A DNA stretch of 46,549 nt, taken from the NCBI GenBank assembly GCA_015063455.1, contig SVUC01000003.1, positions 1-46,549 on the forward strand. Direction: 5' to 3'. The notes under the pieces are model-generated. The model was not told the origin of the DNA. It searched no databases and saw nothing but the letters and a program-made list of their open reading frames with translations. The position numbers were made by a program, and so were the translations under genes. Positions 1-46,549 of the stretch are shown one piece after another (within the stretch, counting starts at the first letter, position 1; each line of letters starts with the position of its first letter). This DNA comes from Oscillospiraceae bacterium (GTDB lineage: Bacteria > Bacillota > Clostridia > Oscillospirales > CAG-272).

Positions 1-942
1 GTATTGGGGAAGAGAATGAAGCATATATTTGTCGGAGACGTTGATCTTTCATCCACGAGGATGGGCGGCGATGATATTCGGAGGTTGTTCGAAGGGATAG
101 TCGGCGAGAGATTATCCACACCCGAATTCGAGCTTGACGGATCGTCACTTTCGATGAAGATGCACACGGTTCAGACGTACACCTGCACATCGGGAATGTT
201 CTCATGCGCGGCATCGAGCGTACACAGGTACTATGGTGATAAACACGGCTGCGATGCAAACTCCGATGAGGACAGCGATGCGGTGAATATTGACGGATCG
301 GAGGAATCTGCGAAGGTTGACGTGACGGACAACGCGCCCGAGGATATATGCGGAGATGTAATTACGGCATTTGAGGCGAGGGGCAAGCAGTACATGATAA
401 TATCGGACGGAATGGGAAGCGGAAGGGAAGCGGCGCTCACATCGGGGGTAGTGGTGTCACTTCTTGAGAGGCTTATCATGAGCGGTGCTGAGCTTGAGAC
501 TTCGCTGAAGATGCTCAACAGTATTGTGCGCTCGTGCGGACGAGAATGCTCAGCGACAGTTGACATAGCGGAGATCGACTGTGTCAGCGGTGAGGCGAGG
601 TTCATCAAAAGCGGCGCGGCACCCTCATTCGTGCTCAGGGACGGCAGTATATTCAGGCTTCAGTCAAAGACGGTTCCGATTGGAATAATAAGGGCGCTTG
701 ACGCCGAGATGATAAAGTTTGACGTGCAGGCAGGGGATACTGTAGTTATGATATCGGACGGTGCGGCGAGGTCATATGATGAAGCTCCGTGGCTTCTTGA
801 TCTGATGTCGGCAAATGATTCTGTACTCAAGGGGGATGAGCAGGATGCCGCAATCACGATCGTATCGGAGGCTGCGATCCGCGGCTCTGTGGACGACATT
901 ACTGCGGGAGTAATGCGTATCAGGGCGGCGGAGACAAAGTAA
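1..942 (+). CDS. spoIIE: SpoIIE-family PP2C phosphatase, C-terminal part (5' truncated by window edge)
   Basis: Frame open from base 1; PP2C/SpoIIE motifs ICGD, IISDGMGSG, SATVD, KSGAAPSF, MISDG, DDIT. Confidence 0.8.
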   Translation, partial: VLGKRMKHIFVGDVDLSSTRMGGDDIRRLFEGIVGERLSTPEFELDGSSLSMKMHTVQTYTCTSGMFSCAASSVHRYYGDKHGCDANSDEDSDAVNIDGSEESAKVDVTDNAPEDICGDVITAFEARGKQYMIISDGMGSGREAALTSGVVVSLLERLIMSGAELETSLKMLNSIVRSCGRECSATVDIAEIDCVSGEARFIKSGAAPSFVLRDGSIFRLQSKTVPIGIIRALDAEMIKFDVQAGDTVVMISDGAARSYDEAPWLLDLMSANDSVLKGDEQDAAITIVSEAAIRGSVDDITAGVMRIRAAETK

Positions 943-957
943 ACTTTGGTATTATGC

Positions 958-1012
958 AAGAAAAGAAAAAAGAGAGAGCTTATGATGAAGATCTCTCTTT
1001 TTCTTTTTTTCT
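958..1012. terminator. Purine/pyrimidine hairpin after spoIIE, probable intrinsic terminator
   Basis: aaaagaaaaagagagag...atctctctttttcttttttt inverted repeat with T-tract. Confidence 0.5.
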
Positions 1013-1024
1013 TTGGTTGATTCA

Positions 1025-1471
1025 TTTTAGGGAAGCAATTTGCCGGATGCAAATTGCAATAGGTTTTCTTTGTCCTTACTCACCGAAGGTGAGTGGGCGG
1101 ACGGCGCACAAACTACTTTCATTCGGAAAGTGATTCAAGCCACACCTTTGTGAATACCGGCTATCAAGGGGTGAGTCGTGCAATTCACCGATGGTGAACA
1201 GCACTCCGATCCCCCCTTAAGTATCCCCCCTAAATTTACGGAAATATTGTAATCGAGACGCGACCAACAACTGCCGCGTCGATGAGGTATAACTTGAAAT
1301 TTGTACCCATAGGGGAGAATTCTTAAAGAGGGGATGTGGCATCCCGCAGGGAATGCCCCCTCTTTAAGTACCTGGATTCACAAGGACTCGGCACGAGAGT
1401 CCTTGTACGCCCCACGCGCAGTGGAAAGAAAGATCTAACGATTCGCACGAATCGTAATTTTGTGCACTCCC
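1025..1471 (+). repeat. Large multi-hairpin palindromic element, copy A
   Basis: Shares modules with copies at 9.1, 11.3, 40.5 and 41.1 kb: gcaatttgc..gcaaattgc hairpin (1035-1057), core gacgcg..cgcgtc (1257-1280), cttaaagagggg..cccctctttaag (1322-1368), acaaggactc..gagtccttgt (1380-1406). Lies between convergent genes. Confidence 0.9.
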
Positions 1472-1478
1472 TAAAGCG

Positions 1479-2084
1479 TCATAACCCTCGGCAGAGCTCC
1501 TCAAGTTCATCCGCACTCACAAGCATCCCGAGTGCGCGGTGCAGAGCGTTTGCGTTCATTCCTTGCGGCAGCCCGAGTCGGAGACAAAGTCTGTCCCGCA
1601 TCTCAGCCGCATTGTCACCGCCTGTGAGCCCAAGCTCACACATTAAAGATCGCGGGATCTCGGATCTCTTCTCCATATTCCCCTCACCGGAGGACGAGAA
1701 TTCAGGATGAACGGAGACAAACTTTGCGAATATCTCCCTGAGAATACCCGAATCTATCCCCTCAACTCCGAGGAAGCCTTCCTTTGACGCTTTTTCCTTA
1801 CGCCTCTCTTTTCCCTCGATCTGCGGCGTGTACAGATCGTATACCTTAATTCCACCGAGAATTCCTCTCAGATGAGACCTTATCACCTTTCCCCCGTTGT
1901 CGCTGTCGCAGAGGATCACGATCCCACGCTCACCGAGCTTTCTGATCAGCGCGCGCTTTTCTTCGCTTTTGAATACCCCAAAGCCGTCTGTGGTGATTAT
2001 TGTTCCATCAATTATTGACGAAAGACGGGCTTTGTCGTATTTCCCCTCAACGATCACGGGAATGTTTATCTTGATCTTGTCCAT
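1479..2084 (-). CDS. rnmV: Ribonuclease M5-like Toprim protein (DUF4093 C-terminus)
   Basis: IVEGKYD and CDSDNGG Toprim motifs; GVEG and C-terminal LGL..N pattern of RNase M5. Confidence 0.8.
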   Translation of the reverse strand: MDKIKINIPVIVEGKYDKARLSSIIDGTIITTDGFGVFKSEEKRALIRKLGERGIVILCDSDNGGKVIRSHLRGILGGIKVYDLYTPQIEGKERRKEKASKEGFLGVEGIDSGILREIFAKFVSVHPEFSSSGEGNMEKRSEIPRSLMCELGLTGGDNAAEMRDRLCLRLGLPQGMNANALHRALGMLVSADELEELCRGL

Positions 2085-3143
2085 TTATCTTCCCTCAGCT
2101 TCTCCGAGTACGCACGAGCAGATCAGCTTCTCGATCACTCCGTAATCTGCGCCGCCTGTTTTCATCTCGAGATCACTTTCAGCACATTTTTTCATAATTC
2201 CTGCGAAAAATTCAAACGGTGCACTCTTCGCGGCTTTCCAGTAAAGCCCTGCCTTGTATTCGTGCATCTTCATTGTTTTGGCAAAATCCGCTTTTTCACG
2301 GCCGTCGAGGATGTACGCCGCGGCGCAGGCGAGATCGGAGAACACCTTGGTGATCTGTGAGAGGAGATAGATCGGATCTTCTCTCAGCCTCATTTTTACC
2401 GCAAGAGCTGACAGCGCAGCTGAAATGTTTCCCTCAAGCACGCAGTTTGCGAGACGAAATGCGTCATCTTCATCTGTTCGGGTTACGCAGATCTTCACGT
2501 CCTCCGGCAGAACCTCACGCCGTCCGCTTGACGCAACGTATGCCGCAGTTTTTCGCATCTCACCGATCAGGCGGTACATTGAACGTCCGCAGAGATTGAT
2601 GATCTCCTGCGAAACGTAAGGTGATATCGTCAGCCCGTATCCCGCAAAATGTCTCTCCATCCAGCGATGGAGCTTTCCGACAGGCTGAAATTCAAACTCG
2701 ATGACTTTCATAAATTTTGAAGCTTCGCGGAGAAATACCGACGGCCTTTTCGCCTGTCCGGCGTCAAATCCGCTCTCCGGAACACGAATGATCACAACTG
2801 TGTCGGAATAATCAGCCTCGCTGTGAGATTCGAGCAGGGAGAGAAGCTCACTTCTGTCTCGCTCCTTCAGCGAATCGAGGCTTGAGAAATAAATATCGAC
2901 AAGCTTTTTGTCAGACAGCATCGGCGGTGAGAGAAGGGCATCCGATATGGCGGGGAGATCTACCTCGCCGTCCCCGAAAACGAACTGAAAGCAGTTGAAC
3001 GCGGCGAGAGTTTCGTCGTCACAGATCTGTGATTTTATCTCAGCCGCGCGGTGATTTTTCAGATAATCCTCGTCGCCGTAGAAAAAGTATATTCCCGATA
3101 CCGATGCGGATTTTATTTCACTTGTAAGTTCTGTTTCTGTCAT
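2085..3143 (-). CDS. holA: DNA polymerase III delta subunit
   Basis: IYFFYGDEDYL start, SPPMLSDKKLV, 352 aa, C-terminal DLEMKTG. Confidence 0.85.
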   Translation of the reverse strand: MTETELTSEIKSASVSGIYFFYGDEDYLKNHRAAEIKSQICDDETLAAFNCFQFVFGDGEVDLPAISDALLSPPMLSDKKLVDIYFSSLDSLKERDRSELLSLLESHSEADYSDTVVIIRVPESGFDAGQAKRPSVFLREASKFMKVIEFEFQPVGKLHRWMERHFAGYGLTISPYVSQEIINLCGRSMYRLIGEMRKTAAYVASSGRREVLPEDVKICVTRTDEDDAFRLANCVLEGNISAALSALAVKMRLREDPIYLLSQITKVFSDLACAAAYILDGREKADFAKTMKMHEYKAGLYWKAAKSAPFEFFAGIMKKCAESDLEMKTGGADYGVIEKLICSCVLGEAEGR

Positions 3144-3288
3144 TGAAAAATCCTTTTTTGATAATAGAAAATTATTGTTAAAAGATTATAATTATGTTTT
3201 AACCCGAAGAGTGATATTTTTTCACACTTGGCGAGTACAATATATAGTATAAGAAGTATTTATGTGTTTTTTAAACAGGAGAGACTTT

Positions 3289-4395
3289 ATGGCAAATATT
3301 ATTGATTATCTTCATTGGAGAGGCGATCTTGCGTTTTCCGCCTCACCTTTCTGTGAGGTCGATAATCTTATCCTCTCAATGCTCTCACTTGTCGATTACG
3401 GCGGAATTATCGCTGACGACGTCCTGCCGTCTCCGATCAAGCTGTCAGATTGTTATAAAAAATATAAAGAGATCCACCCGAATGGTGAAGAATTCGGTGC
3501 GATCGTTCCTGTGGTGATGAACGATCTGTTTGAACTCGTCGCAAAATCTGCGAGATTCTCTGATCTTTATGTCACGTCGTACCGTGAAAAATCGAGCGAG
3601 GCTGAGTTTGCACAGTTCGCCGCGATCACGTTTGTCCTTCCCGACAATTCGGTATTTGTTTCGTACAGAGGTACGGATGACACCTTAAACGGCTGGAGAG
3701 AGGACTTCAACCTCAGCTTCACCTATCCCGTTGTGGCACAGAAAATGGCGGCTGAATATCTCACTGACATCGCCTCGATGGTCGGCGGAAAAATACGTCT
3801 CGGCGGACACTCAAAGGGTGGGCATCTTGCAATCTTTGCAGCCGCTTTTGCGCCGAAGAACGTGCGGGAGAGGATCATTACCGCATACAGCAATGACGGC
3901 CCGGGATTCGTTGAAGAGGTGATCGAATCTGAGGGATACCGCGAGCTGTCTGATTGCGGAAAGCTTGCTGTTATCGTTCCGCAGTCGTCTGTGATCGGAA
4001 TGCTTCTTGAGCACAGCGAGGATTACACAGTGATCGAGAGCACCATGTCGAACGGGCTTTTCCAGCACGATCCGTTTTCGTGGAGCGTTATCGGAAACCG
4101 ATTTGTACACAGCGAAAAGCTGTCGAAGAGTGGGGAGATGCACGACGCTGTTCTCGGAAAATGGCTTGGGGAAATGAGTGTTGACCAGCGGCGCGAATTT
4201 ACCGAGACGATGTTCGGAATAATTGAATCCACAGGTGCAAAGACGCTGAGCGATTTCGCGGTAGACGGATTCGGCAAGCTGTCAGCTGCGATCCGTGCTA
4301 TTGGAGGAATGGACAAGGAGACGAGGGAGAACATGACAAAGATCGTCCGCCGTCTCGCTGAGGTCAGCGTTGAGTGGAGAAAAAATAACAGTTGA
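3289..4395 (+). CDS. DUF2974 (Mbeg1-like) alpha/beta hydrolase
   Basis: NIIDYLHWRGD, SYRGTDDTL.GWREDF, lipase box GHSKGG, DGPGF, HDPFSW; AGGAG RBS before ATG 3289. Confidence 0.85.
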   Translation: MANIIDYLHWRGDLAFSASPFCEVDNLILSMLSLVDYGGIIADDVLPSPIKLSDCYKKYKEIHPNGEEFGAIVPVVMNDLFELVAKSARFSDLYVTSYREKSSEAEFAQFAAITFVLPDNSVFVSYRGTDDTLNGWREDFNLSFTYPVVAQKMAAEYLTDIASMVGGKIRLGGHSKGGHLAIFAAAFAPKNVRERIITAYSNDGPGFVEEVIESEGYRELSDCGKLAVIVPQSSVIGMLLEHSEDYTVIESTMSNGLFQHDPFSWSVIGNRFVHSEKLSKSGEMHDAVLGKWLGEMSVDQRREFTETMFGIIESTGAKTLSDFAVDGFGKLSAAIRAIGGMDKETRENMTKIVRRLAEVSVEWRKNNS

Positions 4396-4412
4396 TAAAA
4401 TCTATCATAATA

Positions 4413-4441
4413 ATTATACCGCCCGTATAAGTCAATGTCAA
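4413..4441 (-). promoter_or_regulatory. Consensus sigma-A promoter on the minus strand, antisense to the DUF2974 gene
   Basis: Minus strand reads TTGACA (4441-4436), 17 bp, TATAAT (4418-4413). Confidence 0.65.
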
Positions 4442-4473
4442 GCGAAGAATGGCAGAAAAATATCCCGCCTTCC

Positions 4474-4502
4474 TTGACTTGACTACATCGGTGTGCTATA
4501 AT
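4474..4502 (+). promoter_or_regulatory. Sigma-A promoter for the GH28-like gene
   Basis: TTGACT-17bp-TATAAT with TG extension. Confidence 0.7.
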
Positions 4503-4566
4503 ATAATTGAATATCTGTAGGAAAATACAGATGTTAAATTTTAATTATATATGTTGGAGAAAAAAT

Positions 4567-5538
4567 ATGGATTCACGATATCTTCAGTCACTTGTTGACA
4601 ACAAGGATGCGGAAGGGAACGTTGTATTCCCGCCGATCAATCCCAGAACGGGAGACAATACTTACATAATCGAAAAGGCGATCGAGCTTGATTCACACAC
4701 GCACGTTACTCTTGACGGATGCAGAATGGTTCTCGCTGACGGAGTTTACGAGGGTGTATTTATCAGCAAGGGTATGTGGTACGAGGGTGTGCTCGAGAGC
4801 GATCTTTGCGATATTTCTATCGTCGGTAAAAACGGTGTTGTGTTCGACGGCGTTTCCACAAACGGTCTCACCGAGAGAACAGAAAAAGAGCTTGGTGTTC
4901 CCGTGCTGAGAAATTCCTTTATCAACCTCCGCGGTGTAAAAGGCTTCAGAATTGCCGATCTTCACCTCACTCACGGACGTTACTGGGGTATTACTCTCCA
5001 CTACTCGTCAGACGGTGTTATCGAAAACATCGACTACGATTTTGCAAACGATATGCGAAATCAGGACGGAATCGACCTCAGACGAGGCTGTTCCAATATC
5101 GTGATCCGCAACATTACAGGAAGATGCGGCGACGACGTTGTTGCTCTGACAGCTCTGAACGGATACGGCGAAACTGTATATGCCGATTCAACCGAATATC
5201 CGCCTCACGCTGTTGCGGGAATTGCGCCTCACATCACTGATGTCATAATCGAGAAGATCCACGCTGCCTGCTCGGGCGGACACGGAATCGTTCGTCTCCT
5301 CTGTCATGACGGAAACTGCGTCAAGAGAATTCAGATCGTCGATGTTGTCGACAAGAGACTCGAATGGGACGCACCGCCGGCGTACTCCGCTATCAGAATC
5401 GGAGATGACAGATACGCATATCACCACCGTGCAAGTCGTGAAGATATGACCGATATTACAATAAACGGTCTCGTATCCCACGCGAAGACTGATATTCTTG
5501 TGTGGGAAGGTGCTGAAGCTCCCACAATAATCAAGTAA
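4567..5538 (+). CDS. GH28-like/pectin-lyase-fold beta-helix protein
   Basis: NQDGID, GDD and GHG motifs typical of GH28; beta-helix periodicity; GGAG RBS before ATG 4567; no signal peptide seen. Confidence 0.65.
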   Translation: MDSRYLQSLVDNKDAEGNVVFPPINPRTGDNTYIIEKAIELDSHTHVTLDGCRMVLADGVYEGVFISKGMWYEGVLESDLCDISIVGKNGVVFDGVSTNGLTERTEKELGVPVLRNSFINLRGVKGFRIADLHLTHGRYWGITLHYSSDGVIENIDYDFANDMRNQDGIDLRRGCSNIVIRNITGRCGDDVVALTALNGYGETVYADSTEYPPHAVAGIAPHITDVIIEKIHAACSGGHGIVRLLCHDGNCVKRIQIVDVVDKRLEWDAPPAYSAIRIGDDRYAYHHRASREDMTDITINGLVSHAKTDILVWEGAEAPTIIK

Positions 5539-5554
5539 ATTATTCTGAAAAAGT

Positions 5555-5590
5555 ATACTCCGCAGGCTGTTTTTTCGTCCTACGGAGTAT
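5555..5590. terminator. Hairpin after the GH28-like gene
   Basis: atactccg..cggagtat inverted repeat; no clean downstream T-tract. Confidence 0.35.
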
Positions 5591-5628
5591 TCTCAATAAA
5601 AGATATACCAAAGAAAGAGAAATTTGAA

Positions 5629-6687
5629 ATGAAAAAAGAAAAAGATCCAAAGATCGGTATTGTCGGCGGACAGGCTGTACTTGAAGGTGTTATGATGAAA
5701 TCGGGAGACCGCTGCTCTCTCGCTGTGAGAATGCCTGACGGAAAGATCAAGCTCGACAACTCGGAGCACGTCTCACTCAGAAAGCGGAAGAAGATCTGCA
5801 ATCTTCCGGTTGTCCGCGGATGCGTGTCGTTCGTTGAACAGATGATACTCGCCATGGATATGCTGACAAAATCTGCCGATATGCAGGGGATCGACACAGA
5901 CGAGCCTGAGACAAAATTTGAAAAATGGCTCCTTGAAAAATTCGGAGACAAGCTGATGACTGTAGTTGCGGGAATCGGAATGGTTCTCGGACTTGCGCTC
6001 GGACTCGGACTTTTCATCATGCTCCCGACCTTTATCGCAAAGGGAATCGACTACCTCGCGGGCGGACGTGTGTCTGAGATCGCGTTTATCGGCTCACTTA
6101 TCGAAGGTATCGTGAGAATCGCCTTGTTTGTCGGATACGTCTGGGCGGTGTCGCTGATGCCCGATATCAGACGCACTTACGAATATCACGGTGCTGAGCA
6201 CAAGTCTGTATTCTGCTTTGAGGCAGGACTCGAGCTCACTCCCGAGAACGCGAGAAAAATGTCGCGTCTGCACCCGAGATGCGGCACAAGCTTCATTTTT
6301 GTGATGCTTCTTCTTTCGATAATTCTCAATTCATTTCTTACCTGGGACAACGTGTGGATCCGCTTTGGCTCAAAGATCTTGATGCTTCCTCTTATCGTTG
6401 GAATCGGGTACGAGTTTATCAGATTTGCGGGCGCACACGACAATGTTTTCACGCGCATCATCTCAGCTCCGGGCAAGTGGATGCAGCACATCACAACACG
6501 CGAGCCGTCTGACGAGCAGCTTGAGGTCGCTCTTGCGGCGCTGAGAAACGCGATCCCCACAGAGTTTGGCGGAGTCGTACAGGGCAGCGGAATTCTCACT
6601 GATGACGGAGTTACGATTCCCGATAATGATGAGAAAAAAGACAGCGTTTCCTCCGCAGACTCGGGGGACAGCAAAGCGGAAGCATGA
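5629..6687 (+). CDS. DUF1385 membrane protein (YqhQ-like)
   Basis: GGQAVLEGVMM, YHGAEHK, HPRCGTSF, TTREP motifs; usual neighbour of prmC. Confidence 0.9.
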   Translation: MKKEKDPKIGIVGGQAVLEGVMMKSGDRCSLAVRMPDGKIKLDNSEHVSLRKRKKICNLPVVRGCVSFVEQMILAMDMLTKSADMQGIDTDEPETKFEKWLLEKFGDKLMTVVAGIGMVLGLALGLGLFIMLPTFIAKGIDYLAGGRVSEIAFIGSLIEGIVRIALFVGYVWAVSLMPDIRRTYEYHGAEHKSVFCFEAGLELTPENARKMSRLHPRCGTSFIFVMLLLSIILNSFLTWDNVWIRFGSKILMLPLIVGIGYEFIRFAGAHDNVFTRIISAPGKWMQHITTREPSDEQLEVALAALRNAIPTEFGGVVQGSGILTDDGVTIPDNDEKKDSVSSADSGDSKAEA

Positions 6688-7508
6688 CTTTATCCGAAAT
6701 TGCAAAAAAACTGACAGAGGGCGGTATCGATCACGAAGCAGCGAGATTTGAGGCACGCCTTCTTGTCGCTCATATAACGAAAAAAACACCCGCGCAGATA
6801 CTCGCAGATCCTCTGGCCGATTACGATTCTCCCGCGCTTATTGAAGCGGTTGAGAAGAGGGCGGGGAGATATCCTCTGCAGTACATCGTCGGTGAATGGG
6901 AATTTTGCGGTCTGCCGATCAAGGTGAACGAGAATTGCCTTATCCCTCGGGCAGACACGGAGATCACAGCCGAATACGCTATAGAAAACATGGTGGAGAG
7001 CGGTCGGTATCTCGATCTCTGCACAGGCTCGGGATGTATTGCGGCGGCGGTATTGCATTATACGAGATCGAAAAAATCGTCGGGATATGCAGTGGAGCTG
7101 TGCCGAGATACTGCATCTCTTGCGAGAGAAAACATCAGCCGACTTGGGTTGTCAGATGTGTGCGAGGTTGTTGAGGGGGATGCGGCAATCGATTTATTCC
7201 CCGGGGAATATTTTGATATTATTACGGCAAATCCGCCGTACATTGCCGAGGATGAGATGGACTCTCTTGAAGCGGAGCTGTCGCACGAGCCGCGGATCGC
7301 TCTGACCGACGGCGGAGACGGTCTTTCACTTATCCGCGCGATCATTGAAGTTTGGGGAAAAAAGCTCAGATGCGGCGGTCAGATGATAATTGAGCACGGC
7401 TGGAAGCAGGGGGATGCGGTTCGGGGAATCGCTGAAGAATTCGGAATGAAGTACACACCCCTGAAGGACCTCTCAGGAAATGTTCGTGCGGCTGTTCTGC
7501 ACTGCTGA
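6684..7508 (+). CDS. prmC: Release factor glutamine N5-methyltransferase
   Basis: PLQYIVG, LIPRADTE, DLCTGSGCI, NPPY, GGDGL; ATGA overlap with DUF1385. Confidence 0.93.
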   Translation: MTLSEIAKKLTEGGIDHEAARFEARLLVAHITKKTPAQILADPLADYDSPALIEAVEKRAGRYPLQYIVGEWEFCGLPIKVNENCLIPRADTEITAEYAIENMVESGRYLDLCTGSGCIAAAVLHYTRSKKSSGYAVELCRDTASLARENISRLGLSDVCEVVEGDAAIDLFPGEYFDIITANPPYIAEDEMDSLEAELSHEPRIALTDGGDGLSLIRAIIEVWGKKLRCGGQMIIEHGWKQGDAVRGIAEEFGMKYTPLKDLSGNVRAAVLHC

Positions 7509-7569
7509 CGGAAGAAAAATCGCGCCTTATTCCAAAACGGAAAATAAAATTGACGTTACAGGTGGAATT

Positions 7570-9126
7570 ATGACATACATTAAATTTTGTGACACTACTC
7601 TCCGCGACGGTGAGCAGACACCCGGTGTGCATTTTGGTACTGCACAGAAGCTTGACATAACAAAGCGTCTTTCAAAAATGGGTGTTGATATTATCGAAGC
7701 GGGATTTCCTGCGTCATCTGTCGGAGATGCGGCGGCGGTTCGCGCGGTTGCTGAAGCGTCGGGCAGGGGCGAGCTTCACGGAGATCCTGTGATCTCAGCG
7801 CTCTCCCGCATGATACGGTCTGACATTGATGCGGCATCTGAGGCGATATCTCCCGCCAACAGACGACGGCTTCACATATTTATCGCAACAAGCGACATTC
7901 ACCTTGAAAATAAACTGAAGATCACGAGAGAAGAAGCTCTCGCAAGAATAAAAGAAAACGTAAGCTATGCGAAAGGTCTCGGCGTTTTTGACGAGATCGA
8001 GTTTTCGGCAGAGGATGCTACCCGAACAGATCCCGATTTTCTGATCGAAGCTGTACGCGCGGCGGTGTCAAGCGGAGCGGGGATCGTAAATATTCCCGAT
8101 ACTGTCGGATACACGACTCCCGATGAATTTTCACGCATCGTCAAGTCGGTGAGAGAAAATGTGGCGGGGGAATTTGAGATCAGCGTGCACTGTCACAACG
8201 ATCTCGGACTTGCGGCAGCAAACAGCCTTGCGGCGATCGAGGCGGGAGCTGTGCAGATCGAATGTACGGTAAACGGCCTCGGTGAGCGCGCGGGAAATGC
8301 GGCTATGGAAGAGATCGTGATGGCGCTCTCTGTGAGGGGAGATGTAATTCTCTCGGGCGGAGATAAGATCTTATGCGGAATAAATACACGCGAGATCGCT
8401 GAGACGAGCCGTATGGTGTCGTCGATCTCGGGTGTTGCGGTATCTCCGAACAAGGCGATCGTGGGCGCGAATGCGTTCTCTCACGCGAGCGGAATACATC
8501 AGCACGGGGTTATGGCGTCACGATCGACTTACGAGATCATGGATCCCGGGGTGATTGGTCTTTCTTCAAACAGCATCGTTCTCGGAAAGCTCAGCGGACG
8601 ACACGCTTTTGCGGACCGTGCGGCAAGTCTCGGGTACTCTCTCGATACTGCGGGAATTGATGCGGCATTTGCACGATTCAAAGAGATCGCTGACAAAAAA
8701 TCCGTGATAACGAATGATGACGTTCGTGCGATAATCGGTGAGTACCTCGACGGGCTCAGCGGAATGTATTATCTGAACACGTTCCAGATCCAATCTGGAA
8801 ATCACATAAAAGCGATGGCGCTTGTGTCGCTCAAGATACAAAACGGGGACTCCGAAGGGGAGATCGTTACCGAAGCGGCTCCGGGTGAGGGCCCGATCGA
8901 CGCGTCGTTCAATGCGATCAACCGCATTGCAGGGGCGGACGAAGCGGAGCTGATTTCCTACAACATTACTGCAATTACCGAAGGTACGGACGCTCTCGGT
9001 GAAGCCAAAGTTAAAATAAAGGTTGGCGAATCTGTCTTTACTGGCAGAGGTGTATCGACCGACGTGATCAAAGCCTCGATCAAGGCTTATCTCAGTGCGA
9101 TCAACAAGTGGAAGAATGTAAAGTGA
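7570..9126 (+). CDS. leuA: 2-isopropylmalate synthase
   Basis: [41 protein letters not shown]-terminal regulatory domain with DALGEA; start trimmed to ATG 7570. Confidence 0.9.
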   Translation: MTYIKFCDTTLRDGEQTPGVHFGTAQKLDITKRLSKMGVDIIEAGFPASSVGDAAAVRAVAEASGRGELHGDPVISALSRMIRSDIDAASEAISPANRRRLHIFIATSDIHLENKLKITREEALARIKENVSYAKGLGVFDEIEFSAEDATRTDPDFLIEAVRAAVSSGAGIVNIPDTVGYTTPDEFSRIVKSVRENVAGEFEISVHCHNDLGLAAANSLAAIEAGAVQIECTVNGLGERAGNAAMEEIVMALSVRGDVILSGGDKILCGINTREIAETSRMVSSISGVAVSPNKAIVGANAFSHASGIHQHGVMASRSTYEIMDPGVIGLSSNSIVLGKLSGRHAFADRAASLGYSLDTAGIDAAFARFKEIADKKSVITNDDVRAIIGEYLDGLSGMYYLNTFQIQSGNHIKAMALVSLKIQNGDSEGEIVTEAAPGEGPIDASFNAINRIAGADEAELISYNITAITEGTDALGEAKVKIKVGESVFTGRGVSTDVIKASIKAYLSAINKWKNVK

Positions 9127-9129
9127 GTT

Positions 9130-9645
9130 TTTGGGTATTTTTGCACTTTTGTAAGTGCATCAAATTACGATTTGCTTGATTCATTAGATTATTTTTTGGA
9201 GGAATTTGCCCGATGCAAATTCCGAATAGATTATATGCTCCTGCGCGGAGGGCGCATAAAGACCCTCGCGCCGGGTCTTTATGAATTCAGGCGCTTAAGG
9301 GAAGGCGGCAAGCCGCATCCTCCCTTAAGGATCCTACCTATTGGTGCAAACTTATAGTTATACCTCATCGACGCGGCAGTTGTTGGCCGCGTCTCGATTA
9401 CAGTATGTCCGTGGATTTAGGGGGGATTCTTAAGGGGGGATGTGCGGAGCACCCCCAGCCTTAAGCGGCTGGATTCACAAGGACCTGCCGTTAAGGTCCT
9501 TGTGCGCTGTCCGCGTAGGACATAAAGAAAAATACAATTTGCTTTGAGCAAATTGTTTCGAAAAAATCCACCGATTTGCACGAATCGAAATTTGATGCGC
9601 CCCACGCGCAGTGCGAGAAAAAACAAATGATTCGCACGAATCACA
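9130..9645 (-). repeat. Large multi-hairpin palindromic element, copy B (interior inverted)
   Basis: Core hairpin 9370-9393 is the reverse complement of that in A/C/D/E; side-hairpin pairs 9201-9223/9534-9556, 9255-9283/9476-9504, 9294-9329/9429-9465. Confidence 0.9.
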
Positions 9646-9682
9646 CCTTCAAAACAAAAAAACGACAAAGGAAACCGCAGTT

Positions 9683-11269
9683 ATGAAAATTGAGATCTTC
9701 GACACAACCCTGCGAGATGGAGAACAAGGCGCGGGAGTAGAATTTTCGCGCGATGATAAACTAAGAGTTATTCACGCACTCGATTCGCTCGGCGTATCAT
9801 ATATTGAGGCCGGAATGATCACGGATGAAAGAAGCCGTGAGTTTTTCGCATCTCTCGGGGATGTTCAGCGCGAGCTCAAAAACGCAAAAATTGCGGTGTT
9901 TACACAAACTTGCCGCGCGGGAGAGCGTGCGGACGACAGCAGACTCCTCTCTCTTGCCGCATCTTCCCCCGTTCCGACGGCGGTGATTTACGGAAAAGCG
10001 TGGCTCTATCAGGTAACAGACGTCCTGCAATCTACAGCGGACGAGAACCTACGTATGATCCGCGACAGTATTGCTTACCTCGTGGCCTCGGGCAAAGAGG
10101 TCATCTTCGACGCGGAGCATTTCTTTGATGGATATTCCGACAATCCCGCCTATGCGATCGAGGTGGTTGATGCCGCATTCAAGGCGGGCGCATCAAGAGT
10201 TGTCCTGTGCGACACGAACGGCGGTATGCTCCCCGATGTTGTTGGGCTTATAACATCCGCCGTGTGCGAAAAATATGAAAATATCGGCATCCATTGCCAT
10301 AACGATATGGGAATGGCGGTGTCGTGTACCATATCCGCTGTCCTCTCGGGCGCATCCCAGATCCACGGTACGATCTCGGGTGTCGGAGAACGCTGCGGAA
10401 ACGCCAATCTCAACACACTGATCCCCGTTCTGCAGCTCAAGCTTGGATTTGACTGCATAGGGGATAAGATCGCATCTCTCACCTCTATTGCAAGACAGGT
10501 GAACGAGGCTGCGAACCTCTCATTTAACGAAAGCGAACCGTTTGTCGGCGGATATGCCTTTACTCACAAGGCGGGCGCGCACATCGACGGAGTGAAAAAA
10601 GCTCCGCGATCGTTCGAGCATATCTCTCCCGAGACGGTTGGAAATACAAGAAATATTGTTGTCAGCGGACTCAGCGGACGCGCGGCGATCATTGAAAAAA
10701 TGGAGCTGTATATGCGTTCCCGCGGAGAAGAAGATTTCTCCTTTACAAAGGATGATCCGCGTGTGCTGAATGCGGTCGAGATGATAAAGGAGCGGGAGAC
10801 TGCGGGGTACGATTACGAGGATGCAGGTGCTTCCTTAGCCCTTGCGATCGACGATTCTCTCGGAATCAGGAGACGATTCTTCAAGCTTCTCAGCCTCAAG
10901 GTGATTGCAGGAGAGAATATTGAGGGGACCGGTGACGAATTTACCGCATCCGCGATGATAAAGATTTCGGTTGACGGCAGAGAGGAGCTCACGGCAGGCG
11001 AGGGAAACGGTCCTGTCAACGCGATTGACGAGGCTCTGCGCCGTGCGCTCAGCAGATTCTACCCGCAGATCAAGAAAATGCACCTGACGGACTACCGAGT
11101 TCGTGTGCTCGACTCCCGTGCGACCGCCTCCGCGGTTCGTGTATCGATCGAATCGACAGACGGGCATCGTGTATGGCGCACGATCGGTGTATCGTCTGAC
11201 GTTATCAATGCGAGCTGGCAGGCGCTCTGCGACTCGGTGGAGTATTTGTTGACGCTTAGTGAAGCGTGA
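9683..11269 (+). CDS. cimA: Citramalate synthase
   Basis: [37 protein letters not shown]-terminal DYRVRVLD...ASWQAL.DS typical of bacterial CimA. Confidence 0.88.
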
Positions 11270-11274
11270 TTATC

Positions 11275-11623
11275 TTTGGGCATTTTTGCACTTTTGTAAA
11301 GTGTATCAAATTACGATTTGCTTTAATTGTTAGGATTTAGGGAAGCAATTTGCCCGAGCAAATTGCAATTGGATTTTTATTGTCCTACGCGGACGGCGCA
11401 TAAGGACCTTGGCGGCAGGTCCTTATGAATCCAGCCGCTTAAGGATGGGAGTCGTGCAATTCACCGATGGTGAACAGCACTCCGATCCCCCCTTAAGAAT
11501 CCCCCCTAAAACTACGGACGGCACGTCCGTTGAGACGCGGCTAACAGCTGCCGCGTCGATGAAGATAAACTATAAGTTTTCACCCATAGGGGAGAATTCT
11601 TAAAGAGGGGATCAGGCATCCCC
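11275..11623 (+). repeat. Large multi-hairpin palindromic element, copy C (right arm truncated)
   Basis: Left arm and core match copies A/D/E; ends within the first right-arm hairpin (ggggatcaggcatcccc). Confidence 0.88.
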
Positions 11624-11678
11624 GCTGTAAGCGAAAGAAAAATAAAATTTGAAATTAAACCTCGAAAGGTATACATAT

Positions 11679-12734
11679 ATGAAAACCGTTATTCTTCTTT
11701 TTGGAGGGAAATCCTCCGAATACGAAGTCTCGCTGTCATCCGCGACAGCAGCTTATAACAATATTGATAAGGAAAAATTTAACGTCATCACCGTGGGTAT
11801 CTCCCGCGAGGGCAGATTCTACCTCTATAACGACGATCCCGCAATGATCGCCGCCGACAGCTGGATGAATGGCGTGAAATATCCCCTGTCCGTTGACCTC
11901 GCCGAAGGCTGCCTCACTTACGAGCGCGACGGGAAGGTCGAGAAGATCAACGCAGACGCAGTCCTTCCTATGATCCACGGAAAATTTTGCGAGGACGGTA
12001 CCCTCCAGGGTATGTTCGCTGTCGCAGGAATCCCGATCGTCGGATGCGATTGTCAGTCATCTGCCGTTTGTATGGATAAAGCTGTAACAAAGGCGATCAT
12101 TGATAACCAGACGGGGATCCGTCAGGCGAAGGCGGTCGTCGTCCGTCAGTCTGATGTGAAAAATCCCGCCGATGCCGATGCTATCCGCGAAAAATGCGAG
12201 CGTGAGATCGGATACCCGATGTTCGTCAAGCCCGCGAGAGCAGGTTCTTCCGTTGGAGTCACAAAGGTCAAGTCGGCTGAAAAATTTGCCGAGGCTCTGA
12301 TGGCAGCACTTGATGAGGACTCAAAGGTTCTCATTGAAGAATCTATCCTCGGTCCCGAGATCGAAGTTGCGGTTCTCGAGGAGAGCGGAGTTTATACCGT
12401 CGCACATCCCGCAGAGATCGACAAGGGATCTGCCGAATTTTACGATTACGAGACAAAATATATCAGCGATGCGTCATCCTTCTATCTTCCCGCGAGACTC
12501 AGCGAGGAAAAAATGTGCGAGGTTATGGGGTATGCCGAGACGATCTTCAAGGCTCTTGACTGCAGAGCGTTCTCGAGAGTCGACTTCTTCTATACGCCCG
12601 AGGGCGAGTTCGTGTTCAACGAGATCAACACTCTCCCGGGATTTACCCCCATCTCAATGTACCCCAAAATGATGATGAATGAAGGAATCGCGTATTCTGA
12701 GATACTTGAAAGACTCATCTCGACCGCAAAATAA
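11679..12734 (+). CDS. ddl: D-alanine--D-alanine ligase
   Basis: LFGGKSSEYEVSL, HGKFCEDG, KPARAGSSVG, FYDYETKY, NEINTLPGFT. Confidence 0.92.
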   Translation: MKTVILLFGGKSSEYEVSLSSATAAYNNIDKEKFNVITVGISREGRFYLYNDDPAMIAADSWMNGVKYPLSVDLAEGCLTYERDGKVEKINADAVLPMIHGKFCEDGTLQGMFAVAGIPIVGCDCQSSAVCMDKAVTKAIIDNQTGIRQAKAVVVRQSDVKNPADADAIREKCEREIGYPMFVKPARAGSSVGVTKVKSAEKFAEALMAALDEDSKVLIEESILGPEIEVAVLEESGVYTVAHPAEIDKGSAEFYDYETKYISDASSFYLPARLSEEKMCEVMGYAETIFKALDCRAFSRVDFFYTPEGEFVFNEINTLPGFTPISMYPKMMMNEGIAYSEILERLISTAK

Positions 12735-12787
12735 AATTTTGTTCAGCTGATTTGCTCACTTGAGACGCGTGAGAAAAAAGTTAGGTA

Positions 12788-12816
12788 TTGATTTTTTCTC
12801 ATTTGTCGGTTATAAT
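12788..12816 (+). promoter_or_regulatory. Sigma-A promoter
   Basis: TTGATT-17bp-TATAAT upstream of the M23 gene. Confidence 0.55.
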
Positions 12817-12921
12817 ATATAATAGGCAGAATATAAGTAAACGTGTTTTCGTATCGGATAACTTTTTCGTGCGGAAATACACAAAAATATACATAAAGTA
12901 AAACAGAGAGGATGGTACGCC

Positions 12922-14577
12922 GTGAAAAATAAAATTATTATCACAATAGTCGTACTTTTGTGCTTCATCCCGACACTCGCAGCAGTGCTCAGTTACCGTC
13001 AGGTGCAGAACGCTCCCATTGACGAGAACACCGCTGTTGCGATCACGATCAAGGATATCAACCAGAAGGAATACGTCCTGACCCGTGAGACAGACGGTGA
13101 AGAAGCTGAGGCGCTTATAAAATTCTTCCTCACGATGAAGAAAAATTCACAGGCGATCCCTGCGCTTCCCACATCTCTTACAGGCGAGAAGTGCTATGTG
13201 GTCACAGTTTCGAGCAATGTGAAAAAAGAATCATACGAATGTTATTTTTCACAGGATCCTGCGACAAACTATTTTGTCTCAAACAACGGAACTGCCCACA
13301 AGATCAGCGAAGAGGATGCTAAGCAGTTTATAACCAGCGTTTACGCTGAGAGTCTTTACGACGACTCAACAATTCCGACACTTCTTCTGTCGCACGAGTA
13401 TTATGTAACTCCCGACAGTGCGATCTGGCAGTACAAAAACTACACGGGCGACTACGTTGACAGAAACGTTGACGAGCTTATAAATCCCGTTATGGAATCG
13501 TTCGAGATTGAAGGCGGACTTGATCTTGCGTTCAGCCACAATCCCGATTACTGTACTGTAAAGGTTACCGACGCGAAGAACGGATCGGTTCTCTTCGAGG
13601 ATATTCTCTCGAATCTTTCTCTGTTCAGACTTGACAACACAAAAGAGGTTGAGGTTACTGTTACAGCTAAGTGGTACGACGATCCCGGCAGATCATTCTG
13701 CGGTGAGCTTGGCTTCTCATTCGGATCTCTCGTTACTGCACCTGCTGAATTCTACCTCGGCATGACCACTGTTGAATCGGGTAAGTTTACTGCGATCACA
13801 GCTCTCAACGTAACACGTCCCGAGAAGATCGAATTTGTATCCACACTCCCGAACGGTGTGACACCGAAGTTCTTCGATGCAGGCGACAACAGAGCGGTAG
13901 CTCTTCTTCCGATCAACGCTGACTGTCCTTCGGGCATTTACACTCTGACATTCTCCTACGGCGGAGTAACACAGAACACAAATCTGACGATCGAAAATCC
14001 CGGTCCGAAGTATTCATACTACACAGTTCCCGCAAGTGTTGTTTCGGTTTACAGAACGACTGCAGCTCTCGAGCAGTTTGAAAATGCTACTCAGGAGATC
14101 ATGGCGAAGTCTGTGACAACGAGACACTTCTCAGGTCACTTCATACTTGGTGTGACAGGAAACTACCAGCTTATGCGAGGATTCGGCAGAGACGTATACC
14201 TCAACAACAGCACAACGGTTACATACCGCAACAACGGTGTTGACTACACGGCGGCTGCGGGATCTGACATTGTTGCGTGCAACGCAGGTGAAGTTGTATA
14301 TGTTGGAATCCTTGATTATGCAGGAAACATTGTCGTAATTGATCACGGTTGGGGACTCAAGACGTGGTACTACAATCTCGGTTCTGTTACAGCCACAGTT
14401 GGTGACGTTGTAACACGCGGACAGAAGATCGGTACTGCAGGTCAGACAGGCTTCACGGGTGCGGTTGGCGCACACATTGCGATGTCGGTTGGAAATCAGT
14501 TTGTATCTCCTTACGACACTTGGTCTGACAGTCCTATCGCCGGTAAAGTTATAATTGCAAAGATTGATGAGCGCTGA
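12922..14577 (+). CDS. Exported/membrane-anchored protein with C-terminal degenerate M23 (LytM) domain
   Basis: N-terminal hydrophobic segment; GVDY, GNIVVIDHGWG, VGDVVTRGQKIGTAGQTG; Zn/catalytic His positions substituted. Confidence 0.8.
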   Translation: MKNKIIITIVVLLCFIPTLAAVLSYRQVQNAPIDENTAVAITIKDINQKEYVLTRETDGEEAEALIKFFLTMKKNSQAIPALPTSLTGEKCYVVTVSSNVKKESYECYFSQDPATNYFVSNNGTAHKISEEDAKQFITSVYAESLYDDSTIPTLLLSHEYYVTPDSAIWQYKNYTGDYVDRNVDELINPVMESFEIEGGLDLAFSHNPDYCTVKVTDAKNGSVLFEDILSNLSLFRLDNTKEVEVTVTAKWYDDPGRSFCGELGFSFGSLVTAPAEFYLGMTTVESGKFTAITALNVTRPEKIEFVSTLPNGVTPKFFDAGDNRAVALLPINADCPSGIYTLTFSYGGVTQNTNLTIENPGPKYSYYTVPASVVSVYRTTAALEQFENATQEIMAKSVTTRHFSGHFILGVTGNYQLMRGFGRDVYLNNSTTVTYRNNGVDYTAAAGSDIVACNAGEVVYVGILDYAGNIVVIDHGWGLKTWYYNLGSVTATVGDVVTRGQKIGTAGQTGFTGAVGAHIAMSVGNQFVSPYDTWSDSPIAGKVIIAKIDER

Positions 14578-14680
14578 CGTGATTTTTGAAAAATCTTGCC
14601 GTTAGACAGAATTCTCAACTGAATTGCTTAGATTTGAACGGTATACAGTTGGCTGAATCAGATAAAAAATAAAAATAACG

Positions 14681-14716
14681 ACCGTACGTAAGACTAACCT
14701 CGCGCGTACGGTTTGT
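14681..14716 (+). terminator. Probable intrinsic terminator
   Basis: accgtacg...cgtacggt followed by ttgtt. Confidence 0.45.
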
Positions 14717-14769
14717 TGATAATTGGGGTTATTTCCTCATTTTAAGTTGAAATTTACGGAGCGTATTTT

Positions 14770-17700
14770 ATGCTTAATTTGATTATCGGGCGATCGGGTA
14801 CGGGAAAATCCCGCAAGATCTGCGAGATGATAAAAGAAGATATTGGAAAAAAGCGGCAGGTCGTTCTGATCGTTCCCGAGCAGGAAACGGTTGACTGGGA
14901 GACGCGGATGGCGGGAGAGCTTCACGTTTCATCAAATCTTTATCTCGAAGTGACGAATTTCACCCGTCTTGCGAATTCTGTCGGACGAGTTTTCGGTGGA
15001 CTTTGCGATACTGTAATTGATGAAGGCTCTCGTTCGCTTCTTGTGTGGCGCGCGATGCTCTCTGTTTGGGAATCTCTTGAGATATACAAAAACAATCTTC
15101 TCGGAGATCGTGAGGACAGGAACATTCCGCATCTGATGCGTGCGATCGACGAGCTGAAGGGAAGCGGGATATCGCCCCTTGAGGCTGAGAATGCACTCAG
15201 ACTTCTGACCGCTGAGGCAGAAGAGAATGGGCAGAACGATGGTGGTACGGCTGACGCATTAACGAGGCGGTCTGAGGGAGATTTGATCTCACGTCTGAAT
15301 GATGCGATCCTTGTTTATTCCGCATACGAGGCTATCTTGCATGAGGACTACATAGACCGAGGGGATCTTCTTATAAATCTTGCAAATCAGCTTAAGACCT
15401 GCAGATATTTTGAAGGAAAAAAGGTATATATTGATTCATTTTTCTCCTTGACAAAGCCCGAGATGACGATTCTCTCGCAGATGATATCGCAGAGCGAGGG
15501 TGTTACGGTGACGTTTATGTGTCCTCCGACGGCAGACGGGGCTGTAAATGAGGACGAAATACAGTTCGGTGAGGTGCGCGATTATCTCAGACGTGTGAGA
15601 TCTCTTGCCGCGAGGATCGGGGTGGAGGAGAACATCATCCCGATGCAGGAGAACCGCAGGCACGAAGGATGTGACGATCTCAGACTTCTTGAGAAGGAAA
15701 TTTTCGCATACTCGGAAGTGTCCGGCACAGGATCGGACGGTGAGGACAGCTCGGACAGCGTCAGCATAATCAGTTGTGCTGACAGATACGATGAAGCGGA
15801 GGCTTGTGCGGCGATAATCGACCGACTTGTGCACGAGGGATACAAATACTCCGACATTGCGGTTGTGGCGAGAGATATTAGCACCCGCGAGGGAATAATT
15901 GACACCGTAATCAGACGTCACGGCGTGCGATGCTTTATGGCGAAGGCAAATGACGTCTCGCGTACTCCTGCGGTGAGATTTGTTATGGCGGTTATGTCTG
16001 TTATCGCGGACGGCTGGCAGAGGGAAGATATTATTTCTCTCGTCAAAACGGGACTCACGCCGCTCGGAAAATCGGGTGACGATTGGGAAGAGGATATTCT
16101 CGAGAGATACACAACAACGTGGAATATCTCCGGCAGACGAATGTACACGGCAGACGCGTGGTCAATGAACCCCGACGGATACAAAACGGAGATCACGGAA
16201 CGCGGCGCGGAGATCATACGGATCGCAAACGAAGCGAAAGAAAAGCTTATCCCGCCTCTTGAGAGGCTGGCGGAGAGCTTCGACGACGGAAAGATCAGCG
16301 CACGAGCAATTGCTGAGGGAATTGTTTCCCTCGCGGGTGATTATGAAATTTACGTCGGACTTGAGGAGATCGCAAGATCTTACGAAAGCCTCGGTATTCC
16401 CATGCAGGCGGATCAGACGAGGAGATCATGGGGATACGTCTGCGAGATCCTTGATAAAATGGTGAATATGCTCGGAGATACCTTGATGGACGCGGGCGGA
16501 TTTTTGAATCTGTTCACCCGTGTGGCGTCACTTATGGATACGGGTACGATCCCGACGGGTATTGACGAGGTCACGCTCGGAAGTGCGTCTGGTGTTCGAG
16601 TCGGTGAAGCAAAGTGCGTGATCGTTCTCGGCTCGGTCGAGGGTGAATTCCCCGCCGCTGTATCAGATGAGAAAAATTATTTCGGCGAGCGGGACAAGAT
16701 CGCGCTCGAAGCGGTTGGGCTTGAGCTCTCCTCTCCCGACAGCGATATACTCAACGCGAGAGAATATTTTATGTACTATCGAACCGTGGCGATGCCGACG
16801 GAAAAGCTGTTTGTTATCGTTCAGGGTGGAGAGAATATGTCAGAGGGTGCGCGGCGAATTGATGAAATCTTTTCTTCCTGCGGCAAAAATGTCGTGCGAA
16901 AATTCGGTGAGCTTCCCCTCGGTGAGATCGTTTACACAAAAGCGGGTGCGAGGTATCTGCTCTCACGCCGCAAATCTGAGGAAGACCGAGCTCTACTTCG
17001 CAGAATAATCGGCGTGGATGAGGTGGAAAAGAGCGGCTTGAGGGTCACCGATGCTGCGCTAGACTTTGAAGGTGAGATCCCGAGATCAATGCGCCTGTCG
17101 CAGAGCAGGATCGAGACTTTTGTGTCGTGCCCGTTCAATTACACCTGCAAGTATCTCGCGCGGATCGAGCCTGAGCCGAAGGCGGAGATCAGGTCTGTGG
17201 ATGTCGGTAATTTTGTACACAGTATTCTCGAAAAGTTTTTCGTCAGTATCCCGTCAGACAGGCTGAAATCAGCGGACTTGACGAGGGAGGAGACGGCGGC
17301 GATCGTTGACGGACTCATTGACGAATACCTTGAAGCTCTTGCAAATTCAAGCGGAAGGGCGAACGAGTTCTCGCGAGGATCGGGAAATGCACGGTTTGCG
17401 TACCTGTACGATCAGCTGAACAAAAATGTGCTTTCGTTCGTCGATGCGATAGTTGAAGAGTTCCGTGAGAGTAAATTTGAGCCTGCGGGGTACGAGGTGT
17501 CGGTCGGACTTCCCGGAAGCGCGGTCAGTGCAATCGAGCTTGAGAGTGACGATGGAATTCGTGTAATACTCGGCGGAGTCGTCGACAGGATCGACAAATA
17601 TACGGCAGAGGACGGAACGGTTTACTTCAGAATTGTCGACTACAAAACAGGGTCTAAGACGTTCTCGCTCGATGACTTGAAGCTTGGTTACGGAGTTCAG

Positions 17701-18174
17701 CTGATGATCTACCTGTTTTCGATCTGGAAATTCGGATCTGCGGCTCTGGGAGAGGGCTGCGTAGTCCCCGCGGGTGCTGAGTACTACATCACAAAACCTG
17801 CGGTTTCGACTCGCGAAAACGAAGGCTCAATTGAGCTTGACGGAGACGAATCGGTCAGAAAAATCGAGAAAAGCGGAATTTTCACCGAAAATGAGGAAAT
17901 TCTCCGTGCAATGGAGCGCGATCTTGGCGGCAGATTTGTTCCTGTGAAAGTGGGGAAGAACGGCGAGATCAAGCCATCCGACAAACATTCGGTAATTCTC
18001 GATGCGGCAAGATACTCCGAGATCTACGCAGATCTCGAAAGAACGATCGGGAAGATTGCATCAGAGATAGCTCGGGGACGTGCAGATGCGAAACCGAGAA
18101 AACACGGCGGACGCCTGCCTTGCGAATGGTGCGAGAACAAATATATTTGCAGAAATAAAATTACAATAAATTAA
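14770..18174 (+). CDS. addB: ATP-dependent helicase/nuclease subunit B
   Basis: GRSGTGKS, LIVPEQ, nuclease GVVDRID..IVDYKTG, Fe-S staple Cys (SCPF; CEWC....C). Confidence 0.92.
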   Translation: MLNLIIGRSGTGKSRKICEMIKEDIGKKRQVVLIVPEQETVDWETRMAGELHVSSNLYLEVTNFTRLANSVGRVFGGLCDTVIDEGSRSLLVWRAMLSVWESLEIYKNNLLGDREDRNIPHLMRAIDELKGSGISPLEAENALRLLTAEAEENGQNDGGTADALTRRSEGDLISRLNDAILVYSAYEAILHEDYIDRGDLLINLANQLKTCRYFEGKKVYIDSFFSLTKPEMTILSQMISQSEGVTVTFMCPPTADGAVNEDEIQFGEVRDYLRRVRSLAARIGVEENIIPMQENRRHEGCDDLRLLEKEIFAYSEVSGTGSDGEDSSDSVSIISCADRYDEAEACAAIIDRLVHEGYKYSDIAVVARDISTREGIIDTVIRRHGVRCFMAKANDVSRTPAVRFVMAVMSVIADGWQREDIISLVKTGLTPLGKSGDDWEEDILERYTTTWNISGRRMYTADAWSMNPDGYKTEITERGAEIIRIANEAKEKLIPPLERLAESFDDGKISARAIAEGIVSLAGDYEIYVGLEEIARSYESLGIPMQADQTRRSWGYVCEILDKMVNMLGDTLMDAGGFLNLFTRVASLMDTGTIPTGIDEVTLGSASGVRVGEAKCVIVLGSVEGEFPAAVSDEKNYFGERDKIALEAVGLELSSPDSDILNAREYFMYYRTVAMPTEKLFVIVQGGENMSEGARRIDEIFSSCGKNVVRKFGELPLGEIVYTKAGARYLLSRRKSEEDRALLRRIIGVDEVEKSGLRVTDAALDFEGEIPRSMRLSQSRIETFVSCPFNYTCKYLARIEPEPKAEIRSVDVGNFVHSILEKFFVSIPSDRLKSADLTREETAAIVDGLIDEYLEALANSSGRANEFSRGSGNARFAYLYDQLNKNVLSFVDAIVEEFRESKFEPAGYEVSVGLPGSAVSAIELESDDGIRVILGGVVDRIDKYTAEDGTVYFRIVDYKTGSKTFSLDDLKLGYGVQLMIYLFSIWKFGSAALGEGCVVPAGAEYYITKPAVSTRENEGSIELDGDESVRKIEKSGIFTENEEILRAMERDLGGRFVPVKVGKNGEIKPSDKHSVILDAARYSEIYADLERTIGKIASEIARGRADAKPRKHGGRLPCEWCENKYICRNKITIN

Positions 18175-18184
18175 TGTAAAAGAT

Positions 18185-21100
18185 ATGGGTAAAGTGAATT
18201 TTACTGAGTCGCAAAAGAGAGCGATTTACTTTGAAGATAAAAATCTGCTCCTGTCGGCTGCGGCGGGAAGCGGGAAAACGGCCTGTCTCAGTGCGAGGAT
18301 CGTAGAGCTCGTCGGACAGGGACGTGCGGATATTTCCGAGATGCTGATCGTGACTTTTACTAAAGCCGCAACGGCGGAAATGCGCTCGAGAATTGCCTCA
18401 GCTATGCGAAACGAGGCGGCGGAATGCAGAGCTGATGATCCTGCGCGCGCTGAGCGTTTGCGGAGAAATGCGGGAAAGATCGGATCGGCAGAAATATCCA
18501 CGATCCATTCATTTTTATACAAAAATATCAGAAAATATTTTCCTGCCGTGGGGTTCCCAAGTGACTCGAAAATAATCGATGAAGTTCGCGCGAAGAGTAT
18601 TAAAAAGCGGATAATCAAGCAGATCGTCAACTCTGAGTTCGAGAAAACGGCAGAAAGCGAGTCTCAGATGACGAATCCGTTCGTTTTGCTTGCGAACACG
18701 ATAGGTATTACCCGCGACAGCGAGAAGATCGACGAAGAGATTCTTTGGATGGTTGACAAGATCGGTGACGACACTTACGCGAATGAATATACATCCGCGG
18801 TGGATAAAATTGCGGACGGTGAGGATCTGTTTGACACCGTGTTTGGTGTAAAACTGAAGAAGAGTATATGTGACTTGGTTCGTTATTACACCGGGGTATT
18901 TGAAGTGCTCAGTCGTAAAATCGCAGAGTATCCAGAGATCGACAAAAAGTATCGCACGGCACTTGACGGTGATCTTTCGTGGTGTCGACAGATGCTCGAT
19001 CTCGTGGGTGCTCACGAGCTGAAATATGACGTCCTGAAGGATGAGTTCCTCGACTATTCACCTGCACGCTTGGGATCGGTGGGCGAAAAGCACAAAAATG
19101 AGCTTTGTGCAGATTATAAACATATCCGCGATCTGTTCAAAAAAGATCGGAGCGCATTTGCGGAGACATATTTCTGCTATTCATCAGATGAGAACAGAAG
19201 ATCCGCTGAGAAAATGAGGTCTATCACGCGGGTGCTTTACAACATTGCGCGTGAATACCGTGAGCAGCTCGAAAAAATCAAGGTGAAGAACGCCTGCATC
19301 GAGTACGATGACCTTGAGAGGATCGCGCTGAAGCTTTTTGTCGACGAAAATGGACAGCCGACAGCTATTGCGCGAGAGATCGGTGAGAAATACAAGTACA
19401 TTTTTGTGGATGAATACCAGGATACAAACGATGTGCAGGACAAAATTTTTACCGCGATCTCGGAAAATTCGGTCAGATTTATGGTCGGCGACATCAAGCA
19501 GTCGATCTACCGATTCCGCGGTGCTGAGCCGGATGTTTTCAAGAGATACAGAGACGAGTGGGGGAAGTCCGCCGAATCTGGCGGCGCGGACTCTAATGAT
19601 TTTGACTCGCGCTCGGGTGAGTCGATATTCCTCAGTGAGAATTTCCGCTGTGACGGACCTGTTATAGATTTTACGAACGCCGTTTCTCACTCAACCTTGA
19701 CCTTCGGCGGCATCGGATATCTTACTGAGGATGACCTCATAAAAGGAAAGAGAGACGGCGGGGACGAGCCTGTTGACCTTATTTTGATCGACAAAAAAAG
19801 TGTACAAAATGAAACAGATGATGGTAGCCCGGACGCGATCGACGAGGCTTCTGTGGTTGCACAGATCGTGCGAGACATGGTCGGAAGATACTCTTACGAT
19901 GCCGGAAAAATTGTTCGTCCAAGTGATTTCGCTATCATTATGCGTAGTCCGGGAGCGTCAGCGGAGAGGTACAAAGCGGCGCTCGGCAGATTCGGGATAC
20001 CTGTAAATACTGCAAAAGAATCGCCCGCGGAAGATTTCGCATCGGTAAAGCTTCTCATTTGCCTGCTCAATTTTGTGGACAATCCCTTGCGTGAGGTGTA
20101 TACGGCGGGCGCACTCATCTCTCCTGTTTTTTCGTTCACTCCTGCACAGATCGTCGCGCTCAGACGTTTATCGGACGGATTTTTGTTTAAGACGGTTTCC
20201 GATATCGCGCACGGAAATATCGAAGCTGACGAGGAAATCTGCATCAAATGTGAGCGTGTTGTGCGCTGGTATGACGCCGAAAAAACGATCGTTGGTGGTA
20301 TTTCGCTGCCCGATTACATTGAATATTTAATCAACAATAATGAATTAAACAGTATCCCTGAAGTGATAGAAGATCCGCTTGAATCCTCTGCTTTGCGGTC
20401 CTTCGCTGAGCGCGCGAGGGAGTTTGAGAACGGCTCGCTCAACCCCAAGAACAGGGGACTTTCGGCTTTCTTGCGAAGCTTGAGAGAAGACGAGATCGGC
20501 GGACAAACTGAGGGAAAAAAGAGTACGGCTGAGGATTCGGATGCGGTCTCGATTTTGAGCATCCACGCATCAAAAGGGCTCGAATACCCCGTCTGTATCA
20601 TAGCGGAGTGCGGAAAAAAGCGTAATTCCGGGGATGAAACAGGCACAATTCTCGTTGATAAGAAGTATGGCGCAGCAATGATGCTCCCATCTGAGAAGGG
20701 GCTTGAGAGGTACGACAACATCTTCCGACGGATGATCTCATCTCAGATCAGAGACGAAGCGATCAATGAAGAAATGCGGATGCTGTACGTCGCGCTCACC
20801 CGTGCGAGAAACAAGCTTATCCTCACGGCAAGCGTCAGCGATGCAGACAAAAAACTCGCGTCAGCTTCTGTTGAAAGTGAATATTGTGGTGAATATTTAA
20901 TCAAAAATAAGTCGTCTTACGTTGATTGGCTTCTTGATGCATCATTTCGGGGAGGACTCGGCGACAAGGTGAGTGTAAACGTCATTCGCACGGATCGCGT
21001 GGCAGACGATCTTGTGGGTGAGGCGGATGATGACAGCGGAGACGACGTAATTTCCGAGAGAGAGGACGAGTACGAAATCATCCGGGCGCGGATTGAGAAA

Positions 21101-21823
21101 GATCCGTACGACGATTATCTCGCAGGGATCCCGTCGAAATTGCCTGTGTCAGATCTGCGCGGAAACATTCTCGATAAAGGGGCAGACGACGAGGCAGAGG
21201 ACGAGCTCGGTGATGAGTCGGATGAGATCGAGAAGCCGTCATTTATGATCGGTGAGAGATTTGCGACTGCGGCTGACCGAGGAAATGCGGTACATCTCTT
21301 TATGCAGTTTGCGGATTTTGACCGTCTCAAGTCTGAAGGATTTGAGGCTGAGGCGAATCGTCTTATTGAAAAAAAGTTTATCTCAGTTGAACAATATGAA
21401 CTTATAAATCGTCGTCAAATTGAAAGATTTATCGGAAGCTCGCTGCTCGACAAGATCACTCGCTCACCCCTCGTGAAGCGTGAGTTCAGATTCAATGCGC
21501 TCCTTGACGCTTCACGATTCACGGAAAAAGACATCTTGAAGCGCAAGCTCGACGAGTCGGGTACAAAGATCACGATTCAGGGCGTTGTTGACTGCGTTTT
21601 CCGCGATCCCGATTCGGAAAAGCTCGTTCTTGTAGACTACAAAACCGATTCGCTGAGCGCGGAGGAGTGGGAAAACCGTGAGCTTGCGGAGAGAAAACTG
21701 CGCGAGAGACACAGAAATCAGCTCACATATTACCGAGAGATCTGCTCTGAGATGTTCTGCGAGGAGATCGAGGAGGTCTATGTTTACTCGACTGTGCTCG
21801 GCAGGCTGATCGAGATTTATTGA
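18185..21823 (+). CDS. addA: ATP-dependent helicase/nuclease subunit A
   Basis: AAAGSGKT, TFTKAAT, VDEYQD, VGDIKQSIYRFRGA, SIHASKGLEY, YVALTRA, C-terminal GVVD..VDYKT. Confidence 0.93.
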   Translation: MGKVNFTESQKRAIYFEDKNLLLSAAAGSGKTACLSARIVELVGQGRADISEMLIVTFTKAATAEMRSRIASAMRNEAAECRADDPARAERLRRNAGKIGSAEISTIHSFLYKNIRKYFPAVGFPSDSKIIDEVRAKSIKKRIIKQIVNSEFEKTAESESQMTNPFVLLANTIGITRDSEKIDEEILWMVDKIGDDTYANEYTSAVDKIADGEDLFDTVFGVKLKKSICDLVRYYTGVFEVLSRKIAEYPEIDKKYRTALDGDLSWCRQMLDLVGAHELKYDVLKDEFLDYSPARLGSVGEKHKNELCADYKHIRDLFKKDRSAFAETYFCYSSDENRRSAEKMRSITRVLYNIAREYREQLEKIKVKNACIEYDDLERIALKLFVDENGQPTAIAREIGEKYKYIFVDEYQDTNDVQDKIFTAISENSVRFMVGDIKQSIYRFRGAEPDVFKRYRDEWGKSAESGGADSNDFDSRSGESIFLSENFRCDGPVIDFTNAVSHSTLTFGGIGYLTEDDLIKGKRDGGDEPVDLILIDKKSVQNETDDGSPDAIDEASVVAQIVRDMVGRYSYDAGKIVRPSDFAIIMRSPGASAERYKAALGRFGIPVNTAKESPAEDFASVKLLICLLNFVDNPLREVYTAGALISPVFSFTPAQIVALRRLSDGFLFKTVSDIAHGNIEADEEICIKCERVVRWYDAEKTIVGGISLPDYIEYLINNNELNSIPEVIEDPLESSALRSFAERAREFENGSLNPKNRGLSAFLRSLREDEIGGQTEGKKSTAEDSDAVSILSIHASKGLEYPVCIIAECGKKRNSGDETGTILVDKKYGAAMMLPSEKGLERYDNIFRRMISSQIRDEAINEEMRMLYVALTRARNKLILTASVSDADKKLASASVESEYCGEYLIKNKSSYVDWLLDASFRGGLGDKVSVNVIRTDRVADDLVGEADDDSGDDVISEREDEYEIIRARIEKDPYDDYLAGIPSKLPVSDLRGNILDKGADDEAEDELGDESDEIEKPSFMIGERFATAADRGNAVHLFMQFADFDRLKSEGFEAEANRLIEKKFISVEQYELINRRQIERFIGSSLLDKITRSPLVKREFRFNALLDASRFTEKDILKRKLDESGTKITIQGVVDCVFRDPDSEKLVLVDYKTDSLSAEEWENRELAERKLRERHRNQLTYYREICSEMFCEEIEEVYVYSTVLGRLIEIY

Positions 21824-21887
21824 ATAAAACTATTAAGGATATTCTTAAAAAACGGATATAAACGGGAAACCGAATAAAAGGTTACTT

Positions 21888-22283
21888 ATGGAAAAGATTT
21901 GGAATGAAATGTATGAGGCTGCAAAAGCCGTGTTGAATGAGCGGAGAATTTCGGAATATGTCACCTGCGGCGAAGTAGCTGCTGCGGTCTGTTCGAAATC
22001 CGGAAAGATATATACAGGTGTTTGTATAGATACTTGCTCAACACTTGGTATTTGTGCAGAAAGAAATGCTATTTTCAATATGATAACCGGCGGTGAGCAT
22101 GAGATCGACAAGGTTCTTTGTATTTTGCCCGATGGCTCAAACGGTGCACCTTGCGGCGCTTGCCGTGAACTGATGGTGCAGATTATGGCAGGGAATTATT
22201 ACGATATAGAAATTATGCTTGATTATTCCACAGGCAGAACCATAAGGCTCGGGGAAATAACTCCTGAGTGGTGGATCAAGTAG
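21888..22283 (+). CDS. Cytidine deaminase family protein
   Basis: CAERNA and PCGACRE zinc motifs. Confidence 0.85.
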   Translation: MEKIWNEMYEAAKAVLNERRISEYVTCGEVAAAVCSKSGKIYTGVCIDTCSTLGICAERNAIFNMITGGEHEIDKVLCILPDGSNGAPCGACRELMVQIMAGNYYDIEIMLDYSTGRTIRLGEITPEWWIK

Positions 22284-22357
22284 ATTCGGTATTTCTACGA
22301 CAGCCATCACGCCTCGGTACCGTTATTTGTCTCTTGTTATCGTGAAGTATACAAAAA

Positions 22358-22374
22358 TTATCGACAAACGATAA
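22358..22374. promoter_or_regulatory. Palindromic operator candidate TTATCG-N5-CGATAA
   Basis: Perfect 6-5-6 palindrome immediately upstream of the -35 of the DUF2975/HTH operon. Confidence 0.55.
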
Positions 22375-22381
22375 AAAACTA

Positions 22382-22410
22382 TTGACAAACATAAATTTGT
22401 GTGTTATAAT
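22382..22410 (+). promoter_or_regulatory. Consensus sigma-A promoter
   Basis: TTGACA-17bp-TATAAT with TG extension. Confidence 0.8.
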
Positions 22411-22451
22411 GAAGATGCAGAAAACAAATAGAACAATTGGAGGGACAAAAA

Positions 22452-23009
22452 ATGAAGGGTGCTGACAAGATAGCAAAAGTTGTGACAAAGGTCGTTGAGG
22501 TGTTCCATTGGATTGCGGCGGCACTTATGGCTGCGGCAACGGTCTGCTCGATCGTTTATCCTGCGGGACTCAAATATTTCGTCGATTTTGATGCGAAGGA
22601 ATGCTGCGGTGTTGAGCTCGGAATATACGGATTTGAGGTAAACGCGCCGCTTACAGACGGGGCTGTAAACATGACAGCGTTCTGTTTGTTTGGAATCGGG
22701 GCTGTGCTCATTCTCTCACTTATGGCGATGATCTTCAGAAACCTCAATGCGATCATCAAGAATTCCGAGGGAACAACGCCGTTCCAGCCGCAGAACGTTA
22801 AAAAGCTCCGCGAGGTCGGTTTTTTCTCGATCGCGACTCCTGCGGTCGGATTTGTTATGAGCATCATTGCATATTTTGTGCTTGGCTCAGAGATGGCGGA
22901 AGTTTCAAACAGCCTTGACGGACTCGTGATCGGCATCGTGGTACTTTGTATCACGCAGTTCTTCGCGCACGGGATCGAGCTGGAGAAGGATGTTGACGGG
23001 CTTCTTTGA
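22452..23009 (+). CDS. DUF2975 membrane protein
   Basis: Four hydrophobic segments, TPF...NVKKLR, C-terminal F.HGIELEKDVDGLL; paired with an HTH gene. Confidence 0.85.
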   Translation: MKGADKIAKVVTKVVEVFHWIAAALMAAATVCSIVYPAGLKYFVDFDAKECCGVELGIYGFEVNAPLTDGAVNMTAFCLFGIGAVLILSLMAMIFRNLNAIIKNSEGTTPFQPQNVKKLREVGFFSIATPAVGFVMSIIAYFVLGSEMAEVSNSLDGLVIGIVVLCITQFFAHGIELEKDVDGLL

Positions 23010-23018
23010 GGTGAGATT

Positions 23019-23228
23019 ATGGGAAAAATTGTGCTCAGACTCGACAGAATGATGGTGGAGAGGAAAATTTCCCTGAATGAGCTGGCAGAGCGTGTGGGGA
23101 TCTCGAACGTCAATCTGTCGAAGATCAAAAATAACAAGGTGACTGCTATCCGATTCTCGACTCTTGCGGCGATCTGCGAGGTGCTCGAGTGTGACGCAGG
23201 GGATATTCTGGAATATCAAAAGGACTAA
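23019..23228 (+). CDS. Cro/C1-type (YozG-like) HTH regulator
   Basis: LAERVGISNVNLSKIKNNKVTAIRFSTL..IC..LEC..GDILEY. Confidence 0.9.
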   Translation: MGKIVLRLDRMMVERKISLNELAERVGISNVNLSKIKNNKVTAIRFSTLAAICEVLECDAGDILEYQKD

Positions 23229-23242
23229 GCCGGTATTTCGGC

Positions 23243-23289
23243 AAAAATAAGGGCGGTCTGCGTAAGTGCAGGTCGCCCGATTTTTTTTG
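23243..23289. terminator. Bidirectional intrinsic terminator
   Basis: gggcggtctgc..gcaggtcgccc hairpin flanked by A- and T-tracts, between convergent genes. Confidence 0.75.
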
Positions 23290-23303
23290 AGTTGTATTGG
23301 GAA

Positions 23304-24233
23304 TTAAATAACGATCGGATTGATGTCCGCAAGGTCGTACGGCGTGTTCTGGTAAACGAAATAGTTGAGCCAGTTCGAGAACAGAAGATGCGCGTGTCCT
23401 CTCCACACGTTCTTCGGCGGAAGCGCGGAATCATCGTTTGTGAAATAGTGCTTCGGTATCTCGATCGGCTTGCCGAGATTTACGTCGCGGAAATATTCGG
23501 ATGCAAGAGTTTCGGCATCGTATTCGCTGTGGCCCGTTACGTAGAACAGACGACGCTTTTTTGATGCGATTATGTAAAGTCCCGCTTCATCCGATTCTGC
23601 GAGAATGTCAAGCTTGGCGCATTTTTCAACGTCTTCACGTTTTACTTCGGTGTGGCGCGAGTGCGGTGCGACAAATTCTTCATCAAATCCGCGAAGAAGT
23701 GGGTGATTCGGCTGAAGATTCTTGTGCTTGAAAACACCGAACATTTTTTTGTCCAGCGGATATTTGGGAATACCGTAGTGGAACCAAAGTGCAGCCTGCG
23801 CCGCCCAGCAGATGTGAAGCGTGGAGTAAACGTTCGATTTTGACCAGCGCATGATCTCGCACAGCTCGTCCCAATAGTCGACGTCGGAAAAATCAAGATT
23901 TTCGACAGGCGCACCTGTGATGATGAGACCGTCGAATTTTTCATTTTTTACGTCACCAAACGTGCGGTAGAACGTCTCCATATGCTCCGCACTCGTGTTG
24001 GATGCCTTATGGCTCGCGGTGCGAAGGAGAGTCAGCTCTATCTGAAGGGGAGTGTTCGAGAGGAGACGGATGATCTGTGTCTCGGTCGTGATTTTTGTGG
24101 GCATTAAATTGAGGATAGCGAGGCGCAGAGGACGGATATCCTGAGATGCCGCGCGAAGCTCGTCCATTGTGAATATGTTCTCAGCTGCGAGAAGCTCTGA
24201 CGCGGGAAGCCCGGTTGGAATTTTAATCGGCAT
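23304..24233 (-). CDS. metA: Homoserine O-acyltransferase (MetA family, probably acetyltransferase)
   Basis: [42 protein letters not shown]. Confidence 0.93.
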
Positions 24234-24292
24234 TGTGTAAACCTTTCGGTGATGATTTTGAACTTATGATAATTTCAGCGGTACGCCGCAGA

Positions 24293-25183
24293 TCAGTCTG
24301 CAAATCTGATCGTTTTGGTGTGTCCGTCGTGAGCAACGATCGTATTTTTGAAAACAGACTTAGGCTCACCCTCGAACTCGTCGGGATTGGGCAGAGACGG
24401 GCTGTAATGTGTCAGCCACAGCTCCTCGCATCCGCTTTGACGTGCGAGATTTGCCGCCTCGATCATTGTCATGTGAGACGATTCCTTTGCACGTGCTGTT
24501 TTCGCTTTCTCAAACATACCCTCGCAGACCAGAAGATCGGCGTCGGTAGCCATTGTTGAGATGATCTCACACGGGCGTGTGTCGGTCGCGTATGTCACGT
24601 GGATGCCGCGGCGCGCTTCTCCGAGTACCATATCGGGTGTGTACCCCTCGACGCTCTGGCCGTTCTGAAGACGTGACCAGAATTTCATCGGCACGCCGTT
24701 TGCCTCAGCCTTTTCTTTGTCGAATTTTCCCGAACGTGAGACGCGGATGTCGTATCCGATACACGGACAGGAGTGCTTCAGCTCAAACGAAGTGATGCTG
24801 TAGCCGTGACGGTCAAGTGAATCGAAATCTCCCATAACCTGAGTGTTGATGCGGAAGGGAAGCTCGGTGCAGATCGCGGTCAGAGCCTTGACGATCTCGT
24901 CAACTCCCTTCGGTCCGCAGATCAGAAGAGGATCGCGGTGACCTTCGTTTCCCATAGAGAGAAGAAGGCCGGGAAGTCCGCTGCAGTGATCGGCGTGAAA
25001 ATGTGTCAGCAGGATCGTGCCGATCTTTCCGAGAGAAAAACCTGCTTTTTTAACGGCAAGCTGAGTACCTTCGCCGCAGTCGATGAGAAGTCCCATGCCG
25101 TTGTAGCGCATATAACAGCAGCAGAGAAATCTTTCAAGATGCGGAACTGTACCGCCTGTTCCGGGGAGACAAACATCAAGCAT
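24293..25183 (-). CDS. rnz: Ribonuclease Z
   Basis: GTGG, DCGEGTQ, THFHADH, TDTRP, SHMT, LTHYS; real start ATG 25183. Confidence 0.9.
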   Translation of the reverse strand: MLDVCLPGTGGTVPHLERFLCCCYMRYNGMGLLIDCGEGTQLAVKKAGFSLGKIGTILLTHFHADHCSGLPGLLLSMGNEGHRDPLLICGPKGVDEIVKALTAICTELPFRINTQVMGDFDSLDRHGYSITSFELKHSCPCIGYDIRVSRSGKFDKEKAEANGVPMKFWSRLQNGQSVEGYTPDMVLGEARRGIHVTYATDTRPCEIISTMATDADLLVCEGMFEKAKTARAKESSHMTMIEAANLARQSGCEELWLTHYSPSLPNPDEFEGEPKSVFKNTIVAHDGHTKTIRFAD

Positions 25184-25258
25184 GATAACCCCCAATATGT
25201 GAAAAGTGTAAATTAAATCAAAAAACAGTAGAATTTTGCAGTCAAAAAATAAAAATAT

Positions 25259-25426
25259 AAGCCCCGTAGTGCCGTTTTGAACAAGCATATAGAAACCCTG
25301 CTCTCGCAAGGACGGTGCCCTCTCCAACGGTTTGTGCTCCCAGCGTCCTGATCGCTGCGGCGGCGCGGAATGCGTCTCACGGCAGCGGAGGGAGGTCTGC
25401 ATCCCCGCGTCGGAAGTCCGGGCTCC
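25259..25426 (-). ncRNA. ssrS: Probable 6S RNA
   Basis: Minus strand 5' gagcccggacttccg pairs with 3' cggcactacggggctt; the 3' half gggagc...gagagggcacc...gcagggtttc...aaaacggcac resembles Firmicutes 6S; followed by a T-rich tract. Recognised by eye, not by Rfam search. Confidence 0.65.
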
Positions 25427-25631
25427 TTTTTACTCTTCGTGGGTTTTTACGCTCGTTCTATTTCGCACACAACAGGACTGTTTGACTGCTGCGTATGATT
25501 GATTGTCGACTAAAGCCGTCTTACCGATACTCAAGTATCCGATACACAAGTATCCGCTAATAGATCTGATACTATTATTATATCAAAGTCGGCTGTCCTG
25601 TATGACTGTAAATTTCAGACAAAGTCTGATA

Positions 25632-25994
25632 CAAGGTAAGCTGATAAGGGATTTTTGACTACTATATACCTTGCCGGATTAAAACAAAACTTTGGAGCAA
25701 GGTCAGCTGAGATGCAATTTAGTATTACTAAATACCTTGCCGGATTAAAACAAAACTTTGGAGCAAGGTCAGCTGAGATGCAATTTAGTATTACTAAATA
25801 CCTTGCCAGGCTAAAACAAAACTTTGGAGAATTTTCCCGCGGAAAATTCTCGGGAGCAAGGTAAGCTGATATGCAGTTAAGTATTACTAAATACCTTGCT
25901 AGGCTAAAGCAACACCTTGGAGAATTTTCCCGCGGAAAATTCTCGGGAGCAAGGTCAGATAATATGCAATTTCCGATTACTAAATACCTTGCTC
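25632..25994. repeat. Tandem array of five ~44-bp palindromic boxes with 66/93-bp period
   Basis: caaggt at 25632, 25698, 25764, 25857, 25950 (66, 66, 93, 93); each box ends accttgc. Confidence 0.9.
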
Positions 25995-26313
25995 AGTCTT
26001 CATCATAAAAGATATCGGAGAATTCGTCGTCGAAAATATCGGCAATGCGATCGAATTCGTCGTCATCTTCAATTGTTTCGAGAATGTCCTCGCCGTCCTC
26101 GTCAACGCCGCACTTGAGAATGATGTATTCGCTGCTTTCTTCCTCGCCGTCTTCGTTTACGGGGATGAGAGCCTTGTAAACTGCGCCCTCGTGCTCAAGT
26201 GTTCCGAGAAGAGCAAAGTTGAGCTCGTTTCCGTCTTCGTCTGTAAGAGTGTATATCTCGGGATCGTATTCTTCTGCGGATTCGATCTCGTTCTTCTTGT
26301 CGAAGTTTTCCAT
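25993..26313 (-). CDS. DUF1292 acidic protein
   Basis: YTLTDEDGNE.F, Y.ALIP, LETIEDDDEFDRI; AAGGA RBS. Confidence 0.88.
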   Translation of the reverse strand: MENFDKKNEIESAEEYDPEIYTLTDEDGNELNFALLGTLEHEGAVYKALIPVNEDGEEESSEYIILKCGVDEDGEDILETIEDDDEFDRIADIFDDEFSDIFYDED

Positions 26314-26373
26314 AATTTATTCCTTTTCCTTTCGGTAAAATAATTCGTGCAATATTTGTATTTCTGTATCACT

Positions 26374-26402
26374 ATTGTATCACGAAATTACCTTTTTGTC
26401 AA
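26374..26402 (-). promoter_or_regulatory. Sigma-A promoter for DUF1292
   Basis: TTGACA-17bp-TACAAT with TG extension on the minus strand. Confidence 0.7.
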
Positions 26403-26483
26403 TGTAATGATTGCGGTAATTTTTTATTTGAATCAACCAATAAATTACCAGCTATGCTGGTGGAGCGAAAATATTTTAGTTTA

Positions 26484-26616
26484 AAGGTTCACTCCGGGAG
26501 GGAGCTGTCGCCGCAGGTAACTGAGGGAGAGTGCGTTAACGTGTAATATGGCGATGTTTTACATTCCGCAGGCTCCTTCCACCGCGAGCGGTCCCCCTTC
26601 CTCCCGGAGGAAGGCT
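26484..26616. repeat. REP-doublet (REPIN-like) palindromic element
   Basis: Two inverted ~50-bp units (ctccgggagg...ggag..tgcg / cgca..ctcc...cctcccggag) around an AT-rich hairpin spacer. Confidence 0.65.
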
Positions 26617-26772
26617 ATGTTAACCGAATTTTCGCTTGTAGTGCATCATATGAAGTTTGTGGACTATTTCAGTGCGCCCTAAAGCACAGCTATTCCTATG
26701 CCATTTTAGGACTTGTGCAACCACCGGTTTCACCGGTAATTTTTTATTATGTCGGCTGCCTGTTTTCCGCAG

Positions 26773-26801
26773 TTGACATATCGCGATTTCTTTGATATAA
26801 T
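26773..26801 (+). promoter_or_regulatory. Consensus sigma-A promoter upstream of galK
   Basis: TTGACA-17bp-TATAAT with TG extension. Confidence 0.75.
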
Positions 26802-26947
26802 TTATAATGAACAAATTTGCTCTGAAACTTCCCCCCGGAATGTTTATTTACATTTTTCTGATATTTCGGAAAACTATTTGTGATATAATCTTAGAATTAA
26901 AAACAAAAATCATTACATAAAATACAAAGCTAAGAAAGGCGACAGAC

Positions 26948-28246
26948 ATGAACACACTTGAACTCAGAAATACAATTCTCTCCGGCGGCATTGATGAAAC
27001 ACTCGAGGGCGGTCTTATGGTTCCCGCTGCAAATATTCCCGCGCAGAGAGAGAGATATGCATCTGCGGTATCCGAATTTGAGAAGCTCTACGGTGACGGA
27101 GATGTATCTGTATATTCCGTCGGCGGCAGAAGCGAGATCTCCGGCAACCACACAGACCACAACCACGGCAGAGTTATCGCGGCATCTGTTAACCTCGATA
27201 TCCTCGCTGTTGCTAAGAAAACAGACGACGGCGTTGTCAGAATCAAATCCGAAGGATTCCCCGAGGATGTAGTTTCTCCCGAGGCGATCGACGCTCCCGA
27301 CGAAGCTAAGTTCTTCACATCTGCCGCTATCATCGCAGGTATGGAAAAGGCTTTCGTTGACGCAGGTTACAAGATCGGCGGATTTGACGCATACACAACA
27401 TCGAACGTACTCAAGGGCTCCGGTATCTCCTCATCCGCGGCATTCGAGGTAATGGTCGGCAACATCCTCAACTACCTCTACAACGACGGTAAGGTTTCCA
27501 ACGTAGAGATCGCCAAGATGGCTCAGTTTGCTGAGAATAAATACTTCGGCAAGCCCTGCGGACTTATGGATCAGACAGCTTGCGCTGTAGGCGGATTCAT
27601 CACGATCGACTTCAAGGATCCCACATCTCCCGTTATCGAGAAGATGGATTTTGACCTCACATCCGCAGGATATGCGCTCTGCATCGTAAACACAGGCGGT
27701 AATCACGCTGACCTCAATGATGATTACGCGTCCGTTCCCGCTGAAATGAAGGCTGTTGCGGCTGAGCTCGGTGTTCCCGTTCTCCGCGACACATCAAAAT
27801 GCGCTCTTGACAAGCTTATGGCTGAAAAGGGAGCACAGCTCCGCGAAAAGCTCGGCGACCGTGCGATCATGAGAGCTTATCATTTCTTCGCGGAAAACGA
27901 AAGAGTTGCGGCACAGGTAGAGGCTCTCAGAGACGGTGACGTTGAAGGCTTCAAGCGCGGCGTTACTGCATCGGGCAACTCGAGCTTCAAGTTCCTTCAG
28001 AACGTTTACACAACAAAGAACGTAGCAGAGCAGGGACTCTCCCTCGCACTTTGCATTACTGAAGATTTCCTCAAGGGTACAGACGGTGTTTGCAGAGTAC
28101 ACGGCGGCGGATTCGCAGGTACGATTCAGGCGTTCGTTCCCGTCGATATGACAGACGCATACAAGGCAAAGATCAACTCCGTGTTCGGTGAGGGCGCGTG
28201 CCACATCCTCAGCGTAAGAAAGAACGGCGCTTGCAAGATCATCTGA
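26948..28246 (+). CDS. galK: Galactokinase (GHMP kinase)
   Basis: GRSEISGNHTDH, GSGISSSAAFE, KPCGLMDQ, RVHGGGFAG. Confidence 0.85.
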   Translation: MNTLELRNTILSGGIDETLEGGLMVPAANIPAQRERYASAVSEFEKLYGDGDVSVYSVGGRSEISGNHTDHNHGRVIAASVNLDILAVAKKTDDGVVRIKSEGFPEDVVSPEAIDAPDEAKFFTSAAIIAGMEKAFVDAGYKIGGFDAYTTSNVLKGSGISSSAAFEVMVGNILNYLYNDGKVSNVEIAKMAQFAENKYFGKPCGLMDQTACAVGGFITIDFKDPTSPVIEKMDFDLTSAGYALCIVNTGGNHADLNDDYASVPAEMKAVAAELGVPVLRDTSKCALDKLMAEKGAQLREKLGDRAIMRAYHFFAENERVAAQVEALRDGDVEGFKRGVTASGNSSFKFLQNVYTTKNVAEQGLSLALCITEDFLKGTDGVCRVHGGGFAGTIQAFVPVDMTDAYKAKINSVFGEGACHILSVRKNGACKII

Positions 28247-28271
28247 GATTACATATCAGGGGAAAACGAAA

Positions 28272-28676
28272 ATGAAGCTGAGCTATGACGACAAAACCAT
28301 AAAGACAGGTAAGGATGCACTGAAAAAGATCGCGCTGATATTTCTGAATTTTATCGTGTTCTGGGGGCTTCTTCACCTCATAATCCTTCTCTCCGACACA
28401 CTTCGGATGATGTGGATCTTCTACGTCGGAATGACGCTGTACGGAATTCTGCTCGGCGTGCTTTTCGTTGTTTTCTATGTGATGAACGGATTCACGTTTG
28501 ATGGGAAGGAAAAGACCGAAGAGGACCTGACTGACGAGTGGGATCACAAGCAGAAGAGGGAGTATCTCGAAAAGCTGAAGGTCAGCCGTGCAAAAGCAAA
28601 AAAGCTGATTTACTTCATTCTGCCTCTCGTTATGACGATCGCGGTGTATTATATTGAGATAAATTTCCTGTCATAG
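28272..28676 (+). CDS. Hypothetical membrane protein (3 TM)
   Basis: Hydrophobic segments; GGGG/GGAA RBS; co-oriented in the gene cluster. Confidence 0.7.
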   Translation: MKLSYDDKTIKTGKDALKKIALIFLNFIVFWGLLHLIILLSDTLRMMWIFYVGMTLYGILLGVLFVVFYVMNGFTFDGKEKTEEDLTDEWDHKQKREYLEKLKVSRAKAKKLIYFILPLVMTIAVYYIEINFLS

Positions 28677-28701
28677 GCTACAATACATAAATTAATTGAA
28701 T

Positions 28702-29181
28702 ATGCAGAAGATTAAAATAATTGCAATGGGACGGCTTACCGAGGCCTCATTCCGTGACGCCGCAGGGGAATATCTGAAGCGGATGTCGAGGTATTATCAG
28801 GTAACAACGGTCGAGCCGAAGCCTGAGAATCTTCCTCAGAATCCATCGGACGCTGAGATCGAGCGTGCTCTCTCGCGTGAAGCTGAGAAGATCCTCGGGG
28901 AGATCTCCCCCCGCGCGTACGTCGTTGCGATGTGCGTTGAGGGAAAGACGATGTCATCGGAAGCTCTTGCGGCTCTTGCAGAGAAGCAGGCGGGGCTGGC
29001 TTCCGAGATCGTTTTCATCATAGGATCGTCGCACGGACTGCACGATTCTGTAAAAAAACGCGCGGATCTTCGTCTGTCGGTGTCTCCGATGACGTTTCCG
29101 CATGAGCTGTTCCGCGTAATGCTCCTTGAGCAGATATACCGTGCCGCTGAGATAAACGCGGGAAGCAAATACCACAAGTGA
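28702..29181 (+). CDS. rlmH: 23S rRNA pseudouridine-1915 N3-methyltransferase
   Basis: FIIGSSHG, SPMTFPHEL.R..LLEQIYRA, terminal YHK. Confidence 0.95.
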   Translation: MQKIKIIAMGRLTEASFRDAAGEYLKRMSRYYQVTTVEPKPENLPQNPSDAEIERALSREAEKILGEISPRAYVVAMCVEGKTMSSEALAALAEKQAGLASEIVFIIGSSHGLHDSVKKRADLRLSVSPMTFPHELFRVMLLEQIYRAAEINAGSKYHK

Positions 29182-29215
29182 TGTGGAAGAAAAACAAAAG
29201 TGAGAGAAAGAAGGC

Positions 29216-31015
29216 GTGATCCGAATGAGATATTTACTTGATAAGATTAAAAAATCTCTGAAAACTTACATACAGATAGCAGTAGTGTTCGGGATAGCCG
29301 TTCTTGTTCTCTTGTATTTCCTCGGATATTACGATATTTCCTTCATCGACCGAAACGAATGGTTCGGCGGGTTTGGCTCAAGTGAGTCGGACAGCGTTGA
29401 GGAAGACAAAAAAGATCCTGTTGGAAGCGGATCCGATTCTCAGGGAAAGGATTCTTTGGAATCGGGCGATAAAAACGATAATCTTCCGTCAGACAGTCAG
29501 GGTGGATCGGACAGCGATACAGAGACAGACTCTCCGGCCCTTACTCCCGAGAAGGTCAAGAACACTATCAAGGTTTATGACGAGGGCAGGCTGGACGACT
29601 ACCTTTCTGAGATCGGAACAGTGTCGGGGTATGAGGACAGCGGACTTGTCAGAGCTGAGGAGACGTACAATTTCGTCCCGAACGAGACAACTCTCGCAAA
29701 AATGACGTTTTCGTTCAAGCTCCCGACGGCGTACTCTCTCCGCACGAGAGATGTGGTGAAAACATCCGTATATCTTGCGGACGACGAGCGAGGTAAGGTG
29801 GTTGAAGAAAACTACGTCACCGAGGACAGACCGTCAGTTGAGCTTTATATGGGATATATCATCATTGACAAGGGCGAGAATGTAATTCTCTGCTCGTCAG
29901 ACGGAACGCCTCTTTGTCAGTATCATCCCGACAGATTCACCCCCGCGTATGCGCGTGACACAGAGGGCAGACCTCTGTTTAAGAGACATATTTACGATGT
30001 TCCCGATGATCCCGCAGGACGTGACGTGTATTTCTACCTCTCAGAAGACGGCAAGAATTTCGTGGTCAGCGACTACGATCCCGAGGCGGATTCACGCGGA
30101 CTCACATTCGATTATCCCCGTGACTACGGCGTATCTGATTCGGATATGCATCCCGTTCGAGGCGAGGACGGACTTTACGATTATTACGTGAGAACGATCT
30201 GGGGCGGCTCATATCAGCTCACGGGATATAATTTCATCAAAGCATATCCTGTGTTTGACGGTGTTGGCGCGGTCGTGTGGAGCGAGGTCGTTCCGACTCT
30301 TGAGGCGTCGGGGTACGAGGAGGATGTTTACGAGCTTTACTACGGCGAGTACGAGCCCGGAGACGTTATCCCCGCCAATCGCGGAGCGATGACTTTTATT
30401 ACTCAAAACGGATACAGAATTATAAATCAGTACAATCCGTATTACAAGGAAGATTACGTCAGATACGTTATCGAATACTTGATGCCGCCGCTGACAGACG
30501 GAGTGGAGAGTATCGGATACTACTATTTTGACAACGGACTCGCAAGACTTCGCCGCCAGACGATCGACTGGTACGCTTGGGATAGCAGCCGCATTGTCCG
30601 CGTTATTTCCGACGAAGAAATTTTGATCAGAGCTGACGGAAGTGAATACGATGTCCCGGCAGGATATTCGATAGAAGGATACTCTGACGGCGTGATACTT
30701 CTGAAAAGCGACAGCACGAATCTTTACGGATTTATGGACTGCACGGGCGGATGGATAGCTCAACCAATCTATTCGGATGCGACGCCTTTTATTGAAGGAC
30801 TCGCAACGCTCACTCTTTCCGACGGTCGTGTTGGAATGATCGACGTGGAAGGAAATATTGTTCTTCCGTTCACTTACGACAGTATATCGCAGGTGTCAGG
30901 CGGACTTATTCTCGCTTACCGTGAAGAGAACGGATGGACCGTTATGCGTATGATGCACGAGCCCGAATCGGAGAGCAGCGAATGGTTTGAAGAAACAATA
31001 GAAGAAAACAACTGA
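29216..31015 (+). CDS. Membrane-anchored WG-repeat protein
   Basis: N-terminal TM, S/D-rich linker, C-terminal YGFMD..G.WI..PIY..A.PF.EGLA / VGMID..GNIVLPF.YD repeats. Confidence 0.75.
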   Translation: MIRMRYLLDKIKKSLKTYIQIAVVFGIAVLVLLYFLGYYDISFIDRNEWFGGFGSSESDSVEEDKKDPVGSGSDSQGKDSLESGDKNDNLPSDSQGGSDSDTETDSPALTPEKVKNTIKVYDEGRLDDYLSEIGTVSGYEDSGLVRAEETYNFVPNETTLAKMTFSFKLPTAYSLRTRDVVKTSVYLADDERGKVVEENYVTEDRPSVELYMGYIIIDKGENVILCSSDGTPLCQYHPDRFTPAYARDTEGRPLFKRHIYDVPDDPAGRDVYFYLSEDGKNFVVSDYDPEADSRGLTFDYPRDYGVSDSDMHPVRGEDGLYDYYVRTIWGGSYQLTGYNFIKAYPVFDGVGAVVWSEVVPTLEASGYEEDVYELYYGEYEPGDVIPANRGAMTFITQNGYRIINQYNPYYKEDYVRYVIEYLMPPLTDGVESIGYYYFDNGLARLRRQTIDWYAWDSSRIVRVISDEEILIRADGSEYDVPAGYSIEGYSDGVILLKSDSTNLYGFMDCTGGWIAQPIYSDATPFIEGLATLTLSDGRVGMIDVEGNIVLPFTYDSISQVSGGLILAYREENGWTVMRMMHEPESESSEWFEETIEENN

Positions 31016-31041
31016 GAATAATTGATAAAAAGGATAAATAT

Positions 31042-31596
31042 ATGGCATTATTCGGAAAGAAAAACAACGATAAAAACGACAAAAACGAAAAGGAAGGCGC
31101 AAGCATTCCCGAGTCGACTCCCGATGTGAGAGCAGAAGAGGGAATGCCTGAGGCTGTCGCACAGGAGGCAGCACGCCCGAGATTTGAGTCACCTGCGGGA
31201 TTTGATTTCAACAGATATTTTCTCGCTGAGAGAAGGATCGTTCTTGAGAACGTGAGCTACGAGACTCAGAAGCCTGCAGCCGCTGCTCAGCTCAAGCTTG
31301 GTGTGAAGGATACGATTCTCGCGCACGTTCTCGGTCAGAGCGGTGTGAAGATCACCTACAACCGTTCGCTCAGATTTGAGCCTGAGGGACCGTTTACCTT
31401 GTCGGTATCGTTCGCTGTTATGCTCGTGTTCAATCCCGGAACAAGAGGCGAGGTCGACTGGTCAAAGATCGACGTTGCCGAGGAATTCAAGAAGAACTGC
31501 CCGCAGCTTGTTCAGACGATGATGGCGAAGGCAGCGCTCCTTGTTGCTGAGATCACTGCGGCAAACGGCGGTGCGCCAATCATTCCGCTGAGATAA
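31042..31596 (+). CDS. Hypothetical protein, possible SecB-like chaperone fold
   Basis: RIVLENVSYE strand, FTLSVSFAVML strand, C-terminal NCPQLV...LVAEITAANGGAPII helix; AAGGA RBS. Confidence 0.55.
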   Translation: MALFGKKNNDKNDKNEKEGASIPESTPDVRAEEGMPEAVAQEAARPRFESPAGFDFNRYFLAERRIVLENVSYETQKPAAAAQLKLGVKDTILAHVLGQSGVKITYNRSLRFEPEGPFTLSVSFAVMLVFNPGTRGEVDWSKIDVAEEFKKNCPQLVQTMMAKAALLVAEITAANGGAPIIPLR

Positions 31597-31688
31597 TTGC
31601 GGCAGGAAATTTGGGCTCGACAAGTTGAGGCGGCAGCCGGCTTATGACGCTGTCCTCGAGTTTATGAGATAAACTCTGTTGACCTCTG

Positions 31689-31723
31689 CGACCTTTTTGA
31701 AAAAAGGTCGATCAAAAACTTTT
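31689..31723. repeat. Short REP-like palindrome (cgaccttttt g aaaaaaggtcg + atcaaaaactttt)
   Basis: Perfect 10-bp stem; related inverted copy at 44644. Confidence 0.5.
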
Positions 31724-31771
31724 ATAAATATCTATAAAATATAATGACAAAGTGAAGCTGAGAAATATAGT

Positions 31772-33808
31772 ATGAAGAAAAAAGAAACAAAGCAAAGCTA
31801 CAACAATCAATCGATCACCTCGCTCAAGGGTGCTGACCGTGTCCGCAAACGTCCCGCCGTTATTTTCGGCTCAGACGGACTTGAGGGATGCGAGCATTCA
31901 GTGTTCGAGATTCTTTCAAACTCCGTTGACGAGGCTCGCGAAGGGTACGGAAACACCATAAATATCACCGCATTCGCCGATCTCTCGATTGAGGTTGAAG
32001 ACTTCGGACGAGGTGTTCCGCTCGGATGGAACGAGGGCGAAGGACGGTACAACTGGGAGCTCGTTTATTCTGAGCTTTACGCAGGCGGTAAGTACGACAA
32101 CAACTCCGACGGCTCGGCTTACGAATTCTCGCTCGGCCTCAACGGACTGGGCGCGTGTGCTACTCAGTATTCGAGTGAATTTTTCAATGTAAAATCTTAC
32201 GACGGTGAGAATCTCTCCGAAGTTTCATTCGAAAAAGGTGAGGCGATCACAGAGCTCACAGTGACTCCTCTTGAAAGAAGGGCTCGCCGCACAGGTACAG
32301 TTATCCGCTGGCGACCCGATCTTCAGGTGTTTACCGACATCAACATTCCGCGTGAGTATTTCACCGATATGCTCAAGCGTCAGGCGGTAGTAAACTCAGG
32401 TATCAAATTCGTTTTCCGCTGGGAAGTTCGCGGATTTGATGAAAAAGGTAAGCCAATCAAGCCCGGTACGTTTGAAACGGAAGAATTCTTCTACGAAAAC
32501 GGTATCTCCGACTATATTGCCGAGATCGCGGGTGACACAGCTGAGACAAAGATTACAGAGTTCCACCTTGAAACAAAGGGCCGCGACCGCGAGGATATGA
32601 AGGATTATAAGCTTATTGCCGATATTGCTTTTACTGTATCAAAAACTGTCAACGCTCTCGAATATTATCACAACTCATCGTGGCTTGAGCACGGCGGATC
32701 TCCCGAGAAGGCGGTCAAGCTTGCTTTCGTTTCCGCAGTAGATAAGAGACTCAAATCTACGGGCAAATATAATAAGAATGAATCGAAGATCACTTTCCCC
32801 GACATCGAGGACTGCCTGATCCTTGTGACAAACTCGTTCTCGACACAGACATCTTACGCAAACCAGACGAAAAAGGCGATCACAAACACGTTTATCGCCG
32901 ATGCTATGACGGAATTTCTCAAAGAACAACTTGAGTATTTCTTTGCGGAAAATCCCGTTGACGGCGACCGCCTCTGCGCCCAGGTCCTTGTCAACAAGAG
33001 ATCTCGTGAGCAGTCCGAGGCGACTCGTCTCAACCTCAAAAAGAAGCTCGCGGCAAGCACGGATGTTGCCAACCGTGTTGAAAAATTTGTTGCGTGCAGA
33101 TCGAAGGACCCTGATGTGAGAGAGGTCTACATCGTAGAGGGTGACTCCGCTATGTCATCGTGTAAGCTCGCAAGAGATGCCGAATTCCAGGCGATCATCC
33201 CTGTCCGCGGTAAGACGCTCAACTGCCTCAAAGCATCGTACGACAGAATTTTCAAGAGTGACATTATTCTTGACCTTCTCCGCGTTATCGGATGCGGTGT
33301 CGAGATCCAGACAAAGCATAAATCGGATATGGTTCCGTTCGATATAAACAATCTCCGCTGGTCGAAGATCATTATCTGTACCGATGCGGACGAGGACGGA
33401 TTCCAGATCAGAACTCTTCTCTTGACGCTGTTCTACCGACTCCTGCCGACTCTTCTCAAAGAGGGGAAGGTCTACATCGCGGAGTCTCCGCTGTACGAGA
33501 TCACTCCGTCGAAGGGTGAGGTTGAATTTGCGTACAACGAGCCTGAAAAAGCGGAGATCATCAGAAAATTTGAGGAAAAGGGCGTCAAATATACTCTTCA
33601 GAGATCGAAAGGTCTCGGTGAGAACGAGCCCGATATGATGTCAAAAACGACAATGAATCCCGCAACACGCCGACTTATCCGTGTAACTCCCGCTGACGCC
33701 GCCGCAACCGCCAGAATATTTGACATAATGCTTGGCGACGACCTTGACGGAAGAAAGAAATATATCGCGGAACACGGTCACGAATATCTGAAGGAAGCAG
33801 ATATTTGA
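31772..33808 (+). CDS. Type IIA topoisomerase B subunit (divergent GyrB/ParE family)
   Basis: VRKRP, EILSNSVDE, EDFGRGVP, IVEGDSA, PVRGK.LN, TDADEDG, QRSKGLGE. Confidence 0.9.
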   Translation: MKKKETKQSYNNQSITSLKGADRVRKRPAVIFGSDGLEGCEHSVFEILSNSVDEAREGYGNTINITAFADLSIEVEDFGRGVPLGWNEGEGRYNWELVYSELYAGGKYDNNSDGSAYEFSLGLNGLGACATQYSSEFFNVKSYDGENLSEVSFEKGEAITELTVTPLERRARRTGTVIRWRPDLQVFTDINIPREYFTDMLKRQAVVNSGIKFVFRWEVRGFDEKGKPIKPGTFETEEFFYENGISDYIAEIAGDTAETKITEFHLETKGRDREDMKDYKLIADIAFTVSKTVNALEYYHNSSWLEHGGSPEKAVKLAFVSAVDKRLKSTGKYNKNESKITFPDIEDCLILVTNSFSTQTSYANQTKKAITNTFIADAMTEFLKEQLEYFFAENPVDGDRLCAQVLVNKRSREQSEATRLNLKKKLAASTDVANRVEKFVACRSKDPDVREVYIVEGDSAMSSCKLARDAEFQAIIPVRGKTLNCLKASYDRIFKSDIILDLLRVIGCGVEIQTKHKSDMVPFDINNLRWSKIIICTDADEDGFQIRTLLLTLFYRLLPTLLKEGKVYIAESPLYEITPSKGEVEFAYNEPEKAEIIRKFEEKGVKYTLQRSKGLGENEPDMMSKTTMNPATRRLIRVTPADAAATARIFDIMLGDDLDGRKKYIAEHGHEYLKEADI

Positions 33809-33888
33809 TCATTAAAACTAATTGGTAAATCAAAAATGGATGGGCGAACACTGTTCGCTCTTTCATTTTATTTTGAATGGAGATTGCT

Positions 33889-34548
33889 ATGTCATCTGAC
33901 TTCAAGGTTCAGTTTTACAATAAAGATTTTATCGTAATATATAAGCCTCACGGGTATCTGTCGGAAGATTCTTCATCGGGCGAGAGCTGTCCTTATGCTG
34001 TCCGACAGTTTCTGGAGAGCGAGGGAGTACCTTGCGAAAATGTTTACACCGTGCACAGACTCGACAGGACGACTGAGGGACTTATGGTGTACGCACTCAC
34101 AAAAAAATCCGCAGCGGAGCTGTCGCGGCAGATTACTGACGGATTCTTCGAGAAGGTCTACACGGCCTACATTACCGCCTCGGATGAGCTTGAAAAATCG
34201 GGCGAGATGCGCGATCTTCTCTATTTCGACAGACAGAGGGATAAATCGTTTGTTGTCGAGAAGAAACGCGCGGGTGCGAAGGAAGCCGTTCTCGAATACG
34301 AGGTTCTTCGCTCGTTCGAGCTTGACGAGGAGCGAGTCAGCGAGGTGCGTGTACATCTTATGACGGGAAGAACGCATCAGATCAGAGTGCAGTTTGCATC
34401 CCGCAAATCGCCTCTTCTGGGGGATAAAAAATACGGCAGCCGATCATCTCACCGCGGACCGTCCCTTTTTGCAACGGAACTGAGGTTTGATTTTTGCGGA
34501 AAACGGTACGAGTTTCTCTGCGGAGCGGATGAGCCTTTGATCGGTTAG
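33889..34548 (+). CDS. RluA-family pseudouridine synthase
   Basis: KPHG, VHRLDRTTEG, TGRTHQIRVQ, GDKKYG. Confidence 0.9.
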   Translation: MSSDFKVQFYNKDFIVIYKPHGYLSEDSSSGESCPYAVRQFLESEGVPCENVYTVHRLDRTTEGLMVYALTKKSAAELSRQITDGFFEKVYTAYITASDELEKSGEMRDLLYFDRQRDKSFVVEKKRAGAKEAVLEYEVLRSFELDEERVSEVRVHLMTGRTHQIRVQFASRKSPLLGDKKYGSRSSHRGPSLFATELRFDFCGKRYEFLCGADEPLIG

Positions 34549-34601
34549 CGAAATCAACAACACAAGCCTTCTCGGAGGACTTAAAATCAGCAACCTGACA
34601 A

Positions 34602-34630
34602 TTGACGCGGAGGCGTAAGAAGAGTATAAT
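34602..34630 (+). promoter_or_regulatory. Sigma-A promoter
   Basis: TTGACG-17bp-TATAAT. Confidence 0.7.
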
Positions 34631-34706
34631 ATTCATCGTGTGTGTTTGTGCGGAGTGCATAATTTTTCCGCCCAAAATTAATTTTCGATACGTACGGTGA
34701 GGTATT

Positions 34707-35897
34707 ATGAACAAAATAGAGCACGTAAGGCATCATTCCGCGCGATACTCTGTTCTCAACGCTTTTCATACAATTTTAGACGCATCGGTCGGATTTGTCA
34801 GAAAAAATCCCGTTCTGACGATCGCTGCCGCACTTGCGATAGCAACATCTTTTATCGTAACTCCCGACATTGAGTATCTCGGTTATTTCGATTTCCGCAC
34901 GCTGACGTGCCTTCTCTGTACGCTCGCGGTGATCTGCGCGCTGAAGGAGATCAGATTCTTCTACGTGTGCGCTGAGAGGATCATCGGATTTGCGAAAAAC
35001 CTGCGCCTTGCGACGATAGCTCTTGTGTACATCACGTTCATTGGGTCAATGCTTATCGCAAACGATATGGCGCTGATCACATTCCTGCCTCTTGGATATA
35101 TCGTTCTCTCATGTACGAAGAACGAAAAATATATGGTGTTCGTGTTCATTCTTCAGAACATTGCGGCAAATCTCGGCGGTATGCTCACACCTTTCGGAAA
35201 TCCGCAGAATTTGTACCTCTACTCGTATTTTGAAATTCCCGCGGGACAGTTCGTCTCAGTGATGTTCCCGCCGTTCATCTTTGCGATGATCCTCATTACC
35301 CTCGCGTGCTTCATCGTTCCTTCTACTCCTCTTTCATATAACAGAGATGAGTACGAAATGCCGAAGAGACGACTTGTCGTTTACCTTGCGCTCTTTGCAC
35401 TCTCGATCCTCGTTGTTTTCCGCGGAATCCCGTATCAGCTCGGACTTATCGTGATTCCCACAGCACTATTCTTCCTCGACAGAAAAGCACTTCGGGAGGT
35501 CGACTGGGGACTTCTTATGACATTTGTGTGCTTCTTCATTTTCTCGGGAAACATGGCGAGAATCCCCGCGGTTGAAGCGGTAATCGGAACTCTTGTTGGC
35601 GGAAGCGAGAAACTGACACTTCTTACCTCGTCTCTCTCGTGCCAGGCGATCTCAAATGTTCCCTCAGCGATACTTCTCTCAAAATTTACTGTGAATTGGA
35701 AGGCGCTTCTCTACGGTGTGAATATCGGAGGATGCGGAACTCTTATTTCCTCTCTTGCGAGTCTTATTACCTTCAGAACATTTATGTCGCACAATCGCGG
35801 TGTACACGGTGCTGCCGGCAAGTATGTTGCGATGTTCTCCGTTGTCAATTTTGCGATGCTCGGACTCCTTCTCGCGCTTTGTATGGTGCTCGTGTGA
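34707..35897 (+). CDS. SLC13/CitMHS-like anion permease
   Basis: ANLGGMLTPFGNPQN, SNVPSAILL, GTLISSLAS; many TM helices. Confidence 0.8.
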   Translation: MNKIEHVRHHSARYSVLNAFHTILDASVGFVRKNPVLTIAAALAIATSFIVTPDIEYLGYFDFRTLTCLLCTLAVICALKEIRFFYVCAERIIGFAKNLRLATIALVYITFIGSMLIANDMALITFLPLGYIVLSCTKNEKYMVFVFILQNIAANLGGMLTPFGNPQNLYLYSYFEIPAGQFVSVMFPPFIFAMILITLACFIVPSTPLSYNRDEYEMPKRRLVVYLALFALSILVVFRGIPYQLGLIVIPTALFFLDRKALREVDWGLLMTFVCFFIFSGNMARIPAVEAVIGTLVGGSEKLTLLTSSLSCQAISNVPSAILLSKFTVNWKALLYGVNIGGCGTLISSLASLITFRTFMSHNRGVHGAAGKYVAMFSVVNFAMLGLLLALCMVLV

Positions 35898-35908
35898 GCT
35901 TGATTTAA

Positions 35909-35971
35909 TAAAAAAGCATAAAAATTCCCCGACAGTCTTAATCACAGGGCTGTCGGGGATCTCTTTATTTT
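35909..35971. terminator. Bidirectional terminator
   Basis: ccccgacagtc..ggctgtcgggg hairpin between convergent genes. Confidence 0.7.
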
Positions 35972-36465
35972 GCCATAGATTTGATTTTTTCTTTACATTC
36001 TTCCCACGAGCCTTCAACGAAGGCGTCTTTGTAGAGGCGGATCACAAGATTGTTATTGAGAAAAATCAGGATGAGATCGCCTTTTTCTTTGATTTTTTTG
36101 ATGTTTTCATATTTCAGCTTTGTGACGGAGGTGTGGTCGGTGAGAATGATCTCTTCATCTGCAAATTCCGTGGTTCTGGTCCATTCGGAGACGCCGTACG
36201 TTTTTGCGAGCATTTTGTATCTGTTTGACCAGACGACAGATCGCGAGAAAAACAGCTTGAATACGGAAAGAAGAACGAACAGGATCGAAAGATACCAGTT
36301 TATTGCCTCCCCGCCGCCGATCGAAAGGAGAATTATCATAGAAATCCCGATCACGCCGACAAGACACCAAAGAACGAAAACGGTAATGTTCGCCCAGCCG
36401 AAGAGGGTATATTCTTTTGCCCAGGACATAATAATTTTTTTCGTTATTTTGTATTCGTTTTTCAT
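35965..36465 (-). CDS. YcxB-like membrane protein
   Basis: Two TM helices, then YENIKKIKE...LILIFL...IRLYKDAF pattern. Confidence 0.75.
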   Translation of the reverse strand: MKNEYKITKKIIMSWAKEYTLFGWANITVFVLWCLVGVIGISMIILLSIGGGEAINWYLSILFVLLSVFKLFFSRSVVWSNRYKMLAKTYGVSEWTRTTEFADEEIILTDHTSVTKLKYENIKKIKEKGDLILIFLNNNLVIRLYKDAFVEGSWEECKEKIKSMAK

Positions 36466-36526
36466 AGCACAGATCCTTTCTCAGCTTTTTGTGGGGGATT
36501 TGTTGTTCTCTGATCCCATTATACAA

Positions 36527-36564
36527 CAAAAACGGCAGGGATACAATACCCCTGCCAAAATTTT
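36527..36564 (-). terminator. Terminator after potD
   Basis: ggcaggg..ccctgcc hairpin with T-run on the minus strand. Confidence 0.55.
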
Positions 36565-36574
36565 GCTGTGTGAC

Positions 36575-37639
36575 TCAGTCGCAGAGCGCGCGGAACTCTG
36601 TCCATACGTTGAGATGCGCGGTGTCCGCTTCCGCTGAGATGTTGCCGATCATTTCCATATTCTCTGAGGTGAATTCCTTGGGAAGAGTGAGGAAAGAACG
36701 GTATTCTTCGGAAATAAATTCTTCCGCTGCTGAATTTGTGCAGTAATAACCGAGGTATTCGTAGCAGTCAGCGGCGATCTCAGGTGTGAGAATGTATTCG
36801 ATGAACTTGTGAGCCGCATCGGAGTTCGGAGCTTTTGACGGGATGAACATTCCCATAATACCAAAGCCGATTCCTTCGTCGGGGAATACTATTTCAAGAG
36901 ACGGATCGGTCATCTTTGCGAGAGTAACCTGAGAGGTGTACATTACGGCTGCGCTGACCTCGCCTGAGAGAAGATCGTCCTGGATGTTGTCATCCTTGAT
37001 AAGTCTGATGTTCGGTGCAAGAGATTTGAGCTTTTCGCCTGCCGCGATGATCTCGTCTTCGGAGAGGGTGTTGTAGCTCTTTCCGTTGATCTTGAGAGCC
37101 ATACCGTTAATTACACGGTAGTTTGATATGATACCGACAGAATCTTCGAGAGACGGATCCCAGAGATCGCTGTAGCCTTTGATATCAACAGAAACTTTCG
37201 CAGGATCATATACGATCGTCTGAACACCCGCGCCGTAGGGAACGGTGTATTCGTCTGTGGGATCGAAGAACTGTCCCTGATATACGGGATTTACGTTTGT
37301 GATTGAGGGGATCTTCGATCTGTCGATCTTCTGAACAAGACCTTCAGCGATAGCGGCTTCGATGATGTAGTCGTCAGCGATTATGAGGTCGTAGTCTCCG
37401 CCGTCCGCCGCCTCAAGCTTGGAGAGCATAGTTTCGTTGTAGTCGAAATTGACGTAGTTTACGTCGATCGAATATTTTTCTTCAAATCCTGCAATGACTT
37501 CGTCGGGGAACATTCCTGCCCAGGTGTAGAGGTTCAGAGTTTCTTCATTTTTTGATCCGCACGATGAAAGAGTAAGCGCGGATGAGACGATAAGGGTAAG
37601 CGCGAGGATGAAGGTGAGAATTTTCTTTTTCATAAGCAT
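36575..37639 (-). CDS. potD: Spermidine/putrescine ABC substrate-binding lipoprotein
   Basis: Lipobox LSSC, LNLYTW, NETMLSKL, DLWDPSL. Confidence 0.85.
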   Translation of the reverse strand: MLMKKKILTFILALTLIVSSALTLSSCGSKNEETLNLYTWAGMFPDEVIAGFEEKYSIDVNYVNFDYNETMLSKLEAADGGDYDLIIADDYIIEAAIAEGLVQKIDRSKIPSITNVNPVYQGQFFDPTDEYTVPYGAGVQTIVYDPAKVSVDIKGYSDLWDPSLEDSVGIISNYRVINGMALKINGKSYNTLSEDEIIAAGEKLKSLAPNIRLIKDDNIQDDLLSGEVSAAVMYTSQVTLAKMTDPSLEIVFPDEGIGFGIMGMFIPSKAPNSDAAHKFIEYILTPEIAADCYEYLGYYCTNSAAEEFISEEYRSFLTLPKEFTSENMEMIGNISAEADTAHLNVWTEFRALCD

Positions 37640-37651
37640 CTCCGTTAGATT

Positions 37652-38437
37652 TTATTTTAATTTTTTGTCGGCAAATTTTCTGACTGCCGCCGCAAGTGCA
37701 TAGCACAAAAAAGTTACGGCGAGCATTATCGCGCAGAGCGCATTGATCTTCGGGGAAACCCCTGTTTTGAGCTGTGTATATACAATGATCGGCAGCGTGT
37801 TCACTCGTACTCCCGTGACGAAGATCGAGATTATCACGTCGTCAAAGCTCATTGCGAATGAGAGGAACATTCCCGAGAGAACAGCAGGCATAATGAGAGG
37901 CAGGGTAACTGTGAAAAACGCGGTTATCGGTGAAGCACCGAGATCACGCGCCGCCTCGATCTCGACCATACTCATTCCTTCAAGACGGGAGGAGACCTGC
38001 GTATAGATGTACGGTATACAGAATGCGGTGTGCGCTATCACAAGAGTGAGCATTCCGAATGGGAGCGAGAGAAGCTCAAAGAATGCGAGAAACACCATTC
38101 CGAGAACGATTTCGGGAATAATAAGAGGAAGGAGTGCCATTTTTGATACGGCGTATTTCATCGGCAGGCGTGCATTTTTTATCGTCAGGGCTGCAGATGT
38201 TGCGATAAACGCCGCCAGGAGAGAGGACGAGAATGCGAGGATAACTGAGTTGAATAGACCCTCAAGCATTGCGTCGTCCCGCAGGAGAGACTGATACCAT
38301 TTCAGAGAGAATCCGTCCCACGTCGACGATATTCTGCTTCCGTTGAAGGAATAAACAACGACGACGATGATAGGCAGATATGTCAGCGCTGTCATCAGTA
38401 TTGTGTACGCCGCAGACAATTTATTCGTTTTTTTCAT
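37652..38437 (-). CDS. potC: Spermidine/putrescine ABC permease
   Basis: YSFN, GFSLKWY, EAARDLGA, SFDD, PKINAL. Confidence 0.85.
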   Translation of the reverse strand: MKKTNKLSAAYTILMTALTYLPIIVVVVYSFNGSRISSTWDGFSLKWYQSLLRDDAMLEGLFNSVILAFSSSLLAAFIATSAALTIKNARLPMKYAVSKMALLPLIIPEIVLGMVFLAFFELLSLPFGMLTLVIAHTAFCIPYIYTQVSSRLEGMSMVEIEAARDLGASPITAFFTVTLPLIMPAVLSGMFLSFAMSFDDVIISIFVTGVRVNTLPIIVYTQLKTGVSPKINALCAIMLAVTFLCYALAAAVRKFADKKLK

Positions 38438-38481
38438 GATCGGTAATATGACCTTGATTGTTGATACAAATTTTTGGGGGA

Positions 38482-39333
38482 TCAGCGTTCGTGCTTCGGT
38501 TTTCTGAGAAGGAGGGCACACACGGCGGCGGTCAGAAGCATAAGAACCGATGCGAGCGCGGCGGCACCCGGCTTGTTGTGCGATTTCATAAGAAGCTCTT
38601 CAATGAGGCTTCCGACGAGGACAACTTTGTTTCCGCCGAGGATCGACGCGATAAAGAACAGTCCCATTGACGGGATAAATGTGAGCACGATACCCGTCGC
38701 GAGTCCGGGGCGTGTGAGAGGAAGGGTTACGGTGAGAAAAGCTTTGATCTTACCTGCACCAAGATCGCGCGAGGCTTCGATCAGTGTGGGATCGAGCTTT
38801 TCTGCGACCTGATAAACCGAGGTAAACATAAAAGGAAGGAGAACATACACCATTCCCACTACTACGGCGGGGTAGGTGTACAGAAGCTTCAGCGGCTCAC
38901 TTGTGAGTCCGACTGCCATAAGGAGCTTGTCAAGGAGTCCGTTTGCGCGGAAAATTATGATCCAGCCGTAGAGGCGCAGGAGTGAATTTACCCAATAGGG
39001 AATCACCTGCATTGTGTAGATGAATCTGCTCATCTTCTTCGGAAGCATTGCGGCAGCCAGCCCGAACGGATACCCGATCAAAACAACGAGGATGGTTGAG
39101 ATGAGGGCGAGCTCGAGAGACTCCGCAAACGTTTTGAGGTACATTCCCGAGAAGACTTCTGCGTAATTTTCAAGAGTAAAGACCGAGGTGTAATCCCATC
39201 CGTCGCGTGTGCTGAACGAGAGTGCGATCATAAGGATCAACGGACCGAGCACAAACACGAGAGTAAAGAGATAAAGCGGAAGGGAGGCGAGGGTCGAGAG
39301 GGCGGCTTTCCTTTTTCTGATTCCGTTTTTCAT
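38482..39333 (-). CDS. potB: Spermidine/putrescine ABC permease
   Basis: PYWVNSLLRLYGW, LPFM, EASRDLGA. Confidence 0.85.
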   Translation of the reverse strand: MKNGIRKRKAALSTLASLPLYLFTLVFVLGPLILMIALSFSTRDGWDYTSVFTLENYAEVFSGMYLKTFAESLELALISTILVVLIGYPFGLAAAMLPKKMSRFIYTMQVIPYWVNSLLRLYGWIIIFRANGLLDKLLMAVGLTSEPLKLLYTYPAVVVGMVYVLLPFMFTSVYQVAEKLDPTLIEASRDLGAGKIKAFLTVTLPLTRPGLATGIVLTFIPSMGLFFIASILGGNKVVLVGSLIEELLMKSHNKPGAAALASVLMLLTAAVCALLLRKPKHER

Positions 39334-40421
39334 CAGACGTCCTCATCTTTCTCGCAGATGACGCCCGCATAAGGGGGAATCGACAGCTCAAGCTGATCTC
39401 CCGCGGAGACACTCATGTCAAGTCCGTACCGCAATGTTGTGATGCCTGTTCCGTGGACGTTGCAGGAGATACGCATTACACCGCCTGAGAAGCTGACGTC
39501 ATCGACCACTCCGTTCACCGTTGAGCTGTTGTCATTTGCGCCGACGGTGATCTTCTCACCTCGAACCGAGACGAAAACGGTGTCACCGCTTGTGTGTCCT
39601 CGTCCGCCTTCGCGGACAGTCAGAGTTGTACCCGCAAATTTTACGGTATTTTCGGAAACATAAGTGCAGGGGAGAATGTTCGAGTCTCCGACGAATCGTG
39701 CAATGTAGACGTACTCGGGAGAATCGTATATTTCGGACGGCGTGCCGATCTGGAGAAATCTGCCGTTTTTCATAACGGCGACGCGGTCTGACATATTCAG
39801 CGCTTCTTCCTGATCGTGCGTGATATATATGAACGTGATTCCGAGATCCTTTTGCAGTTTTTTGAGTTCTCCCTGCATTTCGCGTCTGAGGTTGAGATCA
39901 AGAGCGCCGAGAGGCTCGTCGAGCAGGAGTATCTTCGGTGCTGAGATCACGGCACGGGCGATTGCGACTCGCTGTTTCTGACCGCCCGAGAGGGATGAGG
40001 GGAAGCGTTTTTCGAATCCTGACATTCTCACAAGCGCGAGAGCGTCTGCGACGCGTCTGGCAATTTCAGCCGTCTGAGGCTTATTTTTTGCGATCTTCAA
40101 GGGGTATGCGACGTTGTCAAAGACGTTCATATGCGGGAAAAGCGCATAATTCTGGAAAACGGTATTTACGTCACGCTTATTCGGATCGGCGGATGTAATG
40201 TTATCTCCGGCGAGGAAGATCTCTCCCCCATCCGGGATCTCAAGGCCGCTGATGATTCGGAGAAGTGTGGTTTTTCCGCATCCCGATGATCCGAGGATCG
40301 TGAGAAACTCGCCTTCGTGTACGTCAAACGAGAGGTCGCGTATTACTTTGGTATCCCCAAAGGCTTTTGAAACCCCTTTGACTGAGAGGATAATTTCGTT
40401 TTGCCGAGTGTTTTTATCCAT
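39333..40421 (-). CDS. potA: Spermidine/putrescine ABC ATPase
   Basis: GSSGCGKT, VFQNYALFPHM, LSGGQ, LLDEP, THDQEEAL. Confidence 0.9.
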   Translation of the reverse strand: MDKNTRQNEIILSVKGVSKAFGDTKVIRDLSFDVHEGEFLTILGSSGCGKTTLLRIISGLEIPDGGEIFLAGDNITSADPNKRDVNTVFQNYALFPHMNVFDNVAYPLKIAKNKPQTAEIARRVADALALVRMSGFEKRFPSSLSGGQKQRVAIARAVISAPKILLLDEPLGALDLNLRREMQGELKKLQKDLGITFIYITHDQEEALNMSDRVAVMKNGRFLQIGTPSEIYDSPEYVYIARFVGDSNILPCTYVSENTVKFAGTTLTVREGGRGHTSGDTVFVSVRGEKITVGANDNSSTVNGVVDDVSFSGGVMRISCNVHGTGITTLRYGLDMSVSAGDQLELSIPPYAGVICEKDEDV

Positions 40422-40472
40422 TTATTAATAACCTTATTTTAAGACTATAGTTGGAATATTTTCCACAAATAT

Positions 40473-40501
40473 ATAATATCACATATCTGTGGGTGTGTCA
40501 A
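40473..40501 (-). promoter_or_regulatory. Sigma-A promoter for potABCD
   Basis: TTGACA-17bp-TATTAT with TG extension on the minus strand. Confidence 0.65.
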
Positions 40502-40542
40502 TTATTAAAAAATATTTTTGTGAATTTAAGATTTGATTTTTT

Positions 40543-41045
40543 TGAAGCAATTTGCGGGATGCAAATTGCAATAAGATTTTTATTGTCCTGCGCGGAGGGC
40601 GTATCAAATTTCATATCGCCGAGAGCGATAGATTCTTTTTCCACTGCGCGTGGGGCGCATAAGGACCTTGGCGGCAGGTCCTTATGAATCCAGCCGCTTA
40701 AGGCGGGGGTCGTATTAATTCACTGAAAGTGAATTAATACTCAGATCCCCCCTTAAGAATCCCCCCTAAAACTACGGATATAACATAAGCGGGACGCGGC
40801 CAACAACTGCCGCGTCGATGAGGTATAACTTGAAATTTGTACCCATAGGGGAGAATTCTTAAAGAGGGGATGTGGCTCCGCCACCCCCTCGTTGAGCGCC
40901 TGAATTCACAAAGACCCGGCGTGAGGGTCTTTGTGCGCCCCACGCGCAGTGGAAAGAAAGATATAACGATTTGTATGAATCGAATTTTTGTGTGCCCTCC
41001 GCGCAGTGGAAAGAAAGATCTAACGATTTAAGAAATCGTAATCTG
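40543..41045 (+). repeat. Large multi-hairpin palindromic element, copy D (extra tier)
   Basis: Perfect 21-bp inverted repeat 40638-40658/40935-40955 encloses the conserved hairpin pairs and core. Confidence 0.9.
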
Positions 41046-41055
41046 ATTAATTTAC

Positions 41056-41478
41056 TTTTAGGGAAGCAATTTGCCGGATGCAAATTGCGATAGGTTTTCT
41101 TTGTCCTACGCGGACGGCGCATAAGGACCTTGGCGGCAGGTCCTTATGAATCCAGCCGCTTAAGGAGGGGGTCGTGTTAATTCACTAAAAGTGAATTAAC
41201 ACTCAGATCCCCCCTTAAGAATCCCCCCTAAAACTACGGATATAACATAAGCGGGACGCGGCCAACAACTGCCGCGTCGATGAGGTTGAACTATAAGTTT
41301 ACACCAATAGGGGAGAATTCTTAAAGAGGGGATGTGGCATCCCGAAGGGAATGCCCCCTCTTTAAGTGCCTGGATTCACAAGGACTCGGCACGAGAGTCC
41401 TTGTGCGCCCTCCGCGTAGGAGCAATCTTCCGTGCGATTCGCACGAATCGAAATTTGATACGCCGCACGGCAGCGCAA
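41056..41478 (+). repeat. Large multi-hairpin palindromic element, copy E (tandem with D)
   Basis: tcctacgcgga.ggcgc ... gcgcc.tccgcgtagga terminal stem; the same internal modules. Confidence 0.9.
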
Positions 41479-41635
41479 ATCCTTCCACCCATAATTATGA
41501 ATAAATCCCCATAAAAATTCAAAATATAGGTTTGATTTTTACCAAAAAATAATATATGATATACATTGTATATCATAGAAAAGGTTTAATTATCGAACAA
41601 TAAGATAATGTGAACTAAAATTCAGAAGGAAAAGT

Positions 41636-44620
41636 ATGATTTTTGATAAAATAACAAAATCTGCACACACTCTCTCGCTCGGTATTGACGTCGGATCAAC
41701 GACCGCAAAGCTCGCACTCGTTGACGCAGGCAAATGTATCTATTCGACTTACGAAAGACATTTTGCAAGGATCCGCCAGACCCTCTCCCGTATGCTCAGC
41801 GATGCAAAAAAAGTGATCGGTGAGCGCGAATTCACCGTCGCTGTGTCCGGCTCGGCAGGACTCGGACTTGCTGAGGCAGCTGAGATCCCGTTTGTTCAGG
41901 AGGTCTGGGCGACGTCGGAGGTCATCAAAAAAATGGATCCCGACACGTCCGTTGTCATCGAGCTCGGCGGCGAGGATGCGAAGATAATCTTCTTCGACGG
42001 AGGAACAGACGAGAGAATGAACGGTACCTGTGCAGGAGGTACGGGTGCATTCATCGACCAGATGGCATCTCTCCTTGACGTCTCCCCCGATGAGCTTGAC
42101 GTACTCGCGCTTGAGCACAAAAAGATCTACCCGATCGCATCACGATGCGGAGTTTTTGCAAAAACTGACGTTCAGCCTCTTCTCAATCAAGGTGCATCGA
42201 AAGCGGATATAGCCGCAAGTATCTATCAGGCGGTAGTTAATCAGACGATTGCGGGACTCGCTCAGGGAAGACGTATAGAAGGACGTGTTATGTTTCTCGG
42301 CGGACCTCTTTATTTCTGCCGCGGACTCAGAGAGAGATTTGTGGAAACTCTCCGCCTCGACGAAGAGCACGCAATATTTCCCGATTACGCAAGAAATGCA
42401 GTGTCTCTCGGCGCGGCACTTTACTCGGAGAAAGCCTGTGAGAAAAAATATAAAATCACCGAGCTGATAGGCCTCATCGAAAACGCGAAGATCAACTCGA
42501 CCTCAACAAGAACAGCTCCGCTTTTTGAAAATGAGGAGGAATACAAGGAATTTGCCGCTCGTCACGCAAAGGCTGCCGTTGAGATCAAATCGCTCGACGA
42601 TTACTCGGGCAAGGCGTACATAGGTATCGACTGCGGAAGCACGACCACAAAGCTCACCGTAATCGGCGAAGATAATGAGATCCTTTATACATATTACGAT
42701 TCAAACCGCGGTAATCCTGTCGAGATCGTTAAGGCTGAGCTTGCCGAAATTTACAAAAAATGCTCGGACAGAGTGAAAATTGCAGGCTCTGCTGTAACAG
42801 GATACGGCGAGGACCTTATCAGACACGCGTTTTCCGTCGATTACGGAATCGTTGAGACGATCGCGCACTATACTGCCGCGAAATATTTCAAGCCCGAGGT
42901 CGATTTTATTCTCGATATCGGCGGGCAGGATATAAAATGCTTCAAGATCAGAAACGGCGCTGTCGACAGAATTATGCTCAACGAGGCGTGCTCGTCTGGA
43001 TGCGGATCGTTTATTGAAACATTTGCAAACAGTATGCACCTCTCAGCCGCAGATTTTGCGAAGAAAGCACTCTTTGCCGCGGCTCCCGTCAATCTCGGAA
43101 GCAGATGCACAGTTTTTATGAACTCGCAGGTCAAGCAGTCGCAGAAGGACGGCGCAACCGTTGAGGATATCTCGGCAGGACTTTCGATCTCCGTTGTCAA
43201 GAACGCGATCTATAAGGTGATCCGCGCTCATTCAGCGGACGAGCTCGGTGAAAACATCGTTGTTCAGGGCGGTACGTTCAATAACGACGCGGTACTCCGC
43301 GCATTCGAGCGTGAGATCGGCAGAGATTGTGTACGCCCAACGATCGCAGGACTTATGGGTGCGTACGGTGCGGCACTTTACTCAAAAACCAAGGCGGAAG
43401 AGACGGGAGAGGATTCGAGAATAATTTCTCAGGCATCTCTCAAGGTCTTCACGCATCAGTCAAAAACTACGACTTGCCGCGGATGTACAAATAATTGTCT
43501 CCTTACCGTCAATACATTCTCGGGCGGGGAGAGATTCATCTCGGGAAACAAGTGCGAGAAGGGAGCAGGGAATTCCTCTGCTGTTGACGGAGTGCCGAAT
43601 CTCCACGAATACAAGAGAAACAAGCTCCTCTCAATGTGTCCGACCGCGTCAGCTGTTGATAAAACAAAGATCGCGCCGCGCGGCATGATAGGACTTCCCC
43701 TGTGCCTCGGAATGTACGAGCTCCTTCCGCTGTGGGTTGGAATTTTCGAAAATCTCGGATTTACCCCCGTTTCGTCGGGTATGTCCTCGAAGAAGATCTA
43801 CGAAAAGGGACAGTTCTCGATCCCGTCAGATACAGCGTGCTATCCCGCAAAGATAATGCACGGACACATTGAAGTTTTGTGTGAAAATGGTATCGACACG
43901 ATCTTCTATCCGCGACTCACCTGGAATATAGATGAGGGAATGAGTGACAATCACTATAATTGTCCCGTTGTTGCGTATTACAGTGAGCTGCTCTGGGGAA
44001 ATATGGATTCACTCAAGGAAAAAGGACGCAGATTCCTATACCCGTACCTCTGCCTCGATAACGAAAAAGAGCTTTCGGCGGGGATCTACAAGGAATTCTC
44101 TCCGCTTTATCCCGATATGAAAAAATCAGAGGTGAGGGCGGCGGTCAAGGCAGGATTCGAGAAACTGAAAAAATATATGGATCGCGTAAAAAAGGAAGGC
44201 GAATACGCCCTCAGATACGCGAGAGAAAACTCGATGCCCATTATGATCCTCGCAGGACGTCCGTACCACGCGGACGCTGAGATCGGCCACGGAATCGACA
44301 AGCTTGCGGTATCTCTCGGATTTGTTGTCGTGTCTGAGGATTCGGTTTACCACCTCGCAGAAACGCCTGAGGTGAAGGTGCTCAATCAGTGGACTTATCA
44401 CTCACGTCTTTACAGATCGGCTGAATTTGCGGCACAGAACGATGACGTTCAGCTTGTACAGCTTGTGTCGTTCGGATGCGGAGTTGACGCGATCACCACT
44501 GACGAGGTCAAGCGTATCCTCGAATCGCAGGGCAAGTATTATACGCAGATCAAGATCGACGAGATCGCAAACCTCGGCGCCGTCAAGATCAGACTCCGCT
44601 CACTTGCGGCAGTACTTTAA
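41636..44620 (+). CDS. 2-hydroxyacyl-CoA dehydratase activator-like protein (two ASKHA ATPase domains + DUF2229)
   Basis: GIDVGSTT/GIDCGSTT, ELGGED/DIGGQD, CAGGTG/CSSGCG, C.GC.N.C, CYPAK, GRPYH. Confidence 0.88.
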   Translation: MIFDKITKSAHTLSLGIDVGSTTAKLALVDAGKCIYSTYERHFARIRQTLSRMLSDAKKVIGEREFTVAVSGSAGLGLAEAAEIPFVQEVWATSEVIKKMDPDTSVVIELGGEDAKIIFFDGGTDERMNGTCAGGTGAFIDQMASLLDVSPDELDVLALEHKKIYPIASRCGVFAKTDVQPLLNQGASKADIAASIYQAVVNQTIAGLAQGRRIEGRVMFLGGPLYFCRGLRERFVETLRLDEEHAIFPDYARNAVSLGAALYSEKACEKKYKITELIGLIENAKINSTSTRTAPLFENEEEYKEFAARHAKAAVEIKSLDDYSGKAYIGIDCGSTTTKLTVIGEDNEILYTYYDSNRGNPVEIVKAELAEIYKKCSDRVKIAGSAVTGYGEDLIRHAFSVDYGIVETIAHYTAAKYFKPEVDFILDIGGQDIKCFKIRNGAVDRIMLNEACSSGCGSFIETFANSMHLSAADFAKKALFAAAPVNLGSRCTVFMNSQVKQSQKDGATVEDISAGLSISVVKNAIYKVIRAHSADELGENIVVQGGTFNNDAVLRAFEREIGRDCVRPTIAGLMGAYGAALYSKTKAEETGEDSRIISQASLKVFTHQSKTTTCRGCTNNCLLTVNTFSGGERFISGNKCEKGAGNSSAVDGVPNLHEYKRNKLLSMCPTASAVDKTKIAPRGMIGLPLCLGMYELLPLWVGIFENLGFTPVSSGMSSKKIYEKGQFSIPSDTACYPAKIMHGHIEVLCENGIDTIFYPRLTWNIDEGMSDNHYNCPVVAYYSELLWGNMDSLKEKGRRFLYPYLCLDNEKELSAGIYKEFSPLYPDMKKSEVRAAVKAGFEKLKKYMDRVKKEGEYALRYARENSMPIMILAGRPYHADAEIGHGIDKLAVSLGFVVVSEDSVYHLAETPEVKVLNQWTYHSRLYRSAEFAAQNDDVQLVQLVSFGCGVDAITTDEVKRILESQGKYYTQIKIDEIANLGAVKIRLRSLAAVL

Positions 44621-44643
44621 TCTAAGATGAACTTTGTAGTGTG

Positions 44644-44718
44644 AAAGTTTTGATCCAACTTTTTGGGCAGTTGGTGGATTCTTAGGGTGAAGTCCTGAGT
44701 CGGAGCGGGGCTCCGAAA
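44644..44718. repeat. Degenerate REP-like palindrome related to 31689-31723
   Basis: aaagttttgatc-caactttt..agttgg, then cttaggg..tcctgag and tcggagc..gctccga hairpins. Confidence 0.45.
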
Positions 44719-44773
44719 CTACACAAATAGATTTTCGCAGTAACATCATTTTTCAGAAATACGGAATATTATA

Positions 44774-46033
44774 ATGAACAAAAAATTTGTTGAATTTACT
44801 TCGGATATGAAGGATACACATACGATCCTCATTCCGAATATGCTGCCGATCCACTTCAAGCTTGTCAAGCGGATCCTCGAAAATTACGGCTATAAGGCGG
44901 AGCTTCTTGAGACAGAGGGCGCGCATATCGCAGAGACGGGACTGAAATACGTCCACAACGATACCTGCTACCCCGCGATCCTCGTCATCGGTCAGATGAT
45001 GGACGCTCTTCTCTCGGGCAAGTATGACTTAAATAAAACTGCGCTTATGCTGTTCCAGACAGGCGGCGGATGCCGTGCATCGAACTACGTTTCTCTGATG
45101 AGAAAAGCTCTCGTCAATGCAGGAATGGAGCAGATTCCCGTTATTCCCCTCAGCTTTGCGGGAATCGAGAAGCACTCGGGATTCGATTTCTCCGTCGGAA
45201 TGATCGTCAGAATGGCTTGCGGAATCCTCTACGGAGACTTTATGATGTCACTTGCGAATCAGGTCCGCACTTATGAGATTAATAAAGGCGACGTTGCCGC
45301 GCTGTGCGACAAGTGGACGGAAAAGCTTGTTGGAGAAATGGCAGACTCAGGCATCAGCTTCGGAAGAATGAAGAAGAATTATGCCGCGATCATCAGAGAC
45401 TTTGCCGCGATCCCGCGGGAAAATAAAAAAGCGGTCAAGGTTGGCGTTGTTGGGGAAATTTACGTCAAATTCTCGCCGCTGGGGAATAACAATCTTGAGA
45501 AATTCCTCGTGTCAGAGGGTGCTGAGGTCGTGCTTCCCGGACTTGTCGACTTCTTCAATTACTGCTTCTACAACGGAATTATGGACTACAAGCTTTACGG
45601 ACATAATTTCAAGGGATATCTCTTCAATAAAGCGGCATTCGAATTTTTGTGCGCCCTTCAGGCTGATCAGATAAAGGCCATCAAAAAAGAGGGCACATTC
45701 CGCCCGATGACTCCGTTCAAGCACACACTTGAGCTGACGAAGGGTTACATCGGTCACGGAACGAAAATGGGTGAAGGCTGGCTTCTCTCGGCGGAAATGC
45801 TTGAGCTTGCAGACTCCGGTGTTATGAACATCGTCTGCACTCAGCCGTTCGGATGCTTGCCGAACCACATTTGCGGAAAGGGAATGATGAAGCCTATCAA
45901 GGAATCTATTCCCGAGGCAAACATTGTGGCGATCGACTACGACGCAGGCGCGTCCGCTGTAAATCAGGAGAACAGACTTAAGCTGATGCTCTCCTCAGCC
46001 CGCGCGGCACTCGAAGAAAAAGAGGATGCGTAA
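44774..46033 (+). CDS. 2-hydroxyacyl-CoA dehydratase subunit (HgdD-like)
   Basis: NDTCYPA, QTGGGCRASNY, VGEIYVK, GEGW, QPFGCLPNH, NQENRLKLM. Confidence 0.85.
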   Translation: MNKKFVEFTSDMKDTHTILIPNMLPIHFKLVKRILENYGYKAELLETEGAHIAETGLKYVHNDTCYPAILVIGQMMDALLSGKYDLNKTALMLFQTGGGCRASNYVSLMRKALVNAGMEQIPVIPLSFAGIEKHSGFDFSVGMIVRMACGILYGDFMMSLANQVRTYEINKGDVAALCDKWTEKLVGEMADSGISFGRMKKNYAAIIRDFAAIPRENKKAVKVGVVGEIYVKFSPLGNNNLEKFLVSEGAEVVLPGLVDFFNYCFYNGIMDYKLYGHNFKGYLFNKAAFEFLCALQADQIKAIKKEGTFRPMTPFKHTLELTKGYIGHGTKMGEGWLLSAEMLELADSGVMNIVCTQPFGCLPNHICGKGMMKPIKESIPEANIVAIDYDAGASAVNQENRLKLMLSSARAALEEKEDA

Positions 46034-46041
46034 CTGTAGAT

Positions 46042-46100
46042 AAAAAAGAACTCTCAGCAGATCTCCGAAATATTTCGGGAATTCTGCCGAGAGTTTTTTT
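46042..46100. terminator. Long bidirectional terminator hairpin
   Basis: aaaaagaactctc.gcaga..ccgaaa..tttcgg..tctgc.gagagttttttt between convergent genes. Confidence 0.75.
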
Positions 46101-46110
46101 GTCAGACTTT

Positions 46111-46549
46111 TCAATAATTCTCGAGAAACGAATGCATCTCGCCGTCCAGCTTGTACGCGGGGAGAGTGTCGATGTTCGCGCGGTGGATCGAGTTGAAGAT
46201 GTTTTTCTCAATGTCGGGATTGTTTTTCTTCAGCTCGCGGATCAGCGCCTTCGTCTCGCGTCTTTTCGATGCGTTCTCGTCGATCTCCGCTTCCTCCGTC
46301 ATTTTGCAGGCGCACTGCAGAAACTCGAGTCCGTTGTACCTCGCCCACGCGATGATCGAGTCCTCGTGAACCTTGTACAGCGGGCGGATCAGCTCCATAC
46401 CTTCGTAATTGGTGCTGTGCAGCTTAGGGAGCATACCCTGTATCTGCGCGCCCCACAGCATTCCCATAAGCGTCGTCTCGATCACGTCGGAGAAGTGATG
46501 ACCGAGCGCGATCTTGTTGCAGCCGAGGGATTTTGCAAAGCTGTAGAGA
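46111..46549 (-). CDS. ttcA: tRNA 2-thiocytidine biosynthesis TtcA-family protein (5' truncated)
   Basis: Frame runs off the window: LGCNKIALGHHFSDVIET, LIRPL, CAC, SKR.E.K. Confidence 0.85.
   Translation of the reverse strand, partial: LYSFAKSLGCNKIALGHHFSDVIETTLMGMLWGAQIQGMLPKLHSTNYEGMELIRPLYKVHEDSIIAWARYNGLEFLQCACKMTEEAEIDENASKRRETKALIRELKKNNPDIEKNIFNSIHRANIDTLPAYKLDGEMHSFLENY

What the first reader, a model, noticed from the sequence alone, without database searches (positions are those of the whole stretch)
40543..41478. Dispersed ~350-500 bp dyad-symmetric element folding into stacked four-way junctions (5 copies; candidate new mobile ssDNA element or structured RNA)
Seen: copies at 1025-1471, 9130-9645, 11275-11623, 40543-41045 and 41056-41478, all intergenic and with no conserved ORF. 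Architecture (copy E): stem P1 tcctacgcgga.ggcgc / gcgcc.tccgcgtagga; hairpin pair H1/H1' (ca[t/c]aa[g/a]gac..gtc[c/t]tt[a/g]tg); stem P2 gaatccag / ctggattc; hairpin pair H2/H2' (cttaag..cttaag-type); stem P3 gaatcccccta / taggggagaattc; then an asymmetric ~90-nt core with a gacgcgg-caacaactg-ccgcgtc hairpin. Copy B adds a third pair (aatttgc..gcaaatt at 9201-9223 and 9534-9556). Folded as one strand this gives a tree of 2-3 successive four-way junctions. Established: REPINs and IS200/IS605-derived non-autonomous elements are intergenic palindromes mobilised as folded ssDNA by HUH (RAYT/TnpA) enzymes, but canonical REPINs are simple doublets. Inference: a more elaborate non-autonomous element, or a structured ncRNA, whose cognate enzyme is encoded elsewhere. 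I cannot match it to a named family.
Basis: partly seen in the sequence, partly recalled or inferred. Interest (0 to 1): 0.88.

Follow-up and report, generated by a model that had tools for sequence, protein, structure and literature searches.

The report
Mosaic palindromic intergenic repeat family
This is a real multi-copy family of non-coding DNA repeats, built from small hairpin units set in mirror order around a conserved centre, that fills gaps between ordinary genes in an uncultured gut Clostridia genome; it is an unusually elaborate relative of known bacterial palindromic repeats, and nothing found here shows it to be a new RNA gene or a proven mobile element.

Summary

Each element has a conserved asymmetric centre, with an invariant 8-bp hairpin GACGCGGC-N8-GCCGCGTC. 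It is flanked by inverted arms made of palindromic modules that are swapped, added or lost between copies.

- **Structure:** covariation supports the local hairpins. H1' is 99.4% paired, and 6 of its 10 pairs show compensatory changes. It gives little or no support to the long-range stems P2 and P3, or to cross-arm pairing. The "four-way junctions" therefore follow from the mirror order of hairpin units.
- **DNA, not RNA:** both strands fold equally well, G·U counts are similar on both strands, orientation to neighbouring genes is mixed, and Rfam gives no match.
- **No HUH partner found:** Y1 transposases do not track the repeat across the genus (4 of 11 against 5 of 13 genomes).
- **Relatives:** related genomes share the arm module but carry different cores.
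- **Age:** no two copies exceed 90.8% identity.

Verdict: a REP/BIME/REPIN-like mosaic repeat family, a new variant of a known kind. How it spreads is unknown.

The parts
40543..41045 (.). Copy D, a full element; its outer arms carry a second P1-type unit on each side
41056..41478 (.). Copy E, a full element, in tandem with D and used as the reference copy
41066..41088 (+). E: outer hairpin H0 (GCAATTTGC-N5-GCAAATTGC) followed by a T-rich stretch; it scores as terminator-like, facing into the element
41104..41120 (.). E: left P1 unit, tcCTACgcggacggcgc. It can pair with the right P1 and also forms a local mini-hairpin (TCC-N5-GGA, which becomes CAC-N5-GTG in other copies)
   Evidence: helix 1: 84.1% paired, 7 of 16 pairs compensatory, many broken cells
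41121..41147 (.). E: hairpin H1
   Evidence: helix 3: 88.5% paired, 6 of 9 pairs compensatory
41148..41158 (.). E: left P2 linker/stem (gaatccagccg)
   Evidence: helix 4: 78.1% paired, 1 of 10 pairs compensatory
41159..41219 (.). E: hairpin H2 with a nested inner hairpin, which copies B and C129 lack
   Evidence: helices 5, 6
41219..41320 (+). E: conserved centre. It comprises P3 left (aatcccccctaa), a small variable hairpin, the invariant hairpin GACGCGGC-CAACAACT-GCCGCGTC (41255-41278), GATGAGG, a covarying hairpin (41284-41305) and P3 right (taggggagaattc)
   Evidence: helix 10: 98.5% paired, 7 of 8 pairs never vary; helix 11: 4 of 9 compensatory; centre 81.5% mean identity against 68-78% for the arms
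41320..41366 (.). E: hairpin H2'. Two alleles occur across copies, each internally complementary
   Evidence: helix 12: 87.7% paired, 3 of 12 compensatory
41367..41377 (.). E: right P2
41378..41404 (.). E: hairpin H1'
   Evidence: helix 16: 99.4% paired, 6 of 10 pairs compensatory
41405..41421 (.). E: right P1 unit, gcgccctccgcGTAGga. This is the arm module shared with other genomes
41422..41478 (.). E: outer right units (cgtgcgattcgcacg hairpin, aaatttgat, a further GC unit)
1025..1471 (+). Copy A. It lies between convergent genes; its left arm carries other modules, including the ctcaccgaaggtgag hairpin
9130..9645 (-). Copy B. Its core is on the minus strand and it fills the gap between two HMGL/LeuA-type genes
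11275..11623 (+). Copy C. Its right arm is truncated; it lies between the second LeuA-type gene and ddl

Best explanation
The elements are a family of non-coding intergenic DNA repeats of the REP/BIME/REPIN kind.

**Anatomy.** The building blocks are small palindromic hairpin units joined by short conserved linkers. The units sit in mirror order around an asymmetric centre of about 100 nt, so a single strand of either polarity can fold into a long rod or into a branched form.

**Shown here:**
- the copies, their strictly intergenic position, and their mosaic make-up;
- strong maintenance of each local hairpin;
- weak maintenance of the long-range stems;
- symmetry between the two strands;
- an arm module shared across a genus-level group of uncultured gut Clostridia, with species-specific centres.

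**Inferred.** The family spread in the past through some trans-acting function that recognises the hairpin arm in single-stranded nucleic acid. That function is probably not a Y1/RAYT enzyme. The copies are now old.

The hairpins stay perfect either through selection for hairpin formation or through template-switch correction of quasi-palindromes during replication. The latter mechanism is recalled knowledge, not tested here.

Because most copies begin 1-30 nt after a stop codon and lie between co-directional genes, they are probably transcribed with their neighbours. As long RNA hairpins they would then affect termination, processing or stability of those transcripts, as reported for REP/BIME and Correia elements (recalled).
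For: **Copies and position**
- 23 regions (24 elements) on 11 contigs.
- 20 elements carry the core hairpin: 18 found by pattern and 2 variants read directly.
- None overlaps an ORF of 200 aa or more by over 35 nt, although such ORFs cover 81% of the genome.
- In six co-directional gaps the element starts 1-29 nt after the upstream stop codon.

**Mosaic make-up**
- H1 variants occur on either arm, hairpins are optionally inserted, and two copies carry an insert of about 100 nt.
- One element is minimal, with only P1-H1-P1'.

**Structure counts**
- Local hairpins covary: 92 compensatory cells against 33.6 in shuffles, with 0 of 500 shuffles reaching the observed value. H1' is 99.4% paired.
- Cross-arm pairing is not above shuffles: 22 to 52 of 500 reach the observed values.
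- P2 has 1 of 10 and P3 has 0 of 10 compensatory pairs.

**Strand symmetry**
- 196 G·U among 2816 pairs on one strand against 246 among 2782 on the other. Summed energies are -3481 and -3550 kcal/mol.
- Both strands have z below -13.
- Hairpin loops on the two arms are reverse complements of each other.

**Relatives**
- The arm module is found in 11 of 24 same-genus genomes and in 0 of 16 genomes of other families.
- It also occurs in named gut Clostridia MAG records.
- It is 80-91% identical over 48-105 nt, although DnaN is only 57-78% identical.
- Centres differ between genomes. G011 has its own family, with 19 matches, all intergenic in the 13 loci examined.
- An arm module lies downstream of dnaN in G000 and in 4 of 29 relatives' loci. 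Those 4 are among the 5 closest by DnaN identity.

**Literature.** The REP literature describes REP dimers nested inside longer palindromes and dimers that fold into one large stem-loop (PMC3733652, passages read).
Against: - No mechanism of spread is shown. I found no empty site, no target duplication and no autonomous copy.
- No two copies are more than 90.8% identical, unlike active REPIN or MITE populations.
- The centre is more conserved than the arms (81.5% against 68-78%). A simple decaying repeat does not predict this, so something may constrain the centre.
- 17 of 25 blast regions lie on three contigs totalling 88 kb, one of them the dnaA region. That clustering could mean a local function.
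- Contigs bearing the element are richer in G+C (47.2% against 43.7%). Tetranucleotide PCA gives a continuum rather than two groups, so a mixed bin is not excluded.
- Any effect on transcripts is inference only.
Confidence: 0.62

Rival explanations
1. It is a REPIN-type element copied as folded single-stranded DNA by a RAYT or other Y1 HUH enzyme encoded elsewhere.
For: - Inverted doublets of hairpin units.
- The P1 units end in CTAC/GTAG, and the core hairpin stem ends in CGTC. These are the tags described for REP super-families (PMC3733652, abstract and passages).
- Positions appear conserved between species, as reported for REPINs (abstracts in the listing).
Against: - G000 has one Y1 hit, an IS200-type tnpA cut by a contig end, with no arm module upstream.
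- Y1 hits occur in 4 of 11 arm-positive and 5 of 13 arm-negative genomes.
- G001, G011 and G013 have 19, 5 and 16 arm matches and no Y1 hit. Their completeness is 94, 78 and 79%.
- There is no master sequence: the highest pairwise identity is 90.8%.
Confidence: 0.1
2. It is a classical MITE or foldback element: an internal-deletion derivative of a transposon with long terminal inverted repeats, moved by a DDE transposase.
For: - Long inverted arms and a size of 280-700 nt.
- The same arms enclose different centres in different genomes, as expected of deletion derivatives.
Against: - The ends are ragged and the most variable part, while the centre is the most conserved.
- No target duplication was recognised.
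- None of the loci examined holds arms that enclose an ORF. The genes flanked by arms are a DEAD/Lhr-type helicase and a radical SAM protein.
- TnpB and IS110 families were not found in G000, which is 81% complete.
Confidence: 0.13
3. It is a structured non-coding RNA, either a gene or a cis-regulatory leader or trailer, that folds into the branched form.
For: - Very stable folds.
- Strong covariation in the local hairpins.
- A centre more conserved than the arms.
- One RNA library holds short contigs from this region, which does not show transcription.
Against: - No Rfam match.
- Both strands fold alike, and G·U counts show no clear asymmetry.
- My hand tally for the nine copies between co-directional genes gives 115 G·U on the sense strand and 100 on the antisense strand (from and the gene strands).
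- The core lies sense in 4 and antisense in 5 of those nine copies.
- Loops are reverse complements on the two arms.
- P2 and P3 lack compensatory support.
- The conserved block of the G011 family shows 0 of 18 predicted pairs with compensatory change.
- 24 or more copies per genome is unusual for an RNA gene.
Confidence: 0.08
4. It is a host-serving chromosomal element, for example a two-way terminator or insulator, or a site for a nucleoid or replication protein, kept in place by selection rather than spread as selfish DNA.
For: - It is dense around dnaA-dnaN-gyrB-gyrA.
- The same gap downstream of dnaN is occupied in 4 of the 5 closest relatives.
- The outer hairpins score as terminator-like and face inward.
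- The arm is conserved across species.
Against: - Copies also sit in gaps between divergent genes. My tally is 5 of 18 elements with both flanks known.
- Module content varies freely.
- 13 of 24 same-genus genomes gave no arm match.
- The terminator scan over the D/E region was not above shuffles: 2 found against 1.8 expected.
Confidence: 0.07

Closest known systems
REP sequences and BIMEs of Enterobacteria (bacterial interspersed mosaic elements)
   Same: Both are extragenic. Both are mosaics of palindromic units in opposed orientation joined by conserved linkers, are variable in composition, and often lie between co-directional genes. This description of BIMEs comes from the abstract of PMC3333891 (listing) and from recall.
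   Different: These elements are much larger (280-700 nt), with three or more nested layers and a conserved asymmetric centre. The sequences are not evidently related, though I made no direct comparison. The host is an uncultured Clostridia lineage, and there is no associated Y1 transposase.
REPINs with their RAYT transposases
   Same: Both have inverted doublets of hairpin units that can fold into one long hairpin. Both appear to be inherited vertically, with occupied positions shared between species (abstracts in the listing).
   Different: There is no RAYT and no near-identical copies or master sequence. The elements have multi-layer arms and a long centre.
REP dimers nested in longer palindromes (for example GTAG-15 dimers of Anabaena variabilis)
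   Same: Palindromic units sit inside larger palindromes, giving nested dyads. CTAC/GTAG and CGTC tags are present (PMC3733652, passages read).
   Different: Those cases have one layer of nesting and short units. No Clostridia or Firmicutes are mentioned in that paper (0 occurrences of either word).
Correia/NEMIS, ERIC, and RUP/BOX-type MITE-like repeats
   Different: Those have defined ends and, for Correia, a target duplication. Here the ends are ragged and no duplication was seen.

Membership tests
REPIN/RAYT system | Two REP hairpins in inverted orientation that can form one long hairpin | tested here: met
   The arms are inverted copies of P1+H1 units. The minimal copy on C12 is a single long palindrome.
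REPIN/RAYT system | A cognate Y1 (RAYT) gene in the same genome, typically flanked by the REPs | tested here: not met
   The one Y1 hit in G000 is of IS200 type, with unrelated upstream sequence. Y1 hits occur in 4 of 11 arm-positive and 5 of 13 arm-negative genomes. The genomes are incomplete (61-97%).
REPIN/RAYT system | A population with many identical or near-identical copies (a master sequence) | tested here: not met
   Across the 17 aligned copies, the highest pairwise identity is 90.8% and the mean is 77.1%.
BIME / REP mosaic | An extragenic mosaic of palindromic units with conserved linkers and variable composition | tested here: met
BIME / REP mosaic | Units that belong to the enterobacterial REP sequence classes | not tested
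   I made no direct sequence comparison with E. coli REPs. The host is a Clostridia MAG, judging from the record titles of relatives.
MITE | Terminal inverted repeats with defined ends | tested here: inconclusive
   Long inverted arms are present, but the outer ends differ between copies and no common terminus was found.
MITE | Target-site duplication and filled/empty alleles | tested here: inconclusive
   No clean skip of an element appeared in the laid contigs. The closest Ddl locus in metagenomes is 74% identical, which is too distant to give an empty site.
MITE | A related autonomous element with the same ends and a transposase | tested here: not met
   None was found among the loci examined. 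TnpB and IS110 were not found in G000. This was not an exhaustive search.
Any Rfam RNA family | A match to a covariance model | tested here: not met
   The whole window gave 0 matches at gathering scores. Over 40400-41600 the best E-value was 0.62, far below any gathering score. Four relatives' loci gave one chance-level hit.
Structured RNA (generic) | Strand-specific structure: G·U tolerated on one strand, fixed orientation, long-range covariation | tested here: not met

The most novel reading that the evidence does not exclude
This is a REPIN-like but RAYT-independent system. A hairpin arm module is kept under constraint across a whole genus-level clade of uncultured gut Clostridia and is recognised by an unidentified, non-Y1 enzyme or host factor. 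Each species carries its own homogenised centre at partly orthologous intergenic positions, including the dnaA-dnaN-gyrB region. That would be a new class of long-lived intragenomic replicator, or a domesticated piece of chromosome architecture.
Probability: 0.18. Interest if true: 0.7.

Novelty: new variant of a known kind. Interest (0 to 1): 0.4.

Why it matters
Palindromic intergenic repeats are well studied in Proteobacteria and little described in gut Clostridia. This family is unusually large and deeply nested, and it breaks short-read assemblies: 5 of 23 regions abut contig ends, and many contigs of a related MAG begin or end in the arm module.

It has no Y1 partner, yet its arm is conserved between species whose DnaN proteins are only 57-78% identical. 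That combination makes it a useful test of whether REPIN-like persistence can exist without a RAYT, and of what keeps hairpins perfect in diverged repeats.

For annotation, the practical point is that these stretches should be masked as repeats and not called as RNA genes.

Tried and rejected
**Core inversion in copy B.** I rejected this. The at/ac variants of H1 occur on either arm in different copies, so the arms do not mark orientation.

**Public reads.** The DNA runs X1, X2 and X4 and the RNA run X13, laid on window 1-20000, gave only short, low-depth contigs. No joint skips an element cleanly, and the joints listed have short sides of 20-44 letters or link different copies. This gave no information on insertion polymorphism or transcription.

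**Close strains for empty sites.** A metagenome scan with Ddl returned 63 loci. The best is 74% identical, and blastn at E<=1e-4 listed no hit to copy E in any of them.

**Core pattern elsewhere.** It gave 0 hits in genome contigs; the window's own genome may be left out of that collection.

**Plasmids, phages and viral contigs.** There was no match in plasmids or phages. The arm pattern gave 1 hit among viral contigs, which I did not examine.

**Conserved block of the G011 family as an RNA.** RNAalifold gave -6.5 kcal/mol and 0 of 18 pairs with compensatory change.

**Mixed-bin test.** Tetranucleotide PCA gave a G+C continuum with element-bearing contigs towards the high end and no clear second cluster. 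I left this undecided.

**Promoter and terminator scans.** Over D/E, promoter-like sites numbered 6 against 3.0 expected and terminator-like sites 2 against 1.8. Over B/C, terminator-like sites numbered 7 against 3.3. This is weak.

**Not done.** Target-site duplications were not sought systematically, because the outer ends could not be defined. Supplementary files of papers were not consulted. Fremin & Bhatt 2021 (PMC8040213) was seen only as a listing; its candidate RNA motifs may include this repeat, and I did not check.
Full report
**Observation.**
- The window is contig C35 of a 2.2-Mb, 154-contig genome bin that is 81% complete.
The repeat finder groups them, and blastn of copy E aligns copies A-D at E-values of 1e-65 to 1e-110.
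- The core pattern occurs five times in the window against none in 100 shuffles.
- The named stems and hairpins can be read directly.
- Copy E folds with z = -13.6 as DNA on the + strand and z = -15.6 as RNA on the - strand.

**Census and position.**
- Using all five copies as queries, the genome holds 25 blast regions. These merge into 23 regions, or 24 elements, on 11 contigs.
- Eighteen elements carry the core GACGCGGC-YAAYANCT-GCCGCGTCGATGAGG with at most 5 mismatches. Two more have variant cores.
- One element, C12:5159-5402, is a minimal P1-H1-P1' palindrome without a centre. Three are cut by contig ends.
- Five of the 23 regions touch a contig end, so the true number is higher.
- None overlaps an ORF of 200 aa or more by over 35 nt, although such ORFs cover 81% of the genome.
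- In six co-directional gaps the element begins 1-29 nt after the upstream stop codon.
- The neighbouring genes are ordinary:
  - a SpoIIE-type phosphatase, two LeuA-type genes, ddl and addB;
  - a histidine kinase and its response regulator, carB and pyrK;
  - on C108, the region mnmE-jag-yidC ... dnaA-dnaN-gyrB-pfkB-gyrA, with an element in almost every gap.
- Seventeen of the 25 blast regions lie on three contigs totalling 88 kb.
- Element-bearing contigs are richer in G+C (47.2% against 43.7%). Tetranucleotide PCA shows a continuum, so a mixed bin is neither shown nor excluded.

**Anatomy.** I aligned 18 copies oriented by the core, and then 17 copies from P1 to P1'.
- *Conserved centre.* The stretch GATCCCCCCTTAAGAATCCCCCCTAAA ... 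core ... TAGG..TTCTTAA.G.GGGATG averages 81.5% pairwise identity. The arms average 68-78%.
- *Mosaic arms.* They are built from palindromic units.
  - H1 occurs as aaggac/gtcctt, aaagac/gtcttt or aagagg/cctctt, on either side of the centre.
  - H2' has two alleles, each internally complementary.
  - A ctcaccgaaggtgag hairpin is optional.
  - Two copies carry an insert of about 100 nt.
  - the hairpin H0;
  - 'atcaaattt' followed by a cgatt..aatcg hairpin;
  - extra P1-type units, in tandem in copy D.
- *Copy B.* Its apparent core inversion is therefore not an inversion.

**Which structure is conserved.**
- The minimum-energy fold of copy E is an extended rod (-183.9 kcal/mol).
- Counting pairs on the 17-copy alignment for the branched form gives:
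  - 83.8% of cells paired;
  - 92 compensatory cells against 33.6 in shuffles (0 of 500 shuffles as high);
  - a covariation score of 0.147 against 0.041-0.065 when partners are slid by 1-3 columns.
- The signal lies in the local hairpins:
  - H1' is 99.4% paired, with 6 of 10 pairs compensatory.
  - H1 is 88.5% paired, with 6 of 9 compensatory.
  - The outer stem of H2' is 87.7% paired, with 3 of 12 compensatory.
- The long-range stems are weaker:
  - P1 is 84.1% paired with 7 of 16 pairs compensatory, but 4-10 of 17 cells are broken at seven of its columns.
  - P2 is 78.1% paired, with 1 of 10 compensatory.
  - P3 is 82.8% paired, with 0 of 10 compensatory.
- The rod, with cross-arm pairing of the H regions, is not above shuffles: 22-52 of 500 reach the observed values.
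- P1 also forms a local mini-hairpin with two compensatory changes (TCC-N5-GGA against CAC-N5-GTG). Some copies have a different P1 type on each arm (C108a, C108c, A).
- The conserved units are therefore the local hairpins. The junctions follow from their mirror arrangement.
- These copies are related to one another, so the shuffle counts are not probabilities.

**DNA or RNA.**
- Oriented by the core, the two strands give 196 G·U among 2816 pairs and 246 among 2782. Summed energies are -3481 and -3550 kcal/mol.
- I re-oriented the nine copies between co-directional genes by the direction of transcription. My hand tally, and the gene strands, is 115 G·U on the sense strand and 100 on the antisense strand.
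- The core is sense in 4 and antisense in 5 of those nine copies.
- Hairpin loops on the two arms are reverse complements of each other.
- Rfam gives nothing.
- These points favour a symmetry at the DNA level over a strand-specific RNA.

**Enzyme.**
- G000 has one Y1_Tnp hit. It is an IS200-type tnpA cut by a contig end, and its upstream sequence is unrelated to the arms.
- TnpB and IS110 families were not found in G000, which is 81% complete.
- Across 53 genomes of the genus, 21 have a Y1 hit.
- Among the 24 genomes also searched for the element, Y1 hits occur in 4 of 11 arm-positive and 5 of 13 arm-negative genomes.
- Genes flanked by arms in a related MAG are a DEAD/Lhr-type helicase and a radical SAM protein.

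**Relatives.**
- Full-length copies occur only in G000. The arm module (P2'-H1'-P1', 48-105 nt, 80-91% identical) occurs in 11 of 24 same-genus genomes and in 0 of 16 genomes of other families.
- An arm-pattern scan of 185,579 species genomes found 39 stretches. Most come from uncultured gut Clostridia MAG records, one of which has many contigs that begin or end in the module. A few hits in unrelated phyla are about what chance would give.
- DnaN of these relatives is only 57-78% identical to that of G000. The arm is therefore far better conserved than neutral intergenic DNA should be at this distance; this last step is inference.
- In relatives the same arms enclose other, longer centres.
- G011 has its own family. 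There are 19 matches to a block of about 150 nt beginning TGTCAATCGAAC. All 13 loci examined are intergenic with no ORF inside, and there is no structural covariation.
- A short motif, GT(C)AATCGA followed by GACG, is shared by the centres of G000, G011 and G015. The centres may therefore be distant homologues.
- An arm module lies in the gap downstream of dnaN in G000 and in 4 of 29 relatives' loci. Those 4 are among the 5 closest by DnaN identity, and the fifth locus is truncated. In G011 that copy is a decayed half element.
- This suggests either long residence at orthologous sites or a shared hot spot.

**Age.**
- The highest pairwise identity is 90.8% (E with the C49 copy) and the mean is 77.1%. 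Nearest neighbours are often on other contigs.
- Some right arms are identical between copies whose left arms differ. This points to exchange of modules between copies.
- There is no sign of recent amplification.

**Interpretation.**
- The best reading (confidence 0.62) is a REP/BIME/REPIN-like mosaic repeat family. It is a new variant in size, depth of nesting, host and lack of a Y1 partner.
- How it spread is unknown. That it is co-transcribed and acts as an RNA hairpin is inference.
- The rival readings are a RAYT-driven REPIN (0.10), a classical MITE (0.13), a structured RNA (0.08) and a host-serving element (0.07).
- The REP literature already describes dimers nested in longer palindromes, and dimers that fold as one large stem-loop (PMC3733652, passages read).
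- The abstracts on REP-BIME and REPINs were seen only in search listings.

Noticed in passing
window 25628-25993: An intergenic tandem array with periods of 66 and 93 nt (2.5-2.6 copies, 88-96% matches). Its unit contains GCAAGGT...ACCTTGC inverted ends and, in the longer units, a GGAGAATTTTCCCGCGGAAAATTCTC palindrome. It is unrelated to the finding.
   Followed up: partly
G000 contig C146:12027-12293 (L062 1465-1728): An IS200-type Y1 transposase gene cut by the contig end. Upstream lie a CCACGCGTTAGACGCGTGG hairpin and a leader with complementary ends. It is the only Y1 hit in the bin.
   Followed up: partly
L014 (contig C108) 11905-12020 and 16130-16230: Two copies of the element carry the same insert of about 100 nt inside hairpin H2'. 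The insert has its own palindrome (ggaaatattccgcgtggaatatttcc), which suggests a second small repeat that lands inside the first.
   Followed up: no
L014 (contig C108) 9316-10243: About 900 nt between the element downstream of dnaA and the dnaN start hold no ORF of 150 aa or more. This may be the dnaA-dnaN origin region or another non-coding feature.
   Followed up: no
whole bin G000: Contig G+C runs from 39% to 49% as a continuum. Element-bearing contigs lie towards the high end (47.2% against 43.7%), so the bin may mix strains or species.
   Followed up: partly
L084 (G022) 2847-3594: In another genome of the genus, the gap downstream of dnaN holds a different foldback. Its 40-nt arms are 98% complementary and 668 nt apart, with a second nested pair, and the sequence is unrelated to this family.
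   Followed up: no
window 7480-11269: Two adjacent HMGL/LeuA-type genes (548 and 552 aa) are separated only by copy B of the element.
   Followed up: no
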